A DNA stretch of 59,541 nt. Origin: Anaerolineae bacterium (GTDB lineage: Bacteria > Chloroflexota > Anaerolineae > 4572-78 > NAK82). The translations under genes and the position numbers were made by a program. This document shows, piece by piece, positions 1 to 59,541 of this stretch. The first letter of the stretch is position 1; each line of letters begins with the position of its first letter. The notes beneath the pieces are model-generated. The model had not been told where the DNA came from and did no database searches. It worked only from the letters and a program-made list of their open reading frames with translations. The DNA lies in contig JASFBB010000034.1 in assembly GCA_036172345.1 (NCBI GenBank), positions 1-59,541 on the forward strand. The letters are read 5' to 3'.

Positions 1-2
1 GC

Positions 3-593
3 ACGAAGGCCCAGCTCAAGCGAGTACTCAGGGAGATGACCAGGCAGCTGCAGAAAACCGTAATATATGTTACGCACGATCAGACCGATGCGATGAGCTT
101 GGCAGACCAGATCGCACTGATGAAAGACGGCGAGATCGTGCAAGTCGAAACTCCTAGAATTCTCTATAATCAGCCCAGCACTATGTTTGGTGGGTGGTTT
201 CTCGGCAACCCAGGGATGAATTTCTTGGATCATGAGCTCAGGTCTACCGAGGATGGTCAAGATCTCATTTCGCCTCTGTTCGCTGCACCAGTGCGGGTGC
301 AGGCTGCTAGCCAACACAAACGGGTTACAGTTGGCATCCGTCCTGAGCATATCCGATTGCAGCGCGGGCAAACGTCCACTTCCGTGCTGGGAAGGATTGT
401 CCGCAAGGCGATCACAGTTGGCGGCCAGTATCTAATGGTGATCCAGCTTGGGGAGTACCAGTTAAAGGCAAAAGTTGATCCTTACCTTGGTCACCAGTTG
501 GAGAATGAGGTGTGGGTCGAATGCCCTTTGGAGCGGATCGTCCTATTCGGAGCGGATGGGAAGCGAGTCGAGGCGACCCTATCGCTCCGGTAG
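3..593 (+). CDS. ABC transporter ATP-binding subunit, MalK/UgpC type (5' end outside window)
   Basis: Frame is open from nt 3. 'KTVIYVTHDQTDAMSLADQIALMKDGEIVQ' is the D-loop/H-loop region, followed by a MalK-type C-terminal regulatory domain ('FLGNPGMNFL'). Confidence 0.85.
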   Translation, partial: TKAQLKRVLREMTRQLQKTVIYVTHDQTDAMSLADQIALMKDGEIVQVETPRILYNQPSTMFGGWFLGNPGMNFLDHELRSTEDGQDLISPLFAAPVRVQAASQHKRVTVGIRPEHIRLQRGQTSTSVLGRIVRKAITVGGQYLMVIQLGEYQLKAKVDPYLGHQLENEVWVECPLERIVLFGADGKRVEATLSLR

Positions 594-626
594 AGGTGTA
601 GCCAGTTCTGTGGAGGCTTTCTTATT

Positions 627-1622
627 ATGAAGAAATTCATCAATGACCCATTTGACGTTGTAGACGAGATGTTGGAAGGTTTTCTGGCCGTGCATTCTCG
701 CTATGTGCGCAAGATGGAGTCTGTCAGGGCTGTTGTCAGAACTGACGCGCCAGTACAGGGCAAAGTGGGGATTGTCACAGGTGGCGGCTCAGGTCATAAG
801 CCGGCCTTTATAGGTTTCATCGGTAAAGGTATGCTCGACGCAGTGGCCGTAGGCGAGATCTTTACCTCTCCCCCCCCGAACGCAATCTTGGAAGCAGCGA
901 AAGCGGTCAATAGCGGGAGGGGGGTACTCTTTCTACTAGGGAACTATGCTGGCGACGTGATGAATTTCCAGCTGGCCGCCGAGATGGCCAGAGCTGAGGG
1001 TATACCAGTCGAGCAAGCGATTGCAACAGACGATATCGCCTCAGCTCCCAAAGAGAGGATAAATAACAGGCGTGGGGTCGTAGGTGAATTTCTGATCTGG
1101 AAGACTGTGGGTGCAAAGGCCGAGTCAGGAGGAACGTTGGAGGAATGCAAGGCTGTTGCGGAGAAGGTTAATCAAAACACTCGCACCCTTGGGGTGGCCT
1201 CGGCACCTTGCACGGTACCGGCCAAAGGAAGCCCCACCTTCGTGCTAGCCGACGATGAGATTGAATATGGAGTAGGGCATCATGGAGAGCCTGGCACTGC
1301 AAGGATCAAGATGGTACCAGCTGACCAAATCGCGGAGCGGATGACCCTGGAGATAATCGAAGATCTCCCCTTCAAACCGGGAGATGAGGTGGCCGTTCTG
1401 ATCAATGGTTTGGGAGCTACACCGGCATTAGAGCTGTACATTGTCTACCGAAGGGTTAAGCAGGTGCTCAATGCAGAGAACATTCATATCGCACGCTCGT
1501 ATGTGGGTGAATTTTTCACAGCTTTGGAAATGGCAGGGTTCTCTATCACTCTCACACGGCTTGATTCCGAGATAATATCCCTACTTGACGCACCGGCCGA
1601 TACGCCCTACTACCGACTCTGA
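627..1622 (+). CDS. dhaK: dihydroxyacetone kinase, DHA-binding subunit DhaK
   Basis: 331 aa with 'KKFINDPFDVVDEMLEGF' and the 'GGGSGHKPAF' Dak1 signature. Only 12 nt separate it from dhaL. Confidence 0.9.
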   Translation: MKKFINDPFDVVDEMLEGFLAVHSRYVRKMESVRAVVRTDAPVQGKVGIVTGGGSGHKPAFIGFIGKGMLDAVAVGEIFTSPPPNAILEAAKAVNSGRGVLFLLGNYAGDVMNFQLAAEMARAEGIPVEQAIATDDIASAPKERINNRRGVVGEFLIWKTVGAKAESGGTLEECKAVAEKVNQNTRTLGVASAPCTVPAKGSPTFVLADDEIEYGVGHHGEPGTARIKMVPADQIAERMTLEIIEDLPFKPGDEVAVLINGLGATPALELYIVYRRVKQVLNAENIHIARSYVGEFFTALEMAGFSITLTRLDSEIISLLDAPADTPYYRL

Positions 1623-1634
1623 GGCAAGGCAGTT

Positions 1635-2285
1635 ATGGCTGATAAGATAACGTCTGACGATATATTACGCATCATAAAAGATATGTGCGATACTCTCGAA
1701 CAGGAGAAAGAGTACCTGTCGGAGCTGGATGGTGCCATAGGGGATGGTGACCACGGCGTCAATATGGCCAAGTGCTTTCGCGATATCCGGAAACAACTGC
1801 CTAATTATGAGAACAAGGACATCGGAACCATCCTTAAAAGTGTGGGGATGATAGTGCTAAACTCTGTCGGCGGAGCGATGGGAGCCTTGTATGGGACTAT
1901 GTTTCTCCGATTGGCACAGGAAGCCACCGGCAAGGAGGAGCTCAAACTGTCTGATTTGGTAAAAATGTTTGAAGCGGCGGAAAAAGGGGTTAGGGAGATC
2001 GGTAAAGCTGAAGTGGGCGACAAGACGATGCTCGACACCCTTGCCCCAGCTGTTGCGTCGTTGGAAGAAGCAGAACAAAATGGTAAGCCCCTTGCAGACG
2101 CTTTGGCTGATTTCGAAGTCGCTGCCAGGAAAGGCATGGAGTCCACTCGCGATCTAGTTGCTAAGGTTGGACGGTCAAGTCGGTTGGGAACCAGGACACT
2201 TGGCCATCAAGATGCTGGTGCTACCTCCTGCTATTTTATCCTGCGTGCTTTTTCTCGCGTAGTGAGATCAGAGCAAACAAAATAA
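1635..2285 (+). CDS. dhaL: dihydroxyacetone kinase, ADP-binding subunit DhaL
   Basis: 216 aa with the Dak2 nucleotide/Mg motif 'LSELDGAIGDGDHGVNM'. Confidence 0.9.
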   Translation: MADKITSDDILRIIKDMCDTLEQEKEYLSELDGAIGDGDHGVNMAKCFRDIRKQLPNYENKDIGTILKSVGMIVLNSVGGAMGALYGTMFLRLAQEATGKEELKLSDLVKMFEAAEKGVREIGKAEVGDKTMLDTLAPAVASLEEAEQNGKPLADALADFEVAARKGMESTRDLVAKVGRSSRLGTRTLGHQDAGATSCYFILRAFSRVVRSEQTK

Positions 2286-2436
2286 GACCCTGAGCGCACA
2301 GATCTTCACCACAACCCTTGTGGAAGCTGCTATCTTGGTTATGTTGAAACGAACCTCTGGAAGTTACCAACCGCATTCAGCCGTGTGGTTCAGCATGAAA
2401 GGTTTCATCCAGCCGCTCTAGATACTATCTGGAGAT

Positions 2437-3504
2437 TCACTTCAGTTGGCCGCCTGACGGATCAAAGGAGACTTTGATCACTGGTTCTTGCATATCTTTC
2501 TGAAGCTTTAGCTCGACAGCTTTCACAAAGTCTTTGAGCTCAAAGACATGGGTGACCATACGCTTAGTGTTGACTACACTGCTGGCGATTAAGCGGATGG
2601 CAACCGGGAAATAGTGCGGGCTTAAGTGCCCACCTTGAATCACCAACTCCTTGAATTCCCCTATCTGGTTGAAGTCCACTGTCGCGGGCTGAGAATAGAC
2701 CCCGTATATAAAGAGTTTGCCACCCTTACGCAAGGATTCGACCCCCGTATTTATCGAGGCTGGCTGCCCCGACATTTCCATGTATAGATCACAACCCCGA
2801 CCGTCAGTCAACTTGCGGATTTCAGCTGGCACATCCACCTTGCTCACGTTGATAACTGCATGGGCACCCATCTCCGAGGCAATCTGAAGAAGAACATCCT
2901 GCGTGTCCAAGGCGATCAGCATACGCGGATGCTTAAGGCGCGCTATTTGCAATGCAGACAATCCAATGGGACCCAAACCTGCGATGACAACCGCATCATC
3001 AAGACCAACCCCTGCTTTTTCGACAGCATACGCACTGCAAGACACCGGCTCAGCCATAGCTGCTTCGATAAGAGGGATATGCTGTGGCACTTTATAGATG
3101 CGAGCGTTGCTTGGCAGGCGCATATACTCCGCCCAGCCACCATTGATAGTGACGCCAATAAATTGCTGATTGGTACAAAGCTGATATGCGCCGCGCTGGC
3201 AGTACCAGCATCGCGTACAAGGGATGACTGGTTCGACGGCCACTCTGTCGCCGAGAGTAAGGCCAAATTTCTCAGCAGCACCATCACCTAACTCAACCAC
3301 TATGCCGGCTACCTCATGGCCGGTGATAAAGGGGAAAGGTAGCTTCCAGGGGCCGTGCGTGTAAAACTTGCGGTCGGCAGCGCAAATGCCTGCACCGCCG
3401 ACGCGAATAACCACCTCGCCAGGACCAGCGTGAGGTCTGGGCACTTCTTCGAGACGAAAGTCCCCGTACGCATAGACCATCACAGCTTTCATTGTATCTT
3501 CCAT
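2437..3504 (-). CDS. Zn-dependent medium-chain polyol/alcohol dehydrogenase (sorbitol/threonine dehydrogenase-like)
   Basis: 355 aa with 'GHEVAGIVVELG', structural-Zn Cys cluster 'CTRCWYCQRGAYQLC' and Rossmann motif 'VIAGLGPIGL'. GGTGGAG lies just upstream of the ATG at 3504. Confidence 0.85.
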   Translation of the reverse strand: MEDTMKAVMVYAYGDFRLEEVPRPHAGPGEVVIRVGGAGICAADRKFYTHGPWKLPFPFITGHEVAGIVVELGDGAAEKFGLTLGDRVAVEPVIPCTRCWYCQRGAYQLCTNQQFIGVTINGGWAEYMRLPSNARIYKVPQHIPLIEAAMAEPVSCSAYAVEKAGVGLDDAVVIAGLGPIGLSALQIARLKHPRMLIALDTQDVLLQIASEMGAHAVINVSKVDVPAEIRKLTDGRGCDLYMEMSGQPASINTGVESLRKGGKLFIYGVYSQPATVDFNQIGEFKELVIQGGHLSPHYFPVAIRLIASSVVNTKRMVTHVFELKDFVKAVELKLQKDMQEPVIKVSFDPSGGQLK

Positions 3505-3714
3505 AATTCTCCACCTCTCATTGAATTGCTAAGATCCTTTTAATCTGCCAATCTGCCCCAGCGATGATCTCAAACTTACTTTCCACCGCCGGGCCGCCAT
3601 CAACGACGTAACTGTGCCTGCTCCCTCACAATCTAAATACCGACCTCGTTCGCTAGAGTTACGTTAAGCTACACTATGCCCCACGCTAATCTGAGCGCCA
3701 GCACCCAGCTCCTG

Positions 3715-5255
3715 TCACGTAGATTGTGCAATTTCCGCCATTTCATCCCAAACATCCCACGTCGCCTGGTAAAGGCGCCGGAAGATGTAGTAGATGCGCG
3801 CGTACTGGGCAGCACATCCAGGCTCAGGCAAACACTCACTCACTGGACGAACCATCGCGGCGACTGCCTGGTGATAGTCAGAAAACAGGCCAACCGCCAC
3901 AGCTGCATTTATTGCAGCTCCCTTGGCACCTAGCTCGACCCCTTCGAATAGTCTCATCGTCTTCCCCGTAACATTTGCCAGCATTTGCACCCAGAACGTA
4001 CTGCGAGCACCTCCTCCAGCCAACCTTACTGCGTTGACCTCAGCGGCCATATGTGCGTACAGTCGCGCAAAGCCAGAGCCACCCCTTAATAAACGGCACG
4101 TAACAGGTGATAACGTGTGTGAACAATGCTTAACCCGAAGAACTGGGCACGTGCCGTCGGCTTCACAAATGGAGCACGCTCACCACTGGGGTTGATAAAA
4201 GGATGGTAAATAACCCCACCCGCACCGGCAGGGATGAGACCCATTTTCTCCTCCAACCAGCTGTATATGTCCTGCCTATGCTGCTGGGCGGCAAGGAGAT
4301 CCTCCTGACAGAAATGTTCAATGTACCAATCCACACTTAGCGTACCACTCATAGCGGGCAATACACGGAGCCACCGATCGCGAGGCGCATAGCACATGGT
4401 ATAGCCAATGCCAGGTGGGTCAGTCAACGGTCGGTCAAGCACCATTTCGTGGATACCCGCCGTCCCGATGATGGAGCAAGCGTCACCTGCCTCCAATGCC
4501 CCGACACCCAGAGCAGCGGCGGCCACATCGAACGGCCCAGCAACAACCGGGGTATCAGGTGCTAACCCCAACTCGTCGGCGACGCGACGTTGCAGAGGTG
4601 CCTTATTTTCATACGCCGCATAGACCGGTGGCAGGAGTGACTGCCAGGCCTCAAGACCAAGCAGGGCCAAAACCTGCTCAGAGTAAGTGCGGTGTCGAAC
4701 GTCGAAGAAAGTGTGTGATACGTCCGATTCATCGCTGGAGACGTGGCCCGTCATCCGGAAAAAAACCCAATCTTTGGCGTGGACGGCGGCGCGAGACCTA
4801 GCAAGTGCCTCAGGTTCGTGAGCAGCCAGCCAACACAACTGCGACGATTGACTAGCAGGGTTGGGCACCGTGCCAGTGATGGCAAAAACGCGTTGACTTA
4901 ACCCTTCAGATAACCAACGCGCTACCAGATCCCCGCTGCGACCATCCAGCCAGATAATGGCACGTCGGACGGGTTGTCCATCGTGCCCAATCAACCAGGT
5001 TCCATCCCCTTGTCCAGTGATACCGATCGCTACGATATCTCTCCCTTGGAGCCCGCTTTGTGCCATCACTTGAGCTATGGTGTGCTTCACGGTTTGCCAA
5101 ACAACTTCCATATCTTGCTCAGCCCAACCTGGCATTGGCATCAACGTTTCGCTTTTCGCCGAAGCGGTCCAATGCTCCTGGCCACTCATATCGAAGACGG
5201 CGCTCTTGATGGCTGAGGTCCCGACATCAACGCCCAAGATGAAATCCGCAGCCAT
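3715..5255 (-). pseudogene. FGGY-family carbohydrate kinase (xylulokinase-like) broken by an in-frame TAA and a 1-nt frameshift
   Basis: ORF 5255-4086 is the N-terminal 389 aa ('FILGVDVGTSAIKSAVFD'). ORF 4050-3715 is the C-terminal 111 aa ('RLAGGGARSTFWVQMLANVTG'). The junction on the minus strand reads CGT GCC GTT TAT TAA GGG GTG GCT CTG GCT TTG CGC GAC TGT (RAVY*GVALALRDC). The frame then slips by one base before ATG GCC GCT GAG (MAAEV). Confidence 0.8.
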
Positions 5256-5469
5256 AGCTCCCCTCTTTTATTTCAGGCACTCGAAGCCTTCGATCCACCA
5301 GAAAGCGAGAAACCTGTAGGCGGATGCCTTCTTCGTCACTGTCCTTAGGGGTGGCGACATCCGACGCGGGCTCATCCTCAAGGACAGGACATCCGCACGG
5401 TTGCAACATCCCTAAACTGCCATATGCGACTTTCAAGAGAAAACTTTATATGCTTATGCCAGGTGCTCA

Positions 5470-6495
5470 TTAGCGTTGCGGCTCGATGATCACTTTGATT
5501 GAATCACGTGCTTGAGCCACCAGTTGATAACCCAATTGGATTTCGGCCAAACTCAGGCGGTGGGTGATCATCTCGGCTACACGCACACTCCGAGTACGAA
5601 TTAGCTCCAAGGCTACGACAGCATCCCTTGGGCCACCGGAATATGAGCCAACGAATGTGATCTCCTTGAGCAACAGATCGTTGACGGAAAAAGGCAGCGT
5701 ATCCCCAGGGCCGGTGAGAGCGAAGAATAGAATAGTACCGCCTGGTTCGACTGAGCGTAGAGCATGCTGCAATGCAAGCAATGCTCCCGTAGTCGTCACT
5801 ACAAGATCAGCTAGACGACCATTGTTGACCTCGCGCAATCGCTCAGGTGTATACTCCTGAGCATGCCAGACAACATCGGCGCCAAATCGGCGCGCTGCAT
5901 CCAGGCGATAATCGTTTATATCGGTCGCCATAACCCGGCGGGCCGCTAGCGCACGAGCCAGCTGGATGTGCAGCAGCCCAACAATCCCGCTACCTATTAC
6001 TAGCACACTGTGACCAGCTTCCATTCGTGCTAGCCGCATGCCGCGCACGACACAGGCTAGAGGTTCGACAAAGGTGCCCTCCTCATATGAGACATTATCA
6101 GGTAGCAGGTAGACACCACGCTCAACATTGATAGCCGGTACCCGCACGAACTCTGCAAAGCCACCGGGATAAAAGTTAGTGATGTGGAAAGTCTCACATG
6201 TCGTATGGTGTCCGTTTAGACAACGGTGGCAGATATTGCAGGGTACATGATGATACACAAAGACGCGGTCCCCTACCCGGTACTGCGATACCCCCAAACC
6301 CAAAGCCACTACTTGACCAGCGATTTCGTGGCCCGGCACTTGGCCGATCTTGTGCTTTCGATACCACTCCACGACATCGCTACCACAGATTCCGCTGGCC
6401 TCCACACGCACTAGTAGCTCTCCGGGCCCAATATCCGGTACAGGCATTTCTTCCACCCGGACGTCGTTGACACCATAGTACACTGCAGCGCGCAT
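5470..6495 (-). CDS. Zn-dependent medium-chain polyol/alcohol dehydrogenase
   Basis: 341 aa with 'ICGSDV', 'GHEIAGQVVALG', 'CNICHRCLNGHHTTC' and 'VLVIGSGIVGL'. Confidence 0.85.
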   Translation of the reverse strand: MRAAVYYGVNDVRVEEMPVPDIGPGELLVRVEASGICGSDVVEWYRKHKIGQVPGHEIAGQVVALGLGVSQYRVGDRVFVYHHVPCNICHRCLNGHHTTCETFHITNFYPGGFAEFVRVPAINVERGVYLLPDNVSYEEGTFVEPLACVVRGMRLARMEAGHSVLVIGSGIVGLLHIQLARALAARRVMATDINDYRLDAARRFGADVVWHAQEYTPERLREVNNGRLADLVVTTTGALLALQHALRSVEPGGTILFFALTGPGDTLPFSVNDLLLKEITFVGSYSGGPRDAVVALELIRTRSVRVAEMITHRLSLAEIQLGYQLVAQARDSIKVIIEPQR

Positions 6496-6766
6496 GTGAA
6501 AGGCTCCCTACTACCAAAAAGAGGAGATTGGAATTAATGATATTCTATAGCTTGACCACTGGCAAGTCGAAAAGATCTCTATGAACTTTAGTAAACGCTC
6601 AACTTGACACGATATTGGGCAGTTCCCCATACCGACCTAACCAGGGAAATATTCTCCGTTGCACCCTCATACAGCTCGGTACGCAAATGTATTTTGGCCA
6701 CTTCTAGCGCTAGCAGCCTAAGGGCTGGCGAGGATCACGATGTGCTTGTTCACTCCGGTTTTTGCT

Positions 6767-7411
6767 TCAACGTTGGCCATACTGGTTGGCATACAGGGCA
6801 GCTATCTCGGCCAGCTGCTCCGCTGTTAGGAGGATAGGCTGGCCACGTGTCATCGCCAAATGTGTGATCTTGGCAATTTCCTCCACCTCGACTGCTATCT
6901 TAGTCGCTACCCAGGGTGACGAGCCGATGGTGAAGATACCATGGTTCTGCATAATGATAGCCTGTGATTTGCCAATCTTCCGGACGATTTCAGCACCAAT
7001 GGCTTCGCCGCCGATGGGCACGTACGCACCCAGTGGCACCTCACCACCCAGCATAGCACTGGCAGTCAAACAGGCTGGGATGGGTTGTCCTAGCACAGCA
7101 AAAGTGGAAGCATACGGCGAGTGAGTGTGAGCTATGCCAAATACGTCAGGCCGATGGCGGTAGACGTACAAGTGGGTGCTGGTATCTATAGAAGGCACCA
7201 AGGTGCCCTCGACTACCTTGCCCTCTAAATCTACTACCACCATATGGGCTGGGGTCAGATCTTCATAGCGGTAGCCACTTGGTTTGATTACCACCAGGTC
7301 AGTGTCAGGATCACGCCCACTTACATTACCACTGGTCATTTTGACCAGTCCGTTTTTTGGCAGCTCTAAGTTGCACTTCCAAACTTCTTCACGGAGCGTC
7401 TCTAACATCAT
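6767..7411 (-). CDS. araD: L-ribulose-5-phosphate 4-epimerase / class II aldolase family
   Basis: 214 aa, colinear by eye with E. coli AraD: 'LPKNGLVKMTSGNVSGRD', 'VIKPSG', 'PSIDTSTH', 'IAHTHSPYAS'. Confidence 0.8.
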   Translation of the reverse strand: MMLETLREEVWKCNLELPKNGLVKMTSGNVSGRDPDTDLVVIKPSGYRYEDLTPAHMVVVDLEGKVVEGTLVPSIDTSTHLYVYRHRPDVFGIAHTHSPYASTFAVLGQPIPACLTASAMLGGEVPLGAYVPIGGEAIGAEIVRKIGKSQAIIMQNHGIFTIGSSPWVATKIAVEVEEIAKITHLAMTRGQPILLTAEQLAEIAALYANQYGQR

Positions 7412-7456
7412 ATCGGCATCACCCCCAATCTAGAATATAAACCACCTTGACAGTGT

Positions 7457-8887
7457 TTAAGGATCACCACTATGAACTAATGCCCCTCCTTGCAATGTCA
7501 GTCTCTCCAAAAGCTGGCACAACTTGCGCCGATACCGTCGCGGATCAGTATACTTGTTCCATAACCGACGCGCTGTGCGTTTCAGCTGATTAATCGGCTT
7601 GCGTCTCTGGCTCTCAGCCAACGCCCACCGCATAAACTCCCAGTCGTGTCCCTTGATCTTCAGCTCGGTGGGATTGCGCCTGTATGAGTCGTAATCCTCA
7701 ATCAGCGAGAGTCCGTGCTCCATTGTGTAGTCATATAGATCGGTGCCGGGATGCGGCGTATAGAACGCCGGGCTATAATAGTCCGGATCGATCTCTTTAA
7801 GCATCGACACTGTCTCCAGCACTTCTTCTTGTGTCTCAGTGGGCATGCCGAGCATATAGTTTGCCCAGATAGTCAGGCCATACTTGCGGCAGATCTTCGC
7901 CGCTTCCAGATTAATGCGCCGAGTGGTGCCCTTGCGCAGGAACTTCAGCACGCGATCTGAGCCCGATTCAAAACCGATGAACAATCCCTTCAGCCCATTT
8001 GCCGCCATCAGGGCCACCGTCTCTTCGTGACGCACCATTAGATCGGCGCGTGCCTGACAGAAATAGGGCTGCCAAAACCCTCCCGTCCGGTATGCTTCCA
8101 CGAACTCCTCGCACCACCGATGGTCTTCCAGAAGACAATCATCGTGAAACATAAAGCTATTGAAATGATAGCGCTCCCGCAGCTCTTTGAGCTCGCCAAT
8201 AATATTGGACACCGAACGCCGACGCGTTCCTTTGCCGAACAAGAAATCCTCAGCCGGCTTGCAGAAGCTACAATTGTACATACAACCACGACCAGCAATG
8301 ATGGTGACAAAGGGCGGCGGCAGCTCCTCCACAAAGGGCACCTCAGGCGATCCCAGGTCATAGCCGAACTTGCGCCACTCATTGAGAAAGAGATCACGGT
8401 CGGCATAGGGTAACCGATCGAGATTGGGGTGGATGCCGATCAATAAGCGATCTTCCGGTGGTTGCCTTTCCGCGATGGCGCGTAACAAATTAGTGAACGT
8501 GATCTCCCCCTCCGCGACCACTACATAATCCACGCGCGGGTTGTCGAGCACACTCTGCGGCTCAAATGAAGGATGCGGTCCGCCCACCACAGTGACTGTA
8601 TCCGGCTTCGCTTCTTTGATGATCTCGACCGCCTTCATCACCGGATTGAAATCCACGCTCATCATCGTCAGGCCAACGATATCGGGGCTCCGTTGCAGAA
8701 ACTCCCGACGGAAATGGTCCCAGCCATCCAGAGCTCGCAGGTCGATCAAATCAATGGCAAAACCGTGGGCACGGGCGTAAGCGGAGATGCTCGCCAAACC
8801 GTGGCTGATCCAACCCGAGTCCATGCCCTGTTTCAAACTGTTAAACCCTTTGCCCGCGATGCCAGCGTAAATAAGCGTCGTCCTCAT
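7457..8887 (-). CDS. B12-binding-domain radical SAM enzyme (class B rSAM), paralogue A
   Basis: N-terminal cobalamin-binding-type domain ('DIVGLTMMS...TVVGGPHPS') and CX3CX2C motif 'GRGCMYNCSFC'. I place the start at ATG 8887 ('MRTTLIYAG'), 10 nt after the upstream stop, rather than at 8938. Confidence 0.85.
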   Translation of the reverse strand: MRTTLIYAGIAGKGFNSLKQGMDSGWISHGLASISAYARAHGFAIDLIDLRALDGWDHFRREFLQRSPDIVGLTMMSVDFNPVMKAVEIIKEAKPDTVTVVGGPHPSFEPQSVLDNPRVDYVVVAEGEITFTNLLRAIAERQPPEDRLLIGIHPNLDRLPYADRDLFLNEWRKFGYDLGSPEVPFVEELPPPFVTIIAGRGCMYNCSFCKPAEDFLFGKGTRRRSVSNIIGELKELRERYHFNSFMFHDDCLLEDHRWCEEFVEAYRTGGFWQPYFCQARADLMVRHEETVALMAANGLKGLFIGFESGSDRVLKFLRKGTTRRINLEAAKICRKYGLTIWANYMLGMPTETQEEVLETVSMLKEIDPDYYSPAFYTPHPGTDLYDYTMEHGLSLIEDYDSYRRNPTELKIKGHDWEFMRWALAESQRRKPINQLKRTARRLWNKYTDPRRYRRKLCQLLERLTLQGGALVHSGDP

Positions 8888-8897
8888 AAACTTCACC

Positions 8898-9746
8898 TCA
8901 CTGCACTGCCGGGGGTGTGATGACCACCGGACGGTCAAAAGCAGACAGAGTCAAAAACCAAGAAATCGCTTCCTTGTTCTCGGTAGCCTGTTCCTCGATC
9001 TGCGCCTGATATAAGAGGAATGTTTGCTTTCCTACCCATACGTCAATGACAGCTCCCCCTCCTTCACCAGAGGTGGTCACATTGACACCCGGCGCACCAC
9101 GTGCTTGCAAATGATAAGCGGGCACGCCTTGTACTTCGTCAGAACCGACCATATGCCACTCCAAAGCCGCCAGCAAGGCGGGCAGCCCCTGCTCGGGATT
9201 GAACCATACAGAGGGCGAGATAGACCAACTTATCTCCGGGGAGAGCTTTTCCCACTTGCCGGTAAGAGGGTTGTTGAGATATACCCGGCCTTGGTAGCGT
9301 ACCAGCTCCAGATGTGTCGAAGCACCCAAAATGGTCACCGTAACACGGGCACGCAGCTGATCAGGTCGCACAACGTCGCCCTCGATTCCGGTCAAAAGGA
9401 CAGGCAGCGGCAAGTTCAACGGTGACCCTATATTGGGTTTGCTGCCGCTGGGACGAACTGAAAAATGAAAGGTTTCCACCTTGGCCATACGCACTGCAGC
9501 TCGTTTGGCTATATCGTGTGCACTCAACTGTGTGGCTGAGGGTGACACTGAGCTGCTCAGCTCGGTAGGTGTGGGCGTGAGCGTCGGTATGGAGAAGGGT
9601 GTCGGCGTGACAGCTAGCATAGTGGGCAAACTGACGTTACACGCCACCACGAACGCCATCAGAGTAGAAGCTATGGCGAAATGCCATAAGTTCCATCTGC
9701 CCCGCCGAATTCTCTCCACTAACATGTCCTTGTGGCACTTGCTCAT
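8898..9746 (-). CDS. lipoprotein with LolA/LprG (LppX_LprAFG)-like domain
   Basis: Signal peptide plus lipobox 'AFVVAC', then a Thr/Pro linker. A ~200-aa domain follows ('ETFHFSV...LTGIEGDVVRPDQL...VRYQGRVYLNNPLTGKWEKL') whose pattern resembles LprG/LppX lipid-binding lipoproteins. Start chosen at ATG 9746, 5 nt after the upstream stop. The family call is pattern-based only. Confidence 0.55.
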   Translation of the reverse strand: MSKCHKDMLVERIRRGRWNLWHFAIASTLMAFVVACNVSLPTMLAVTPTPFSIPTLTPTPTELSSSVSPSATQLSAHDIAKRAAVRMAKVETFHFSVRPSGSKPNIGSPLNLPLPVLLTGIEGDVVRPDQLRARVTVTILGASTHLELVRYQGRVYLNNPLTGKWEKLSPEISWSISPSVWFNPEQGLPALLAALEWHMVGSDEVQGVPAYHLQARGAPGVNVTTSGEGGGAVIDVWVGKQTFLLYQAQIEEQATENKEAISWFLTLSAFDRPVVITPPAVQ

Positions 9747-9751
9747 TTCGG

Positions 9752-11233
9752 CTACGCAGACTCCATCGCTTTTCTCAAGTCTTCCCTCTCCCGACGCGGG
9801 AAAAGTGTGCGATAGGCCAGTCGGAACGTGCGGCGCCAGTTGATCCAAAAATCCTTGCGCAATAGGGTGCGTATGATGCGGTGGGGACGCAGATAGAAAC
9901 GTCGATAGGCTTCACGCCACTTACGCTCGACCAGCTCGGCGGTCAGAGCCCCCATCTCGTAGCGCGCCCTGCCTTCGAAGAAGACATACTCATCCCAGTC
10001 CGTCACCAACATACGACCATGCTCCTTAACGATCTCATACACTCTCGTGCCTGGGTAAGGGGTCATCATAGAGAAATTGGCGATCATGGGATCGAGCTCG
10101 CAAGCAAAGCGGATAGTGCGCTCCATTGTTTCCTCCGTTTCCCCGGGCAAGCCGATGATGAAAAAACCGATCGTCTCCAGGCCAACTTCTTTGGCATTCT
10201 TGAATGCCCGCCGGATTGTATCCATGTCGATGCGTTTGTTGATCGAACGCAAGATTTCCGGATCGCCCGACTCGACCCCGAAGGCGGTGCGCTTCAACCC
10301 GGCCTGTTTCATGCGTGCCAGCAGCTCCTTGGAAGCAAGATCGGCGCGGATGCCGTTGACGAAGATCCAGGGCACATGATTCAGATGATGTTCGATGAGC
10401 AAGTCGGAAAGGCGCATCAGTCGGTCCGCGCGGATGTTGGCGCTGTCGTCCAACACACCGATCTCCTGTGCACCCAGGTCCTCAACCAGATGACGCCACT
10501 CCAACAGGATGTTCTCGGGAGTGCGTGCACGCCATTTTTGCGGCATGATGCTTTGCGAACAATATGTGCAACGGTAGGGACAGCCACGCGAAGTGAGAAT
10601 GCTGAAACTTCGGGCGCCATCCACCGCATCAACGGCCGGTTGCAGGTTGGTGTAGCGTTCCATCTTAAAGTAATGGTAGGCCGGCCAGGGGAGGCCGTCC
10701 AGATCGGCAATGGGCGGTCTCGCGGGATTGTGATGCACATTGCCATCTGCAGTCTGATAGGTAATGCCTTGCACTTGGTCCAGAATACGGGCTTGCGGGT
10801 CAAGCAGCTGGCTGACGGTGAGACGGGGCGCTGCCTGGAGTGCGCGCTCCAGGACGGCGCTCAGTTCCAGCCACGTCTCCTCGCCTTCGCCGCGAACTAC
10901 GATATCCACCTCCGTGCGACTGGCACTCTCCTCCGGCAAAACGGATGGATGCGGACCACCCAGCACGATCGGCACATCCCGCACGTTCTTGATCGCTTGC
11001 GCGGTGCGCCAGGCTTGCTTGACCTGGGGGGTATTGGCTGTGATGCCTACCAAATGGGGTTCGAAACGGCGCACCACATCGACGACACTCTCATCCTCTA
11101 CGTCAGCGTCGAAGACTATCACCTCGTCACCACGTCGTTCTGAAACGGCGGCTAAGTAGGCCAACCCCAGATGAGGTGTCGTGCGCGTGTCGATCGGCAG
11201 ACGAAATCTAGGATTGACCAGCAGAACTCGCAT
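9752..11233 (-). CDS. B12-binding-domain radical SAM enzyme (class B rSAM), paralogue B
   Basis: 493 aa with 'HLVGITANT...IVLGGPHPS' and CX3CX2C motif 'SRGCPYRCTYC', plus 'FGVESGDPEIL' and 'IIGLPGET'. AGGAG lies 9 nt before the ATG. Confidence 0.85.
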   Translation of the reverse strand: MRVLLVNPRFRLPIDTRTTPHLGLAYLAAVSERRGDEVIVFDADVEDESVVDVVRRFEPHLVGITANTPQVKQAWRTAQAIKNVRDVPIVLGGPHPSVLPEESASRTEVDIVVRGEGEETWLELSAVLERALQAAPRLTVSQLLDPQARILDQVQGITYQTADGNVHHNPARPPIADLDGLPWPAYHYFKMERYTNLQPAVDAVDGARSFSILTSRGCPYRCTYCSQSIMPQKWRARTPENILLEWRHLVEDLGAQEIGVLDDSANIRADRLMRLSDLLIEHHLNHVPWIFVNGIRADLASKELLARMKQAGLKRTAFGVESGDPEILRSINKRIDMDTIRRAFKNAKEVGLETIGFFIIGLPGETEETMERTIRFACELDPMIANFSMMTPYPGTRVYEIVKEHGRMLVTDWDEYVFFEGRARYEMGALTAELVERKWREAYRRFYLRPHRIIRTLLRKDFWINWRRTFRLAYRTLFPRREREDLRKAMESA

Positions 11234-11316
11234 ATCAGCGTTTCTCCTAAGAAGGTTTACAGGTGATAAACTTCAGCACCTTGTTGGATCGTCCTTTCTG
11301 TTGACCAACATACTCT

Positions 11317-11346
11317 ATTTTACCCGATCACCCGAAGGGGCGTCAA
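11317..11346 (-). promoter_or_regulatory. sigma70-type promoter of the rSAM-lipoprotein-rSAM operon
   Basis: Minus strand reads TTGACG (11346-11341), 18 nt, TAAAAT (11322-11317), about 75 nt upstream of ATG 11233. Confidence 0.5.
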
Positions 11347-11544
11347 AAGCAAATAGCAACTGGGTGTATTTCAAATTGGGGGCGAATGGAAACAGTGGCC
11401 CAGAGTTGCGGTGGCTATTTGAGCCGCGACTGTCAGGGAACGGTATTTCTGCCGCTTGCTCACGCGCGCGGCTCGGTTTGAACCCCGTCTCTCCCCGAAA
11501 ATGAAATGCACATTAGCAACTACAGCGAGCAGGGAGATTGGAGA

Positions 11545-12033
11545 TCAGTCGCCCAGAAAGCTATCCAGATTGAGAAGGGCGTATAACACCGACGCAGCAG
11601 GGATAAGCGCGGCACAGATCACACCTGGATAGTCCGGCTGCGGCACCAGAAGTCCCACTAGGGGTATGATCAGAGTGAGCAACAGGCCGAACATCAAGCT
11701 TCCGTATAGGCCACCGATGTGCCGTCCGAACACCAACAGGGCCAACGCCAAGCTGATCACGCTACAGGCAAACAGGAACACAGCCGCTCCCAACCAAGCG
11801 AGATGATGGGTCGCAAGGGTTGACCAGCTCTCATCTGTGCCCAGGAGAATCCCCATAAAACGGATCGCGCTCAACACACTGCTCATGGCGAAAAAGAATG
11901 CGGTCCCGACCCAGAATGCCACCAATGGCCACAGACGCGGATGGCTTATGAACGAGTGGGGGCGTACAAATGGGCGCGGAGCTGGGATGAGCCGGGTATC
12001 GTGATCGGATGGGGTTGGCACGGCGTGTGTCAT
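11545..12033 (-). CDS. hypothetical integral membrane protein (about 4 TM segments)
   Basis: 162 aa with four long hydrophobic stretches. It lies co-directionally downstream of fmt. No recognisable family. Confidence 0.5.
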   Translation of the reverse strand: MTHAVPTPSDHDTRLIPAPRPFVRPHSFISHPRLWPLVAFWVGTAFFFAMSSVLSAIRFMGILLGTDESWSTLATHHLAWLGAAVFLFACSVISLALALLVFGRHIGGLYGSLMFGLLLTLIIPLVGLLVPQPDYPGVICAALIPAASVLYALLNLDSFLGD

Positions 12034-12106
12034 ACCTCTCCCCAGCCACTATGCATCTGAGGAATTGGGAGCAAGAGATGGCTCATCGTCACACGACCAG
12101 AGACGG

Positions 12107-13057
12107 TTAGAGTAACCGGCTGCCGATGAATTCGCGTGCGCCGCGTGCGAATTCTGTTGCCGTCATGGGACGCCGTCCTGCCAGTTGTACTTCCAGCAAC
12201 CGCACCATTCCTGCACCAGTGAGTACGCATATCCCTTCGGGTGTTGTCATCACAGTGCCCGGCGGATGAGCGGATGGATCGGCTACCTCCGGCGAAGCCG
12301 GCATAGCTCGTGCCTTGAGGATTTTGAGCGGGACACCACGCCATTCCGTGAAGGTGCCTGGCCATGGGTGAAATGCGCGCACCTGGCGTGCAATGAACTC
12401 CGCAGGCTGTTCCCAATGGATGTGCCCCTGCTCTTTTTTGAGCGGCGGCGCCCAGGTGACCTGTGTCTCATCCTGCGGACAGGGGGTTATACGCCCGGCC
12501 AACCAGTCGGGCAGCGTCTGGCCCAACAAGGAGGCACCCAGCTGGCTCAACTTGTGGGTCAGCGTCTCCTGTGTGTCATCTGGCGCGATGGGTAGCTCGG
12601 CCTGGCGGATGATCGGCCCGCTGTCCAGGCCGGCATCCATTTGCATCAGGGTGACCCCCGTGCGTTCGTCACCCGCCAGAATCGCTGCGGCAACCGGGGC
12701 AGCACCGCGCCAGCGCGGCAGCAGTGAGGCGTGTACATTGATGCACCCATGCGGCGGCAGCTCCAATACGGCTGGTGGAAGCAGCATGCCAAACGCAGCC
12801 ACCACGATCACATCTGCTTGCCAGGAACGCAGCTGTTCCACAACCTCATCCTGCCGCAACGAAGAAGGGGTAATCACCGGTAGATGATGTTGCGATGCCA
12901 ACTTATGCACTGGTGAGGGTCGCATTTGAAGACCGCGCCCGCTGGGACGTTCCATTTGGGTTACCACGCCGACCACTTGGCCCATGTCCAACAATACCTG
13001 CAAGCTGGGCAAGGCAAATTTAGGTGTCCCCATAAAGACGACACGTGGACGGGACAT
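12107..13057 (-). CDS. fmt: methionyl-tRNA formyltransferase
   Basis: 316 aa with 'VVFMGTPKFALPSL' and 'INVHASLLPRWRGAAP'. Its start codon overlaps the murI stop. Confidence 0.92.
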   Translation of the reverse strand: MSRPRVVFMGTPKFALPSLQVLLDMGQVVGVVTQMERPSGRGLQMRPSPVHKLASQHHLPVITPSSLRQDEVVEQLRSWQADVIVVAAFGMLLPPAVLELPPHGCINVHASLLPRWRGAAPVAAAILAGDERTGVTLMQMDAGLDSGPIIRQAELPIAPDDTQETLTHKLSQLGASLLGQTLPDWLAGRITPCPQDETQVTWAPPLKKEQGHIHWEQPAEFIARQVRAFHPWPGTFTEWRGVPLKILKARAMPASPEVADPSAHPPGTVMTTPEGICVLTGAGMVRLLEVQLAGRRPMTATEFARGAREFIGSRLL

Positions 13058-13923
13058 TACCCTTGCTCCTCAGCCGAGCATATACTCCGCTCACAGTGGT
13101 CGCAAATGAGGCTAAGACGACCGGCGCGCCAGGTAAGACGCTCCACTGGCCACTCTCGACCGGTAGAGCGCATCAGCAACAATTGGAGCACGTCCGGTGC
13201 AGCGGTGACGAAGAAACGATGCTCCGACGGGCTACCCTCGGGGTAGCTGTTCCCTGCGCCAAGTGCGTGCACACAACGCTCAACCTGACGTGCCACAGCT
13301 TCTGCCGGGTCGATCACCGTCACGTCAGGGGGTAAAATGCGCTGCATAACCGGTAACAGGAAGGGGTAGTGCGTGCAACCCAACACCAGCTGATCCACCC
13401 CGGCGTCTATCATAGGTTGTAGGCAGTTGCGCAATAGCTGCTCAGTCTCCGGCGCATCGATCTGACCCTGCTCCACGCACTGGACCAAGCGATCATCCGT
13501 TTGGATGTGCAGAGCTACATCGCGCGCATAGCGCACCGCCGTGGCGCGAAATAAAGCACCTTTCAAGGTGCCATGGGTCGCCAATACGCCAATATGACCG
13601 CTACGCGTCTGCTGCGCAGCCGGCTTCACCGCTGGTTCCAGACCCACAAAGGGCACGGAGAAACGTGCACGCAGCCACTGCAACGCTGCTGCTGAGGCGG
13701 TGTTACATGCCACCACAATCAACTTTGCGCCCTGCGCTAACAGAAACCGCGTGATCGCTGCAGAGAAACGGCGCAGTTCACGGGGTGGCCGCGGGCCATA
13801 TGGGCAGTGCGCATTATCCGCCACATAGAGCGTCGCGCAGGTTGGCAAGCGACGTTGCACTGCTTGCCAGATGGATAATCCTCCCACACCTGAGTCAAAA
13901 AATCCGATGGTGATAGAATGCAT
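13057..13923 (-). CDS. murI: glutamate racemase
   Basis: 288 aa with 'GFFDSGVGGLS' and both catalytic Cys motifs, 'VVACNTASA' and 'LGCTHYPF'. Confidence 0.92.
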   Translation of the reverse strand: MHSITIGFFDSGVGGLSIWQAVQRRLPTCATLYVADNAHCPYGPRPPRELRRFSAAITRFLLAQGAKLIVVACNTASAAALQWLRARFSVPFVGLEPAVKPAAQQTRSGHIGVLATHGTLKGALFRATAVRYARDVALHIQTDDRLVQCVEQGQIDAPETEQLLRNCLQPMIDAGVDQLVLGCTHYPFLLPVMQRILPPDVTVIDPAEAVARQVERCVHALGAGNSYPEGSPSEHRFFVTAAPDVLQLLLMRSTGREWPVERLTWRAGRLSLICDHCERSICSAEEQG

Positions 13924-13935
13924 CAGTGACGACGC

Positions 13936-14616
13936 TCATACGCTCGATTCGGCCTGACGTTTCTCCGCGCCGCCATAGACACCGCGCAGGTCCTCGCGCA
14001 CCAGGGCGGCGATGCGCTGCATCACCAGATCACTGAGCGCCTGGAGCTGCTCACTCTTCCGTGGTCCTTGTATCTGCGGCAGTATGAAAGGTTCCCCTAC
14101 GCGCACTACGATATGGGGTCGCCGGAAACGTTTCCATTCAGTTGTCAGCTTCTCCTGGCCGGAGATGCCCACCGGTATGATGGGCACGCTCGCCTTGGTG
14201 GCTAGATAGGCAATACCGGGCTTGGCACGTTGCATCACGCCGGTGCGGCTGCGCGTGCCCTCAGGAGCGATCCCCAACACCCCACCATTCTGCAATACAG
14301 CCAGGCAACGTTGCAGAGCTTCACGATCCACCTCGCCACGGCGCACATAAATGCCACCGTCCATCTTCACCAGCCAGCTGATCGGCCACGAGCCAGCCCA
14401 CTTCTCTCCGATGAGTACTGTTATATGGCGCAACGGGAGCGCCAGCATCACCAGCGGTGGGTCGACATAGTGCAGATGATTGACTGCGACGATCAACGGC
14501 CCCTTGGTTGGCAGGTTGGGCGGGCGGTGGAATTCACAGCGCGTTAGCAGCTTCGCCAACACCCAAAATATCGCCCGTAACAGTTGATACAAGATCACAT
14601 TATACCAACGTGGCAT
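13936..14616 (-). CDS. plsC: 1-acyl-sn-glycerol-3-phosphate acyltransferase
   Basis: HX4D motif 'NHLHYVDPP' and 'IAPEGTRS'. Start placed at ATG 14616, which has GGAGGA upstream, rather than the GTG at 14643. Confidence 0.85.
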   Translation of the reverse strand: MPRWYNVILYQLLRAIFWVLAKLLTRCEFHRPPNLPTKGPLIVAVNHLHYVDPPLVMLALPLRHITVLIGEKWAGSWPISWLVKMDGGIYVRRGEVDREALQRCLAVLQNGGVLGIAPEGTRSRTGVMQRAKPGIAYLATKASVPIIPVGISGQEKLTTEWKRFRRPHIVVRVGEPFILPQIQGPRKSEQLQALSDLVMQRIAALVREDLRGVYGGAEKRQAESSV

Positions 14617-14669
14617 AGAGATCCTCCATCCTTTCCCTTCCACAACTTAAATGTTCCAAAATGGAACCA

Positions 14670-15644
14670 TTATGGCGGCAACTGGCCCTGAGCAAGAATC
14701 GAATACGTCACCACTGGACTGCCTATCATGATCAGCTCCACTTGGAAAGGTGTGATCGCTGTAGCGCGCAAGAGCGTGACATCCAGTGGTGCCTGGCGCA
14801 CCGCCGCCACTCGTCCTTGTTCATCGTAGCCGGTAACCAACACGCGTACATGCGTTGCGTCACTGTCGCCCACATTACGCAGCTGGCCGCTCACACGATA
14901 GGTTGTCGCGCTGAGCACCTCACCGCGCACACCGCTGACGAGCAAGTCAAAATAATAACCCATCGCAGACATATAGGGAATCCCGCTCAGCACTGACGCT
15001 TGATATTGGGCAAATCGGGAGGGCGGGTCAGTAAAATGAATGGCAAAAGCAACCGCTTGGCGCGGTGGCACCACATCCAGCTGAAGATATCCTCTCTCAG
15101 CTGCTAGTTGCTGACCTTCTCCATCCAAAAGTGCCACCTGCATCAAAACGTTAGTCACTGGCATAGTACCCGGGTTGTACACCTCGCCCAGCACCCACAA
15201 ACCTTCGGCTGGCGTGCGCTGAAAGTTCACCTTTTGCACCTCCAAAGGAAGAGGCGTGGGGGTGGGCCAAGAGGATTCTGGAGTCTCGTCTTGCGGTGCC
15301 GGAATGATCAATACTCGCCCCAACTGGAGACGACGCGGGTCAATGATGCCATTCGCCTCTTGAATCGACTGCACCGAGACGCCGAACTGAGCAGCGATAG
15401 CCAACAGAGTATCGCCCGGTTGCACCGTATACAGGACAGGCGTAGGAGTCACTGTGGGTGTGAAGGTCGGTATAGGTGTCATAGGCACCAAGGTAAAAGT
15501 GGGGCGTGATATAGGCGCCAAGGTTACCGTGGCGCTCGGCAGAGCAACCACAGGGGTACCGGTTGGCACCGGCGTGATGATCTGGCCACAACTGACCGCT
15601 AACAGAGCGAAAACCATCACAGGCAGAGTTGATAATTTCCTCAT
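14670..15644 (-). CDS. LysM-domain lipoprotein
   Basis: Signal peptide and lipobox 'LLAVSC', a Thr/Pro linker, then LysM 'YTVQPGDTLLAIAAQFGVSVQSIQEANGI'. The C-terminal ~200 aa are unassigned. Confidence 0.8.
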   Translation of the reverse strand: MRKLSTLPVMVFALLAVSCGQIITPVPTGTPVVALPSATVTLAPISRPTFTLVPMTPIPTFTPTVTPTPVLYTVQPGDTLLAIAAQFGVSVQSIQEANGIIDPRRLQLGRVLIIPAPQDETPESSWPTPTPLPLEVQKVNFQRTPAEGLWVLGEVYNPGTMPVTNVLMQVALLDGEGQQLAAERGYLQLDVVPPRQAVAFAIHFTDPPSRFAQYQASVLSGIPYMSAMGYYFDLLVSGVRGEVLSATTYRVSGQLRNVGDSDATHVRVLVTGYDEQGRVAAVRQAPLDVTLLRATAITPFQVELIMIGSPVVTYSILAQGQLPP

Positions 15645-15655
15645 ATGCCGTGCAC

Positions 15656-15684
15656 ATTATATACCGACTGTTCCGATATGAAAA
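15656..15684 (-). promoter_or_regulatory. candidate promoter of the LysM-plsC-murI-fmt operon (near-leaderless)
   Basis: Minus strand reads TTTTCA (15684-15679), 17 nt, TATAAT (15661-15656). The -10 ends 11 nt before ATG 15644, and no SD is present. Confidence 0.35.
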
Positions 15685-15687
15685 TCC

Positions 15688-15716
15688 TTGACATAGAACA
15701 CATGTTCGTGTACAAT
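15688..15716 (+). promoter_or_regulatory. lexA promoter
   Basis: TTGACA (15688-15693), 17 nt, TACAAT (15711-15716). Confidence 0.7.
15696..15707 (+). promoter_or_regulatory. LexA operator (Cheo/Gram-positive-type SOS box GAAC-N4-GTTC)
   Basis: The perfect palindrome GAACACATGTTC (context aGAACACATGTTCg) sits inside the lexA promoter spacer. Confidence 0.75.
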
Positions 15717-15775
15717 ATACATTAGGAAGCCTATTATTGAGGTGAAAGTAAGGAATGTCAGGGAGGAGATAAAAG

Positions 15776-16414
15776 GTGGCACTCTCAGAACGCCAGAGAC
15801 GCATTATCGAGTACATTCAAGAGTTTACCCTGCGCAACGGATATCCACCTACTATCCGCCAGATCGGGGATGCAGTGGGTATTTCCTCAACTTCGGTGGT
15901 GAACTACAACTTGAATGCACTAGAACGGGCTGGTTATCTCACACGGGATCGCACTATATCGCGTGGTATCAGGCTGGTTTCCCCGGAGCAAAGGTTGACC
16001 CCATGGGATAAGTTGGTTGCGGTGCCCCTGTTGGGGCGCATTGTCGCTGGTGAGCCTATCCCAGTGCCTGAAGGGAACATCCCCGAAGAAATGATCGAAG
16101 TCCCACGCAGCTTGTTGCCCAGCTCTTCCTATTCCACGGTGTATGCATTGCGTGTGCGCGGTGATTCTATGATCGACGCCCTGATCAACGATGATGACAT
16201 TGTGCTGATGCAACGTCAGGAGACAGCCGAAAACGGGGACATGGTAGCTGCTTGGTTGATAAACGAACAAGCCACCACACTCAAACGCTTCTATCATGAG
16301 GGTGACCGCATCCGGCTACAGCCTGAGAATCGCCAAATGCAGCCAATCTATGTGCACCCGTCCAACCTGCTGGTCCAGGGAAAGGTTGTAGGTGTAATAC
16401 GCTGGGTGGAATGA
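15776..16414 (+). CDS. lexA: LexA repressor
   Basis: GTG start after GGGAGGAG. wHTH 'GYPPTIRQIGDAVGISSTSVVNYNLNALERAGYL', cleavage site 'VAGEP', and Ser/Lys dyad 'VRGDSM' ... 'LKR'. Confidence 0.95.
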   Translation: MALSERQRRIIEYIQEFTLRNGYPPTIRQIGDAVGISSTSVVNYNLNALERAGYLTRDRTISRGIRLVSPEQRLTPWDKLVAVPLLGRIVAGEPIPVPEGNIPEEMIEVPRSLLPSSSYSTVYALRVRGDSMIDALINDDDIVLMQRQETAENGDMVAAWLINEQATTLKRFYHEGDRIRLQPENRQMQPIYVHPSNLLVQGKVVGVIRWVE

Positions 16415-16448
16415 CTTCCAGAATCTCCATTCCGTATTTTTTAATTTT
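16408..16448 (+). terminator. rho-independent terminator of lexA
   Basis: Stem GGAATG (16408-16413) pairs with CATTCC (16428-16433). It is followed by gta-TTTTTT-aa-TTTT and overlaps the TGA stop. Confidence 0.6.
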
Positions 16449-16555
16449 ATAAGAGGTGCGGGAGAACATCAGAAAATGCCCGAGTCGCTCATCCTGGTGA
16501 GTTCATCCCGCTACGCAGAACGAAGCACCCCTTAGATGCGCATATCGACTTCTGC

Positions 16556-16584
16556 TTGTGCGACATACCAGCCTTAAGTATAAT
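16556..16584 (+). promoter_or_regulatory. candidate promoter of the AI-2E transporter gene
   Basis: TTGTGC (16556-16561), 17 nt, TATAAT (16579-16584). Confidence 0.45.
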
Positions 16585-16640
16585 CTTAAAAGCTAAACTC
16601 AAACAGGACACAATTGCGCAATACTAATACAGGTAGTACT

Positions 16641-18098
16641 ATGGCCCAGAGCAGCAGGACGCAGTGGGGTCCCGCCACCAAGCGGATTGTGGCGGTCGTG
16701 TGCGTGTTGATCGCGCTGCTCATCCTTTACCTCGGACGTTCCTTGATCCCGTTCATTGTGTTAGCGGCGATCCTCGCCTTCTTGCTGGATCCCATCGTAA
16801 CTTTTCTGTGCAAACTTGCCCGATTTCCGCGCTGGGCAGCGGTGGCGATTGCTTACATCACGCTGCTCGTCATCCTTGCTCTGATCATCTTGTGGGGAAT
16901 CCCGGCGCTCGTGAATGCCATCCGTCAGGCAAACATCGACCTACCCAGATTGGTAATGCACATTGTCATTGAGCTGCGCCGGTGGCTGGAAAGCGTTCGT
17001 TTCGTCCAGTTTATGGATTTCAGTGCCGATCTCTCTCCCATCGTCGATCCTGCCTTGGAAGCGCTGAACGGAGTAGTGCCGCCGCGTGTTATACCGTCCC
17101 CTGAGCGCATTCTGGAATCGCTCCCCTCCGCTTTGGAAGTGGCAACCGGTTTCGCTTCCACTGTCGTGAGCACCGTGCTCTCCGCGATTCTGGCGTTCAT
17201 CTTCACACTAATTTATTCGATCTATCTCAGCTTGGACATGCCACGGATCACCCGTTGGGTACTCGAGGCAATTCCCCCCGCTTATCGTGAAGAGATGTCC
17301 CAATTGGGCAGCATGATCCGCCAAGTCTGGATCGCTTATCTGCGCGGCCAGCTGCTCTTATGTGGGATCATCGGGACAGCAGTAGGGTTGGGCACCGCCG
17401 TGTTAGGACTGCGCGGTGCCGTGTTGTTGGGCATTCTAGCCGGTATCTTAGAAGTGTTGCCCACCATCGGGCCTGTCACAGCAGCCATTCCAGCGGTTAT
17501 CATAGCTTTAGTGCAGGGATCTACCGTATTGCCCGTCTCTAACTTCTTCTTCGCCGTCTTGGTGGCGCTCTTCTACTGGGTCATTCAGCAGCTGGAGAAC
17601 AACCTTATCGTGCCGCGCGTCATTGGAAATGCCATCAAGGTGCATCCCATCCTGGTGATGGCCGCGGTGGTGATCGGCGCCAGTGTGGCCGGCATCTTCG
17701 GAGCGCTCATCGCCTCGCCTATTCTGGCCACCGGACGCGTGTTGGCACACTACGTCTACTGCAAGCTGCTGGATATTCCCCCTTTCCCGCCCGAACAGCC
17801 GGTTATCGCGTCCAAGCCAGAACGTCCACCACTCGTTCATATGAGCAGGGCTTGGTTTACGAACACATATACCAGGATGGCGAATATCTCAAGCAAAGTG
17901 TTCTGTACACTTTCGCCCGTTATACTTCGGATCGCACACCTGACCATACGTCTGGTGAGCTGGCTGTGGCCAAGATTGGTGCGCATGACGATATGGAGCT
18001 GGTCCACGCTTAAACGCATCCTGCCGCGTGTTTATGCGGTGGCTGCGCGCGCTGCTATAAATCTCTATCTTTCGGTGCGTAGTGGAATGAGCACCTGA
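16641..18098 (+). CDS. AI-2E family transporter (PerM/YhhT-like) with ~100-aa C-terminal extension
   Basis: Multi-TM protein with 'LLGILAGILEVLPTIGP' and 'QQLENNLIVPRVIG', typical of the AI-2E/UPF0118 family. ATG 16641 is preferred over TTG 16614. Confidence 0.82.
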   Translation: MAQSSRTQWGPATKRIVAVVCVLIALLILYLGRSLIPFIVLAAILAFLLDPIVTFLCKLARFPRWAAVAIAYITLLVILALIILWGIPALVNAIRQANIDLPRLVMHIVIELRRWLESVRFVQFMDFSADLSPIVDPALEALNGVVPPRVIPSPERILESLPSALEVATGFASTVVSTVLSAILAFIFTLIYSIYLSLDMPRITRWVLEAIPPAYREEMSQLGSMIRQVWIAYLRGQLLLCGIIGTAVGLGTAVLGLRGAVLLGILAGILEVLPTIGPVTAAIPAVIIALVQGSTVLPVSNFFFAVLVALFYWVIQQLENNLIVPRVIGNAIKVHPILVMAAVVIGASVAGIFGALIASPILATGRVLAHYVYCKLLDIPPFPPEQPVIASKPERPPLVHMSRAWFTNTYTRMANISSKVFCTLSPVILRIAHLTIRLVSWLWPRLVRMTIWSWSTLKRILPRVYAVAARAAINLYLSVRSGMST

Positions 18099-18180
18099 AT
18101 CAGCGTCCCCCGTTCCCAAGGCAGCAAGCTGTCAACATTGTCGTCCTTCATATAACTAACCCAAGGAGGTAATCCACATT

Positions 18181-18945
18181 ATGGAAATTCGCTTCGACGG
18201 TCAGGTGGTACTAGTCACCGGTGCCAGCACCGGTATCGGCGCTGCCATAGCAAAAGCGTTCGGTGCCTCAGGCGCTCAGGTCATTGTCCACTACAATAGT
18301 GGTGCTGCAGCGGCACGCTCAGTCGCCGACGCCATCACGTCAGCAAACGGGTCGGCAACGTTGATGCAGGCGGATATGACCAGGCTGGACGAAATCAAAC
18401 GCTTGGTGGATGCGGTGCTGGAAAAGTTCGCGCGCATCGACGTGCTGATCAACAATGCCGGCGGATTGGTGGAACGCAATCCGGCGGATACCACCCCTGA
18501 TGAGATTTACGAGCGTATTATGGATCTCAACGTGCGCTCGATCTTTCAAATGTGCAAGCTCGTGATACCTGTTATGAAGCGCCAGGGGCATGGCAATATC
18601 ATCAATGTGACATCTGTCGCGGCACGCACTGGCGGCGGTGGCGGGTCAGTTGTCTACGCAGCAGCAAAAGGGGCGGTGGTCTCTTTCACGCGCGGGTTGG
18701 CGCGGGAGCTAGCGCCATATAACATCCGCGTCAATGCCCTATCTCCGGGCCTGATTCTCACCCCCTTCCACGAGCGCTGGACTCCCCCAGCCATGATGGA
18801 AACCCTGATCAAATCGGTACCGATGGGCCGCGCCGGCGCAGCCGAGGAATGTGTCGGGGCCGTGTTGTTCCTGGCCAGTGACCAGATGAGCAGCTACGTC
18901 ACCGGCCAGGTGATCGAAGTGAATGGTGGGATGTTGATGCGGTGA
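18181..18945 (+). CDS. SDR-family oxidoreductase (FabG-like)
   Basis: 254 aa with 'VTGASTGIGAAIA', 'NNAG' and 'YAAAKGA'. AGGAGG SD. Confidence 0.9.
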   Translation: MEIRFDGQVVLVTGASTGIGAAIAKAFGASGAQVIVHYNSGAAAARSVADAITSANGSATLMQADMTRLDEIKRLVDAVLEKFARIDVLINNAGGLVERNPADTTPDEIYERIMDLNVRSIFQMCKLVIPVMKRQGHGNIINVTSVAARTGGGGGSVVYAAAKGAVVSFTRGLARELAPYNIRVNALSPGLILTPFHERWTPPAMMETLIKSVPMGRAGAAEECVGAVLFLASDQMSSYVTGQVIEVNGGMLMR

Positions 18946-20501
18946 GCACCCCGTTGCATCAAGTCGCTCTGCGCCTACACCCAGACGACGAAATAGTGAT
19001 CGCGCGGACGACCTTGAAAGAGGGCACTGTCCTGCTGCTGGACGACGAAGACGAAGCCGCGATGATCCTTGTAGTGCGCCAGACGGTGCCAGCAGGACAT
19101 AAGCTGGCGGTGCGACATATTGCTCCCGGTGCCGAGGTGCATCGCTATGGCCAGATCATAGGGTTCGCCACCCGAGAAATCCGGCCCGGTGACCATGTGC
19201 ACACTCATAACCTGGACTCGTGTGCCTTCCCTCGCCCAGTCGCTGAAATTTTCCCCCAGCCTGTACGGCCGATCCTTGTAGAACAAAGGGATACTTTCTT
19301 GGGATATCCGCGTCGTTGGGGCGGGGTGGGCACGCGCAACTATCTGGCAGTCATCCCCTCTGTGAACTGCGCGGCGGATGTAGCTGTCGCCATCGCGCGC
19401 CATTTCACGCCGGAACGTATGGCGGCGTGGCCGCACGTGGACGGTGTGATCCCTTTTGTCCATCAATCCGGTTGCACGTTGCGTATTGGCAGCCCTAACT
19501 ATCGATTGTTGCAGCGTACGCTAGCCGGCATCATCTGCCATCCCAACGTCGGCGGGGTGTTCCTGGTGGGATTGGGCTGCGAGTGCAATCAGATCGCCGC
19601 TCTGTTGGAGAACCATCATTTGATGCAAGACCCCGATGCATCAGAGCGCATCTGCAGCGTAATCATCCAGGAAAGCGGCGGTAGTAGCAACGCCATTCAG
19701 CGGGGTATTGCTTTAGTAGAAAAGATGTTATCCTATGTGGAGGTTGCACGGCGCATTCCACAACCCTTGTCTGAGCTCAAGATCGCACTGCAATGTGGCG
19801 GCAGTGACAGTTGGTCGGGTGTGACCGCCAACCCGCTATTGGGCTTGGTGGCGGATGAGGTAGTGCGGCAAGGCGGCACAGTGGTGTTGTCGGAGACGCC
19901 GGAGATTTATGGTGCCGAGCACCTGCTGGCAGGACGGGCAGTCAGCACGGCCGTGCGCGATCGATTGTTGGCAAAAGTGCGCTGGTGGGAGGACCATGCT
20001 CGTCAGTTCGAAATGGAGCTGGACAATAACCCCACGCCGGGGAACAAGGCTGGCGGTATTACCACCATTTATGAAAAGTCACTGGGCGCGGTTGCCAAAG
20101 GGGGCAATACACCTCTAATGGCTGTCTACGAGTATGCCGAGCCGATCACAGCGCGCGGGCTGGTTTTCATGGATACTCCTGGCTACGATCCGGTGGCCAT
20201 CACCGGCCAGATCGCTGGAGGCTGTAACATAGTGCTCTTTAGCACAGGGCGTGGTTCGGGACTGGGCAGCCGCTTGGCACCGGTGATTAAGGTGTGTTCT
20301 AACTCGGCTACCTATCGCGCGATGTCAGCCGATATCGACTTCAATGCAGGTGCTATTTTGGAAAGCACCGAGATGACGAAAGCGGCACGAGATCTTTTAG
20401 CGTTGCTCATCCGTATCGCCTCTGGAGAGCCGTCAAAAAGCGAGCAGCAGGGCCTTGGGGAAACTTCTTTCATCCCATGGAGCTTGGGCGGGACATTATA
20501 G
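18942..20501 (+). CDS. UxaA/GarD-family sugar-acid dehydratase (altronate/galactarate dehydratase-like)
   Basis: 519 aa with an N-terminal SAF-like domain ('LHPDDEIVIARTTLKEGT') and a UxaA C-domain. The GTG start overlaps the SDR stop (GTGA). Confidence 0.82.
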   Translation: MSTPLHQVALRLHPDDEIVIARTTLKEGTVLLLDDEDEAAMILVVRQTVPAGHKLAVRHIAPGAEVHRYGQIIGFATREIRPGDHVHTHNLDSCAFPRPVAEIFPQPVRPILVEQRDTFLGYPRRWGGVGTRNYLAVIPSVNCAADVAVAIARHFTPERMAAWPHVDGVIPFVHQSGCTLRIGSPNYRLLQRTLAGIICHPNVGGVFLVGLGCECNQIAALLENHHLMQDPDASERICSVIIQESGGSSNAIQRGIALVEKMLSYVEVARRIPQPLSELKIALQCGGSDSWSGVTANPLLGLVADEVVRQGGTVVLSETPEIYGAEHLLAGRAVSTAVRDRLLAKVRWWEDHARQFEMELDNNPTPGNKAGGITTIYEKSLGAVAKGGNTPLMAVYEYAEPITARGLVFMDTPGYDPVAITGQIAGGCNIVLFSTGRGSGLGSRLAPVIKVCSNSATYRAMSADIDFNAGAILESTEMTKAARDLLALLIRIASGEPSKSEQQGLGETSFIPWSLGGTL

Positions 20502-21259
20502 CATCTAGATGGCAACCCTATACAGTTGGCAACGGTGTCGTGGAACAGCGCAACGATGCCATGCTGTTCCGCATCCACGATACCGACACCCGACGTTATA
20601 GCAATGCTCAAATTGACGACTACCGAAGGTTGCCACGCCAGCACCTGCGCTGGCGGCCACCACTGCAGCTGAGAGTGCAGGCACGTTTCTCCCATCCAGC
20701 TGGGATGCTGCGTGGCACTGCTGGCTTCGGCTTCTGGAACGATCCCTTTATGATGAGCGGAGCACGTCGGCCGGCGCTGCCACGCGCCATATGGTTCTTT
20801 TACGCCTCACCTCCCTCAGACATGCAGCTGGCACTCGACGTACCTGGTTGTGGATGGAAGGCGGCCACACTGGATGCGACACGAATGGGAGCATTGGCCC
20901 TCACACCACTTGCACCCTTGGCAGTGTTAGCAATGCGCCTCCACCCTCTCTATCGGCGCCTATGGCCAGCGATTCAACATGCGTTAGGGATACAAGAAGC
21001 TCCGTTGCCAGTGGATATGACCGATTGGCATGTCTACACGCTGGAATGGCTGTCCGGGTGGGCGAACTTTTACGTGGATGGCGAGCTCATTCTGGGCAGA
21101 GCGCCATCCCCACGCGGCCCTTTGGGCTTTGTAATGTGGATTGATAATCAGTACATGATCGTCACGCCGCAGGGTCGTCTGGGTTGGGGGCTGCTGGAGA
21201 CCAACGGCGAACAATGGATGGAAATCAGCCATGGGGAAATTAAAGCGGAATTGCACTAG
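20477..21259 (+). CDS. hypothetical protein, possibly ConA-like lectin/glucanase (GH16-like) fold
   Basis: 'WHVYTLEW...NFYVDGELI...WIDNQYM' resembles the beta-jelly-roll core of the GH16/LamG superfamily. No signal peptide. Start uncertain, since it overlaps the uxaA-like end by 25 nt. Confidence 0.4.
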   Translation: MELGRDIIASRWQPYTVGNGVVEQRNDAMLFRIHDTDTRRYSNAQIDDYRRLPRQHLRWRPPLQLRVQARFSHPAGMLRGTAGFGFWNDPFMMSGARRPALPRAIWFFYASPPSDMQLALDVPGCGWKAATLDATRMGALALTPLAPLAVLAMRLHPLYRRLWPAIQHALGIQEAPLPVDMTDWHVYTLEWLSGWANFYVDGELILGRAPSPRGPLGFVMWIDNQYMIVTPQGRLGWGLLETNGEQWMEISHGEIKAELH

Positions 21260-21437
21260 GATGCGGTGTAGGACATCCCTGTCTCTTTCACGGATTAAGC
21301 GCTCTAGGGTGTCTCAATGCGAACCCTGGTAATATCATCAGGGACGTCTGCTTTGCCTGATTCACAGAGGAGGTTGCTGCCTGCACAGGTTCGGTCGAGT
21401 TCCTCCACCTCTTCCCTATGCCACCCTGTCCAGATTA

Positions 21438-21446
21438 TGATATACT
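21438..21446 (+). promoter_or_regulatory. candidate extended -10 promoter upstream of nurA
   Basis: TGATATACT lies about 54 nt before ATG 21500. There is no good -35. Confidence 0.3.
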
Positions 21447-21499
21447 ACGTTGTAAGTGCTGTGTTTCCGCTTCGTTATGGATCCTATACTTAGAGTCCC

Positions 21500-22711
21500 A
21501 TGTTTGTGCGGAGCCGTGTGATCAACGCCCTTGAGGCAAAGAAAGCGCATTTCTCCCATTATCAGGGGGCTGTGCACGAGCGTGCCATCAGGTTCGATGA
21601 GGCGCTTGTATCCATCGCTTCCCTCACCCAGGCCGAGATCGAAGCACGCCTGGAAGCAACTGGGGTGACACGCCCAGGGGCCTTGCCCACGCATGAGCAA
21701 GATCAGACGCACACTGTCGTGATCCGATTTGACGCTCAATGGAACACCCACGAAGAGGCACGCGCCTGGGCGAAGCACGTCTTGCAAGGCCAGCCCACTT
21801 TTGCCGCGGATGGATCTCAAATCCCTCATTCGCGCGACTTTTCGATCCCTGTGGCGGCCATCCAGATCGGTTGGTTTGAAAATCCCCATTCTCGCTCTCA
21901 GCCATATCTCAAAGATCTTTCCTTCGAAGTGCTGACACCGGATGAGTTGGCGACATATGAGGAGAACGCTGAAACCTCTGATCCCACATTCAGCGGCAGC
22001 ACATTTCCTGGCATCTTGGTCAACCTGCGCCGCTTCCAGGGTGAATGTCAGCGTATGATCACCTATATGTTGGAACGTGCCACTCATGATCCCAAGCCAT
22101 TGTGTTTCTTTGATGGCTCACTAACCCTATCCTTTGCCCGTCACTTGAGTCCTCAACTACGACAAGAGTACCTCAAATCTATCGTGGATATGTTGCGTAC
22201 TTCGCAAACAACCGGTGTGCCCCTTGTAGGCTATGTGGACGGCAGCTACGCGCGTGATCTGATCACGATGCTCTCACTTGTCTCGGGAATGCCTATGCCC
22301 GCCCACCTCAACGATGGGATGTTGCTACAACCCCATATGCGCTGGGGAGATCGCAGTCAAGTATATTGGTGTGCGCGTGATGATGAAGTATTGCCACTTT
22401 ATGAGACGCAGGTAGGTCGAATTGCCTTCGCGTATCTCAAAGCAAGCGCCACAGCTCCGCCAGCACGCGTGGAGCTTCCGGGCTGGTTGTTAGAGGATCA
22501 CACGAAACTGGAACGCATTTTTGATCTGATTCGAGCAGAGTGTGTGGTGGGCAACGGTTATCCCTACGTTCTAGAGACCGCCGATGCAGTGGCGGTAATC
22601 TCAGCAGAGGACCGTCAACGTTTCTATACAGTTTTCCAACAATTTGCAGAGAAGGAAGGTCTAATGCTACGTTACTCGCGCAAGGCGCGCAGTAAGGCGA
22701 TCCGCCGTTGA
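21500..22711 (+). CDS. nurA: NurA-domain 5'-3' nuclease
   Basis: 403 aa with 'TFAADGSQI', 'FFDGSLTLSF', 'GYVDGSYARDL' and 'NGYPYVLETADAVAVISAEDRQRF'. This is the NurA (PF09376-like) motif pattern. Confidence 0.75.
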   Translation: MFVRSRVINALEAKKAHFSHYQGAVHERAIRFDEALVSIASLTQAEIEARLEATGVTRPGALPTHEQDQTHTVVIRFDAQWNTHEEARAWAKHVLQGQPTFAADGSQIPHSRDFSIPVAAIQIGWFENPHSRSQPYLKDLSFEVLTPDELATYEENAETSDPTFSGSTFPGILVNLRRFQGECQRMITYMLERATHDPKPLCFFDGSLTLSFARHLSPQLRQEYLKSIVDMLRTSQTTGVPLVGYVDGSYARDLITMLSLVSGMPMPAHLNDGMLLQPHMRWGDRSQVYWCARDDEVLPLYETQVGRIAFAYLKASATAPPARVELPGWLLEDHTKLERIFDLIRAECVVGNGYPYVLETADAVAVISAEDRQRFYTVFQQFAEKEGLMLRYSRKARSKAIRR

Positions 22712-22748
22712 CCACCATGTTACAAAGAACCGCCCAGGAGCACCGCCT

Positions 22749-23336
22749 ATGCAAATTGGAAAAATCGTGAAATCTAACAGCCATGTGGATTACGTGTGCC
22801 AGATCAACAACCCTGGAGAGTTCAGCACACTTCCACAACCCCAAGACTACGCCTTTGGCACCTTTGTACGCGTTGACCTAGGCGATGGATCGGGCTATTT
22901 GGTCGGTCTCATCTACAGCACTATCCTCATGAACCCTGAGTTTGGCAACTTGGGGCCTCGGCTATCACCTCCAAGCGACTTGGAGATTTTCTCACCGGAC
23001 TACTTGCGCGAACAAGCTACGTTGGTCAGCATTCTGGCCGTCGGACAGGTGATGCGAGATGGGGAGGTTTATCAGGGAGTACCCTTGCTAGCGGCCACAG
23101 TTAACGCGGCGGTGGAAACCATGTCGCCGGATGAGATTCGCCATTTCCACACATCCAGTGGCCGCCTATCTCTGGCATACGTGCCCAGACTGTTGGCGGA
23201 GGGGGACGCCATCACGCCCCACCTGCTGCTTAAAGTGGTAGAGCAGCTGATCGTGCTGTTCCCTGAGCAGAAACGCCAGCTGGCCGTCCTGCGCGGCAAT
23301 CTTGCTTGGAAGGCGGCCGTGACCCCGGCAGGATAG
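22749..23336 (+). CDS. hypothetical protein; possible stand-alone HAS-barrel-like protein
   Basis: 195 aa, with CAGGAG 10 nt before the ATG. The N-terminus 'IGKIVKSNSHVDYVCQI...FGTFVRVDL...YLVGLIYSTILMNPEF' mirrors the barrel pattern at the N-terminus of the adjacent HerA. No Walker motifs. Confidence 0.5.
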   Translation: MQIGKIVKSNSHVDYVCQINNPGEFSTLPQPQDYAFGTFVRVDLGDGSGYLVGLIYSTILMNPEFGNLGPRLSPPSDLEIFSPDYLREQATLVSILAVGQVMRDGEVYQGVPLLAATVNAAVETMSPDEIRHFHTSSGRLSLAYVPRLLAEGDAITPHLLLKVVEQLIVLFPEQKRQLAVLRGNLAWKAAVTPAG

Positions 23337-23421
23337 GGGGCGGCTATTCTTCCTCTCCTGTGTTCTTCAGGTGTAGAAACGCCAAGCTGGAGGCTGAGCC
23401 GGTTAAATAAGAGGGTATCAG

Positions 23422-25086
23422 ATGGACAGACAATGTATTGGCACGACAAAGGGCCCTGGTGAATCAGCTCACGAATACACTTTCATAACACCCGACCCAG
23501 AACGACATATCAAGGCAGGAGAGTTTGTCTATTACGAAATGGAGATAGAGGGTAAACTGCGTCAAATCTTGGGACGCGTCACGCACCGCATCCCTCTACG
23601 TCTCTACCCGGACACCTTTATGGCCGACCCCGGCGTGCCTCCCGCCGAAGTTGCCGCAATGTTAGGCTTCCGTGAACAACACCATGAGCTCTTTGAAGTG
23701 ACCGTAGTGGTGATGGGCTACTACCAGCCAGAGTTGGGCGATTTCGTCAACCCGCGTGTGCCGCCAGAATCCGGCGCTCCTATATATATTGCAGAGGATG
23801 CATTATTGGCACAAGTGCTTTCCAAGAAGCAAACCGGCGAAATAGGTTCTGCGCATATTGGCTGGTTGTTAAGCAGGGATCCTGGCGCTGTGCCTGTCAA
23901 TTTGGATGTGCGCAGCATCACCAGCACCCATCTGGCCATCATTGCCGGTACCGGCGCGGGCAAGAGCTATCTGGCTTCAGTGCTCATTGAGGAGCTGATG
24001 AAACCTTATAATCGGGCTTGCGCCCTGATTGTCGACCCGCACGGCGAGTATAGCACGCTGATGGAGATGATGGGGCACCGTGAATTTTGCACTGAGGATT
24101 ACCAGCCCGAGGTCTACGTTGTCCGTCCTGACCAAATCCGCGTGCGCATTTCTTCACTTGAACTGAGTGACTTTCGCTACTTATTGCCCAATCTCTCGGA
24201 GAAGATGCACTTCCGCTTAGGACAGACCTACTACGCTGTGCGCCGCAAGCACGGTGACAAATGGACACTAGGCGATTTTATGACCACACTGCGCAGCGGA
24301 GACGAGGAGCGTAGTGTTACAGATCCCCAAGCGGATGCTGAACTAGAAGAAGATCCTACGACTGGAGCATTGATATGGCGGGTCAACAGCGTGTTCCAAG
24401 GATCAAGGATCTTCCACGACTTTGAGAATATGTCCTTGGTAGATCTATTCCGGCCAGGGCAGTGCACTGTATTACAACTGAACGAGATTGACCAGCGCGA
24501 GCAGCAGCTGGTGGTAGCAACGTTGCTGCGCCGATTGTGGCGAGCGCGCATGGAAACCGAAAAGGGCCGCTCGAAGGAAGGTCAGGACACTTATCTGCCC
24601 TATCCAGCATTTGTCCTAATCGAAGAGGCGCACAACTACGCTCCGGCAAATGCAGAAGTGGTCACCACAGGTATTCTCAAGACCATTCTTTCTGAGGGGC
24701 GCAAGTTCGGTGTGGCAGTAGGATTGATCAGCCAGCGCCCTGGCAAGCTCGATAGCGATGTGTTATCTCAGTGTATGACGCAATGCATTATGCGCATCGT
24801 CAATCCGGTTGACCAGGCGCGCATCGCCGAGAGTGTCGAATCGGTGGGACGTGACTTGTTGCAAGAGCTGCCAGCTTTGTCCAAGGGACAAGTGATCATC
24901 GCCGGAAGTGCGGTGAACACGCCACTGTTATGTCGTGTGCGCCCGCGTATCACCCGCCACGGCGCCGAAGATCCCGACGCACCGGTACGCTGGCAGCGAT
25001 ACTTCTCACAAACTCAAAGAGACAACCGCGAACGCGAATCCGCATTGCCGTTGGAACCAAGGCGTAGCAGCCGGATGTACAAGTAA
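23422..25086 (+). CDS. herA: HerA-family (FtsK/HerA superfamily, DUF87) hexameric ATPase/helicase
   Basis: 554 aa with a HAS-barrel N-terminus, Walker A 'IIAGTGAGKSYL', Walker B 'FVLIEEAHNYAP', and 'EGRKFGVAVGLISQRP'. Confidence 0.88.
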   Translation: MDRQCIGTTKGPGESAHEYTFITPDPERHIKAGEFVYYEMEIEGKLRQILGRVTHRIPLRLYPDTFMADPGVPPAEVAAMLGFREQHHELFEVTVVVMGYYQPELGDFVNPRVPPESGAPIYIAEDALLAQVLSKKQTGEIGSAHIGWLLSRDPGAVPVNLDVRSITSTHLAIIAGTGAGKSYLASVLIEELMKPYNRACALIVDPHGEYSTLMEMMGHREFCTEDYQPEVYVVRPDQIRVRISSLELSDFRYLLPNLSEKMHFRLGQTYYAVRRKHGDKWTLGDFMTTLRSGDEERSVTDPQADAELEEDPTTGALIWRVNSVFQGSRIFHDFENMSLVDLFRPGQCTVLQLNEIDQREQQLVVATLLRRLWRARMETEKGRSKEGQDTYLPYPAFVLIEEAHNYAPANAEVVTTGILKTILSEGRKFGVAVGLISQRPGKLDSDVLSQCMTQCIMRIVNPVDQARIAESVESVGRDLLQELPALSKGQVIIAGSAVNTPLLCRVRPRITRHGAEDPDAPVRWQRYFSQTQRDNRERESALPLEPRRSSRMYK

Positions 25087-25097
25087 TTATCGACGCC

Positions 25098-25156
25098 TCT
25101 CTCAGCTCATCGCTCGCTTGCGAAAGCGCTTTACCTCCCAACGTACTGAGAGGTTT
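25098..25156 (+). terminator. candidate terminator after herA (nested hairpins)
   Basis: Outer stem TCTCTCAG (25098-25105) pairs with CTGAGAGG (25146-25153), followed by TTT. Inner hairpin is CGCTT-GCGA-AAGCG (25115-25128). Confidence 0.35.
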
Positions 25157-25227
25157 AAGAAGCCCTAGTTTACTCATCCATGATGTACCGAGAAACCAGG
25201 AATTTATCCATAGTGTTGCGAATGATT

Positions 25228-25256
25228 TTGCCTTTGCACACAATCTCGCACATAAT
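25228..25256 (+). promoter_or_regulatory. candidate promoter of the C-N hydrolase gene
   Basis: TTGCCT (25228-25233), 17 nt, CATAAT (25251-25256). AGGAG SD at 25281. Confidence 0.45.
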
Positions 25257-25260
25257 GTAC

Positions 25261-25272
25261 GAACAAACGTTC
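25261..25272 (+). promoter_or_regulatory. second SOS-box-like palindrome (GAAC-N4-GTTC)
   Basis: GAACAAACGTTC (context cGAACAAACGTTCt) starts 5 nt after the -10 hexamer, at about +1. Confidence 0.4.
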
Positions 25273-25292
25273 TAATCAAAAGGAGCGATACG

Positions 25293-26105
25293 ATGCGTCA
25301 AATCACCGTGGCAGTCGTCCAAATGCGGAGTGAACTATGCCAGGTCACCGACAACCTCAGGCGGATGAGCGAGCTTGTGGACACCATCTGTCGCGAACGG
25401 CCAACCGATTTAATTGTATTCCCGGAGCTTGTCACCACCGGTTTTGAGTGTGGCGTTCGCTTCACTGATCTGGCAGAAAAGATACCTGGGCATACGATCA
25501 GCTTGCTTGCTCAGCAAGCGGCTGGGTATGGTACCCATATTGTGTTCGGATTGCCTGTCAAGGAAAGGGTGGAGAGCATTCTTTACAACGCCGCTGTGAT
25601 GATCGGACCGAACGGTGAAGTGATCGGCGACTACCGCAAAGTGCATCTGCGAGGCGAGGAACACATGGCATTCCGCCCCGGATTCCGCTACCCGGTGCTG
25701 GAGACAGCCTTCGGAACGGTGGGCATTATGCTTGGCTGGGATCTTGCCTTCCCTGAGGTAGCGCGTTCATTAGCTCTGGACGGCGCGGAACTCATCTGCC
25801 TGTGTGCTTGCTGGGAACAACCTTTTAGCGAAGAATGGCGCGCTATGGTTCTGACGCGCGCTTTTGAGAATTCCATTTTTGTAGCGGCGGCTAACCGCAT
25901 CGGTCAGGAACCCAGCTACACCTTTGTCGGGCAAAGCATGATCGTAGGGGCACGAGCTGAAACGCTCACCGCGATGGACGATACAGCCGAAGGCTATGCA
26001 ATCACCACGCTCGATCTGGACGAAGTGCGCCGTGTACGCGAAGAATACCAGCTCTTTCAGCTGCGCCATCCCACTACCTATCGTACGCTGGTACGGCGTT
26101 ACTAG
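25293..26105 (+). CDS. carbon-nitrogen hydrolase (nitrilase superfamily) homologue with Gly in place of the nucleophile Cys
   Basis: 270 aa. Glu is present in 'VFPELVTTGF' and Lys in 'YRKVHL'. The expected 'G..IC.D..FPE' motif reads 'GIMLGWDLAFPE' (Gly148, GGC at 25734-25736). Confidence 0.85.
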   Translation: MRQITVAVVQMRSELCQVTDNLRRMSELVDTICRERPTDLIVFPELVTTGFECGVRFTDLAEKIPGHTISLLAQQAAGYGTHIVFGLPVKERVESILYNAAVMIGPNGEVIGDYRKVHLRGEEHMAFRPGFRYPVLETAFGTVGIMLGWDLAFPEVARSLALDGAELICLCACWEQPFSEEWRAMVLTRAFENSIFVAAANRIGQEPSYTFVGQSMIVGARAETLTAMDDTAEGYAITTLDLDEVRRVREEYQLFQLRHPTTYRTLVRRY

Positions 26106-26125
26106 GACGCACCGCGATCGTTCCC

Positions 26126-28075
26126 TCAATTGCGTCTGTGAGTGCGCATCCGAAGGAGCAGCGCGGTCAACAGAACGAGTGCCGCTAGCAAAGCAGCGCT
26201 CCCGGCCCATAGTAACGGCGGAGCATCCCAAACGATCATCCCTTGTGGCTGTCTGACGGTCATCGCCCCGGCAGAACTTTTTCCTTCAGGAGCAGAAACA
26301 GCAGAGGACAACGGGGAAACAGCCTCCCCAGAAGGCAGCGAGCTCGTCACGGGTGATAACCTCTCCGTAGGAGACCAAGGCGACAGAGTAACACGCGAGG
26401 TACTCGCTGGGTTGAAAGATGGTATACCTGTGGATGCGCCCCATGGTGTAATGAAAGGTGGTATTGTAGCAGTGGATGTTCCAACCATCGCTTGTAGCGG
26501 CGCGGACCATGCATCACGCGGTGGAGATGGGACATAATGGGTGGTCATCAGGGTGGGTGCGAGCACGATAACCGTTGTGGCAGTTCCAATCGTGGCGGTC
26601 TCGACCCATTTGGGCGTGCGCGTAGCTGCGCTTATGACCACGTAACGGGGGGCTGTTGGAGTGGCTGTGCTGGTTTGAGGAGTCGCCTGTGGCGTGTCAG
26701 TGGGTAGATCGACTACAGGCAACCTACCAGCATCCCCCAGCAGTTTAACGAACGCAGCATTTACCCATCCCAGAGTATCACTGCGGGGCACCTCAATCTG
26801 CCACCAGCTGGCCTCGCTGTTTCGCGCGAGCACCTTTGCCCGTTCCCCTTGCGCCAGACGTCCAATCCGCGGATAGGTAATGTCCGGCCCACTGCGGATG
26901 CGCACTGCCTCCTGGGCAAGCACATAAGGACCATTTTCCACGAGCGTAGCGATAGGTGTAGGGGGCGGCACCGATGTTTCTCGAGTGACCATCCCCGGCA
27001 CCAGAGAAGATGCCTCTGAGACGGATGATCCCTTAAACTGAGCACCCAGCTCGCGCGTCAGGTTGAGATACAGGTCGCCATAGCGGACACTCGGCTCGAT
27101 CATCGTGCCTTCCACCCACTCGTTAAAGCTGGTGATCACTACCCAATCTGGCCGGCTGGCAATGGCCGCAGACCAAGCAGCACGGTAGTAGTCGCCATTG
27201 CGTCGATGCACGGCAAAAGCTGTGGCACGGCCACTGCGCGTGTCATCATAACCTGGCATAACAGTTGCCACCCAAAATCGACGTACACCATAGTCATCGG
27301 CATAACGCCGCACGCGTTGCCCCCAATCTTGCAACGTACGCGCCACATCGGATGACCATGCGATGGAATAGAGATAATGCCCATCGAATACGCGTTGATA
27401 ACTCAGATCGGTACCCTCAGCGATCCATATGCTGCTATGATCCGGATCGACCTCCTTACGAATGGCGTTCCATGCATCGACGCTAAAACGTTGCTGACGC
27501 CAGAAGAAAATCACCGGACGCCCCTGATAGCGCAGATAGGCAGGATGTTGGGCATGCACGCTCAGAAGATAATGTAATGCTCCGACTACGGACACTTGAT
27601 CAGGGAAAAATGGGCCATTGGTCTCAAATGCGAGCGCAGCGCGAAACCCTTTATTTGCTGCCACGTCCAGCAAAGTGCGAAAGTTGGTCTCTGTCTGATT
27701 GTCAGTTTCTTGGGGACCATACCACGATTGCACTAAGGCATCAATGCCAGCTGCCTGCGCCTGATCCACATGGCGCTCGATGGTCGCCACGTCGCTCGAA
27801 CGATAAAGCTGCAAGGGCATATCGGGGGTGATACCTGCTGTCCAGGTACCCTCGTCATACCAGGCATAATAGAAGGCCAACACCAGAGGAATCTCCTGCG
27901 CAAGGACAGGAGTGACATCTGAGGTGAGCACCAGGGAACAGGTGAAGACGAGCAGTAACAGAACGCTAGTAGCGCCGACGGAAGATAACTTCCTTGACCT
28001 GTACAGAGTTAGATTTGTCACAGTCCTCGATGGTATCCGATTTCCACTTAAAGGTTTCAGACGCCTGTACGCCAT
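26126..28075 (-). CDS. membrane-anchored secreted protein: glycoside-hydrolase-like (GH99-like?) domain + SH3b domain + Ser/Thr/Pro linker + C-terminal TM helix
   Basis: N-terminal signal/anchor, then '[13 protein letters not shown]...[15 protein letters not shown]'. SH3b-like '[39 protein letters not shown]'. C-terminal '[27 protein letters not shown]'. Start uncertain (ATG 28075 or GTG 28021); either overlaps the upstream gene. Confidence 0.5.
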
Positions 28076-28727
28076 CCTGATACAATCGCACGAACCAGGT
28101 ATGTGGACGCTTGGCGTTCTGCTTGTCCTTCCCTCCCAGAATCAGGGGTACGGCAAATTCTCCATCCACATCGGTGGTGGTGCGGAACGTGCTGATGTTC
28201 TCCTCGCCATATTCAACCACAATACCCTCCAACGGGATGCCATCCGCATCAAAGACGTACCCTTTCATGCCGATATCATAACAATTCTGGTAATTCTTGA
28301 ATTCAGCAACATAGAAAGGCACCTGCGTTGGTGTTGCTGTGATGGTGGGTGTTTCAGTGGGCGTACTCGTCTGGGTGGGTGTGGGCGTGTAAGTGGCCAA
28401 CGGTGTGCGTGTATGCGTAGGCGTACGCGTGGGTGTGGGTGTACCGGTAGCGGTAGGCGTGCTGGTCGGCAGCGGCGTGGGAGTGGGCACAGGTGTCCAA
28501 GTCGGTGGATAAGTGGGGATACCCTCTGGGGTGAAAGTAGGCGTTGGAGGAGGGGGAAGCGGCTGCTCAGCACTCAGCCCCAGGACAAGCGGTTGCTCCG
28601 GTGTGTAGGTCACGAACAGGATGCCGTAGATCAGCAGCGTGGTTACGATCATCACAGCCATCAAAAAGAGGAATAGGGTGGTGAAACGCTCTCTCTCTTG
28701 TCCCGGCATCGTTCCCTCCTCTCGCAC
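27966..28727 (-). CDS. membrane-anchored protein with Thr/Pro-rich linker and carboxypeptidase-regulatory-like (CarboxypepD_reg) domain
   Basis: N-terminal TM '[24 protein letters not shown]', a ~90-aa TP repeat linker, then '[22 protein letters not shown]...[13 protein letters not shown]'. Confidence 0.55.
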
Positions 28728-28774
28728 TCTACGGTGGAAAAGCTCTTGTAGATACTCCTTCCCTGCCGCCTTTG

Positions 28775-30088
28775 CTAGTCGTGTGTGATGGCCAGAAAGC
28801 TGGTATCATCCACCAACACAAAAGAATCGACACCCGCATAGGGTAACACAACCACCCGCATCTTGCTGCGCGGATATGACTGGACCAGCTGTGCAGTAGC
28901 TCGCTGCAATTGAGCAATGCGCTGCTGAGCGGGATAATTAGGATAGCGACCTAATGTCCCGGCAAGGATCTCGCGACGCAACACCTCTTCAGTCGCCCTC
29001 TCGATTTGGTCAGCATCCGGCATCGCCACGATCAGGTCGGCATAAAGCGCAAACAGCAACTCATAGGACTTGGTCAAATCAGCACGGATCGTCTCCGCTT
29101 GAGCTTCCCACTCGGGTAACAGGCTGAGACCGTACCCACGTCGTGCAATGCGATACTTCATTGCCAGCCAATTGATGCGCGCCTGCACGACGCTGATTTG
29201 CGCTGAGAGCTGCACAACTGAAGCAATCTGTGCATCGTAGTAGGGCAACCTGACGCGATCCTCAGCAACCAACGCACTAGCTAGAGCACTTACCAGCTGT
29301 TGTGGAGCACGACCGCCTCGCGCGATCAATTGCTCGACCAAGTTTTGTGCAGCAGACCAACGCTGCGCTTCTGCCTGCTGCACTTCCAACGGCAAAGGAG
29401 GCGGAGCGGCAACCGGCAGCACTGGCGGCAGCTCGGGCACGGTGACCGGCGCGAACGATTGAGCACTGGACTCCAAGCTTATGCGTGCGCGCTCGCGATC
29501 ACCAATCATCTGGTATCCCTTATGCAGCCGCTGGAACAGGTTGCGCCGTGTGGCGGGCTGCAGATAAGCGCTTGCCGTTGCCACATTATAAGCTTGGTCC
29601 AAGTAGAGCTGGGCTAGACCATACTCGCCTAGTGTCGCCAATCCCTCACCCGCTAAGATAAAGGTGTCTGCACGTACTGTGTCTGGCAGATCGGGACTCA
29701 ACGTGGCGATGGTCCCGGCCAGGCGATAACTTTGAGTCGCCTGTTCGTCCCTGCCATCCTTGCGATAGCGATCGGCCAGCAAAAGAAAATCGCCGGCACT
29801 TTCCCGATCATCAATAGAGGGACTGAACACCAGGATCGCAAAAGCGGTGTCTGGTCTTCCTTGCGCCAGAGCTTGGGCCACCAGATCTTTATCCGCCACT
29901 CCTCCCAGCCCTCCCACCACGAGTGCCGGGTCAATCTTGGTGTAGTCCACCAAGCTCAGCGGGTCACGCCACGGAGGCACCTGAAAGGGCTGCCGACGTG
30001 TCAAGAAGTATGTGCTCAGTGCGACGATCCCTATTGCGACCAATATGACAATCGTGGCAAACAACAATGCCAAGAGCCATTTGCGCAT
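28775..30088 (-). CDS. hypothetical single-pass membrane protein (helical repeat ectodomain)
   Basis: Start placed at ATG 30088 ('[24 protein letters not shown]'), 7 nt after the upstream stop. The remainder is Ala/Leu-rich and helical. No family recognised. Confidence 0.45.
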
Positions 30089-30095
30089 AGGCCAG

Positions 30096-31289
30096 CTACT
30101 GGGATTGATAGCGTTCAATGACAGCGTTGGCACGCTGCCCGGCCAGCCACGCTTGGAAAGCATTCTGTTGTGCATACAGCAGCATCTCCGGAGCTAACGG
30201 GTGATTATCCTCCCGCGCTTCTACCTTGATGATATGGTAGCCTACCTCACTTTGTACTAATTGAGATACCTCACCAACTGAGAGCGCAAACGCTGTCTGC
30301 ACCACCGCTGGAGGCATCAAAGCGACATCGCGTGGAAACCATCCCAGATCGCCTCCATTGGCAGCCGTGCTGGCATCCTCAGATTCCTGCTGCGCCAACG
30401 CGGCAAAGTTCTCCCCCTTCCTCAAACGTTCCAACAGAGCCTGCCCTTTGGCCCGATCCACTGTGAAGATATGGCGCGCATGGACCTGCTCAGCAACTGC
30501 AGGCACCGTTGCCGAGACCACGGCAATCACCTTGCTCGCCAGCAGCTGTGCACGCTGCATAGCGCGCAGTTCCTCCTCGGTCATATTATTCATCTGCAGC
30601 CATTGTTCAAGCGATGCTACATCTTCGCCAACTACACTTTGCAAGGATTGCTCAAGCTCTTCATCGGTCACGGTGATGCCCATCTCAGCCGCGGCTTGCT
30701 CGATGAGCACTTGATCAATCAACCCCTGCAGCACATTGGCACGCAGCTGCGCCCTCTGCGCCTCGCCAACTTCCCCCTGAGCCATAATGCCCTGCTCTAT
30801 AAGAGCCCTTTCGGTCTGTTCCACCTGTTTCTGATAGACATCCAGGTAGATCGGCTGACCGTTCACACGTGCAACCAAGGGCCTTCCACCCTGAGAGGAT
30901 CTTGGCTCTGATGGAGATAACAAGGGTGCAGGGGTCACTGGAGGGATCATCGTGATCGCAGGTGAAGGTGTCGACTGGGAAGTCGCTGTGATGTTTGGTG
31001 AGGCTGCTGAGGATGGAAGTGTAATTGTAGTCTCAAGCGAGAGCGCTGGCGTGTTAGATTGTATAGTGATCTGAGTCAAGGCAGGGGACCCACTTTGCCC
31101 TCCTGCACCGCCGCAAGCGACCAGCAAGGGCAACACGGCAGCAATCACCAGTAGAACACTCGCCGTGTTGTGGCATTTAGTTGTTTGAAGGATATTCCGA
31201 TCCCTCGGGGACAATCTCTGCAGCGCTCCCAAAGATGGCAGGGATTTGAGCAACCGTCGTAGAGTCACCATTCTCGTAGCGTCCCACAC
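30096..31289 (-). CDS. PpiC/parvulin-type peptidyl-prolyl isomerase lipoprotein (PrsA/SurA-like)
   Basis: Lipobox 'PLLVAC' and SurA-N-like helical region. Parvulin domain 'HARHIF...NGGDLGWFPRD...VGYHIIKV'. Confidence 0.85.
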   Translation of the reverse strand: MWDATRMVTLRRLLKSLPSLGALQRLSPRDRNILQTTKCHNTASVLLVIAAVLPLLVACGGAGGQSGSPALTQITIQSNTPALSLETTITLPSSAASPNITATSQSTPSPAITMIPPVTPAPLLSPSEPRSSQGGRPLVARVNGQPIYLDVYQKQVEQTERALIEQGIMAQGEVGEAQRAQLRANVLQGLIDQVLIEQAAAEMGITVTDEELEQSLQSVVGEDVASLEQWLQMNNMTEEELRAMQRAQLLASKVIAVVSATVPAVAEQVHARHIFTVDRAKGQALLERLRKGENFAALAQQESEDASTAANGGDLGWFPRDVALMPPAVVQTAFALSVGEVSQLVQSEVGYHIIKVEAREDNHPLAPEMLLYAQQNAFQAWLAGQRANAVIERYQSQ

Positions 31290-31352
31290 TTTACTATAAT
31301 TTATATGACAGGGTCATTATAGACTGCTATACAGACAGATACAAATTGGGTG

Positions 31353-32960
31353 TTATCGTAAAGAACCGTCTGGAAAGAACGATGAACTTTTGGCACTTTC
31401 TATAGGATGCTCCTCAGCGGCCCAGCGCGGCCGGCTTATCTGTCCGGTGGAGGTGAGCTGTTGCGGTGTTCCCCCATGCACATCTCCCAGGTAAAGATTG
31501 CCATTATACACGAAGAGGAATGCATCTCCTGATGGCGACCAAGCGATTTCAGGAGGCGGCAGCACCCCAGTTCCCTCACTTTGCGGAAATAACCGACGCG
31601 GGTTACTGCCATCGTGATCGCGTAGGATCAAAGCATACCGGCTATCTACAGAGTGCAGCGCGTCAGTCGCTTGACCATGCAGCAGACCGTAGTGTCCCCA
31701 ATTAGGTGCACTCCACATGCCCACCCGCTCTGCCACACGCGCTTGCAACGATCCATCAACCGCAAACAGCCATAAGTCGAATAGAGGGCTGTCGTAGACT
31801 TCCTCATTTGCCAGCGGTCCATTGTGGATAACAGCAGCAAGAAAGCGCCCGTCTGGCGACCAGCTTAAGTCGGGAGTCCATACCCACTCGCTATAAGTGT
31901 TATAAGGGGCAAACTCGCGTAACACCGTGAGTGTCCCACTGAGCACATTGTAGACGCCCACTTGATCTGCCCGAGCATAGGCGAATGCTTGGCCTTCCGG
32001 TGACCACGCAAACTTACCCCCCCACCAACCATAGACACCACCAGTATTGGTGGTGATCACTTGAGTGGCACGGGTGATGGCACGTGCATCTGCCTTTCCG
32101 ATCCATAGATCATTGTTCGCACGCCAGCCAGGAGGACTTGTGGTACGCTCTGCCGTACTGTAGGCAATTTGCTTCCCGTCCGGAGACCATTGAGCATAGA
32201 GCACCCCACGCACCGGCAGTGAGATGGGCGATTCTCCCACGATAGTGGTCTTGACCATCCATAACTGATTCAGCGGGGTCTCGATATCACCTTCCAAGCG
32301 ACGCGTGTAGAGCAGCCAACGACCATCCGGCGAAAGCTCAAACACACGTCCGTCCAAGTCTCCCTCCGTGGTGAGAGGCCGGCGTGCCGCGCTGTTTCCG
32401 CGCATCACCCAGGCATTGCCGGCAGCTAAATAAGCGACCGTGCCCTCCAGGGGCAACGTGCGCAGACTATGGGTCGCCCCCACTGCCACGATCTCATCTT
32501 GAGGGGGTTTGATTCGCACCTGGCTGATGCGGATACGCTCAACCGGCCTTCCGTCTTCCAATACGACACGATAGGTAACCTCATCCTCACCGTTTACCCC
32601 TAACTGGATCAGCCGTGTCTCGCCGGTAAGCAACGCCTCGTTGACGACCATCTTGCGCGCATAAGGCACCGTAATTCGCTCGGTTTCATAGCGCTCCTCC
32701 ACACGCGTGACAGTGATCACCATACCAGGTGCTACCTCGACGTATAAATCGGGTTGTACTCGGTCCAACTGTTCCAGCGTGACGCCGGCCGTCGCCAACG
32801 CATCACGCACGGTGCCACCCGATAGAACAACCTGGTGCCGATCGCCATCTACCTGAACAATCACTGTCATGGACGATCCCTGGCAACCGATCAGAATTGT
32901 CAGGAGTGCAAGAGGAATGAAAATCAACGAGAGGGCAGGTCGTTTCATCAATTTCATCAA
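31353..32960 (-). CDS. lipoprotein with DUF348 + G5 domains fused to a TolB-like (PD40) beta-propeller
   Basis: Lipobox 'LIGC'. 'VIVQVDGDRHQVVLSGGTVRDAL' is DUF348-like. 'ITVPYARKMVVNEALLTGETRLIQLGVNGEDEVTYRVVLEDGRPVER' is a G5 domain. Repeated 'WSPDG...' blades follow. Confidence 0.7.
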   Translation of the reverse strand: MMKLMKRPALSLIFIPLALLTILIGCQGSSMTVIVQVDGDRHQVVLSGGTVRDALATAGVTLEQLDRVQPDLYVEVAPGMVITVTRVEERYETERITVPYARKMVVNEALLTGETRLIQLGVNGEDEVTYRVVLEDGRPVERIRISQVRIKPPQDEIVAVGATHSLRTLPLEGTVAYLAAGNAWVMRGNSAARRPLTTEGDLDGRVFELSPDGRWLLYTRRLEGDIETPLNQLWMVKTTIVGESPISLPVRGVLYAQWSPDGKQIAYSTAERTTSPPGWRANNDLWIGKADARAITRATQVITTNTGGVYGWWGGKFAWSPEGQAFAYARADQVGVYNVLSGTLTVLREFAPYNTYSEWVWTPDLSWSPDGRFLAAVIHNGPLANEEVYDSPLFDLWLFAVDGSLQARVAERVGMWSAPNWGHYGLLHGQATDALHSVDSRYALILRDHDGSNPRRLFPQSEGTGVLPPPEIAWSPSGDAFLFVYNGNLYLGDVHGGTPQQLTSTGQISRPRWAAEEHPIESAKSSSFFPDGSLR

Positions 32961-33098
32961 TGGTTATGCTAGCATCAGCATCCTAGATGTCAAGTCGTAC
33001 CATACGATACACACGCAATACAATTGCTCACCTTGCCAGAGTGTGTTAACATTCAGCTCAAGTCTCCTCCCTCGCACCGGGAAAGCAGGAGTAACCTC

Positions 33099-34610
33099 GT
33101 GAGATCGTTCATCGTTGCCATCGATCAAGGAACAACAAGCACACGCTGTGCACTTTTTGATCAAAACGGCCAACTGCATGCTATAGCTCAGCAAGAGCAC
33201 CGTCAGCTCTACCCATATCCTGGTTGGGTTGAGCACGACCCGATGGAGATCTGGCAAGCCACTCAGGAGGTCATCCACAAGGTGCTCGCTGTAGCACATA
33301 TACCTCCCAATGCATTGGCTGCAGTGGGCATCACTAATCAACGCGAGACCACCGTCGTGTGGAATCGCTGCACTGGAGAACCTTACTATCCCGCAATCGT
33401 ATGGCAAGACACGCGCACACGCGAAATCTGTCAAAGACTGACGAAAGAGGGAGTGCAAGATCACCTGCGCGCTACAACTGGTCTGCCACTCACAACTTAT
33501 TTCTCGGCACCCAAACTGTATTGGTTGCTGGAACATGTGCCCGGTTTGCGTTCAGAAGCGCAACGCGGGGATGCCCTTTTTGGCACGATCGACAGCTGGC
33601 TGGTATGGTGGCTCAGCGGCGGTCCCCGTAGTGGTGTGCACATTACCGACGTGACCAACGCCAGCCGTACTATGCTGATGAATCTGCACACGCTCGATTG
33701 GGATAAAGAGTTGCTCAGCTTATTCGGCATCCCACGACAGATGTTGCCACGCATCATGCCCTCTGCCAGCCCTGAGACAGATGCCTACACTGCGCACGAA
33801 GGCCCTTTCAATGCTGCATTGCCCGTGTGCGGTATTTTAGGCGATCAGCAAGCTGCTCTGGTTGGTCAGACGTGCTTCACAGCTGGTGAGGCCAAAAACA
33901 CATATGGCACCGGCTGTTTTATGCTGCTTAATACAGGGCACATCGCAGTAACCTCGTCCAGTGGATTGCTCACCACCGTCGCATATCGCTTTGGCAATCA
34001 GCCAGCCGTATATGCTTTAGAGGGTTCCATTGCTATCGCCGGAGCACTGGTGCAATGGCTGCGTGACAACCTGGGCATCATCTCCAACTCTGCTGAGGTG
34101 GAGACTCTGGCGCGCACGGTGGAGGACAACGGCGACGTCTATTTCGTGCCAGCGTTCTCAGGGCTGTTCGCACCTCATTGGCGTGCGGACGCACGCGGAA
34201 TCATCATCGGTCTGACGCGCCATACCAACAAGGGTCATTTGGCGCGCGCTGCACTTGAGGCAACCGCCTTTCAGACACGTGAGGTCTTAGAGGCAATGCA
34301 GCGTGACGCGGGCATAACCATCCAGGTACTCAAAGTTGACGGTGGTATGGTCTCCAACGCGTTGCTGATGCAGTTCCAGGCAGACATCTTGGGTGTGCCG
34401 GTAGTGCGTCCGCGGATCAGCGAGACCACCGCTTTAGGCGCCGCCTATGCCGCTGGTCTGGCAACAGGACTATGGAGCTCGACGGATGCGCTGCGCGCAC
34501 AATGGGTCTCTGATCAGTGTTGGCAACCTCGCATGGGCGCTGCGCAACGCGAGCATCTCTATCGGCGCTGGCGACAGGCGGTCGAACGCGCTATGGGATG
34601 GCTTGAATAA
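33099..34610 (+). CDS. glpK: glycerol kinase
   Basis: '[17 protein letters not shown]', '[11 protein letters not shown]', '[12 protein letters not shown]', '[10 protein letters not shown]'. GTG 33099 with AGGAG 8 nt upstream is preferred over the TTG at 33024. Confidence 0.95.
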
Positions 34611-34636
34611 ACCCCTACGAAGGAACAAGATTTATT

Positions 34637-36085
34637 ATGATTGAGACTCATCAAGTGCATACCGCCAGTGCCCAATACACGCGTTTGGGAAGACAGGAAT
34701 GCGAACGCATCCACGCAGCGAGCTTGGAGATCCTCGATCGAGTGGGAGTAGATGTGCACGACGCAGATGCTCGCGAACTACTGCGACGTGGCGGTGCTCG
34801 TGTGGATGGCATCCGGGTACGTCTATCGGAGACTATGGTGCGGCGCGCATTGAACACAGTGCCTCATCAGATGCGTCTATGTGATCGCAACGGCCGTGTG
34901 GTGATACGTGCCGGTGGATATCGTTCGTATTTCGGTGGGGGCTCTGATTGTCTCTACGTGCTCGACCATCGCACCGGCATGCGCCGTAAAGCTGTGCTTC
35001 AAGATGTCGTCAACGCAACCATCGTGCAAGATGCGCTGTCCGAGATAGACTTCGTCATGTCTATGTTCCTGCCCTCGGATGTGGACGGGCGCACCTACGA
35101 CCGTTACCAGATGGAGGCTATGCTTCATCATACCACCAAGCCCATTGTGTTCGTGACCCCCAATCTTGCCGGTTGCATAGCAGCCGTGGAGATGTGCGAA
35201 ATTGTGGCAGGCGGTCGCGAAGCGTTTCAGGAGCACCCATTCGCAGCGTGCTACATTAATCTGACCTCCGGTTTGATCGCGAATGCTGAAGCTCTGCAGA
35301 AATCCATGTATCTGGCGGAGCGTGGCCTGCCCCAGATGTACATTCCACTCAATGCAGGTGGTGTCAATTCACCAGTCACCACCGCTGGCTGCATAGCCAC
35401 TATGAACGCCGGCACCCTGTTGGGCATTGTGTTGACCCAGTTGGTGCGCGAAGGTGCACCAGTGGCCGTAGCTGGTTGGAACGGTGGCCCTTACAACTTG
35501 CAAACAATGGTGGGCAATTACGTCTTGGCCGAGGAGCAGGGTGTGGCGACCTCTATGGGAAAGTTCTATGACATTCCGGTCTTCGGATTGGGGGGCGCCA
35601 CCGATTCCAAAGTGCTTGATCAGCAATGTGGTTTCGAGGTCACGCTCAGTTTGATGACAGCACTACTAAACGGTGCCAATATCGTCCATGATGTGGGCTT
35701 TATGGACGCCGGGATGCAAGGTTCTCTGGCGCTTATGGTGATCGCCGATGATATTCTAGGGTTCTTGCGCGCCGCCATCAAGGGGGTCCATGTGGATGAC
35801 GAAACGTTGGCGCTGGAAGTGATCGAAGAGCTGGGTCCAACCGGCAGTTACCTCGAACATCCCCATACCCTGCGTCATTTCCGCGAAGCACACTATTCGC
35901 GGCTAGCCGATAAAAACGTCTATGCCGTTTGGGCTTCCCATGGAGCGACTTCCATGGAAGCACGGGCTGCACAACGGGTGGAAACAATTCTGACTAAGCA
36001 CCACCCATCTCCTTTACCTGAGGACATAAAACACGCGCTGCGCGAAGTAGTCTTGCGCGAAGAACGACGATTCGGAGGCAATTGA
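34637..36085 (+). CDS. MttB-superfamily (trimethylamine methyltransferase family) protein, non-pyrrolysine type
   Basis: 482 aa, uninterrupted with no in-frame TAG. 'ERIHAASLEILDRVGVDVHDADARELLRRGGARVDG' is a typical MttB-family N-terminus. Confidence 0.82.
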   Translation: MIETHQVHTASAQYTRLGRQECERIHAASLEILDRVGVDVHDADARELLRRGGARVDGIRVRLSETMVRRALNTVPHQMRLCDRNGRVVIRAGGYRSYFGGGSDCLYVLDHRTGMRRKAVLQDVVNATIVQDALSEIDFVMSMFLPSDVDGRTYDRYQMEAMLHHTTKPIVFVTPNLAGCIAAVEMCEIVAGGREAFQEHPFAACYINLTSGLIANAEALQKSMYLAERGLPQMYIPLNAGGVNSPVTTAGCIATMNAGTLLGIVLTQLVREGAPVAVAGWNGGPYNLQTMVGNYVLAEEQGVATSMGKFYDIPVFGLGGATDSKVLDQQCGFEVTLSLMTALLNGANIVHDVGFMDAGMQGSLALMVIADDILGFLRAAIKGVHVDDETLALEVIEELGPTGSYLEHPHTLRHFREAHYSRLADKNVYAVWASHGATSMEARAAQRVETILTKHHPSPLPEDIKHALREVVLREERRFGGN

Positions 36086-36184
36086 GACCCCCTTGTGTTT
36101 TCGCCTCTTCTAGACTTCACATGGCTCGAGCATCGGGGTTTCTCTTATCCTCTTATTCATCATTTCATTTAAGGAGCAAGCTGA

Positions 36185-37444
36185 ATGAACGAACATCATG
36201 AGGCAACCCTACGACGTCATGCTGAGAATCGCCAGGCAGATGAACGCTACCTGCATCGCTATATGGAGACACAATGCGTTCACGCCGGTGAACGATGGGA
36301 GAAATATGACTTTTGGAGCTCCAGCACACCCATCTATAATGCCACCACCTTCCTCTACGACGGTTATGCCCAGCTGGAAGATCGCCTCTTTTACCGAAAA
36401 CCGGGCTACGTCTACTCACGTGAGGGGTCGCCGACGAGCACCGCTTTAGAACGTGCTATTTCCACTCTCGAAGGTGCTGAGACAACCCATGTGTGTGCTT
36501 CGGGGATGGCTGCCAGCCATCTGGCGCTGCTCGCCGCTGGTGCCGGCGCGCAAGGCGGCATCCTCTGCTCCAGCGACGTGTACGGCAGCGTGTATACTAT
36601 GGTGGAAAATGTATTTCCTCATCTTGGTGCACCCACTGCCTTTGCTGACTTCACCGATCTCAATCGGCTAGAGGATGCCATACGTGCGTTCAGACCACGG
36701 GTGGTTTATTTCGAAGTAATGACCAATCCACTGACCAAAATCATCGATGCGCTGGCCGTGATAGAGATGGCGCACCGTTACGGAGCACGTGTGGTGGTGG
36801 ATAACACCTTCACTACCCCTTACCTCATGAAACCCTTCCAGATAGGTGCCGACTTTGTGGTTCACAGTGTCAGCAAATTCCTCTCCGGGCACGGAGATGT
36901 TCTGGCCGGGTCTGTGAGTTGTGCCAAAGAGGACTTTGATGCGCTCCATTCATTGCTGGCGCAAGTAGGTTGTCCTTTGGGCCCTAATGAAGCTTGGCTT
37001 GCATTACGAGGTCTGAAAACATTTGCGCTCCGCATGGAGCGCCACTGTGCGAATGCCCAAGAGATTGCACGCTTTCTGGCTGCACACCCACTAGTGGAAC
37101 AAGTACGCTATGCAGGCTTGCCCGATCACCCCCAGCACCCCATCGCCCAGCGCATTTTCGCGCCAGGACGCTATGGTGCTATGCTGAGTTTCAACGTTGC
37201 CAACTGCGACCAAGAGCGCGCGGTACGCTTTCTCGATGCGTTGCGCATTATCCTGCCTGCCACCACGTTGGGAGATTGTTACTCGCTCATCGTCAACCCA
37301 GCCACCAGCACCCACCGCTGGTTGGGCGCGGAACGGCTGGCTGCGCTGGGCATTCTGCCAGGCACATTTCGTATGTCGGTGGGACTGGAGCACGTCGCTG
37401 ACCTACAAGACGACCTTGATCAAGCACTGCACGCCATTCAATGA
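36185..37444 (+). CDS. PLP-dependent Cys/Met-metabolism enzyme (cystathionine gamma-synthase / methionine gamma-lyase family)
   Basis: 419 aa with 'YSREGSPTSTALERAISTLEG', 'VVVDNTFTTPY' and the PLP-Lys motif 'HSVSKFLSGHGD'. Confidence 0.85.
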   Translation: MNEHHEATLRRHAENRQADERYLHRYMETQCVHAGERWEKYDFWSSSTPIYNATTFLYDGYAQLEDRLFYRKPGYVYSREGSPTSTALERAISTLEGAETTHVCASGMAASHLALLAAGAGAQGGILCSSDVYGSVYTMVENVFPHLGAPTAFADFTDLNRLEDAIRAFRPRVVYFEVMTNPLTKIIDALAVIEMAHRYGARVVVDNTFTTPYLMKPFQIGADFVVHSVSKFLSGHGDVLAGSVSCAKEDFDALHSLLAQVGCPLGPNEAWLALRGLKTFALRMERHCANAQEIARFLAAHPLVEQVRYAGLPDHPQHPIAQRIFAPGRYGAMLSFNVANCDQERAVRFLDALRIILPATTLGDCYSLIVNPATSTHRWLGAERLAALGILPGTFRMSVGLEHVADLQDDLDQALHAIQ

Positions 37445-37501
37445 AATTTAAAAACCGAACATAAGACACAAGCCCACCTGCAGACGACAGCGTTGGGATC
37501 A

Positions 37502-38857
37502 TCATCTCGACACGCGCAGGCGTGCTATCACTTGCAGCACGGGTTCCAGGTCGTGTAGTGCACGCTGTGCTAATGCCCTATAACGCTCACGTTTGCGTCT
37601 CGGGGGACGTTCCAATAGGGGCAAGAGGCCGAAGTTGGCCTTCATAGGCTGAAAACGTTCAGGGTCTGCCCGGGTCAGGTAGAGCAGTAAGGCGCCTGTC
37701 ATAGTGGTGTTTGGGAACTCCAACGGGGGCAGTCCTCGCAAATAACAAACGGCGTTCAGTCCGGCCACCAGACCGGTCAGTGCACTGCCTACGTATCCCT
37801 CGCTGCCGGTGATCTGTCCCGCCAGCCACACAGGTGCACTACGCTCCGCCAGGAGTGTGCGTATGCGCAGTGAACTGTCCAGCACACGCGGCGCATTGAC
37901 AAAGGTGTTGCGATGCATCTGTCCGAAGCGCACGAATTCTGCTCGTTCCAGCCCTGGGATCAGCCGAAAGACGCGTTCTTGTTCCGACCAACGCAGGTTG
38001 GTTTGAAAACCTACCATGTCATATAAGCTCGCTGCCAGATTGTCCTGGCGCAATTGTACTACGGCGAAGGGCTGTTGCCCTGTGCGTGGGTCAATCAATC
38101 CCACCGGCCGCAATGGACCATATCGCAGAGCATCGCGTCCCCGTGCAGCCAGTACCTCCACTGGCAAGCATGCTTCAAAGAAACGCGCGTCGGACTGCTC
38201 AAAATCGCGCAGTGGAATGCGCTCCGCAGAGAGTAAAGCGTCCAGGAAGCGGTTGTACTCCGCCTCTGTCATAGGACAGTTGATGTAATCACCCTCTTCG
38301 TGCTCACCGCGTCTATAACGACTGGCACGAAAAGCGATTTCCATATTGACTGAGTCTGCAGCGACAATGGGTGCCATAGCATCGAAAAAGTACAAGTTTT
38401 CCTCGCCAGTAAGCCGCACGAGTGAGTGTGCCAGCGCGTCCGTAGTAAGTGGCCCGCTGGCGACAATGACAGGCACATCTGGGATCAAAGTTGCTTCGGC
38501 ACGCTGCACACAAATGCGCGGATGCGTTGTAATGCACGCGGTAACCGCTGCTGCGAAGCGCTCACGGTCGACCGCTAATGCTCCCCCCGCCGGCAGCGCG
38601 GTACGTTCCGCTTGTGTGATGATCAGCGACCCCATGCGGCGCATCTCTTCTTTGAGTAACCCTAATGCACGATCAATCGCCCGGGCACCGAGTGAATTGG
38701 AACACACCAGCTCAGCCAATTGATCAGTCACATGTGCAGGTGTGTGGCGCAGCGGGCGCATTTCGACCAGCGTGACGCGGATGCCGCAGCAAGCTGCCTG
38801 CCAAGCTGCTTCACAACCTGCCAGACCTCCACCAATGACCATCAAATCGTATCCCAT
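37502..38857 (-). CDS. trmFO: methylenetetrahydrofolate-tRNA-(uracil54-C5)-methyltransferase
   Basis: 451 aa with '[16 protein letters not shown]', 'LVCSNSLG' and '[10 protein letters not shown]'. Confidence 0.92.
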
Positions 38858-38905
38858 AATAATATGCTCTCATTCATAACGACCCGGATTTTCTGCTTCT
38901 CAGTC

Positions 38906-38914
38906 ATTGTAGCA
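38906..38914 (-). promoter_or_regulatory. candidate extended -10 promoter of trmFO
   Basis: Minus strand reads TGCTACAAT, about 48 nt upstream of ATG 38857. Confidence 0.35.
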
Positions 38915-38982
38915 CAAGACACGTGATAGAAGCCCGTTTCTTGCTCGTCGATATCGTAGCAATATGGAATCAGGCAATCCAC

Positions 38983-39072
38983 GAGGGTGTCGAAAAAGTC
39001 TCTTGGCCGCTCAGATTTTATTAGGAAAATAGGCCAATAAAGAAGGTAACTAAAATGTTTTTCAACACCCTC
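38983..39072. repeat. 90-nt nested inverted repeat between divergent trmFO and rodZ promoters
   Basis: Outer arms are GAGGGTGTCGAAAAA (38983-38997) and TTTTTCAACACCCTC (39058-39072). They match 14/15; the odd pair is C/A on the plus strand, which is G-U on the minus strand. Inner arms are TTGGCC (39003-39008) and GGCCAA (39032-39037). Confidence 0.6.
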
Positions 39073-39084
39073 AATCCACTTGCC

Positions 39085-39113
39085 TTGACTTTTGCTTCCG
39101 GTCGTTTTATGCT
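39085..39113 (+). promoter_or_regulatory. candidate rodZ promoter
   Basis: TTGACT (39085-39090), 17 nt, TATGCT (39108-39113). Confidence 0.45.
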
Positions 39114-39150
39114 AAAACCTTGTTCGCATGACTGAAAATAGGGGTGATGG

Positions 39151-39978
39151 GTGAAAGAGCTGGGTGATTTGTTGCGCCGTTCACGTGAGGAGCTGGGCTT
39201 GAGTTTAGAGGATGTCCAGACCATCACGTGCATTCAGCGCCGCTACTTGGAAGCTCTGGAGCGGGAGCAATTCGAGGAGTTACCCGATCCTGTGGTAGGG
39301 CGTGGCTTTCTGCGCAGCTATGCTTCTGTGCTCAAGCTGGATCCGGAAGTTCTGGTGGGTATGTTTGACGGCCTCACACGCCCTATGGAAGCACCAGACG
39401 ACGGCGCAATGTTGTCTGAGAAGGGGATCTTATATAAGGACATTCCCATAGGCCCCTCTGTTCGTACCCCAAGTGACTTTCTGGTGGGCATCTTGGTGGT
39501 TTTGGTCGTGGTTGGTGGCTTGGTAGGCGCCTTCTACGTTTTTCAGGGACAGCTGTCACTCTTTTTAGAGGAAGCCAGGGAGGCGGTGCTTCCCACCGAG
39601 GACGCCGTATTTATTTTACCAACCCCTACCCCTCTGCCCACCTACACACCGACCCCCACCAACACGCCCACCCCCATCTATTACACTGGTGTCACGGTAG
39701 AGCTGCGCATCACTGAGGAGTCCTGGGTACAGGTGTTTGTGGATGGAATTAAAGAGTTCGAGGGCATCCTGCGACCGGGTGAGGAAAAACATTGGAACGG
39801 CCAGAAGCAGGTAGCCGTGCGTGTTGGCAATGCTGGTGGTGTAGAAGCGATTGTTAACGGAGAGTCGAAGGGGCGCATGGGACAACGCGGGCAGGTGGTG
39901 GATCAGATATGGGAAAAAGTCGACGAAGGTTCTCCCTTGCTTCTCACTCCTAAGCCAACCTTCCCCAATACGCCATAA
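39151..39978 (+). CDS. rodZ: RodZ-like cytoskeleton protein (HTH + TM + DUF4115)
   Basis: GTG start. HTH 'LGDLLRRSREELGLSLEDVQTITCIQRRYLEALE', TM 'FLVGILVVLVVVGGLVGAFYVF', a TP linker, and C-terminal 'ESWVQVFVDG...VRVGNAGGVEAIVNG'. Confidence 0.8.
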   Translation: MKELGDLLRRSREELGLSLEDVQTITCIQRRYLEALEREQFEELPDPVVGRGFLRSYASVLKLDPEVLVGMFDGLTRPMEAPDDGAMLSEKGILYKDIPIGPSVRTPSDFLVGILVVLVVVGGLVGAFYVFQGQLSLFLEEAREAVLPTEDAVFILPTPTPLPTYTPTPTNTPTPIYYTGVTVELRITEESWVQVFVDGIKEFEGILRPGEEKHWNGQKQVAVRVGNAGGVEAIVNGESKGRMGQRGQVVDQIWEKVDEGSPLLLTPKPTFPNTP

Positions 39979-40105
39979 GATCTACCGTTCCCACTTATTA
40001 TATCTCCTACTATAAGAGCACGTCCCCGATCAGATTTGCTGAGATCTATCTCAATTTTATGATATTTCAGAAATTTATGAAATATTTGAACGATTGTGCA
40101 TATAA

Positions 40106-40134
40106 TTGACATATGTGCAAGTCGGTGCTATACT
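40106..40134 (+). promoter_or_regulatory. strong promoter of the sugar ABC / kinase / E1-E2 cluster
   Basis: TTGACA (40106-40111), 17 nt, TATACT (40129-40134), in an AT-rich 400-nt gap. The leader to ATG 40382 is about 240 nt. Confidence 0.55.
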
Positions 40135-40381
40135 TAGTCATGATAAACCGTGCCTCAAGGCACCTTCGGCTGACACAGGAAAGTTGCATCGAGGCATTGT
40201 CACACTGCATTTTCCGAAAGGAATGGAAAGGGGGTGATGTGCAACACAACACGTACACGATATGGAGCACCCCATCCAAATCAGTAACCTTCGTATTTTG
40301 TTTTGCAAATCGCAAAGGAAATCTGCAACAGCTAACTCTCTAATCACAATTCAATGAGGAACGGAAAGGGGGACATATTTT

Positions 40382-41476
40382 ATGTCAAAAGTAACACGTC
40401 GTGAGTTTCTGGTAGCCAGCGCCCTGGGCGCTGCAGGGTTGGCATTCTCCAACTCAGTGACATCAGTATTTGCGAGAAATCCCTTCGCCCACGTGCGACC
40501 TGACGTGCCGCGCCAGAAGAAAGAACTCAAAATCGCCTATCTATGCCAGCAGCTCTCAGCGCAGAGCAATCAGCGTGTCAAAGCAGGTTTTGAGAATTGG
40601 TTGAAGGCATCTGGCCTTCCCTGGGATGTCACTGTGACCGATGCAAAGGGGGATCCGGGGCAGCTCTCGGCCACGATCGAAGATGCCGTCTCGCGCGGTG
40701 TCGATGCCATCATTGTCACCTTCGGCACGCTGACCGCTGCCCAGGGAGCTCTGCAGGCGGTCGCCAAGGCAGGCATTCCAATGTTATCGGTGGACTCCGG
40801 CTATTACCCACCCGCCATCTGCGACATTGCCTCCAACAACTACGTGATGGGTTCTCATATGACCTCCTACCTGGTGCAACGCTTGCTAGGCGAGGGTAAG
40901 ACCGAAGCGAACATCTGCACCATCACGGCCAACTTCCACCATGGAACGCGCAAGCGTGGCAAAGTGCGGGATGCGGTTCTCTCGGAGAACGAGAACATCA
41001 AGGTGCTGGCCGATCAGGTTATCCAATACGAAGGTTTCTTCGAGACGACACTCAACACGGTGAACGACTGGATCAACCGTTATGGTGAGGACATTGATGC
41101 CATCTGGTGTCCGTGGGATGAGCCAGCTCAAGCCGCGGCGCAGGCGCTGGTCAGCCAAGGTATGACCGTCAAGGATGCGTTCGTAGTCGGTGCAGATGGC
41201 CACCCCCCTGCCGTAGAAGAGATGCGCAACCCGGATTACCCACTGGTGGCCACGCCGGCACAGGCTTTCGAGCTGTGGGGTGCTCTAGCCGGCTCCTTCG
41301 TGGACGAGATCGTGGGCAAAGGGCGGCCTGCCAAGGAAGTGGTGCCGGTGCCTCAGGTGGACTTCCCGGCGCCCTTCATCGTAAAAGGTGTTAACATGCC
41401 GCCTGAGGGCAAGATGCCGTGGGAGACGGTCGACTTCTATCAGCTCTTCTTCGAACAAGCGATGATCAAGGAATAA
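40382..41476 (+). CDS. sugar ABC transporter substrate-binding protein (type I PBP, RbsB-like) with Tat-type signal
   Basis: 'MSKVTRREFLVASALGAAGLAFS' is a twin-Arg signal, followed by a periplasmic-binding-protein fold pattern. Confidence 0.85.
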   Translation: MSKVTRREFLVASALGAAGLAFSNSVTSVFARNPFAHVRPDVPRQKKELKIAYLCQQLSAQSNQRVKAGFENWLKASGLPWDVTVTDAKGDPGQLSATIEDAVSRGVDAIIVTFGTLTAAQGALQAVAKAGIPMLSVDSGYYPPAICDIASNNYVMGSHMTSYLVQRLLGEGKTEANICTITANFHHGTRKRGKVRDAVLSENENIKVLADQVIQYEGFFETTLNTVNDWINRYGEDIDAIWCPWDEPAQAAAQALVSQGMTVKDAFVVGADGHPPAVEEMRNPDYPLVATPAQAFELWGALAGSFVDEIVGKGRPAKEVVPVPQVDFPAPFIVKGVNMPPEGKMPWETVDFYQLFFEQAMIKE

Positions 41477-41531
41477 GTTGGCATCAGCCATCCACATCGC
41501 AAGTGAGAGATGTTCAGTTACTGATCAGCAC

Positions 41532-41571
41532 AAACGGTCGCTTGCCAACTACCCCTTGGCGGCGACCGTTT
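41532..41571 (+). promoter_or_regulatory. intercistronic stem-loop between SBP and ATPase genes
   Basis: AAACGGTCGC (41532-41541) pairs perfectly with GCGACCGTTT (41562-41571). An inner 5-bp stem is GCCAA/TTGGC with a 7-nt loop. Confidence 0.55.
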
Positions 41572-41597
41572 CACACGCTTGGGAGACTACCTCAGAG

Positions 41598-43121
41598 ATG
41601 GCACTTCTAGAAGCATGTGACATCGTCAAAACCTATCCAGGGGTGCGGGCGCTTGACTATGTGGATTTTGTTTTGGAGCGTGCCCAAATCCACGCCTTGG
41701 TGGGGATGAACGGGGCTGGCAAATCCACCTTGGTCAAAGTCATCGCTGGCGCAGAGAAACCCGATCACGGTTCCATCTTTCTCGATGACCAGCTCCTGCA
41801 TCTGAGTCACGCGCGCGATGCCGCCCAACATGGCATCGTGGTCGTTCATCAGGAGCGCACCCTGATCCGCCACTTGTCGGTTGCTGAAAATATTCTGCTG
41901 GGTATTGAGCCCTCGCAGCTGGGATTTATCAATAACCAATTGTTACACCAACGCGCCCGTGAACTTCTAGAAAACTTGGGCATCGGAGATTTGGACATCG
42001 ACGCCGATGTCGAAAAGCTCGGCGCGGGTAAGCAACAACTAGTGGATATCGCGCGCGCTCTGCGTACTTCTCCTAAAGTGATCGTGTTAGACGAACCTAC
42101 AGCCTCCCTTTCCGCAGGTGAGACAGAGCACTTGTTCGACACGTTGCGCCGTTTTAAGGAACGTGGCGTGGGGATCATTTTCGTCTCACATCACCTGGAT
42201 GAAGTGTTCGAGATAGCGGACTATATCACCATTCTGCGAGATGGCAAAGTGGTCAGCACAGGACCCATCACCGCCTATAAGCCGGAAGACGTGCCGCGGT
42301 TGATTGTGGGGCGTGAGATTGCCGAGACAACCTCTGATTACGTGGATGCCACAAGCGGACCAGTCTTACTGGAAGTACGCAATCTATGGGGCGAAGGGTT
42401 TTCTGACGTGTCCCTGAAAGTCCACGCTGGAGAAGTTGTGGGTCTGGCGGGTGTTGTCGGAGCCGGCCGCACGGAACTGTTGGAGAGCTTAGTGGGCTAT
42501 CGGGATGTGCGGAGTGGTACAGTTCTGATCAAAGGAAAAACCGAACGCATCCGCACCCCGCAACAAGCCATACACAATGGGCTTGTCTTAGTGCCCGAAA
42601 AGCGTATGGAAAAGGGGCTGATGATGCGCCTGGATGTGCTGGAAAATCTCACGGTGGTCTGTCTGCCTGTTCACTCCCCTGGCGGGATCGTCTCGGAACA
42701 AGGCCTCCGACAAGTGGCCAGCAATATTGTCAAGCGGCTAGGTATCGTCACCCCCAGCTTGCGCACCAATGTGGGTAACTTGAGCGGTGGCAATAAGCAG
42801 AAAGTCGTGTTCGGCAAATGGTTGGCCGCCGGTGAAGACGTGCAAGGTAAGGTTTTCCTACTCGACGAGCCGACAGAAGGGATCGACGTGGGCGCGCGTG
42901 CCGAGATGTGGAATATCATTCGAGGTCTCGCTGCACAAGGTGCCGGTGTCGTGGTCGCTACGTCCGACTTAGAGGAGCTGATGGTATTGGCAGATCGCAT
43001 TTATATTATGCGCGCCGGCAGGGTGGTCCGTTCGGGCAGACGCCCTGACTTTACCCAGGAGACTGTCCTGCAACATATGTTAGGGGCAGTAGAAGCTACT
43101 GCCGCCCAGAACTACCCTTAA
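41598..43121 (+). CDS. sugar ABC transporter ATP-binding protein (duplicated ATPase, RbsA/MglA-like)
   Basis: Start placed at ATG 41598 ('MALLEACDIVKTYPGVRAL'). The upstream part of the ORF contains a strong stem-loop. Motifs: 'GMNGAGKST', 'LSAGE', 'VLDEPT', 'LSGGNKQK', 'LLDEPTEGID'. Confidence 0.9.
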   Translation: MALLEACDIVKTYPGVRALDYVDFVLERAQIHALVGMNGAGKSTLVKVIAGAEKPDHGSIFLDDQLLHLSHARDAAQHGIVVVHQERTLIRHLSVAENILLGIEPSQLGFINNQLLHQRARELLENLGIGDLDIDADVEKLGAGKQQLVDIARALRTSPKVIVLDEPTASLSAGETEHLFDTLRRFKERGVGIIFVSHHLDEVFEIADYITILRDGKVVSTGPITAYKPEDVPRLIVGREIAETTSDYVDATSGPVLLEVRNLWGEGFSDVSLKVHAGEVVGLAGVVGAGRTELLESLVGYRDVRSGTVLIKGKTERIRTPQQAIHNGLVLVPEKRMEKGLMMRLDVLENLTVVCLPVHSPGGIVSEQGLRQVASNIVKRLGIVTPSLRTNVGNLSGGNKQKVVFGKWLAAGEDVQGKVFLLDEPTEGIDVGARAEMWNIIRGLAAQGAGVVVATSDLEELMVLADRIYIMRAGRVVRSGRRPDFTQETVLQHMLGAVEATAAQNYP

Positions 43122-43156
43122 TCTTGGATTCCCGAATGTACCAGGAGGAAGCTGTT

Positions 43157-44149
43157 ATGAAAGCGGAGCAAGCCCCAACGGCAGGGAAGCTAAGAGCACC
43201 TGCAATCGATTGGGAGGATTTCATCGCTCGATACGGCACCGTATTAGCCTTAGTAGCAGTTTTTGTGGCTTTCTGGATACTGGAAGGTCGCTTCGTAAGC
43301 GGACGCAATCTGCTCAACATTCTGCGCCAGGTTTCCACATTGGCCGTAGTAGCAGGCGGCCTGACCATCTGTGTGGCAGCAGGTGAATTCGACCTCTCTG
43401 TTGGAACAGTTGCCAGCTTGGCAGGTATCCTAGTGGCCGGATTGATGGTGCGCCAGGAGCAAACTTTCGAGGTGGCACTCGCAATTGCCCTGTTGTCTGG
43501 AGCTGCCTTCGGGACATTATTTGGTTTTATCGTCACCGTATTTCGCGTGCCCTCACTGATTGCTACGATTGGGGGCTCCTCCATCGCGTTAGGGGTGAAC
43601 TTCGCATACGCCGGTGGTGACTCCATCTATGGACAGATGCCAGCCACCTTCAAATTCATCGGCCAGGGATTCGTTGGGGTCGTGCCATTTGCCGTCATCC
43701 TCGCTTTAGCAATATTGTTAGTCCAGTACCTTTTCCTAAACAAAACACGCGCCGGGCGTTATGTAATTGCCACGGGCGCCAATCCCAAAGCGGCCAAGCT
43801 CAGCGGCATTAACACAGAACGATACCGCTTTTTGGGCTTGGTGTGCAGTGGATTCTTCGCAGCTCTGGCAGGTGTTATGTTAACATCTTACCTGGGCTCT
43901 GCCCAACCCCAAGGGGCAGATCCATACACGATGGACGCACTGGCAGCCGTGTTCCTAGGCATGACCACTATTAAGCGTGGTCAAGCTAACATTCTCGGCA
44001 CCCTTGTTGGAGTGTTGACGTTGGGCATCATCAACAATGGCCTCAATATGGTAGGAGCTCCCTTCTACCTGCAAAACATGGTGCGTGGAGGCATTTTGAT
44101 CTTCGCGGTCTTGCTCGCCGTGCGGCGCGAGGAAATCCGCTTCTTCTAA
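43157..44149 (+). CDS. sugar ABC transporter permease (RbsC-like)
   Basis: Polytopic membrane protein. ATG 43157 is preceded by AGGAGG. The ORF-track start at 43124 is an upstream TTG. Confidence 0.88.
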   Translation: MKAEQAPTAGKLRAPAIDWEDFIARYGTVLALVAVFVAFWILEGRFVSGRNLLNILRQVSTLAVVAGGLTICVAAGEFDLSVGTVASLAGILVAGLMVRQEQTFEVALAIALLSGAAFGTLFGFIVTVFRVPSLIATIGGSSIALGVNFAYAGGDSIYGQMPATFKFIGQGFVGVVPFAVILALAILLVQYLFLNKTRAGRYVIATGANPKAAKLSGINTERYRFLGLVCSGFFAALAGVMLTSYLGSAQPQGADPYTMDALAAVFLGMTTIKRGQANILGTLVGVLTLGIINNGLNMVGAPFYLQNMVRGGILIFAVLLAVRREEIRFF

Positions 44150-44201
44150 AGCGAGTGAGATCCCAAAAGGCCTTCATATCCTACTAGCCAAGGAGGATCG
44201 C

Positions 44202-45761
44202 GTGGCAGATCAACACTTTATCGGGATCGACTGTGGCACAGAGAGCGCACGTGCCGCCATCTTTGACCTACAGGGGAAGATGATCGCCTCTGAGGCGGTC
44301 CCTTACCCGGTATATCACCCTCACCCAGGATGGGCAGAACAAAACCCAGAGGAATGGTGGTCGGCCATAGTTACTGCTGTGAGAAGGACGATTGAGAAGT
44401 CAAGGTTGCATCCGCATTCTATCGTGGGCATCAGCGGCGATTTCACCAGCTGCACGGTGGTTTTTATGGATGAACAATTTCAACCGCTGCGCTCGGCCAT
44501 CATCTGGATGGACGTGCGCGCCGCCGATCAGGCGAGGCGCATTGCCGCAAGCGGGTATGACGCCCTCAAATACAACGGATACGGTAATGTGTCGGCTGAG
44601 TGGATGCCGTGCAAGGCACTCTGGGTTAAAGAAAACGAACCAGATATCTGGGCGAAGGCACGCTACGTGGGTGAGTATGTAGACTGGTTTATGCACCGCC
44701 TGACCGGTGAATGGGTAGGCAGCATTAATAATACCAGCATTCGCTGGTATTACGATCGCAACACCGGGGGCTTCCCAACGGACTTCTATGAGGGCATCGG
44801 ACTGGGTGATCTGCTAGCCAAGTTCCCCAAACGCATCCTCAACCTCGGCGAAGTGGTTGGCACACTGCGACCCGAAGCGGCCCAAGAGCTGGGACTTAGA
44901 GCCGGTATCCCAGTCGCGCAAGGCGGTGCCGATGCCTATATCGCGATGCTCGGATTGGATGTGGTCGAACCAGGTAAAATGGCTTTCATTGTGGGTTCTT
45001 CCCATCTGCTCTTAGGGCAATCAGCTCATCAGTTCCACGGCAAGGGCGTTTTTGGTGCTTATACGGATTGCCTCATTCCTGGTCAATATACGGTGGAGGG
45101 AGGCCAAATTTCGACCGGATCGGTGGTGCGCTGGTTCCGGGATAACTTTGCCGGCAATCATGTACAAAAGGCTCAAGCTTTGGGAGTCAGCGCCTACGAC
45201 CTCCTCACCGAGGAGGCCGCTAAACTCCCTCCCGGCTCGGATGGATTGATTGTGCTGGACTACTGGCAGGGCAATCGAACTCCCTACGTCGATCCGGAAG
45301 CGCGAGGGATGATCTGGGGATTCACCCTGTCTCACACGCCCGCTCATGTGTTCCGAGCGATCATTGAAGGCATCGCCTACGGTACAGAGCACATCTTGCG
45401 CACGACGCGCCAATATGGCTACACCGCTCACGAGCTGGTGGCATCGGGCGGACCCACTAAGAGCAAATTGTGGATGCAAATCCATGCAGATGTGAGCAAC
45501 GTACCGATATCGTTAACCGAAGCAGGGGCATCTGCAGCTGTGTTGGGAGCCGCCATTTGCGCGGCCGTGGGCTGTGGCGCTTACCCCAGCCTGGCGGCTG
45601 CTTCCAAGGCGATGGTGCGTGTGACGGAACGCATTGTACCTGACCTCGCTGCCCACGAAGCGTATCAGTTTTTCGTAGACAAGTACATCAACACCTATCC
45701 TCAGATGCGTGACCTGATGCACGAGATGACCCGGCATATCGCGCGGCAAGCTCATCGATAA
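44202..45761 (+). CDS. FGGY-family pentulose/ribulokinase-like carbohydrate kinase
   Basis: 519 aa with a GTG start after AAGGAGG. Motifs: 'FIGIDCGTESARAAIFD', 'GWAEQNPEEWW', 'RAIIEGIAYG', 'ASGGPTKSKLWMQIHADV'. Confidence 0.88.
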   Translation: MADQHFIGIDCGTESARAAIFDLQGKMIASEAVPYPVYHPHPGWAEQNPEEWWSAIVTAVRRTIEKSRLHPHSIVGISGDFTSCTVVFMDEQFQPLRSAIIWMDVRAADQARRIAASGYDALKYNGYGNVSAEWMPCKALWVKENEPDIWAKARYVGEYVDWFMHRLTGEWVGSINNTSIRWYYDRNTGGFPTDFYEGIGLGDLLAKFPKRILNLGEVVGTLRPEAAQELGLRAGIPVAQGGADAYIAMLGLDVVEPGKMAFIVGSSHLLLGQSAHQFHGKGVFGAYTDCLIPGQYTVEGGQISTGSVVRWFRDNFAGNHVQKAQALGVSAYDLLTEEAAKLPPGSDGLIVLDYWQGNRTPYVDPEARGMIWGFTLSHTPAHVFRAIIEGIAYGTEHILRTTRQYGYTAHELVASGGPTKSKLWMQIHADVSNVPISLTEAGASAAVLGAAICAAVGCGAYPSLAAASKAMVRVTERIVPDLAAHEAYQFFVDKYINTYPQMRDLMHEMTRHIARQAHR

Positions 45762-45788
45762 CGCACGAAAGAAGAGGACACCAATACT

Positions 45789-46748
45789 ATGGAAGATCGG
45801 GATACGTTGACCAACTTGTATTATACAATGTTGTTGATCCGTCGCACTGAAGAAAAGATTCTTGAGTTATTGCTCCAAGGAAAGTTAGCCAGCAGTATGT
45901 GTCATGTCAGCATCGGCCAGGAAGCAGTTGCCGCCGGTGTGTGCTCCGCAATGCAACCTCAGGACTACCTCACCAGCACCCATCGCGGGCATGGTCACAT
46001 TATTGCACGTGGTGGGGATTTGCGGCGCATTATCGCGGAACTGCTGGGGCGGGAAACGGGTTACTGCAAAGGGCGCGGTGGCTCGATGCACTTGGTGGAT
46101 GTGAACCTCGGCCATCTCGGCTCGAACGGGATCGTCGGCGGTCATATCGGTATCGCAACCGGTGCGGCTTTGTGGTCCAGCCTACAAAATGATGGTCGAG
46201 TCACCGTCGCTTTCTTCGGCGAAGGCGCGATGACGGAAGGGATATTCCACGAAGCGGCCAACATGGCCGCATTATGGCGGTTGCCGATCGTCTTTGTATG
46301 CGAGAATAATCAGTATGCCATGTCGTTGCCATGGACGCATGCAACGGCTGAACATTCGTTCGCGCGGAAGGGTGCAGCATATGGAATGCCCGGCATAGAA
46401 GTGGATGGACAGGATGTATTGGCTGTGCGCCAGGTAGCACTGCAAGCGATCGAGCGCGCTCGACGCGGAGAAGGGCCCACTCTCGTGGGTGCACAAACCT
46501 ACCGCTTCCTGGGGCACTCGCGTGGTGATCCCAGCCCCTACCGAGACAAGGAAGAAGAGGCGAGACAACGCGCCCGGGATCCGCTCCGTATCTATCAGGA
46601 GTATCTGTTCCGAGAAGGGATCCTGACACAAGCAGATGTGGATGCGATCGAAGAGAAAGTGACGGAGGTCATCGCCGACGCAGTGCGTTTCGCCGAGGAG
46701 AGCCCGCCGGCCACTCTAGATAGCCTCTTGGAAGATGTGTTCGCATAA
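45789..46748 (+). CDS. TPP-dependent 2-oxoacid/acetoin dehydrogenase E1 alpha subunit
   Basis: 319 aa. TPP motif 'FFGEGAMTEG...VFVCENNQYAM' has GEG in place of the usual GDG, followed by X26-NN. Also 'YRFLGHSRGD'. Confidence 0.9.
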   Translation: MEDRDTLTNLYYTMLLIRRTEEKILELLLQGKLASSMCHVSIGQEAVAAGVCSAMQPQDYLTSTHRGHGHIIARGGDLRRIIAELLGRETGYCKGRGGSMHLVDVNLGHLGSNGIVGGHIGIATGAALWSSLQNDGRVTVAFFGEGAMTEGIFHEAANMAALWRLPIVFVCENNQYAMSLPWTHATAEHSFARKGAAYGMPGIEVDGQDVLAVRQVALQAIERARRGEGPTLVGAQTYRFLGHSRGDPSPYRDKEEEARQRARDPLRIYQEYLFREGILTQADVDAIEEKVTEVIADAVRFAEESPPATLDSLLEDVFA

Positions 46749-46777
46749 AGAGATTTAGGAAACAAGGTGATAGGACG

Positions 46778-47782
46778 ATGCGTAAGATTCGATATCGTGA
46801 GGCACTTCGAGAAGCGTTGCATGAGGAAATGCGACGCGACCCGCGCGTATTCGTGATCGGTGAGGATGTGGGACGCTACGGTGGTGCTTATGCAGTCACA
46901 CAAGGGCTGCTGCAAGAGTTTGGCCCTAAGCGCATCATCGATGCGCCTATGTCCGAAGCGATCATTGTCGGTGCGGCACTGGGCGCTGCCATCGTGGGCG
47001 CTCGTCCAGTAGCCGAGATCATGTACATCGACTTCGCCACGCTGGCTATGGATCAGGTCGTGAACCAAGCAGCCAAACTGCACTGCATGTTTGGCGCTCA
47101 GCTGAAAGCACCTCTGGTCATCCGCACACAACAGGGCACCGGCCGAGGCGCCGGACCTCAGCACTCTCAGAGCCTCGAAGCTTGGTTTGCCCACGTGCCC
47201 GGCTTAAAGGTGGTGATGCCAGCAACGCCCTACGATGCCAAAGGGTTGCTCAAAAGCGCCATTCGTGACGACAATCCGGTGATATTCATCGAACACAAGG
47301 GTCTGTACGCCTTGGAAGGCGAAGTGCCCGAAGAGGAATACACCATCCCCTTAGGCGTAGCCGACATCAAACGGCCGGGCAACAATGTCACGTTAGTCGC
47401 TTATTCCAATATGGTACATACCGCGCTGGCCGCAGCGCAAGAGCTCAGCCAAATCGGCATCAGCGCTGAGGTCGTTGACCTGCGTACTCTCGCACCACTT
47501 GACATGGATACTATGATCACCTCTGTAACCAAGACACGTCGGGCAGTGGTGATTCACGAGGCAAACTTGTTCGGCGGGTTTGGAGCGGAAATTGCCGCTA
47601 CTCTGCAAGAAAGGTTATTCGAGATATTGGCAGCACCGGTGCGCCGCCTTGGAGGACTGCACGTGCCCTTGCCAGCTCATTCACAGCTGGAAAAACAGGT
47701 TGTCCCAGGTGTAGCCCAGATCGTCCAAGCGGTGAAAGAGACAGTGGGCACTGAGGTGGCTGTTCGACTCGTCTCAGCGTAG
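46778..47782 (+). CDS. 2-oxoacid/acetoin dehydrogenase E1 beta subunit
   Basis: 334 aa with 'REALREALHEEMRRDPRVFVIGEDVG', 'RIIDAPMSEA' and 'GPQHSQSLEAWFAHVPGLKVV'. Confidence 0.92.
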   Translation: MRKIRYREALREALHEEMRRDPRVFVIGEDVGRYGGAYAVTQGLLQEFGPKRIIDAPMSEAIIVGAALGAAIVGARPVAEIMYIDFATLAMDQVVNQAAKLHCMFGAQLKAPLVIRTQQGTGRGAGPQHSQSLEAWFAHVPGLKVVMPATPYDAKGLLKSAIRDDNPVIFIEHKGLYALEGEVPEEEYTIPLGVADIKRPGNNVTLVAYSNMVHTALAAAQELSQIGISAEVVDLRTLAPLDMDTMITSVTKTRRAVVIHEANLFGGFGAEIAATLQERLFEILAAPVRRLGGLHVPLPAHSQLEKQVVPGVAQIVQAVKETVGTEVAVRLVSA

Positions 47783-47839
47783 GAGTTCATAGCTTTTTAC
47801 GCGCGTAATTCGACAGCGAGATAATGAGGAAAGGTAACA

Positions 47840-48097
47840 ATGATCACTTCAGTGGTTATGCCCCCTCTCACCGAAACAGCTGATTCCTATAAGATACTCC
47901 AATGGTTGAAACAGGAAGGTGACCACGTTGAACGCGGAGAAATGCTGTTCGAAGTGGAAACCGACAAAGCTGTGTTACAGGTCGAAGCACTCGGCGCTGG
48001 TATATTACGCCGCATCAAAGTGCCGGCGGGCGAGAGCGCCAAAGTGGGGGATGTTCTAGCCTATATAGCCGATCCCGACGAACCGTTGCCTGAGTGA
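47840..48097 (+). CDS. stand-alone lipoyl-domain protein (E2 lipoyl domain only)
   Basis: 85 aa with the lipoyl-Lys motif 'MLFEVETDKAVLQVEA'. It ends right after the domain at 'DPDEPLPE'. Confidence 0.85.
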   Translation: MITSVVMPPLTETADSYKILQWLKQEGDHVERGEMLFEVETDKAVLQVEALGAGILRRIKVPAGESAKVGDVLAYIADPDEPLPE

Positions 48098-48149
48098 GTC
48101 CAACATCTCAGATGACAGAAGCATTGCTATTTAACCCGGAAGGCGCGCG

Positions 48150-48878
48150 ATGAACACGACGGAAGAACACATTGCCCAGCCTGTAGTCGCACGGCGGGTG
48201 CCACTAACCTCTATGCGCCGTGCCATCATCGAGCGTGTCGTGCGCAGCAAACGCGACATCCCCCATTTCTACATAACCCAAGAAATTGCCATGCAGGCCG
48301 CTCAAGAGTTGTTGGATAAACTCAGGACAATTCACACCCAACAGCGTCTGACACTCACCCACCTTCTCTTAAAAGTTATAGCAGCCCTGTTGGTGCAACA
48401 TCCACGGCTCAACGCTCGCTTGACAGAAGAAGGGATTGAAGAGTATGCATCGGTGCACCTCGGCTTCGTGGTCGGCTTGGAGGATGGGATGATCATCCCC
48501 GTGTTGCATCACGCCGAACGCATGTCCCTGGTAGAGATCGCCCACCGCGCCTCGGAGTTAGAAGCAGGAGCCCGGGCACGCCGACTTCAGAGCGGCGATC
48601 TCACCGGTCGCACTTTTACTCTCTCCAACATGGGGATGTTGGACATCGATGCCTTCCAAGCGGTGATAAGCCCGCCGGATGCGGCGATTCTGGCGGTGGG
48701 ACGGGTGGCGAAGCGCCCGGTGGTGCGAGATGACCAGGTCATCGCGATCCCCACTATGATTGCCACACTCTCGTGCGATCACCGCATTGCAGATGGGGCC
48801 CACGCTGCGCGTTTCATAACGGACTTGCGCCACACGCTTGAAGATATACGATTATTGAAATCCACACTCCAAATTTAG
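48150..48878 (+). CDS. 2-oxoacid dehydrogenase acyltransferase, catalytic domain only (E2 core)
   Basis: 242 aa with 'RRVPLTSMRRAIIERVVRSKRDIPHFY' and active site 'LSCDHRIADGAHAARF'. There is no lipoyl domain and no peripheral-subunit-binding domain. Confidence 0.88.
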   Translation: MNTTEEHIAQPVVARRVPLTSMRRAIIERVVRSKRDIPHFYITQEIAMQAAQELLDKLRTIHTQQRLTLTHLLLKVIAALLVQHPRLNARLTEEGIEEYASVHLGFVVGLEDGMIIPVLHHAERMSLVEIAHRASELEAGARARRLQSGDLTGRTFTLSNMGMLDIDAFQAVISPPDAAILAVGRVAKRPVVRDDQVIAIPTMIATLSCDHRIADGAHAARFITDLRHTLEDIRLLKSTLQI

Positions 48879-48942
48879 CCGGAACCAGGTTAAGTGCTTT
48901 CCCGCGGCGGATACACCAAATCGACAAGAGAACACGGCATAT

Positions 48943-49893
48943 ATGTACCAAACTCGTCACGAGCTTCTAGAGCAAGTTGCCGCATGGTATTACGAAGAGA
49001 ACAGAACGCAAGAGGAAATCGCACGCCGCCTTGGTCTGTCGCGTTCCACTGTATCACGGTTGCTTCAGGAAGCACGTGAAGAAGGGATTGTTGTCATCCG
49101 CGTCAATAAATTGATCAACGTGGATGCCGAGCTGGGAGCGACATTGATCAAGACCTTTGGGTTGGTAGATGCATGGGTCTTGGCCGAAGCCCCTGCCCAA
49201 TACACTGCTCTGATCCAACACTTGGGCGAGCTGTGTGCGCGCTTTCTGCAACGCCAGCTGCATGACGGGATCAACATCGGCATCGGTTGGGGGACCGCTG
49301 TGTACGAGACAGCACGCAATGTGGCCAACGTTCCCCTACGTGATGCCGTGGTCATCCAACTCCTTGGCGCCGTGGCACGTGGCCATTCAACCGTAGATGG
49401 ACCAGAGTGCGCCCGCCTATTGGCTCAAAAACTGGGCGCCACCATTCGTTTTCTGCATGCTCCCGCATTGGTAGAGAGCGAGGCAACTGCACTCGCGCTA
49501 TTGCAGGAACCCACGATTATCAGCACGATGGAGCTCATTCGCTATGTCGAGATCGCTATAACTGGTATCGGCACGATCGATCCCGAATTGTCCAGTCTGC
49601 ACCGCGCCGGGTTCCTCACCAGCGCGGACCTCAAAGAACTCGCCAGGGCGGGTGCCGTGGGTGATGTCCTGGGTTATCAATTCGATCTTCAGGGACGCGT
49701 GCTCGACATCTCCTTAAACCGGCGGCTGATCGCGGCCAATCAGCAGATGCTGGCTCAGATACCCAAAGTGGTCGGCGTGGCAGGCGGTCTGGCCAAAGCG
49801 TCCGCCATCTTGGGTGCGCTTCGTGGTAAATTCATCAACGTCCTGATCACTGACGCACGTACAGCTGCCGAGATTCTACGCCTGAACGGCTAG
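48943..49893 (+). CDS. SorC/DeoR-family sugar-phosphate-binding transcriptional regulator
   Basis: 316 aa with HTH 'TQEEIARRLGLSRSTVSRLLQEAREEGIVVIRV' and a C-terminal sugar-binding domain. Confidence 0.88.
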   Translation: MYQTRHELLEQVAAWYYEENRTQEEIARRLGLSRSTVSRLLQEAREEGIVVIRVNKLINVDAELGATLIKTFGLVDAWVLAEAPAQYTALIQHLGELCARFLQRQLHDGINIGIGWGTAVYETARNVANVPLRDAVVIQLLGAVARGHSTVDGPECARLLAQKLGATIRFLHAPALVESEATALALLQEPTIISTMELIRYVEIAITGIGTIDPELSSLHRAGFLTSADLKELARAGAVGDVLGYQFDLQGRVLDISLNRRLIAANQQMLAQIPKVVGVAGGLAKASAILGALRGKFINVLITDARTAAEILRLNG

Positions 49894-50092
49894 AACCCGT
49901 CGCTGATGACCTGGCTCCGGCTCACCATTAACTCAGTGAGCATAGCAATTGCCGCACGAATCACCGGCAGCAGACCGCATAGATAGTATTCGACCTGTGG
50001 CAGATCAGGATAAGAGAACGAGACACTCGCGCTGCAGCGCCTCACAGATAGAGCAGGCATGCCCGGTCCATTGATCCTCTGTGGAAAGCAAT

Positions 50093-51061
50093 TTAGGCGA
50101 GCGCTTGTTGGCGTTGAGCCAGTAGAGCCTCTATATCTTCCAAATCGGCATCCGAGAGCTTCCATCCACTGGCACCCACCAGTTCGGACACTTGATCAGG
50201 ATGTCGTGCGCCAGCAATTGCACCGGTCACTTCAGGTCGGCGCAGCACCCACGCCAACGCCAACTGCGCCAACGTCTTGCCGTTGCGCTCGGCGATCGGC
50301 CGCAACTGTTCCACCAGACGCAAGTTGACGCTCAGCTGCGGCTCTTGGAACGGCGCATAGCGCTTGCGATGGTCATCCTCCGGCATTGCTTGGATGCGCT
50401 CACGCGTCATTTTTCCAGTGAGCAGGCCGCGCTCCATCGGACTATAGACGATCACACCGATTTTGTGGGCAGCACAGTAGGGCAATATCTCAGATTCGAT
50501 GTCACGATTGAGCATGCTATAGGGCGGCTGCAAGGAAGCAATCGGGTGGATAGCTTGCAACCGCTCCATCTGGCTGACATTGAAGTTGGAGACGCCGCCG
50601 CAGCGAATCTTACCTGCGCGAATGGCATCCGCGATGACACTCCACGCTTCCTCGATGTCCTCATCCGGGCGCGGCCAATGGATCTGATACAGATCGATCA
50701 CGTCGGTGCGCAGACGGCGCAAACTGTCCTCGATCTCCCGACGCACCGAATCGCGCTTAAGCCGAAAGGTGAGCTCGCCGTTGGGCAATACGTGGATGCC
50801 GCATTTAGTGGCGATGTACACCTGGTGGCGGCGGCCAACTAGTGCTTTGCCCACCACTTCTTCGGAATGGCCACGGCCATATCCAGGTGCGGTATCGATC
50901 CAATTGACACCCTCGTCCAGCGCACGGTGGATGGTGGCAATCGATTCGGAGTCATCTTGCGCACCCCAGCCGAAGATGTAGCCTCCGCCGCCCATAGCCC
51001 AGGCGCCCAGACCGATAGTGCTGATATGCAGATCGGTGAAACCCAGCTGACGCGTCTCCAT
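50093..51061 (-). CDS. aldo/keto reductase
   Basis: Start placed at ATG 51061 ('METRQLGFTDLHISTIGLGAWAMGG') with GGAGG upstream. 'IDTAPGYGRGHSEE'. The ORF-track 439-aa version is an upstream extension. Confidence 0.9.
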   Translation of the reverse strand: METRQLGFTDLHISTIGLGAWAMGGGGYIFGWGAQDDSESIATIHRALDEGVNWIDTAPGYGRGHSEEVVGKALVGRRHQVYIATKCGIHVLPNGELTFRLKRDSVRREIEDSLRRLRTDVIDLYQIHWPRPDEDIEEAWSVIADAIRAGKIRCGGVSNFNVSQMERLQAIHPIASLQPPYSMLNRDIESEILPYCAAHKIGVIVYSPMERGLLTGKMTRERIQAMPEDDHRKRYAPFQEPQLSVNLRLVEQLRPIAERNGKTLAQLALAWVLRRPEVTGAIAGARHPDQVSELVGASGWKLSDADLEDIEALLAQRQQALA

Positions 51062-51340
51062 CGGTAAGCCTCCTTGACCCCTTCCCAGGGGATGATCTAA
51101 GTGTAGTGTATCACGAGACCCGCCTCGATGGCAATCTACAACTGGGCGAAAGATATTTCCATTTGGGAGCGAATTGGAGCGACGGCTCCAGAATGGCGAT
51201 AGTGGGTTCGAGCCGCAACCATCAGGCAGGGAGCGGCCACCACAGTCGCTTGCTTGCGCGCATGACTCGGCTTGAATGCCGCCTCGTCCCCAAAACGAGA
51301 TGCACCTCCGGCGAAGCGCCCCTTTAGGAAGATGATCACC

Positions 51341-51386
51341 AAAATAAAAATGCCTCGCCCTTCTCTGAGAAAAGAAGCACGAGGCA
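51341..51386 (-). terminator. rho-independent terminator of the phosphofructokinase gene
   Basis: Minus strand stem TGCCTCG (51386-51380) pairs with CGAGGCA (51357-51351), with an inner AGAAG/CTTCT pairing. It is followed by TTTTTATTTT (51350-51341), 30 nt after the stop. Confidence 0.7.
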
Positions 51387-51415
51387 CTGATAGATCGTCC
51401 TATTAGAGACAAGCT

Positions 51416-52573
51416 TTAGTACAGGAACATCGGCTTGCCGTTCACGTGGCGCACCTTGGGGCGGTACTGATCCACGTCGTACAACTCATCTACATCAACA
51501 CGCTTGACACCTTGTGCAACCGTCTCAATGGGCACATTAGTATAGACACCTCTTTGGATGGCCACCATGCGGCCAAACCGGCGCTCAACGATCAAATCCA
51601 TCACCATATTGGCGAAGTTGAAACCCACCATCAAGTCAACCGAATCGGGTGCGCCGGAACGCATCAGGTAAGCGACCTGTTGATAGAGAATGTGCTCACC
51701 GGTGAGCTTCTTCAGCACGTCGCCAGTCACGACGCCAATGCCGCCCAGCTTGCGATGTCCGTAAGCATCCGGTTCACCATACTCAACAATTTTATCGCCG
51801 ATCATCTGGGCACCTTCGGAGATGGTGATCATCGCGTAATTGCTCGGATTATTGCGCTTGTCTTCCATAACCAACTTGGCCAGCTTCTCAGGGTCGAATG
51901 GCACCTCTGAGATGATGGCACGGTCGACGCCGCTTAAGTAGGCGGCAATCAGTGAGGTCTCTCCGGAGTTGCGCCCAAACAGCTCGATGATCCCGATACG
52001 CTCGTGAGAGCCAGCCGAAGTGCGCAGGTTATGAATAAAATTGACGCTGCGCGTCACAGCGGTCGAAAAGCCGATACAGTAATCGGTGCCGAAAACATCG
52101 TTATCCATCGTCTTGGGGATGGCAACGATGGGCACTCCTTCCTCGTGCAGGCGCAGACCATAACTCAGTGTGTCATCGCCTCCGATAGGTACCAACACAT
52201 CGATACCCAGGTGTTCAAGCACCTTGAGCACATGGGGCGTGCAGTCATGGAGCTTGCCATCCTTCGGATCCCAGTCCGCCTGACGCAAAAACTCCGGCAA
52301 GTCCTTGCTGGCGACATGCGAAGGACGGGTACGCGATGTATGCAAAAAGGTGCCACCCGTGCGGTCTACCGTGCGCACAGCGTTCTTGTCAAGGCGGACA
52401 GCGCACTTCCAATTGTAGGTGTTGTCTTCGAGGTTGTAATGCAAGGGTCCCCACCATCCGCGCCGAAAACCGATGACCTCATACCCCTCTTCCTGGGCAC
52501 GGTATACAAGCGCCTTGATGGTTGGGTTGAGTCCGGGAACATCACCACCCCCGGTAAGTACTCCGATTCTCAT
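51416..52573 (-). CDS. 6-phosphofructokinase, residues indicate the pyrophosphate-dependent type
   Basis: 385 aa with '[16 protein letters not shown]'. 'IGGDDTLS' has Asp where ATP-PFKs have Gly104. 'PKTMDNDV' has Lys where ATP-PFKs have Gly124. Confidence 0.88.
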
Positions 52574-52705
52574 CTCTCTGACTCCTGCTTATGTATATGA
52601 TTAAATGATTTCCGAGTTAGAAGACGTCAGCCATAATGGAGCTGTGGGCGCAGAGGCACCGCGCAGAGGCGACGCATCGATGCGGCGCATATAAAATCAC
52701 CTAAT

Positions 52706-52734
52706 ATTCTAGCGTCAAGGTTCGAGTTTGTCAA
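52706..52734 (-). promoter_or_regulatory. candidate phosphofructokinase promoter
   Basis: Minus strand reads TTGACA (52734-52729), 17 nt, TAGAAT (52711-52706). Confidence 0.5.
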
Positions 52735-52869
52735 AAGCTTTTTCCCACAGAATACGGGGAAGGGCATGCGAGGCATCGCAGTCCTCAGCGAATTTCAGAA
52801 GCTCTTCATCAAGCTCCTCATCGCCATCATTTGGAAGGGGCGGAACCCACGCAATACCGTTACGGATCG

Positions 52870-52898
52870 TTGCATGCTCACACCCAGCATATTATACT
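52870..52898 (+). promoter_or_regulatory. candidate promoter of the modE-like/moeA operon
   Basis: TTGCAT (52870-52875), 17 nt, TATACT (52893-52898). Confidence 0.5.
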
Positions 52899-53019
52899 TG
52901 TCCTCTGAAATCGCTCCCCGGCAACCGTCAGCATGAATGTCCACACCTTCGTGGTGTTGGAACTAATATCGGTCGCTTCGCGACCGCGGCTGTTGATAGA
53001 TTTACGAAGCGAGGATGGT

Positions 53020-53418
53020 ATGCAAGTCAAAGCGAATGTGTGGATCGAACGCGATGGTCAGGTGGCGCTCAGCCGTTGGCGCGTCGCTTTGCTGCGAGCT
53101 GTGCAGGAGACCGGATCCATCTCCGCCGCTGCCCAGCACCTGAATATCCCTTATCATCGCGCCTGGGACAAGATCCGTGAATGCGAGCGATGCCTGGGTG
53201 TCCCCTTGCTGACCACCCAAACAGGTGGTGTGGGTGGCGGAGGGGCACGCCTGACACCCGCTGCACTCGATTATGTACAACGCTTCCAACAATTTGAGCG
53301 CGGTCTGGATGAGATGATCCAGGACCGTTTCCAAGCAGCTTTTGGTGATCTGCTACCCAAACCGGACGAGGTGCCTGTTCCTAGGAGGGAGACGTGCGCG
53401 AATCACCCTACCCAATGA
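53020..53418 (+). CDS. ModE N-terminal-domain-like wHTH regulator (no Mop/TOBE domains)
   Basis: 132 aa from ATG 53020, with GAGGATGG upstream. 'SISAAAQHLNIPYHRAWDKI...TGGVGGGGARLTPAA' parallels E. coli ModE residues 'SISQGAKDAGISYKSAWDAI...TGGKGGGGAVLT'. Confidence 0.75.
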   Translation: MQVKANVWIERDGQVALSRWRVALLRAVQETGSISAAAQHLNIPYHRAWDKIRECERCLGVPLLTTQTGGVGGGGARLTPAALDYVQRFQQFERGLDEMIQDRFQAAFGDLLPKPDEVPVPRRETCANHPTQ

Positions 53419-54629
53419 TCTCCGTGGAAACTGCTATCGAGACCATTTTGCAGCAGGTACGCCCCCTTGAGCCGGTGACGATAAGCTTTGCAGATGCGTT
53501 AGGCTTGGTGTTGAGCGAAGACATCTACACCTCGGAAGCGGTGCCTCCCTTTGCCGCCTCTGCAGTGGATGGCTACGCCGTGATCGCTGCGGATCCATCA
53601 CCTATACGTCGGATTATCGGAACACAACCGGCCGGCTCGATGAGCACACACACTGTCACCCCGGGCAGCGCGGTGCAGGTGATGACCGGTGCGCCGATCC
53701 CTGCCGGCGCCGATGCCGTGGTGATGATAGAATACACCAGCCTAGAAGGAGATGGCTATGTACGTCTCCATATCCAGCCCGCCATAGGCGACAACGTCCG
53801 ACCAATAGGGCAGGATCTAGCCGCCGGTCAGCTGGTACTCCCGCGCGGTACGGTGTTGGGCGCTGCTGAAATTGGCTTATTGGCAACCATCGGCCGAACA
53901 CATATCGCGGTTTATCCACGTCCGCGCGTGGCCGTCCTGTCCACGGGCGACGAGCTGGTAGATCCCCATGAGCAACCTAAGCCTGGACAGATCCGCGATG
54001 CCAACCGCTATAGCTTATTGAGCGCCGTGCGCGAGGCAGGCAGTCAACCGCTCGATTGGGGACGCATCCCCGACCGAGCAGAAGCTGTGCAAGAAGCCTT
54101 AGAGAGCGCGCTGCGCGAGGCAGATGCGGTGCTCACTTCGGGTGGGGTCAGTATGGGCGAGCTGGATCTGATCAAGCCCTACCTGGCCAGACGGGGTACA
54201 CTCCATTTTGGCCGTGTGCGTGCTCGGCCGGGCAAGCCGGTCACTTTTGCCACCGTGGACGGCATCCCCGTGTTCGCCATGCCAGGTTTCCCCGTCAGTG
54301 CACTGGTGAGCTTTGAGGTCTATGTGCGCCCGGCATTGCTCAAAATGGCCGGACACATCCACCTGCATCGCCCGCGTCAACGTGTCATCACTGAGCACAT
54401 CATCCGGCACGAACCCGATCGCACCGAATTCCAACGCGCTGTGGTGACACGCCATTCTGATGGCCGTTACACTGCGCATACCACTGGTTACCAGGGCTCC
54501 GGCCGCCTGCTCTCGATGGTGGGTGCCAATGCACTGCTGGTGCTGCCAGCCGAGCAAGAGACGTTCCCCGCCGGCAGTGAGCTGGAAGCATGGCTCATCG
54601 CCCCTGTGTGCGAAGAGGGAGCTATCTAG
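53415..54629 (+). CDS. moeA: molybdopterin molybdotransferase
   Basis: 'MISVETAIETILQQV', 'PPFAASAVDGYAV', 'VLTSGGVSMGELD'. The ATG overlaps the upstream TGA (ATGA). Confidence 0.92.
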   Translation: MISVETAIETILQQVRPLEPVTISFADALGLVLSEDIYTSEAVPPFAASAVDGYAVIAADPSPIRRIIGTQPAGSMSTHTVTPGSAVQVMTGAPIPAGADAVVMIEYTSLEGDGYVRLHIQPAIGDNVRPIGQDLAAGQLVLPRGTVLGAAEIGLLATIGRTHIAVYPRPRVAVLSTGDELVDPHEQPKPGQIRDANRYSLLSAVREAGSQPLDWGRIPDRAEAVQEALESALREADAVLTSGGVSMGELDLIKPYLARRGTLHFGRVRARPGKPVTFATVDGIPVFAMPGFPVSALVSFEVYVRPALLKMAGHIHLHRPRQRVITEHIIRHEPDRTEFQRAVVTRHSDGRYTAHTTGYQGSGRLLSMVGANALLVLPAEQETFPAGSELEAWLIAPVCEEGAI

Positions 54630-54663
54630 CGGCTAAGGAACACATTATAAAACAGGATGGTTG

Positions 54664-56178
54664 ATGCACTATCTGCTCGGGATTGACGTTGGCACATCCA
54701 ATACCAAGGCCGTGCTGGTTGATGAGACAGGTCACATCCTCGCCAGCGCGACCCATAGCCACCCTACCTTCACCCCTGCGCCGGGATACCAAGAGCAAAA
54801 CGCCGAGGACTGGTGGCGAGGCGTATGCCATACGGTGCGCCGAAGTTTGGAGGAAAGCCGGATCAACCCCGCTCAGATCGCAGGCATCAGCTTCAGTGCC
54901 CAAGGTTGCGCCTGTCAACCTGTGGACGCACAAGGGCAACCGCTCGGCAATGCGCTCATCTGGACGGATACACGTGCCACGGCGCAACAAGCGCGCATCC
55001 GCCAGCTGTTTGGAGAGGAGCTCGGGCACGTAACCGGTAACAACATCTACGACCAGCCAGAGCCACGTATGATGTGGATCCGCGAGCATGAGCCGGAGCG
55101 TTACGCACGCACGTACAAGTTCCTCACCACTCTGAGCTATCTAGTCTATCGTTTCACTGGCAATTTCGTGGCAACGACATCCGATTGGGGCTTTCACCTG
55201 TCCTTTGACCGAGAGAAACGCTCGTGGAACAGTCACTTTGTGCGCACCATCGGCCTCGATGAGGAGAAATTTCCCAGCCTATGCGAGTCACACGCAGTGG
55301 TTGGGCAGGTGGCCAAAGCAGCTGCACAAGACACCGGTCTGCGTGAGGGCACTCCGGTGGTAGCGGGGGCACAGGATTCGGTGGTGGTAGTGCTGGCGGT
55401 AGGTGCTCTTGATGTAGGACAGTCGGTGGTTATGCGTGGCACGACCGAGCTGTTATGCTTCTCCACTGCCGAAGGTGGATATCACCCCGATCTCTACACC
55501 ACATGTTCGGTCATTCCAGAGCTGTTTGTGCGTTACGATATGCGTGAGGTGGTGGCATCCGGCGGCAGCTATCGTTGGCTAGCGACGATGCTCTTCGACG
55601 CGGCACGCGAATCCGAGTTCACCCAGATGAATGAACTAGCCGCTGCTTCCCCGGCGGGATCCCACGGTCTGCTTTATCTTCCCTATCTGCTGATCTCCAC
55701 CAATCCTGACCCCGAGCAACAACGTGCCGGCTGCTATTTCGGCCTCTCCACCACCACAACGCGCGGCGATCTGTGCCGCGCTGTGATGGAGGGCACTGCC
55801 TATGCAATGCGTGAGACGATCACACGTCTGGGGAAGATAGGGATTGCCATCCACGAGCTGCGCCTGACAGGCGGTCCAGCGGAGAGCGCGTTGTGGAACC
55901 AGATCACGGCCGACGTGACCGGCCTGCCGGTCTTAGTGCCGGCAGTGGGCAGCGCGGCAGCTGCCTACGGTGCTGCACTGTTGGCTGGAATGGGTTGTGG
56001 ACTGATTCCGATGGATGATAACTATGCAACTTTGCGCCGCATGATCCAGCTGCGCCAGCGCTATGAGCCGCAACCGACACAAAAGGTGTTATACGACCAC
56101 TTCTATGCGGAATTCTGTCGCTTGACCGCTCAGACACTTGGCATCGTCGCGCGGTTGAGACGGCCAAAGATTGGCTGA
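54664..56178 (+). CDS. FGGY-family carbohydrate kinase (xylulokinase-like)
   Basis: 'YLLGIDVGTSNTKAVLVDE', 'GYQEQNAEDWW', 'RAVMEGTAYAMRE', 'LTGGPAESALWNQITADV'. Confidence 0.88.
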   Translation: MHYLLGIDVGTSNTKAVLVDETGHILASATHSHPTFTPAPGYQEQNAEDWWRGVCHTVRRSLEESRINPAQIAGISFSAQGCACQPVDAQGQPLGNALIWTDTRATAQQARIRQLFGEELGHVTGNNIYDQPEPRMMWIREHEPERYARTYKFLTTLSYLVYRFTGNFVATTSDWGFHLSFDREKRSWNSHFVRTIGLDEEKFPSLCESHAVVGQVAKAAAQDTGLREGTPVVAGAQDSVVVVLAVGALDVGQSVVMRGTTELLCFSTAEGGYHPDLYTTCSVIPELFVRYDMREVVASGGSYRWLATMLFDAARESEFTQMNELAAASPAGSHGLLYLPYLLISTNPDPEQQRAGCYFGLSTTTTRGDLCRAVMEGTAYAMRETITRLGKIGIAIHELRLTGGPAESALWNQITADVTGLPVLVPAVGSAAAAYGAALLAGMGCGLIPMDDNYATLRRMIQLRQRYEPQPTQKVLYDHFYAEFCRLTAQTLGIVARLRRPKIG

Positions 56179-56217
56179 TGGACTACCGGCAATTCGCCCG
56201 GCAAGATGGTATAACCG

Positions 56218-57165
56218 TCAAACAAAAATGCTCAGCGGCAAGTACGCTGATACCATCCAGTTGGGCGTGTCCACGATCTGGCTGATCTTGAGATCCAGCA
56301 CCACGCCGCACAGACAATAAGCCTCCTCGCGCGTCAGGCCGTATTCCTTTGTCATATAATCAATCATATAACGGGTCGCTTGTTGCGCGTTCTTGAAGAG
56401 ATCAGGCCCTGCCGCCGTGGTGACGTAGTAACCTCCCTCATCGACTGTGGTGAGCTTTCTGCCCGGCGGGGTCCGGAAGCGCAACTCGGGAAGGTTGGCT
56501 CCCTTGTGCAGATGGAAACGCAACGTCACCGTGGCGGGCATCTCGATGGCAGTGCCGTTGACCTCACCGTCACCCTGAGCAGCGTGGCAGTCACCGCAAG
56601 AGAACAGGGCACCGGGCACCAGAACCGGCAAGAAGACGTGCGCCCCTGGCGTGAGATGGCGAATATCCAGGTTGCCACCGTTGCGGCGCGGCGGCAGTGT
56701 ACCGAAGCGGCCCGGCTCCGCCGGTGCCACCCCCATTGTGCCGCAGAAGGGCTCATAAGGGATGCGGATGTGCGAGTTGAACCAGCACCAATCTCCTTCC
56801 AAACGGAATAGATGCAGGTACGGTTCCTTAAAGTCCTCTGCCAAGAGGCCGAAATCGGGGATTACTGCCCCCCAACCCCAACCTTTGTGCGCTAAACTGA
56901 TGACCTCCACCTCCAATGCATCGCCCGGCTCAGCACCCTCTATATACACTGGCCCGGTCAACGGCGCGATGGGATCGAAGCTGAGCGTCTTGAGCGCCTC
57001 AACGGTGGACTTGGGGCCAATCTGATTGGCCGAAGCTTCCAGCACTTCGAACACCACCGTATCGCCCGGTTCGATCCTCAGCCGCGGTGGGTGCGCGTTG
57101 TCCCAAAAAGCATGGGGTTGGCTATCATCAAGATGGTAGGTGGCCATAGAGTGCTCGTCCTCCAT
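56218..57165 (-). CDS. acetamidase/formamidase family protein
   Basis: FmdA_AmdA pattern: 'PRLRIEPGDTVVFE', 'LTGPVYIEGAEPGD', 'GGNLDIRHL', 'SCGDCHAAQGDGEV'. The start is either ATG 57165, which overlaps the upstream stop, or ATG 57147, which has GGAGGA 10 nt upstream. Confidence 0.85.
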   Translation of the reverse strand: MEDEHSMATYHLDDSQPHAFWDNAHPPRLRIEPGDTVVFEVLEASANQIGPKSTVEALKTLSFDPIAPLTGPVYIEGAEPGDALEVEVISLAHKGWGWGAVIPDFGLLAEDFKEPYLHLFRLEGDWCWFNSHIRIPYEPFCGTMGVAPAEPGRFGTLPPRRNGGNLDIRHLTPGAHVFLPVLVPGALFSCGDCHAAQGDGEVNGTAIEMPATVTLRFHLHKGANLPELRFRTPPGRKLTTVDEGGYYVTTAAGPDLFKNAQQATRYMIDYMTKEYGLTREEAYCLCGVVLDLKISQIVDTPNWMVSAYLPLSIFV

Positions 57166-58106
57166 TAATGTGCAGTTTCGGAACCGGTGAAATGACGAAT
57201 GCGCGGATCGACGATGCTCTGCACGATGTCGATCAGGATCCCGCTGATCACCACCATAACCGCGGTGAAGATAACCGTGCCCAAGATGAGCGGCACATCT
57301 ACCGTTTCAATGGCTTCCACGGCCATACGTCCCACGCCGGGCCAGTTAAACACACGTTCCACCAGCACCACACCCCCGATGAACCACGGGATATCCATCC
57401 CGGCCATGGTGATAATAGGATTCAGTGCATTGGGCAACACGTGACGCAAGATCACCAACCGCTCGTGTGCCCCTTTGCCGCGCGCCGTGCGTACATAGTC
57501 ATTGGCCAGAACATCGAGCATGCTGGAACGCATCATACGCGCATACCAGGCCGCCCCACCAAGCCCGGCGGCTAAGGCCGGCAACACCAGATGGGCCGGG
57601 CTGGCCGCACCGCCAAGTGGAAAGATGGGGATCAGGTAGCCGAACCAATATAACAAGAGCAACCCCAACCAGAAAGGCGGCGTCGAGACGCCCAACAGAG
57701 CGATGAACATGCCCAGCCGGTCCATCCAACGCCCGCGCCCAACAGCCGAGGCAACGCCCACTGTGAGTCCGATCAACAGCTCGACCAGGATACCAGCTCC
57801 GATGAGCGCCAGCGTGTAAGGCAAGCGACTCAGGATGAGCTCGGTGACGGCGACTTGCTTGCGATAGGAAAAACCCAGATCGCCTTGCAAAAGGTGCGTG
57901 ATATAACGAAAGTACTGTACCCAGAACGGTTGATCGAGCCCCAGCTCGTGGCGAATGCGTTCCACGGTCTCGGCACGAGCGCTCGGCCCGGCATACATAC
58001 GTGCCGGATCTGCGGGCAGGTAATAGATCAGGAAAAATGTGAGCAGGGATATGCCGATCAGCACCGGGATGGCCTGGATTAAACGGCGCGCTAGATAAGC
58101 GCCCAT
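57165..58106 (-). CDS. peptide/nickel-type ABC transporter permease (DppB/OppB-like)
   Basis: 313 aa with the typical N-terminus 'YLARRLIQAIPVLIGISLLTFFLIYYLPADPA'. Confidence 0.9.
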   Translation of the reverse strand: MGAYLARRLIQAIPVLIGISLLTFFLIYYLPADPARMYAGPSARAETVERIRHELGLDQPFWVQYFRYITHLLQGDLGFSYRKQVAVTELILSRLPYTLALIGAGILVELLIGLTVGVASAVGRGRWMDRLGMFIALLGVSTPPFWLGLLLLYWFGYLIPIFPLGGAASPAHLVLPALAAGLGGAAWYARMMRSSMLDVLANDYVRTARGKGAHERLVILRHVLPNALNPIITMAGMDIPWFIGGVVLVERVFNWPGVGRMAVEAIETVDVPLILGTVIFTAVMVVISGILIDIVQSIVDPRIRHFTGSETAH

Positions 58107-58109
58107 CGC

Positions 58110-59084
58110 TCACAGCCTCCCCTTCTGGCTGGGATCCAGCGCATCCCGCAAACCGTCGCCCAGCAGGTTGAAGGCAAAAATGGTGACCATAATCGCCAAA
58201 CCGGGAAAGATCACCAGCCAGGGCGCCGTGCGATAGAACGACTGGCCCTGTTGGATGATACCGCCCCAACTGGGAGTGGGCGGTTGTACACCGATACCCA
58301 GATAGCTCAGGCTGGCTTCCAACATGACATTGGTAGCAATGCCCAGCGTACCCCACACAATGATGGTGGGCACCAACTGAGGCAGGATGTGACGTGTCAG
58401 AGTGTAGCTGCGCGGTGATCCAATCGCCCGCGACGCCACCACAAAGTCGCGCTCACGCAAGGCGACCACCTGACCGTAAATCACCCGCGCAATCCACGTC
58501 CAGTACACCAGCCCGATGACCAGGATGATGATCCACATGCTGGGTTTCAGGATGGCCACCAACGTCATCGCCAGCAATAGGGTGGGAAAGGCCATCATGA
58601 TGTCGGTGAAACGCATTAGGAGTGTTTCCAGTGGGTTGCCAAAAAAGCCGGCCACGGAACCGATGAAGGTACCAATAGCGATGGCCAGTGCATTTGCCAG
58701 CACACCCACTATCAGGCTGACTCTTGCACCATATAGGATGCGGCTGAGAAGGTCACGTCCGTTGGGGTCGGTGCCAAGAGGGAAGCGTAAGCTCCCATCG
58801 ATCACCAACGTGCTTGGCAATGGCTGTCCTCCTTTGGTCAGGCCATCACGATATTGCTTGGTAGGGTCGTGCGGCGACAAAACAGGCGCAAAGATAGCTG
58901 CTAATACAATGAGGCCGATCAACACAGCGCCTAACATCGCGGCGTGGTCACGGCGCAGTCGCCGCCACATCATTGCCAGGTGGCTGTCACCAACAGCGAC
59001 AGTCACAGCGGCGCGCTTGCCAAGCTCTTGCACGGCCGGTTGTGTCGGCTTATGTTCCTGTAACTCTGATGAAGCGACTGCCAA
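58110..59084 (-). CDS. peptide/nickel-type ABC transporter permease (DppC/OppC-like)
   Basis: 324 aa with 'LGTDPNGRDLLSRILYGARVSL'. Confidence 0.9.
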   Translation of the reverse strand: MAVASSELQEHKPTQPAVQELGKRAAVTVAVGDSHLAMMWRRLRRDHAAMLGAVLIGLIVLAAIFAPVLSPHDPTKQYRDGLTKGGQPLPSTLVIDGSLRFPLGTDPNGRDLLSRILYGARVSLIVGVLANALAIAIGTFIGSVAGFFGNPLETLLMRFTDIMMAFPTLLLAMTLVAILKPSMWIIILVIGLVYWTWIARVIYGQVVALRERDFVVASRAIGSPRSYTLTRHILPQLVPTIIVWGTLGIATNVMLEASLSYLGIGVQPPTPSWGGIIQQGQSFYRTAPWLVIFPGLAIMVTIFAFNLLGDGLRDALDPSQKGRL

Positions 59085-59116
59085 GTGCTCCTAAGCCTCC
59101 AGTAATATCTCAGACA

Positions 59117-59156
59117 CCCTCACCCCTCCCACCGAGCGGCAAAAGAGGGGCGAGGG
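59117..59156 (-). promoter_or_regulatory. intercistronic stem-loop between SBP and permease genes of the peptide ABC operon
   Basis: CCCTCACCCCTC (59117-59128) pairs with GAGGGGCGAGGG (59145-59156). On the transcribed minus strand this is a 12-bp stem with one G-U pair and a 16-nt loop. Confidence 0.5.
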
Positions 59157-59212
59157 CGAGTTGTTATAGATAGAGACCCTGAAGCGAGATATATTGCCCG
59201 CTGAGTGTCTGC

Positions 59213-59539
59213 CTACTGCTCCAGCCACATCGTCTCGTACCGCAGCGAATGCTCCGGATGGGTGAGTGTTGCCTCCCCGCGCAGTTTCTCGGAGTGCGCC
59301 ACAGTATAAACACCGTTGAATACCGGCACCCAGACAGCGTCATCCATCAGCGCCCGGAACAGCTCCCTGTATCCCTGCATACGCTTTTCGTGGTCGGTAA
59401 CGGTTAGCAGCTCCAGCGCTTTGGCGTGCAGTTCTTTGTTGCAGTAGCGCGACCAGTTCCAGCCACCGGGCACATTGGAGTCACAGCCCAAGATGGGGCC
59501 ATAAAAGTCATCCGGATCCGGATAGTCCTGGATCCAAGC
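59213..59539 (-). CDS. ABC transporter substrate-binding protein, family 5 (C-terminal part; 5' end outside window)
   Basis: The frame stays open to the window end. The C-terminal pattern 'NWSRYCNKELHAKALELL...VWVPVFNGVYTVAHSEKLRG' is typical of SBP_bac_5. Confidence 0.78.
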   Translation of the reverse strand, partial: AWIQDYPDPDDFYGPILGCDSNVPGGWNWSRYCNKELHAKALELLTVTDHEKRMQGYRELFRALMDDAVWVPVFNGVYTVAHSEKLRGEATLTHPEHSLRYETMWLEQ

Positions 59540-59541
59540 TA

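What the first reader, a model, noticed from the sequence alone, without database searches (positions are those of the whole stretch)
7457..11346. Two paralogous B12-binding radical-SAM enzymes translationally coupled to an LprG/LolA-like lipoprotein
Seen in sequence, on the minus strand:
- A TTGACG-18-TAAAAT promoter (11346-11317) drives rSAM-B (11233-9752).
- A 5-nt gap separates it from a lipoprotein (9746-8898, lipobox 'VVAC', TP linker).
- A 10-nt gap separates that from rSAM-A (8887-7457).
- A 45-nt gap separates that from an araD-like gene.
- Both rSAMs have an N-terminal cobalamin-binding-type domain and a CX3CX2C motif. They are clear paralogues, for example 'VVGGPHPS...AEGE' versus 'VLGGPHPS...GEGE', and 'IGFESGSDRVL' versus 'FGVESGDPEIL'.

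Established knowledge: class B rSAM enzymes modify unactivated carbons in lipids (hopanoid methylases HpnP/HpnR), cofactors and RiPPs. LprG/LppX-type lipoproteins bind and ferry envelope (glyco)lipids.

Inference: the sandwich arrangement suggests the lipoprotein either carries the enzymes' lipid product to the envelope or is itself the substrate. I saw no precursor-peptide ORF and no other lipid-synthesis genes, so the chemistry is unassigned.
Basis: partly seen in the sequence, partly recalled or inferred. Interest (0 to 1): 0.62.

Follow-up and report, generated by a model that had tools for sequence, protein, structure and literature searches.

The report
Radical-SAM pair flanking LprG-like lipoprotein
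A hot-spring Chloroflexota bacterium keeps two uncharacterised radical-SAM enzymes and a mycobacterial-LprG-type lipid-carrier lipoprotein in one tight operon; relatives suggest the enzymes tailor sugars of an envelope glycolipid or glycan, not lipid chains.

Summary
The three genes are real, at the stated coordinates, and tightly spaced. The triad rSAM-B / lipoprotein / rSAM-A recurs in 11 non-redundant loci of related Chloroflexota, with differing flanks.

The lipoprotein is a genuine LprG-type protein. It matches Pfam LppX_LprAFG, has an invariant lipobox Cys, and its AlphaFold model matches M. tuberculosis LprG best (TM 0.76-0.79).

The two enzymes are only 28% identical. They are not recent duplicates but members of two separate, highly conserved Chloroflexota families. 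Neither reaches the cut-off of any curated family (HpnJ, BchE and others).

Three context results change the reading:
- rSAM-B usually lies in a larger multi-radical-SAM cluster.
- In other lineages rSAM-B is followed by the same lipoprotein plus an MFS pump whose best solved relative is the Rv1410-type triacylglyceride transporter, that is an lprG-rv1410-like pair.
- rSAM-A orthologues sit between rmlA and rmlB inside capsule/EPS-type loci in 4 of 6 sampled genomes (a fifth has rmlA but no rmlB).

Best reading (about 40%): sugar-tailoring radical-SAM enzymes co-expressed with an LprG-like carrier for a lipid-anchored envelope glycoconjugate. The product is unknown.

The parts
11317..11346 (-). 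candidate sigma-70-type promoter, TTGACG-18-TAAAAT
   Evidence: Scan match of 10 of 12 positions. Conserved in the nearest relative L001 only. Such sites are not enriched over shuffled sequence. No Rfam element lies in the 311-nt leader.
9752..11233 (-). rSAM-B: radical SAM enzyme with a B12-binding-type domain, 493 aa, CPYRCTYC cluster motif, basic amphipathic C-terminal tail
   Evidence: Pfam PF02310 and PF04055. Best NCBIfam hit is HpnJ at 203 bits against a cut-off of 577.6. The family is 70-94% identical across Anaerolineae, Caldilineaceae and Ardenticatenaceae, with hits in 269 species genomes. GGAG lies 10 nt before the ATG.
8898..9746 (-). LprG/LppX-family lipoprotein: signal peptide, lipobox VVAC (Cys36), a Thr/Pro-rich linker of about 36 residues, then the LprG-fold domain
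   Evidence: PF07161, 51.9 bits. Invariant Cys. AlphaFold2 mean pLDDT 77.6. Foldseek top hits are Mtb LprG 3MH9/3MH8/3MHA/4ZRA at E about 1e-13 and TM (target-normalised) 0.76-0.79, followed by LprF, LppX and LolA.
7457..8887 (-). rSAM-A: radical SAM enzyme with a B12-binding-type domain, 476 aa, CMYNCSFC cluster motif. Its GAGGTG ribosome site overlaps the lipoprotein stop codon.
   Evidence: Pfam PF02310 and PF04055. Best NCBIfam hit is HpnJ at 138 bits against 577.6. Orthologues lie between RmlA and RmlB in L168, L170, L171 and L172. All copies form one tight orthologous family in the tree.

Best explanation
The operon couples two cytoplasmic radical-SAM enzymes that tailor carbohydrate with an LprG-type lipoprotein that handles the lipid-anchored product on the outer face of the membrane.

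Shown:
- The three genes form a conserved, tightly spaced unit.
- The lipoprotein has the LprG fold and a lipobox.
- In other Chloroflexota the same lipoprotein follows rSAM-B together with an Rv1410-type MFS pump, the partner LprG has in mycobacteria.
- rSAM-A belongs to one orthologous family whose other members sit between the genes for glucose-1-phosphate thymidylyltransferase (RmlA) and dTDP-glucose 4,6-dehydratase (RmlB) in loci with Wzz, BY-kinase and CpsB.

Inferred:
- rSAM-A acts on a dTDP-6-deoxyhexose intermediate, or on that sugar once installed. The reaction could be C-methylation, dehydration, epimerisation or ring rearrangement.
- rSAM-B, which co-clusters with rSAM-A in several lineages, performs a second radical step on the same glycoconjugate.
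- The modified sugar ends up on a glycolipid or lipoglycan.
- The lipoprotein binds its acyl chains and passes it outward, helped by an MFS pump encoded elsewhere in this genome.
For: - Triad conservation: 11 non-redundant B-LIP-A loci have changed flanks (fmt/obg; sortase/ABC; others). Gaps are 3-13 nt, or an 8-nt overlap.
- LprG identity: Pfam hit, invariant lipobox Cys, fold match to PIM-bound and TAG-bound LprG structures.
- Link to lipid export: six loci (L007, L036, L042, L059, L095, L097) have B-LIP-MFS-DUF3352. The MFS scores 155 bits (E 2.5e-44) to 8PNL 'putative triacylglyceride transporter'; the next hit scores 57 bits. LIP then MFS is the rule for the family, 46 of 55 loci. The role of LprG-Rv1410 in TAG and lipoarabinomannan export is published (PMC4709180, PMC6519032, PMC10576003).
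- Sugar link: RmlA (470-480 bits, cut-off 320), then rSAM-A, then RmlB (445-476 bits, cut-off 365), inside Wzz/BY-kinase/CpsB loci. The rSAM-A tree shows one tight family, with the rml-linked copies basal.
- B-A linkage without the lipoprotein: L053, L055, L035, L167, L048, L072 and L074.
- The nearest characterised relatives act on sugars: HpnJ is the best NCBIfam hit and AprD4 (6FD2) the best solved relative of rSAM-B.
Against: - No sugar-nucleotide, glycosyltransferase, MFS or lipid-synthesis gene of the pathway lies in the 59.5-kb window. The rest of the genome could not be searched.
- Most rSAM-B loci (about 80%) have no lipoprotein next to them, and only 5 of 40 lipoprotein loci have rSAM-B upstream. 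The link is therefore facultative.
- L036 and L044 carry nearly identical rSAM-B genes but differ in having the LIP-MFS-DUF3352 module, so the module is gained or lost easily.
- Nothing bears directly on rSAM-B's substrate. Its usual neighbours are Fe-S and Moco housekeeping genes (SufR, MoaA, IscA, NifU, rhodanese).
- Similarities to HpnJ and AprD4 are far below family cut-offs.
- No experiment exists for any member.
Confidence: 0.4

Rival explanations
1. Co-location without a shared substrate. The two enzymes make a modified sugar for a capsule, EPS or S-layer glycan, or some other molecule. The LprG-like gene does an independent lipid-transport job and was merely captured in the operon after losing its MFS neighbour.
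For: The lipoprotein family is normally paired with the MFS and no radical-SAM gene (46 of 55 loci; rSAM-B upstream in only 5 of 40). Most rSAM-B loci lack the lipoprotein. The LIP-MFS-DUF3352 module comes and goes between near-identical rSAM-B genes (L036 against L044). Hitchhiking genes (Uma2, PIN) are common inside these clusters.
Against: The sandwich with 3-13-nt gaps has persisted while rSAM-B diverged to 77% identity and the lipoprotein to 35-36% identity, and while both flanks were replaced. The lipoprotein lies immediately downstream of rSAM-B, on the same strand, in two different architectures, B-LIP-A and B-LIP-MFS.
Confidence: 0.25
2. The enzymes methylate or cross-link unactivated carbons of acyl or isoprenoid chains, as HpnP/HpnR, Tes/Mss or the ladderane enzymes do, and the lipoprotein ferries the altered lipid.
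For: Mycobacterial LprG-Rv1410 moves triacylglycerides (PMC4709180, PMC10576003), and its homologous pair sits next to rSAM-B in relatives. Sub-threshold hits exist to HpnJ, HpnR and the ladderane-type lipid rSAM model. Both enzymes have basic amphipathic C-terminal tails that could sit on a membrane. A PlsC-type acyltransferase lies 2.7 kb upstream.
Against: rSAM-A orthologues are embedded between rmlA and rmlB. Neither enzyme hits the solved tetraether synthase at E <= 0.01. All lipid-family NCBIfam scores are well below their cut-offs, by a factor of about 3 or more. No fatty-acid, isoprenoid or hopanoid genes appear in any of the loci examined.
Confidence: 0.2
3. The lipoprotein is the acceptor of the product. 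Its Thr/Pro-rich linker is O-glycosylated with the sugar tailored by the two enzymes.
For: In the triad clade the linker between the lipobox Cys and the folded domain is about 36 residues and rich in TP/TPTP. In the MFS-linked relatives it is about 10-15 residues. PMT_2-type glycosyltransferases lie near the rmlA-rSAM-A-rmlB unit in L168 and L170. My own knowledge: mycobacterial LprG is itself O-glycosylated.
Against: No glycosyltransferase lies in the window's operon. TP-rich linkers are common in lipoproteins without any glycosylation. There is no direct evidence.
Confidence: 0.1
4. The lipoprotein, or a missed small peptide, is modified directly by the radical-SAM enzymes, as in a RiPP-like or Mmp10/QCMT-like protein modification.
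For: The best solved relative of rSAM-A by sequence is the MCR glutamine C-methyltransferase 9CCB. There are sub-threshold hits to RiPP rSAM models such as ApyD.
Against: No precursor-like ORF is conserved. The upstream 162-aa four-TM ORF is kept only in the closest relatives and is replaced in L004. Both enzyme families occur mostly without the lipoprotein. Identity of 70% or more across a bacterial class is atypical for RiPP tailoring enzymes.
Confidence: 0.03

Closest known systems
Mycobacterial lprG-rv1410c (P55) operon: lipoprotein plus MFS pump that export triacylglycerides and lipoarabinomannan
   Same: The lipoprotein has the same Pfam family, lipobox and fold. In related Chloroflexota it is followed by an MFS whose best solved relative is the Rv1410 homologue 8PNL. 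The lipoprotein-then-MFS order is the norm for the family.
   Different: In this window the MFS is not adjacent; the lipoprotein is flanked by two radical-SAM genes instead. Sequence identity to LprG is about 20%. The host is a Chloroflexota bacterium without a mycomembrane. A DUF3352 protein is a third member of the module in relatives. The ligand is unknown.
HpnJ, the B12-domain radical SAM enzyme proposed to contract the glucosamine ring on bacteriohopanetetrol
   Same: It is the best NCBIfam match for both enzymes (203 and 138 bits). It is a radical-SAM enzyme thought to act on a sugar attached to a membrane lipid, which is the kind of job proposed here.
   Different: Scores are far below the 577.6-bit cut-off. 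No hopanoid genes (shc, hpnH, hpnI, hpnK) lie in any locus examined.
AprD4 (6FD2) and the sugar C-methylases GenK/GenD1: B12-domain-type radical SAM enzymes that tailor aminoglycoside sugars
   Same: AprD4 is the best solved sequence relative of rSAM-B (92.6 bits). It is among the top fold matches (from a low-confidence model). Like rSAM-A's inferred role, these enzymes carry out radical chemistry on sugar carbons.
   Different: Those enzymes act on pseudo-oligosaccharide antibiotics in Actinobacteria. Here the context is rmlA/rmlB and envelope polysaccharide genes. AprD4 does not bind cobalamin (PMC12931638), and whether these enzymes do is unknown.
The multi-radical-SAM cluster of Anaerolineae and Caldilineae
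   Same: rSAM-B and rSAM-A are members of two of its constituent families.
   Different: The window carries only B and A, with the lipoprotein inserted. B2, B3, rsA2, rsX, the SPASM enzyme and the 68-aa partner protein are absent from the 59.5 kb.

Membership tests
Class B (B12-binding-domain) radical SAM enzymes | N-terminal Rossmann-type B12-binding domain followed by a radical SAM core | tested here: met
   PF02310 scores 85.4 and 76.0 bits (cut-off 32.1). PF04055 scores 102.9 and 68.1 bits (cut-off 29.5). Fold matches include TsrM, AprD4, MgmA, OxsB and CysS (low-confidence model).
Class B (B12-binding-domain) radical SAM enzymes | CX3CX2C motif for the [4Fe-4S] cluster | tested here: met
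   CPYRCTYC at residue 218 of rSAM-B and CMYNCSFC at residue 202 of rSAM-A. The three Cys are invariant in 22 rSAM-B homologues.
Class B (B12-binding-domain) radical SAM enzymes | Actual cobalamin binding and use | not testable with these tools
   AprD4, the nearest solved relative of rSAM-B, has the domain but binds no cobalamin (PMC12931638). No cobalamin riboswitch lies upstream.
HpnJ (hopanoid cyclitol-ether radical SAM) | Score at or above the TIGR03471 cut-off, with a hopanoid gene context | tested here: not met
   203.3 and 138.4 bits against a cut-off of 577.6. No hopanoid genes in the window or in related loci.
BchE, HpnR, ladderane-type rSAM, PhpK, BzaD, QCMT and RiPP C-methylases | Score at or above the curated NCBIfam cut-off | tested here: not met
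   All hits fall well below their cut-offs, for example BchE 171.7 against 481 and TIGR04072 119.5 against 360.
Tetraether synthase Tes / GDGT-MAS | Detectable sequence similarity to the solved enzyme (7TOL) | tested here: not met
   7TOL is not among the PDB hits at E <= 0.01 for either enzyme.
LppX/LprG/LprA/LprF lipoproteins (PF07161) | Pfam match above the gathering score | tested here: met
   51.9 bits against 24, covering model positions 4-191 of 192.
LppX/LprG/LprA/LprF lipoproteins (PF07161) | Signal peptide with a lipobox Cys | tested here: met
   The sequence reads ...RIRRGRWNLWHFAIASTLMAFVVAC. The Cys is invariant in alignment A1 and conserved in at least 90% of the wider alignment A3.
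LppX/LprG/LprA/LprF lipoproteins (PF07161) | LprG-type fold (half beta-barrel plus helices enclosing a lipid pocket) | tested here: met
   Foldseek top hits are LprG 3MH9/3MH8/3MHA/4ZRA at E 1.6e-13 to 3.5e-12 and TM (target-normalised) 0.76-0.79, followed by LprF and LppX.
lprG-rv1410c-type two-gene lipid export operon | Rv1410-type MFS gene directly downstream of the lipoprotein gene | tested here: not met
   The MFS is absent from the whole 59.5-kb window. It is present in relatives L007, L036, L042, L059 and L095 and in 46 of 55 metagenome loci. Its presence elsewhere in this genome could not be tested.
lprG-rv1410c-type two-gene lipid export operon | Binding of acylated lipid or glycolipid ligands | not testable with these tools
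   This needs purification of the protein and lipid mass spectrometry.
RiPP biosynthetic cluster | A conserved precursor-peptide gene next to the maturases | tested here: not met
   No conserved small ORF was found. The upstream 162-aa membrane ORF is kept only in the closest relatives.

The most novel reading that the evidence does not exclude
The triad is the stripped-down core of a Chloroflexota-wide pathway in which B12-domain radical-SAM enzymes perform a so-far undescribed radical step on a dTDP-6-deoxyhexose, for example C-branching or ring rearrangement. The resulting sugar marks a lipid-anchored envelope polymer that an LprG-type carrier escorts outward. This would be the first LprG-dependent lipoglycan system outside the Actinobacteria, and a signature envelope molecule of Anaerolineae.
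Probability: 0.22. Interest if true: 0.75.

Novelty: new variant of a known kind. Interest (0 to 1): 0.55.

Why it matters
Anaerolineae, Caldilineae and Ardenticatenia are abundant in sediments, hot springs, sponges and wastewater sludge, yet their envelope chemistry is poorly known. Both enzyme families are exceptionally conserved (65-94% identity among the homologues listed) and have no characterised member.

Tying one family to the rmlA/rmlB branch point gives a concrete biochemical hypothesis that can be tested in vitro: dTDP-4-keto-6-deoxyglucose as substrate. Tying the other to an LprG/Rv1410-like module indicates where to look for the product. No paper in the library mentions LprG together with Chloroflexi.

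If confirmed, this would add a new reaction type for B12-domain radical-SAM enzymes on nucleotide sugars. It would also extend the LprG lipid-carrier paradigm beyond mycobacteria.

Tried and rejected
- Whole-genome search for the missing partners (MFS, rmlA/B, B2, SPASM): the genome search and the fetch from genomes were shut. Only the 59.5-kb window could be searched, with negative results.
- Riboswitch or other RNA in the 311-nt leader of rSAM-B, or anywhere in the window: none.
- Profile search of the lipoprotein alignment against PDB sequences: no hit. The relationship shows only at the Pfam and fold level.
- AlphaFold2 model of rSAM-B from the 22-sequence alignment: mean pLDDT 61, too poor for more than confirming the class-B architecture.
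- The conserved small membrane ORF upstream (11545-12033) as a fourth member or a substrate: rejected, because it is replaced by an unrelated soluble ORF in L004.
- Extra genes inside related clusters as clues (c85, c28, c64, c27, c62 and others): these turned out to be regulators, Uma2, PIN, RtcB and enoyl-CoA hydratase, and are uninformative.
- RNA-seq support for co-transcription: only DNA runs from a hot-spring metagenome hold the sequence.
- Literature: no paper links these families, or LprG, to Chloroflexota. Reported Tes/Mss homologues in Chloroflexota (PMC11868695, PMC13159169) could not be equated with these proteins. Neither enzyme shows detectable similarity to the solved Tes; Mss could not be compared.
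- DUF3352 partner protein: no informative solved relative.

Full report
**What is in the window**

On the minus strand lie four genes:
- rSAM-B, 9752-11233, 493 aa
- a lipoprotein, 8898-9746, 282 aa
- rSAM-A, 7457-8887, 476 aa
- an araD-like class II aldolase/epimerase, 6767-7411

The gaps are 5, 10 and 45 nt. A GAGGTG ribosome site for rSAM-A overlaps the lipoprotein stop codon. GGAG lies 10 nt before the rSAM-B start.

Both enzymes carry a B12-binding-type domain and a radical SAM core above the Pfam cut-offs. Each has a single CX3CX2C motif.

The lipoprotein matches PF07161 LppX_LprAFG (51.9 bits, cut-off 24). It has a basic n-region, a hydrophobic h-region and the lipobox VVAC. The Cys is invariant in 21 homologues.

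The proposed promoter at 11346-11317 is a 10-of-12 consensus match. Such sites are no more frequent here than in shuffled sequence, and only the nearest relative keeps it. The 311-nt leader holds no Rfam element.

The source is a hot-spring metagenome. The closest database proteins are labelled Ardenticatenia or Anaerolineae.

**The enzymes are not close paralogues**

They share 28% identity. Each belongs to its own large and unusually conserved family.
- The 120 best rSAM-B homologues are 70-94% identical, and 269 species genomes gave hits, all in Chloroflexota.
- The 120 best rSAM-A homologues are 64-94% identical.

Neither reaches the curated cut-off of any NCBIfam family. The best hit for both is HpnJ (203 and 138 bits against 577.6), then BchE. 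The nearest solved structures by sequence are AprD4 and the MCR glutamine C-methyltransferase 9CCB. The tetraether synthase is not hit (the identity of 9CCB is from PMC12931638).

**The triad is conserved**

Lookups of lipoprotein homologues returned rSAM-B / lipoprotein / rSAM-A in every case. Gaps were 3-13 nt, or an 8-nt overlap. Flanks differed: fmt and an Obg-like GTPase in L001 and L002, sortase and ABC transporters in L004.

I scanned one genome per species with an rSAM-B alignment and scanned metagenomes with a lipoprotein alignment. I then searched the loci with my own HMMs. This gave 11 non-redundant triad loci.

Within them rSAM-B falls to 77% identity and the lipoprotein to 35-36% identity to the window's copies. 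The unit is therefore old.

A 162-aa four-TM ORF upstream (11545-12033) is kept only in the nearest relatives and is not part of the unit.

**The lipoprotein is LprG-like**

An AlphaFold2 model was built from the 21-sequence alignment. It has mean pLDDT 77.6, with the folded domain mostly at 83-95 and the linker below 50. Its best matches in the PDB are:
- M. tuberculosis LprG: apo, PIM-bound and TAG-bound forms, E about 1e-13, TM 0.76-0.79 normalised by the target
- then LprF and LppX
- then, much more weakly, LolA, LolB and RseB

**Wider context of rSAM-B**

In most of the 80 species loci rsSAM-B is part of a large cluster. The typical order is rsA2, a 68-aa protein, a 99-aa protein, SufR, MoaA, IscA, DUF2203, NifU, rhodanese, B, B2 (42% identical to B), a radical SAM/SPASM enzyme, an FHA-PD40 protein and rsX. 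A variant order is B, B3, SPASM2, A, B2. None of these enzymes reaches a curated family cut-off.

rSAM-B and rSAM-A are also directly adjacent without the lipoprotein in Ardenticatenaceae and others: L053, L055, L035 and L167. The two enzymes are therefore linked independently of the lipoprotein.

None of the other cluster members lies in the 59.5-kb window.

**The lipoprotein's usual partner**

In L007, L036, L042, L059, L095 and L097 rSAM-B is followed by the same lipoprotein family, then an MFS transporter and a DUF3352 protein. In three of these B2 comes next.

The MFS scores 155 bits (E 2.5e-44) to PDB 8PNL, 'putative triacylglyceride transporter', the Rv1410 homologue. The next hit, EmrB, scores 57 bits.

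Across 77 metagenome loci of the lipoprotein family:
- 46 of the 55 with at least 600 nt downstream have this MFS next
- 3 have rSAM-A next
- only 5 of the 40 with enough upstream sequence have rSAM-B upstream

The ancestral unit is thus an lprG-rv1410-like pair. In mycobacteria that pair exports triacylglycerides and lipoarabinomannan (PMC4709180, PMC6519032, PMC10576003).

In part of the Anaerolineae the pair sits directly after rSAM-B. In the window's clade the MFS has left the locus and rSAM-A follows instead.

In the rSAM-B tree, rooted with B2, the triad loci form the basal grade. The MFS-type loci are scattered through the next clades. L036 and L044 have near-identical rSAM-B genes but differ in having the module. 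The association is therefore recurrent but facultative.

**Wider context of rSAM-A**

I looked up six rSAM-A homologues (66-70% identical), chosen only because they lie on long contigs.
- L167 lies in a multi-radical-SAM cluster next to rSAM-B.
- The other five lie in capsule/EPS-type loci with the order glycosyltransferase, Wzz, Wzz, BY-kinase, CpsB, nucleotidyltransferase, rSAM-A, SDR enzyme.

NCBIfam names the flanking genes above their cut-offs. One is glucose-1-phosphate thymidylyltransferase (TIGR01208, 470-480 bits against 320). The other is dTDP-glucose 4,6-dehydratase (TIGR01181, 445-476 bits against 365).

In a tree all rSAM-A copies form one tight family. Internal branches are about 0.1-0.35, against 3.5 to the outgroups. 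The rml-linked copies are basal, and the triad and multi-rSAM copies are nested clades.

The window's rSAM-A is therefore an orthologue of an enzyme inserted at the dTDP-4-keto-6-deoxyglucose branch point. No rmlA or rmlB lies in the window.

**Interpretation**

The data favour carbohydrate over acyl-chain chemistry for rSAM-A. By association (B-A adjacency; HpnJ and AprD4 as nearest characterised relatives, both sugar-acting) they make it plausible for rSAM-B too.

LprG-type proteins bind acylated glycolipids and lipoglycans as well as TAG. The most economical model is that the operon co-expresses sugar-tailoring enzymes with the carrier of the lipid-anchored glycoconjugate that bears the sugar. 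I put this at about 0.4.

The main rival, at about 0.25, is that the lipoprotein was simply captured and has an unrelated ligand. O-glycosylation of the lipoprotein's own expanded Thr/Pro linker gets about 0.1 (the linker is about 36 residues here and 10-15 in MFS-linked relatives). Direct radical modification of the protein gets about 0.03.

Both enzymes have their most amphipathic, most basic segment at the C-terminus. This would fit work at the membrane surface but is weak evidence.

**Limits**

- The genome outside the window could not be searched, so the whereabouts of the MFS and the rml genes in this organism are unknown.
- rSAM-B's substrate is inferred only by association.
- The rSAM-B structure model was poor.
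- No transcript data exist.

Earlier notes of this scan describe the same triad in another genome, the multi-radical-SAM module, and rmlA-rSAM-rmlB arrangements. I reached the cluster and rml results from my own searches before reading those notes. They agree with my results but are not independent support.

Noticed in passing
L008, L020, L036, L048, L087 and about 60 other loci: A large conserved cluster in Anaerolineae and Caldilineae: rsA2, a 68-aa protein, a 99-aa protein, SufR, MoaA, IscA, DUF2203, NifU, rhodanese, rSAM-B, B2, radical SAM/SPASM, FHA-PD40, rsX. It holds up to five B12-domain radical-SAM paralogues, and none reaches a curated family cut-off.
   Followed up: partly
L168 6891-10565; L170 5853-9693; L171 5789-9769; L172 5903-9438: rmlA, rSAM-A orthologue and rmlB lie as one unit inside loci with Wzz, BY-kinase and CpsB. 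No rmlC or rmlD is adjacent. This suggests an undescribed radical step at the dTDP-4-keto-6-deoxyglucose branch point.
   Followed up: partly
L093-L166 (metagenome loci), L007 8602-12776: Pairs of an LprG-like lipoprotein and an Rv1410-like MFS, often with a DUF3352 protein, are common in metagenomes (46 of 55 loci). No paper in the library mentions LprG together with Chloroflexi.
   Followed up: partly
L036 against L044: Two genomes from one study have nearly identical rSAM-B genes. They differ in whether the LIP-MFS-DUF3352 module lies between B and B2, so the module is gained or lost quickly.
   Followed up: no
window 11545-12033 (-): A 162-aa ORF with four predicted TM helices and no Pfam or NCBIfam match. 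It is conserved upstream of rSAM-B only in the nearest relatives (L001, L002/L003).
   Followed up: partly
window 8898-9746 (-): The database product for this gene (P0125, 253 aa) starts at Met30 and so lacks the signal peptide. Homologues support a start at Met1 or Met8.
   Followed up: yes
window 4086-5255 (-): The FGGY sugar kinase ORF stops after 389 aa, with only about two thirds of the C-terminal domain (profile positions 2-128 of 198).
   Followed up: no
window 12107-15644 (-): The order LysM protein, PlsC-type acyltransferase, glutamate racemase and methionyl-tRNA formyltransferase upstream of the triad is shared with L001 and L002 but not with L004, L010 or L012.
   Followed up: partly

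Follow-up and report, generated by a model that had tools for sequence, protein, structure and literature searches.

A DUF8166 protein with a predicted HAS-barrel fold accompanies NurA and an archaeal-type HerA in Chloroflexota

A 59,541-nucleotide contig of an Anaerolineae bacterium (JASFBB010000034.1; hereafter the window) carries a 195-codon gene between genes for a nuclease and an ATPase, which raises the question of what this third gene contributes to the pair. A preliminary description had regarded it as an orphan within a self-contained module, a candidate for an undescribed three-component HerA system serving either defence or specialised DNA processing. Here, the three proteins, their genomic settings, and the known HerA-based systems are compared.

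Organization of the locus

Three co-directional open reading frames (ORFs) lie on the forward strand at positions 21500 to 22711 (nurA, 403 amino acids [aa]), 22749 to 23336 (gene 2, 195 aa), and 23422 to 25086 (herA, 554 aa). The coordinates, the spacers of 37 and 85 nt, and the 240 nt of non-coding DNA upstream of nurA given in the preliminary description were all reproduced from the sequence. Shine-Dalgarno-like motifs can be read on the forward strand 8 nt ahead of the gene 2 ATG (AGGAG, 22736 to 22740) and 6 nt ahead of the herA ATG (GAGGG, 23411 to 23415). The neighbours are unrelated, as first described, with an SDR gene and a galactarate/altronate dehydratase gene upstream and a CN_hydrolase gene downstream. 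Housekeeping and metabolic genes surround the triad in the window as well as in its relatives. The genes mre11 and rad50, already noted as lacking nearby, are absent from the whole window; none of its ORFs exceeds 649 aa, and therefore no rad50 is present.

A candidate σ70-like promoter (21418 to 21446, forward strand; ATGCCA-17 nt-TATACT, 9/12 consensus match) is located 54 nt upstream of nurA. It contains the extended -10 element noted earlier, with TG preceding TATACT. However, the region holds five σ70-like matches versus 2.9 ± 1.8 in shuffled sequence, which makes this a weak promoter candidate. The hairpins and T-run proposed to follow herA did not yield a terminator-like site, as the RNA from 25084 to 25175 has no T-run and folds no better than shuffled sequences (z = -0.75; 41 of 200 shuffles fold equally well or better).

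The outer genes encode NurA and an archaeal-type HerA

Gene 1 encodes a NurA-family RNase H-like nuclease, in agreement with its earlier assignment (PF09376, E = 9e-32, residues 100 to 367), and every peptide motif previously quoted for genes 1 and 3 is found in the translations. Among 33 family members, D104 (in DGS), E182, D205 (in FFDGS), and the GYPY motif at residues 353 to 356 are at least 97% invariant. Judging by motif order, these positions would be equivalent to the reference residues D58, E116, D133, and Y298 of Sulfolobus NurA (PMC3326311).

Gene 3 encodes a HerA/FtsK-superfamily hexameric ATPase-translocase (PF01935, E = 7.5e-34). Its Walker A motif (GTGAGKS, residues 176 to 182, positions 23947 to 23967) and its Walker B motif with the catalytic glutamate (FVLIEEAHNY, residues 397 to 406, positions 24610 to 24639) are both encoded on the forward strand. 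Across 26 homologues, T177, G178, G180, K181, and S182 of the former and F397, L399, E401, E402, A403, H404, and N405 of the latter are invariant. The N-terminal HAS-barrel proposed for this protein is borne out by the AF2 model (pLDDT 78.5), in which residues 1 to 135 (23422 to 23826, forward strand) comprise strands 7-12, 18-23, 35-42, 45-58, 91-102, 107-109, and 120-123 and a helix at 126-132. The Pfam HAS-barrel profile matches HerA below threshold (E = 0.057), as it does in 4 out of 12 relatives, where the best E is 0.0074. Since HerA keeps its own predicted barrel, herA is not a split gene.

The closest solved relative of this protein is HerA of T. kodakarensis (1.2e-48; 2.3e-65 by profile), followed by that of S. 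solfataricus (7e-36; 1.5e-46 by profile). No Deinococcus HerA chain is present among its PDB sequence matches, which marks the window HerA as archaeal type. Of the NCBIfam models, that for archaeal repair HerA gives it 199 bits, far under the equivalog cut-off of 970 bits, versus 78 to 84 bits for two anti-phage HerA models. In addition, the window HerA matches many HerA models in PADLOC (best 3.3e-42). Its similarity to TdpA reaches only 6.6e-05.

Gene 2 belongs to DUF8166 and is predicted to form a HAS-barrel

Contrary to its initial classification as an orphan, gene 2 has more than 1,000 homologues, every one carrying PF26500 (DUF8166). Gene 2 had no match in local copies of Pfam, NCBIfam, PADLOC, and PHROGs, and no literature on DUF8166 was found.

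HerA begins with a HAS-barrel (PF09378) at its N terminus, as do the alpha and beta subunits of F1/V1-ATPases. In the AF2 model of gene 2 (pLDDT 82.3, pTM 0.81), residues 1 to 125 (22749 to 23123, forward strand) form an acidic beta-barrel (pI 4.3), followed by a basic tail (pI 9.5; residues 126 to 195, 23124 to 23333, forward strand) with helices at 127-135, 144-150, 156-170, and 172-191. When this model was queried against the PDB with Foldseek, all 46 matches at E ≤ 1e-3 were HerA chains, each aligned over approximately 135 to 140 columns. The best rmsd, 3.1 to 3.5 Å, was obtained with HerA of DUF4297-HerA, and TM-scores normalised to the query were only 0.40 to 0.48. Moreover, the models place strands and helices in identical order in gene 2 residues 1 to 135 and HerA residues 5 to 132, including a helix-bearing insert in mid-barrel. 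The HerA-only matches, the mirrored element order, and the presence of HerA's own barrel together lead us to conclude that gene 2 is, as modelled, an additional HAS-barrel that stands alone and ends in a short basic tail of helices.

This homology is read from predicted structure. PF09378 has no significant match on gene 2, and profile-profile comparison gives homology to the HAS-barrel a probability of 1 to 4%. A broad profile-profile alignment is non-significant (P = 0.009) but follows the register predicted by the models over approximately residues 36 to 132. In all solved structures matched, the HAS-barrel sits at the N terminus of a P-loop ATPase, whereas gene 2 is a stand-alone protein of 195 aa that has a helical tail and lacks an ATPase domain.

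The insert in the gene 2 barrel (residues 62 to 88, NPEFGNLGPRLSPPSDLEIFSPDYLRE, positions 22932 to 23012, forward strand) shows the highest mean conservation of the protein (0.54 among 96 diverse members), with many invariant positions. The model confidence is low here (pLDDT of approximately 50 at residues 61 to 90 and below 50 at 76 to 86). We regard the insert as a candidate partner-binding loop. The acidic character of the barrel is shared with the HerA N terminus (pI 5.0). In the NurA-HerA system known from D. radiodurans and Thermus, the NurA dimer binds the HerA hexamer on its HAS-barrel face, which in D. radiodurans is negatively charged (PMC9960219), and we count these charges in favour of a role at the docking face.

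DUF8166 is placed between nurA and herA across genomes

Gene neighbourhoods were surveyed at 80 genome loci with DUF8166, 74 of which have enough downstream sequence. Directly downstream of DUF8166, herA is found at 58 of the 80 loci (58 of the 74), and nurA lies upstream at 29 of 80. All 24 loci with both genes are ordered nurA-DUF8166-herA, and stop and start codons frequently overlap or lie a few nucleotides apart. The preliminary description had made its proposal depend on gene 2 homologues accompanying nurA and herA elsewhere, and this co-occurrence is indeed found. The placement is kept in Anaerolineae, Chloroflexia, Thermobaculum, and remoter metagenomic lineages, down to approximately 40% identity. 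Identity to the window proteins co-varies between DUF8166 and HerA (r = 0.956, n = 50 loci) and between DUF8166 and NurA (r = 0.979, n = 28 loci), and DUF8166 is more conserved across loci than NurA.

The triad is not the self-contained module that it had seemed, as it forms the 3' half of a mre11/rad50 operon elsewhere. The order mre11-like, rad50-like, nurA, DUF8166, herA occurs at 19 of the 80 genome loci, plus L086 and L088, and in all three loci retrieved from HerA homologues without gene 2 as query. The Mre11-like protein was called by Metallophos and the Rad50-like protein by SMC_N, SbcC_Walker_B, and a weak Rad50_zn_hook; both genes are located directly upstream of nurA. This linkage is the dominant setting wherever nurA is present. 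The absence of mre11 and rad50 next to the triad is shared only with the closest relatives, L001 to L004 (the upstream sequence of L005 is too short to tell). Their detachment is a local rearrangement in the lineage of the window and does not imply a different function.

Other arrangements occur as well. At 30 loci, DUF8166-herA has no nurA within 3 kb, an arrangement seen in many Caldilineaceae, and a few loci have nurA-DUF8166 without herA, so that the three proteins cannot be taken to form a complex of one fixed ternary stoichiometry. DUF8166 stands alone at 12 of 80 loci, including second copies in Caldilineaceae. Some remote members adjoin PAC2/TatC, xanthine-dehydrogenase-type genes, or Hfq, and another is part of a MoxR(AAA_5)-VWA-NurA-zinc-ribbon setting without herA. 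An N6/N4 DNA methyltransferase gene lies downstream of one remote DUF8166 gene. Among the 150 representatives listed, no bona fide fusion to HerA or NurA was found; a 448-aa candidate proved to be a chimeric or frameshifted gene call. DUF8166 is absent from the 2.9 million viral contigs searched.

Discussion

The two enzymes of the triad are held in common with the archaeal Mre11-Rad50-HerA-NurA system (Sulfolobus, Pyrococcus, Thermococcus; PDB 4d2i and 9x1l), which provides the closest HerA sequences, keeps the same NurA catalytic motif order, and resembles the operons of the window's relatives that include mre11-like and rad50-like genes. The window differs in its bacterial host, the DUF8166 gene between nurA and herA, the non-adjacent mre11 and rad50, and a HerA below the equivalog cut-off. 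The NurA-HerA pair of Deinococcus radiodurans and Thermus thermophilus is likewise bacterial and nurA-first, but its operon is described as having two genes, whose products share <20% identity with the archaeal proteins (PMC9960219). No DUF8166 is reported for Deinococcus, and the window HerA is of the archaeal type. We consider it reasonably probable that the triad is the end-resection half of an archaeal-type Mre11-Rad50-NurA-HerA break repair system, with DUF8166 as a conserved third component. With similar, moderate confidence, we propose that this system is carried by Chloroflexota and by a small number of further bacterial lineages.

Among the alternatives, DUF8166 as a syntenic passenger fares best, though it is improbable. 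It would have a separate function, such as DNA binding via the basic tail or a part in another ring complex, outside the NurA-HerA machine. The solo and second copies, the unrelated neighbours of remote members, the MoxR-VWA-NurA locus without herA, and the lack of fusions agree with this. However, the position between nurA and herA persists from Anaerolineae to Thermobaculum and beyond, with frequent start/stop overlap, DUF8166 diverges in step with both partners (r > 0.95), and its predicted fold is that of its partner's own docking domain.

Slightly less probable is that the module handles DNA for a task other than break repair (export or uptake, chromosome or plasmid handling), with DUF8166 adapting the motor. 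The role of bacterial NurA-HerA is disputed, as deletions in Deinococcus and Thermus lead to modest or even improved resistance without a clear repair defect (PMC9960219). Furthermore, a HerA-family ATPase powers DNA donation in Thermus (TdtA and relatives; PMC5365140), and the many Caldilineaceae DUF8166-herA pairs without nearby nurA would fit such a task. It is at odds with the dominant mre11-like/rad50-like linkage wherever nurA is present, and no conjugation, competence, or membrane genes adjoin the triad.

TdpAB pairs a HerA-like ATPase, TdpA, with the NurA-like TdpB. In this system and in the anti-phage Sir2-HerA and DUF4297-HerA systems (PDB 8wiv, 8wld, 8zir, 8sub, 8wet), the HerA HAS-barrel ring is an effector platform, and it is the HAS-barrels of such systems that gene 2 matches best in structure. 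An anti-phage role of the triad, with HerA as sensor/motor, NurA as nuclease effector, and DUF8166 as third defence component, is nevertheless very unlikely: the PADLOC matches of HerA, the detachment from mre11/rad50, and the methyltransferase beside one remote member speak for it, but NurA and DUF8166 have no PADLOC match, HerA is much closer to archaeal repair HerAs than to anti-phage models or TdpA, no Sir2, DUF4297, or restriction-modification genes neighbour the triad in its metabolic surroundings, viral contigs lack DUF8166, and the genes are co-inherited and embedded in mre11-rad50 operons. The triad is most plausibly a machine for DNA-end resection rather than a defence system. What stands of the initially proposed three-component system is a third component that is kept with nurA and herA; the defence role has little support, and the self-containment does not hold.

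In the end-resection machine, HerA would, by homology, act as a hexameric ATP-driven DNA translocase, and a NurA dimer, bound to the HAS-barrel ring of HerA, would degrade the DNA delivered by the motor. DUF8166, which according to the models shares the fold of the motor's docking collar, is probably a third subunit acting at the NurA-HerA docking face. Most likely, it would assemble at the interface between the HerA barrels and NurA with its insert loop (residues 62 to 88) as the contact surface, and it may serve as an extra barrel ring, a motor-nuclease adaptor, or a regulator gating NurA docking. We infer that DUF8166 associates physically with HerA and NurA at this place in the complex and that the machine functions in repair in vivo. 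In the lineage of the window, the triad would have been parted from mre11 and rad50 by rearrangement. The literature searched contains no description of a three-component NurA-HerA system, and its HerA-NurA papers make no mention of a third gene. If true, the widely conserved yet unstudied DUF8166 family would thus provide a previously undescribed third subunit of the NurA-HerA machine.

Genetic organization of the triad

The nurA-DUF8166-herA triad lies on the forward strand of the window and comprises nurA (21500-22711, a 403-aa ORF with PF09376), gene 2 (22749-23336, a 195-aa ORF with PF26500, DUF8166) and herA (23422-25086, a 554-aa ORF with PF01935). The three genes point in one direction, are separated by intergenic gaps of 37 and 85 nt, and follow 240 nt of non-coding DNA. 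An AGGAG motif is located 8 nt ahead of the start of gene 2 and a GAGGG motif 6 nt ahead of the herA start. The promoter that the preliminary description placed ahead of the genes corresponds to a 9/12 consensus match at 21418-21446; the match is weak and such matches are barely enriched in the region (5 found versus 2.9 ± 1.8 expected). The terminator proposed to follow herA was not recovered, as no candidate passes the site scan and the RNA folding of 25084-25175 is at the level of shuffled sequence (z = -0.75). An Rfam scan of the whole window gave no matches.

Upstream of the triad, the window encodes an SDR protein, a galactarate/altronate dehydratase and a 260-aa ORF without a family, and a CN_hydrolase gene lies downstream. 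Besides sugar-acid enzymes and the CN hydrolase, the surroundings of the triad encode an ABC transporter, MttB, a formyltransferase, an FGGY kinase, a PLP enzyme, a GH99 protein and a SurA-like PPIase. The 260-aa ORF (20477-21259, forward strand), located between the dehydratase gene and nurA, overlaps the 3' end of the former by 25 nt and has no significant family, with a weak match to GH16 (E = 0.054). On the reverse strand, the GH99/GH71-like protein, a 253-aa ORF and a 466-aa ORF are grouped at 26126-28075, 27966-28727 and 28775-30175. The first carries an SH3 domain and a Pro/Thr/Ser-rich C-terminus and adjoins the 253-aa ORF, which has long PTPT repeats, and the 466-aa ORF has no Pfam match; together, they may form a cell-envelope gene cluster. 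Elsewhere in the window, a 547-aa protein (41478-43121, forward strand) matches the PADLOC models mad3, mad8 and AriA. These matches probably reflect generic ABC-ATPase similarity, since the flanking ORFs have sizes typical of ABC-transporter components. In addition, a 493-aa ORF (9752-11233, reverse strand) shows a weak PDC-M51A match (1e-10).

NurA and HerA of the window

The preliminary assignment of genes 1 and 3 to NurA and HerA holds, and each of the peptide motifs quoted in its support is present in the translations. NurA scores 110.9 bits against PF09376 (gathering cut-off, 21; E = 9e-32) and covers 252/254 profile positions; a sequence search of the PDB gave no match for it. NurA forms a toroidal, RNase H-like dimer, whose catalytic residues in Sulfolobus are D58, E116 and D133 (PMC3326311). 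The window residues D104, E182, D205 and Y354/Y356, which are at least 97% invariant across 33 sequences, follow the order of Sulfolobus D58, E116, D133 and Y298, an equivalence given by motif order rather than structural superposition, and the GYPY motif is retained. HerA scores 118.2 bits against PF01935 (cut-off, 23.2; E = 7.5e-34), and its Walker A (GTGAGKS) and Walker B/catalytic Glu (VLIEEAH) motifs are invariant in the homologue alignment. Because D104, E182, D205 and GYPY of NurA and the Walker motifs of HerA are kept, both enzymes should be active, judging from their sequences. The best NCBIfam match of HerA is the archaeal DSB-repair HerA model NF040819, at 199.3 bits, far under the equivalog cut-off of 970 bits. 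Its N-terminal HAS-barrel is sub-threshold against PF09378 by sequence (E = 0.057) and appears as a beta-barrel at residues 7-123 in the AlphaFold2 model (pLDDT, 78.5).

Gene 2 belongs to a conserved family

The earlier statement that gene 2 matches no family is outdated. A search of 5.8 billion proteins returned more than 1000 homologues, all with a precomputed annotation of PF26500, which a database look-up names DUF8166; this annotation is carried by the window protein itself (P0001, 100% identity) and by all 120 homologues listed. Local Pfam, NCBIfam, PADLOC and PHROGs scans matched nothing in gene 2, and a reading of 22749-23336 as having no family, taken from the local Pfam-A scan alone, would be misleading given the precomputed PF26500. 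A profile search of 1.84 billion cluster representatives yielded 331 clusters at E ≤ 1e-3, nearly all of them stand-alone proteins of approximately 195 aa. Conservation is strong, with 57 invariant columns among 20 members of 62 to 90% identity. The invariant residues of gene 2 include P63, G69, R71, P83, D84, E88, F133/H134 and Y144. Literature searches found no mention of PF26500 or DUF8166. One apparent DUF8166 fusion, the 448-aa protein P0205 (3127-4473 of the metagenomic locus L086), is not real: its sequence joins a DUF8166 N-terminus, an unrelated low-complexity stretch and a HerA N-terminus, and it is most likely a chimeric gene call caused by a frameshift or mis-assembly.

The predicted fold of DUF8166 resembles the HAS-barrel of HerA

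The AlphaFold2 model of gene 2 (pLDDT, 82.3; pTM, 0.81) consists of a beta-barrel at residues 1-125, broken by a low-confidence insert at approximately 62-88, and helices at 127-135, 144-150, 156-170 and 172-191. When queried against the PDB with Foldseek (E ≤ 1e-3), all 46 of its 46 matches were HerA chains, including those of Sir2-HerA, DUF4297-HerA, TdpA, Sulfolobus HerA and Thermococcus HerA-NurA, with alignments of approximately 135 to 140 columns each and a best rmsd of 3.1 to 3.5 Å. The model of the adjacent HerA has the same elements in the same order. In gene 2, strands 2-9, 14-19, 39-43 and 49-62 lead into the insert, with a short extra strand (66-70) and a helix (75-81), and strands 89-102, 107-109 and 121-124 precede the first helix (127-135). 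In HerA, strands 7-12, 18-23, 35-42 and 45-58 are followed by an insert modelled at low confidence, which contains helices 63-66 and 74-80, and then by strands 91-102, 107-109 and 120-123 and helix 126-132. The exceptions are a short helix at 31-34 and the extra strand at 66-70. These models indicate a HAS-barrel fold for gene 2. Because the modelled HerA retains a complete HAS-barrel of its own, a split herA with gene 2 as its missing barrel is ruled out, and gene 2 is predicted to be an additional, free-standing copy of this domain.

Sequence methods do not establish homology of gene 2 to the HAS-barrel. Gene 2 gave nothing against PF09378 at E ≤ 0.1, and hhalign with the adjacent HerA N-terminus reached a probability of 1 to 4%. 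Searching the PDB by sequence returned one chance match, in a His-tag region, for the single sequence and none at E ≤ 10 for the profile. A non-significant broad-profile hhalign alignment of gene 2 and HerA (P = 0.009) reproduces the register predicted by the models over roughly residues 36-132, pairing GTFVRV with GEFVYY, LVSILAVGQV with EVTVVVMGYY, and AVETMSPDEI with PIYIAEDALL. A weak, off-register BLASTP alignment with the adjacent HerA (E = 0.032) was rejected as meaningless; narrow-profile hhalign returned this same alignment at 1.3% probability. Across 96 diverse members, conservation of DUF8166 is highest in residues 62-88, the insert that is modelled poorly. The barrel of gene 2 is acidic (pI 4.3; HerA N-terminus, pI 5.0) and its tail is basic (pI 9.5).

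DUF8166 accompanies an archaeal-type, probable repair operon in Chloroflexota

A scan at one genome per species identified 213 genomes with a DUF8166 relative, from which 80 loci were fetched and their partner genes called by family HMMs. Most of the surveyed genomes are Chloroflexota (Anaerolineae, Ardenticatenia, Caldilineae, Chloroflexia, Thermoflexales and Thermobaculum), the others being Acidobacteriota (Blastocatellia) and a few MAGs of doubtful label. The full order nurA-DUF8166-herA is present in 24 of the 80 loci. Another 30 have DUF8166-herA with nurA absent within 3 kb, and four have DUF8166-herA with a contig end upstream. In five loci, nurA-DUF8166 occurs with herA not found, two of them ended by the contig; DUF8166 is alone in 12, and in the last five no partner was found and the flank is too short on one or both sides. 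Of the 74 loci whose downstream sequence is long enough, 58 have herA directly after DUF8166, and DUF8166 lies between nurA and herA in every locus with both. The start and stop codons of the operon genes often overlap or are a few nucleotides apart. Identity to the window proteins co-varies across loci between DUF8166 and HerA (r = 0.956, n = 50) and between DUF8166 and NurA (r = 0.979, n = 28), and DUF8166 is better conserved than NurA.

Directly upstream of nurA, 19 genome loci and the metagenomic loci L086 and L088 encode a protein of 900 to 1030 aa, identified by Pfam in three sampled loci as SMC_N with SbcC_Walker_B. Where the contig permits, this gene is preceded by one for a Metallophos protein of approximately 430 aa with the Mre11/SbcD motifs DxH and GDLF. 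Three long-contig loci retrieved through HerA homologues, and hence unbiased by gene 2, all have the order Metallophos-SMC_N-NurA-DUF8166-HerA (L094 to L096). In one of them, the SMC_N protein shows a weak Rad50_zn_hook match, and the surroundings of these loci are housekeeping genes (V-type ATPase, RecG and a pyruvate:ferredoxin oxidoreductase-type enzyme). This shows that an archaeal-type operon of mre11-like, rad50-like, nurA and herA genes is widespread in Chloroflexota. The window itself contains no mre11 or rad50, having no ORF above 649 aa and sugar-acid enzyme genes upstream of the triad. A triad with no mre11/rad50 upstream is demonstrable only in its closest relatives (L001 to L004, 88 to 91% identity), the upstream sequence of L005, L023 and L087 being too short.

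DUF8166 outside the triad

Several loci place DUF8166 in other settings. Three metagenomic loci (L081 to L083, approximately 440-5600) encode a MoxR-like AAA_5 protein, a VWA protein (Rv0959_3rd), NurA, a 153-aa zinc-ribbon protein and a distant DUF8166, with herA not found in the 5 kb downstream, which suggests a variant pairing NurA and DUF8166 with a different ATPase system. Among five loci from Blastocatellia and MAGs labelled Clostridia, four (L064, L066, L068 and L073) have nurA-DUF8166 with no nearby herA, and L070 has no nurA but shares the same downstream genes. By eye, the N-terminal sequence of the next gene resembles histidine ammonia-lyase in L064 and L068, and an ORF farther downstream in L073 and L068 is urocanase-like.

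Solo DUF8166 genes, with nurA and herA absent within approximately 5 to 6 kb, occur in Caldilineaceae/Anaerolineae (L009, L015, L017, L020, L028, L029, L037 and L045). Two copies on separate contigs are present in MAG W31_78 (one beside herA, one solo) and in a Caldilineaceae MAG (both solo); DUF8166 is therefore duplicated and may act away from the operon. The solo copy in L009 is flanked by a 1070-aa ORF with a CHC2 zinc-finger primase-like N-terminus (1440-4652) and a 624-aa ORF of unassigned type (6900-8774), a context that may be a mobile element. The most distant DUF8166 relatives sampled (L084 and L085, E of approximately 1e-19) directly follow a PAC2 (proteasome-assembly-chaperone-like) gene and TatC; PAC2 and HAS-barrels are both associated with ring complexes. 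In L092 (980-1777), on a short contig, only 6 nt separate DUF8166 from a downstream N6/N4 DNA methyltransferase gene, the only defence-like neighbor seen.

DNA-end resection is favored over defence

A viral origin of DUF8166 was rejected, as no relatives were found on viral contigs and a structural search of BFVD with the gene 2 model returned nothing at E ≤ 1e-3. Several anti-phage systems are built on HerA rings, with their effectors docked on the HAS-barrel collar, and the preliminary description had considered the triad a candidate for defence or for specialised DNA processing. PADLOC does match HerA, and HerA alone, with no match for NurA or DUF8166. The window HerA reaches 199 bits with the archaeal repair HerA model versus 78 to 84 bits with the anti-phage HerA models. 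Among solved structures, it is closest to HerA of Thermococcus and Sulfolobus, and its matches to TdpA and the anti-phage HerAs are far weaker. A Pfam scan of the window proteins found no Sir2 or DUF4297 domain, and the defining partner effector of the known defence systems Sir2-HerA, DUF4297-HerA and TdpAB was not found for the triad. Its neighbors are metabolic and housekeeping genes rather than a defence island or mobile element. Together with the mre11-rad50 linkage, the PADLOC, HerA-score, neighbor and viral-contig results favor a role in DNA-end resection. The proposal of an undescribed three-component HerA system stands with DUF8166 as its third gene, but the triad is very unlikely to be a defence module. 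We consider it reasonably probable that the triad is the resection arm of an archaeal-type, Mre11-Rad50-linked repair system with DUF8166 as a third subunit at the NurA-HerA interface. What bacterial NurA-HerA does in vivo is itself disputed, as deletions in Deinococcus and Thermus had modest or even beneficial effects (PMC9960219).

Two known systems come closest to the triad: the archaeal Mre11-Rad50-HerA-NurA operon and the NurA-HerA gene pair of Deinococcus and Thermus. The triad differs from these in its conserved third gene and in combining archaeal-type enzymes with a bacterial host; unlike the archaeal operon, the window triad has lost adjacency to mre11/rad50. Bacterial NurA-HerA was placed mainly in Deinococcus-Thermus by a structural study (PMC9960219), and literature searches returned no description of a third NurA-HerA component or of NurA-HerA in Chloroflexota.

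A proposed third subunit at the NurA-HerA interface

NurA docks onto the HAS-barrel face of the HerA hexamer, which is negatively charged in the Deinococcus complex (PMC9960219). DUF8166, as an acidic, predicted free copy of this docking domain, would work at the same interface. It could sit between motor and nuclease as an additional collar or as an adaptor. Alternatively, it could act as a mimic and gate assembly by binding either NurA or the HerA collar. In either case, contact would be made by the conserved insert loop (residues 62-88), and the basic tail may interact with DNA. The DUF8166-herA pairs of Caldilineaceae and the nurA-DUF8166 pairs of Acidobacteriota and L081, each lacking the third partner, are consistent with a protein that can bind NurA or HerA. 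Such pairs also show that the association is not obligate. We put forward only tentatively, as a somewhat doubtful extension, that DUF8166 is an obligatory third subunit that alters the HerA-NurA architecture, giving a three-component bacterial Mre11-Rad50-NurA-DUF8166-HerA resection system. Six free HAS-barrels could, for example, stack on the HerA ring as a second collar, or a barrel mimic could occupy the NurA docking surface and be released only on DNA ends. To our knowledge, neither the FtsK-HerA nor the F1-ATPase family offers an earlier example of a ring translocase whose adaptor or gate is a free-standing "crown" domain.

Work on HerA-NurA in archaea, Deinococcus and Thermus has treated it as a machine of two proteins. 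These findings give DUF8166, which is found between nurA and herA in an entire bacterial phylum and in lineages outside it, a testable functional assignment. A conserved third protein that is a predicted free copy of the collar suggests that assembly or regulation has an unrecognized layer, located precisely at the interface controlling the nuclease.
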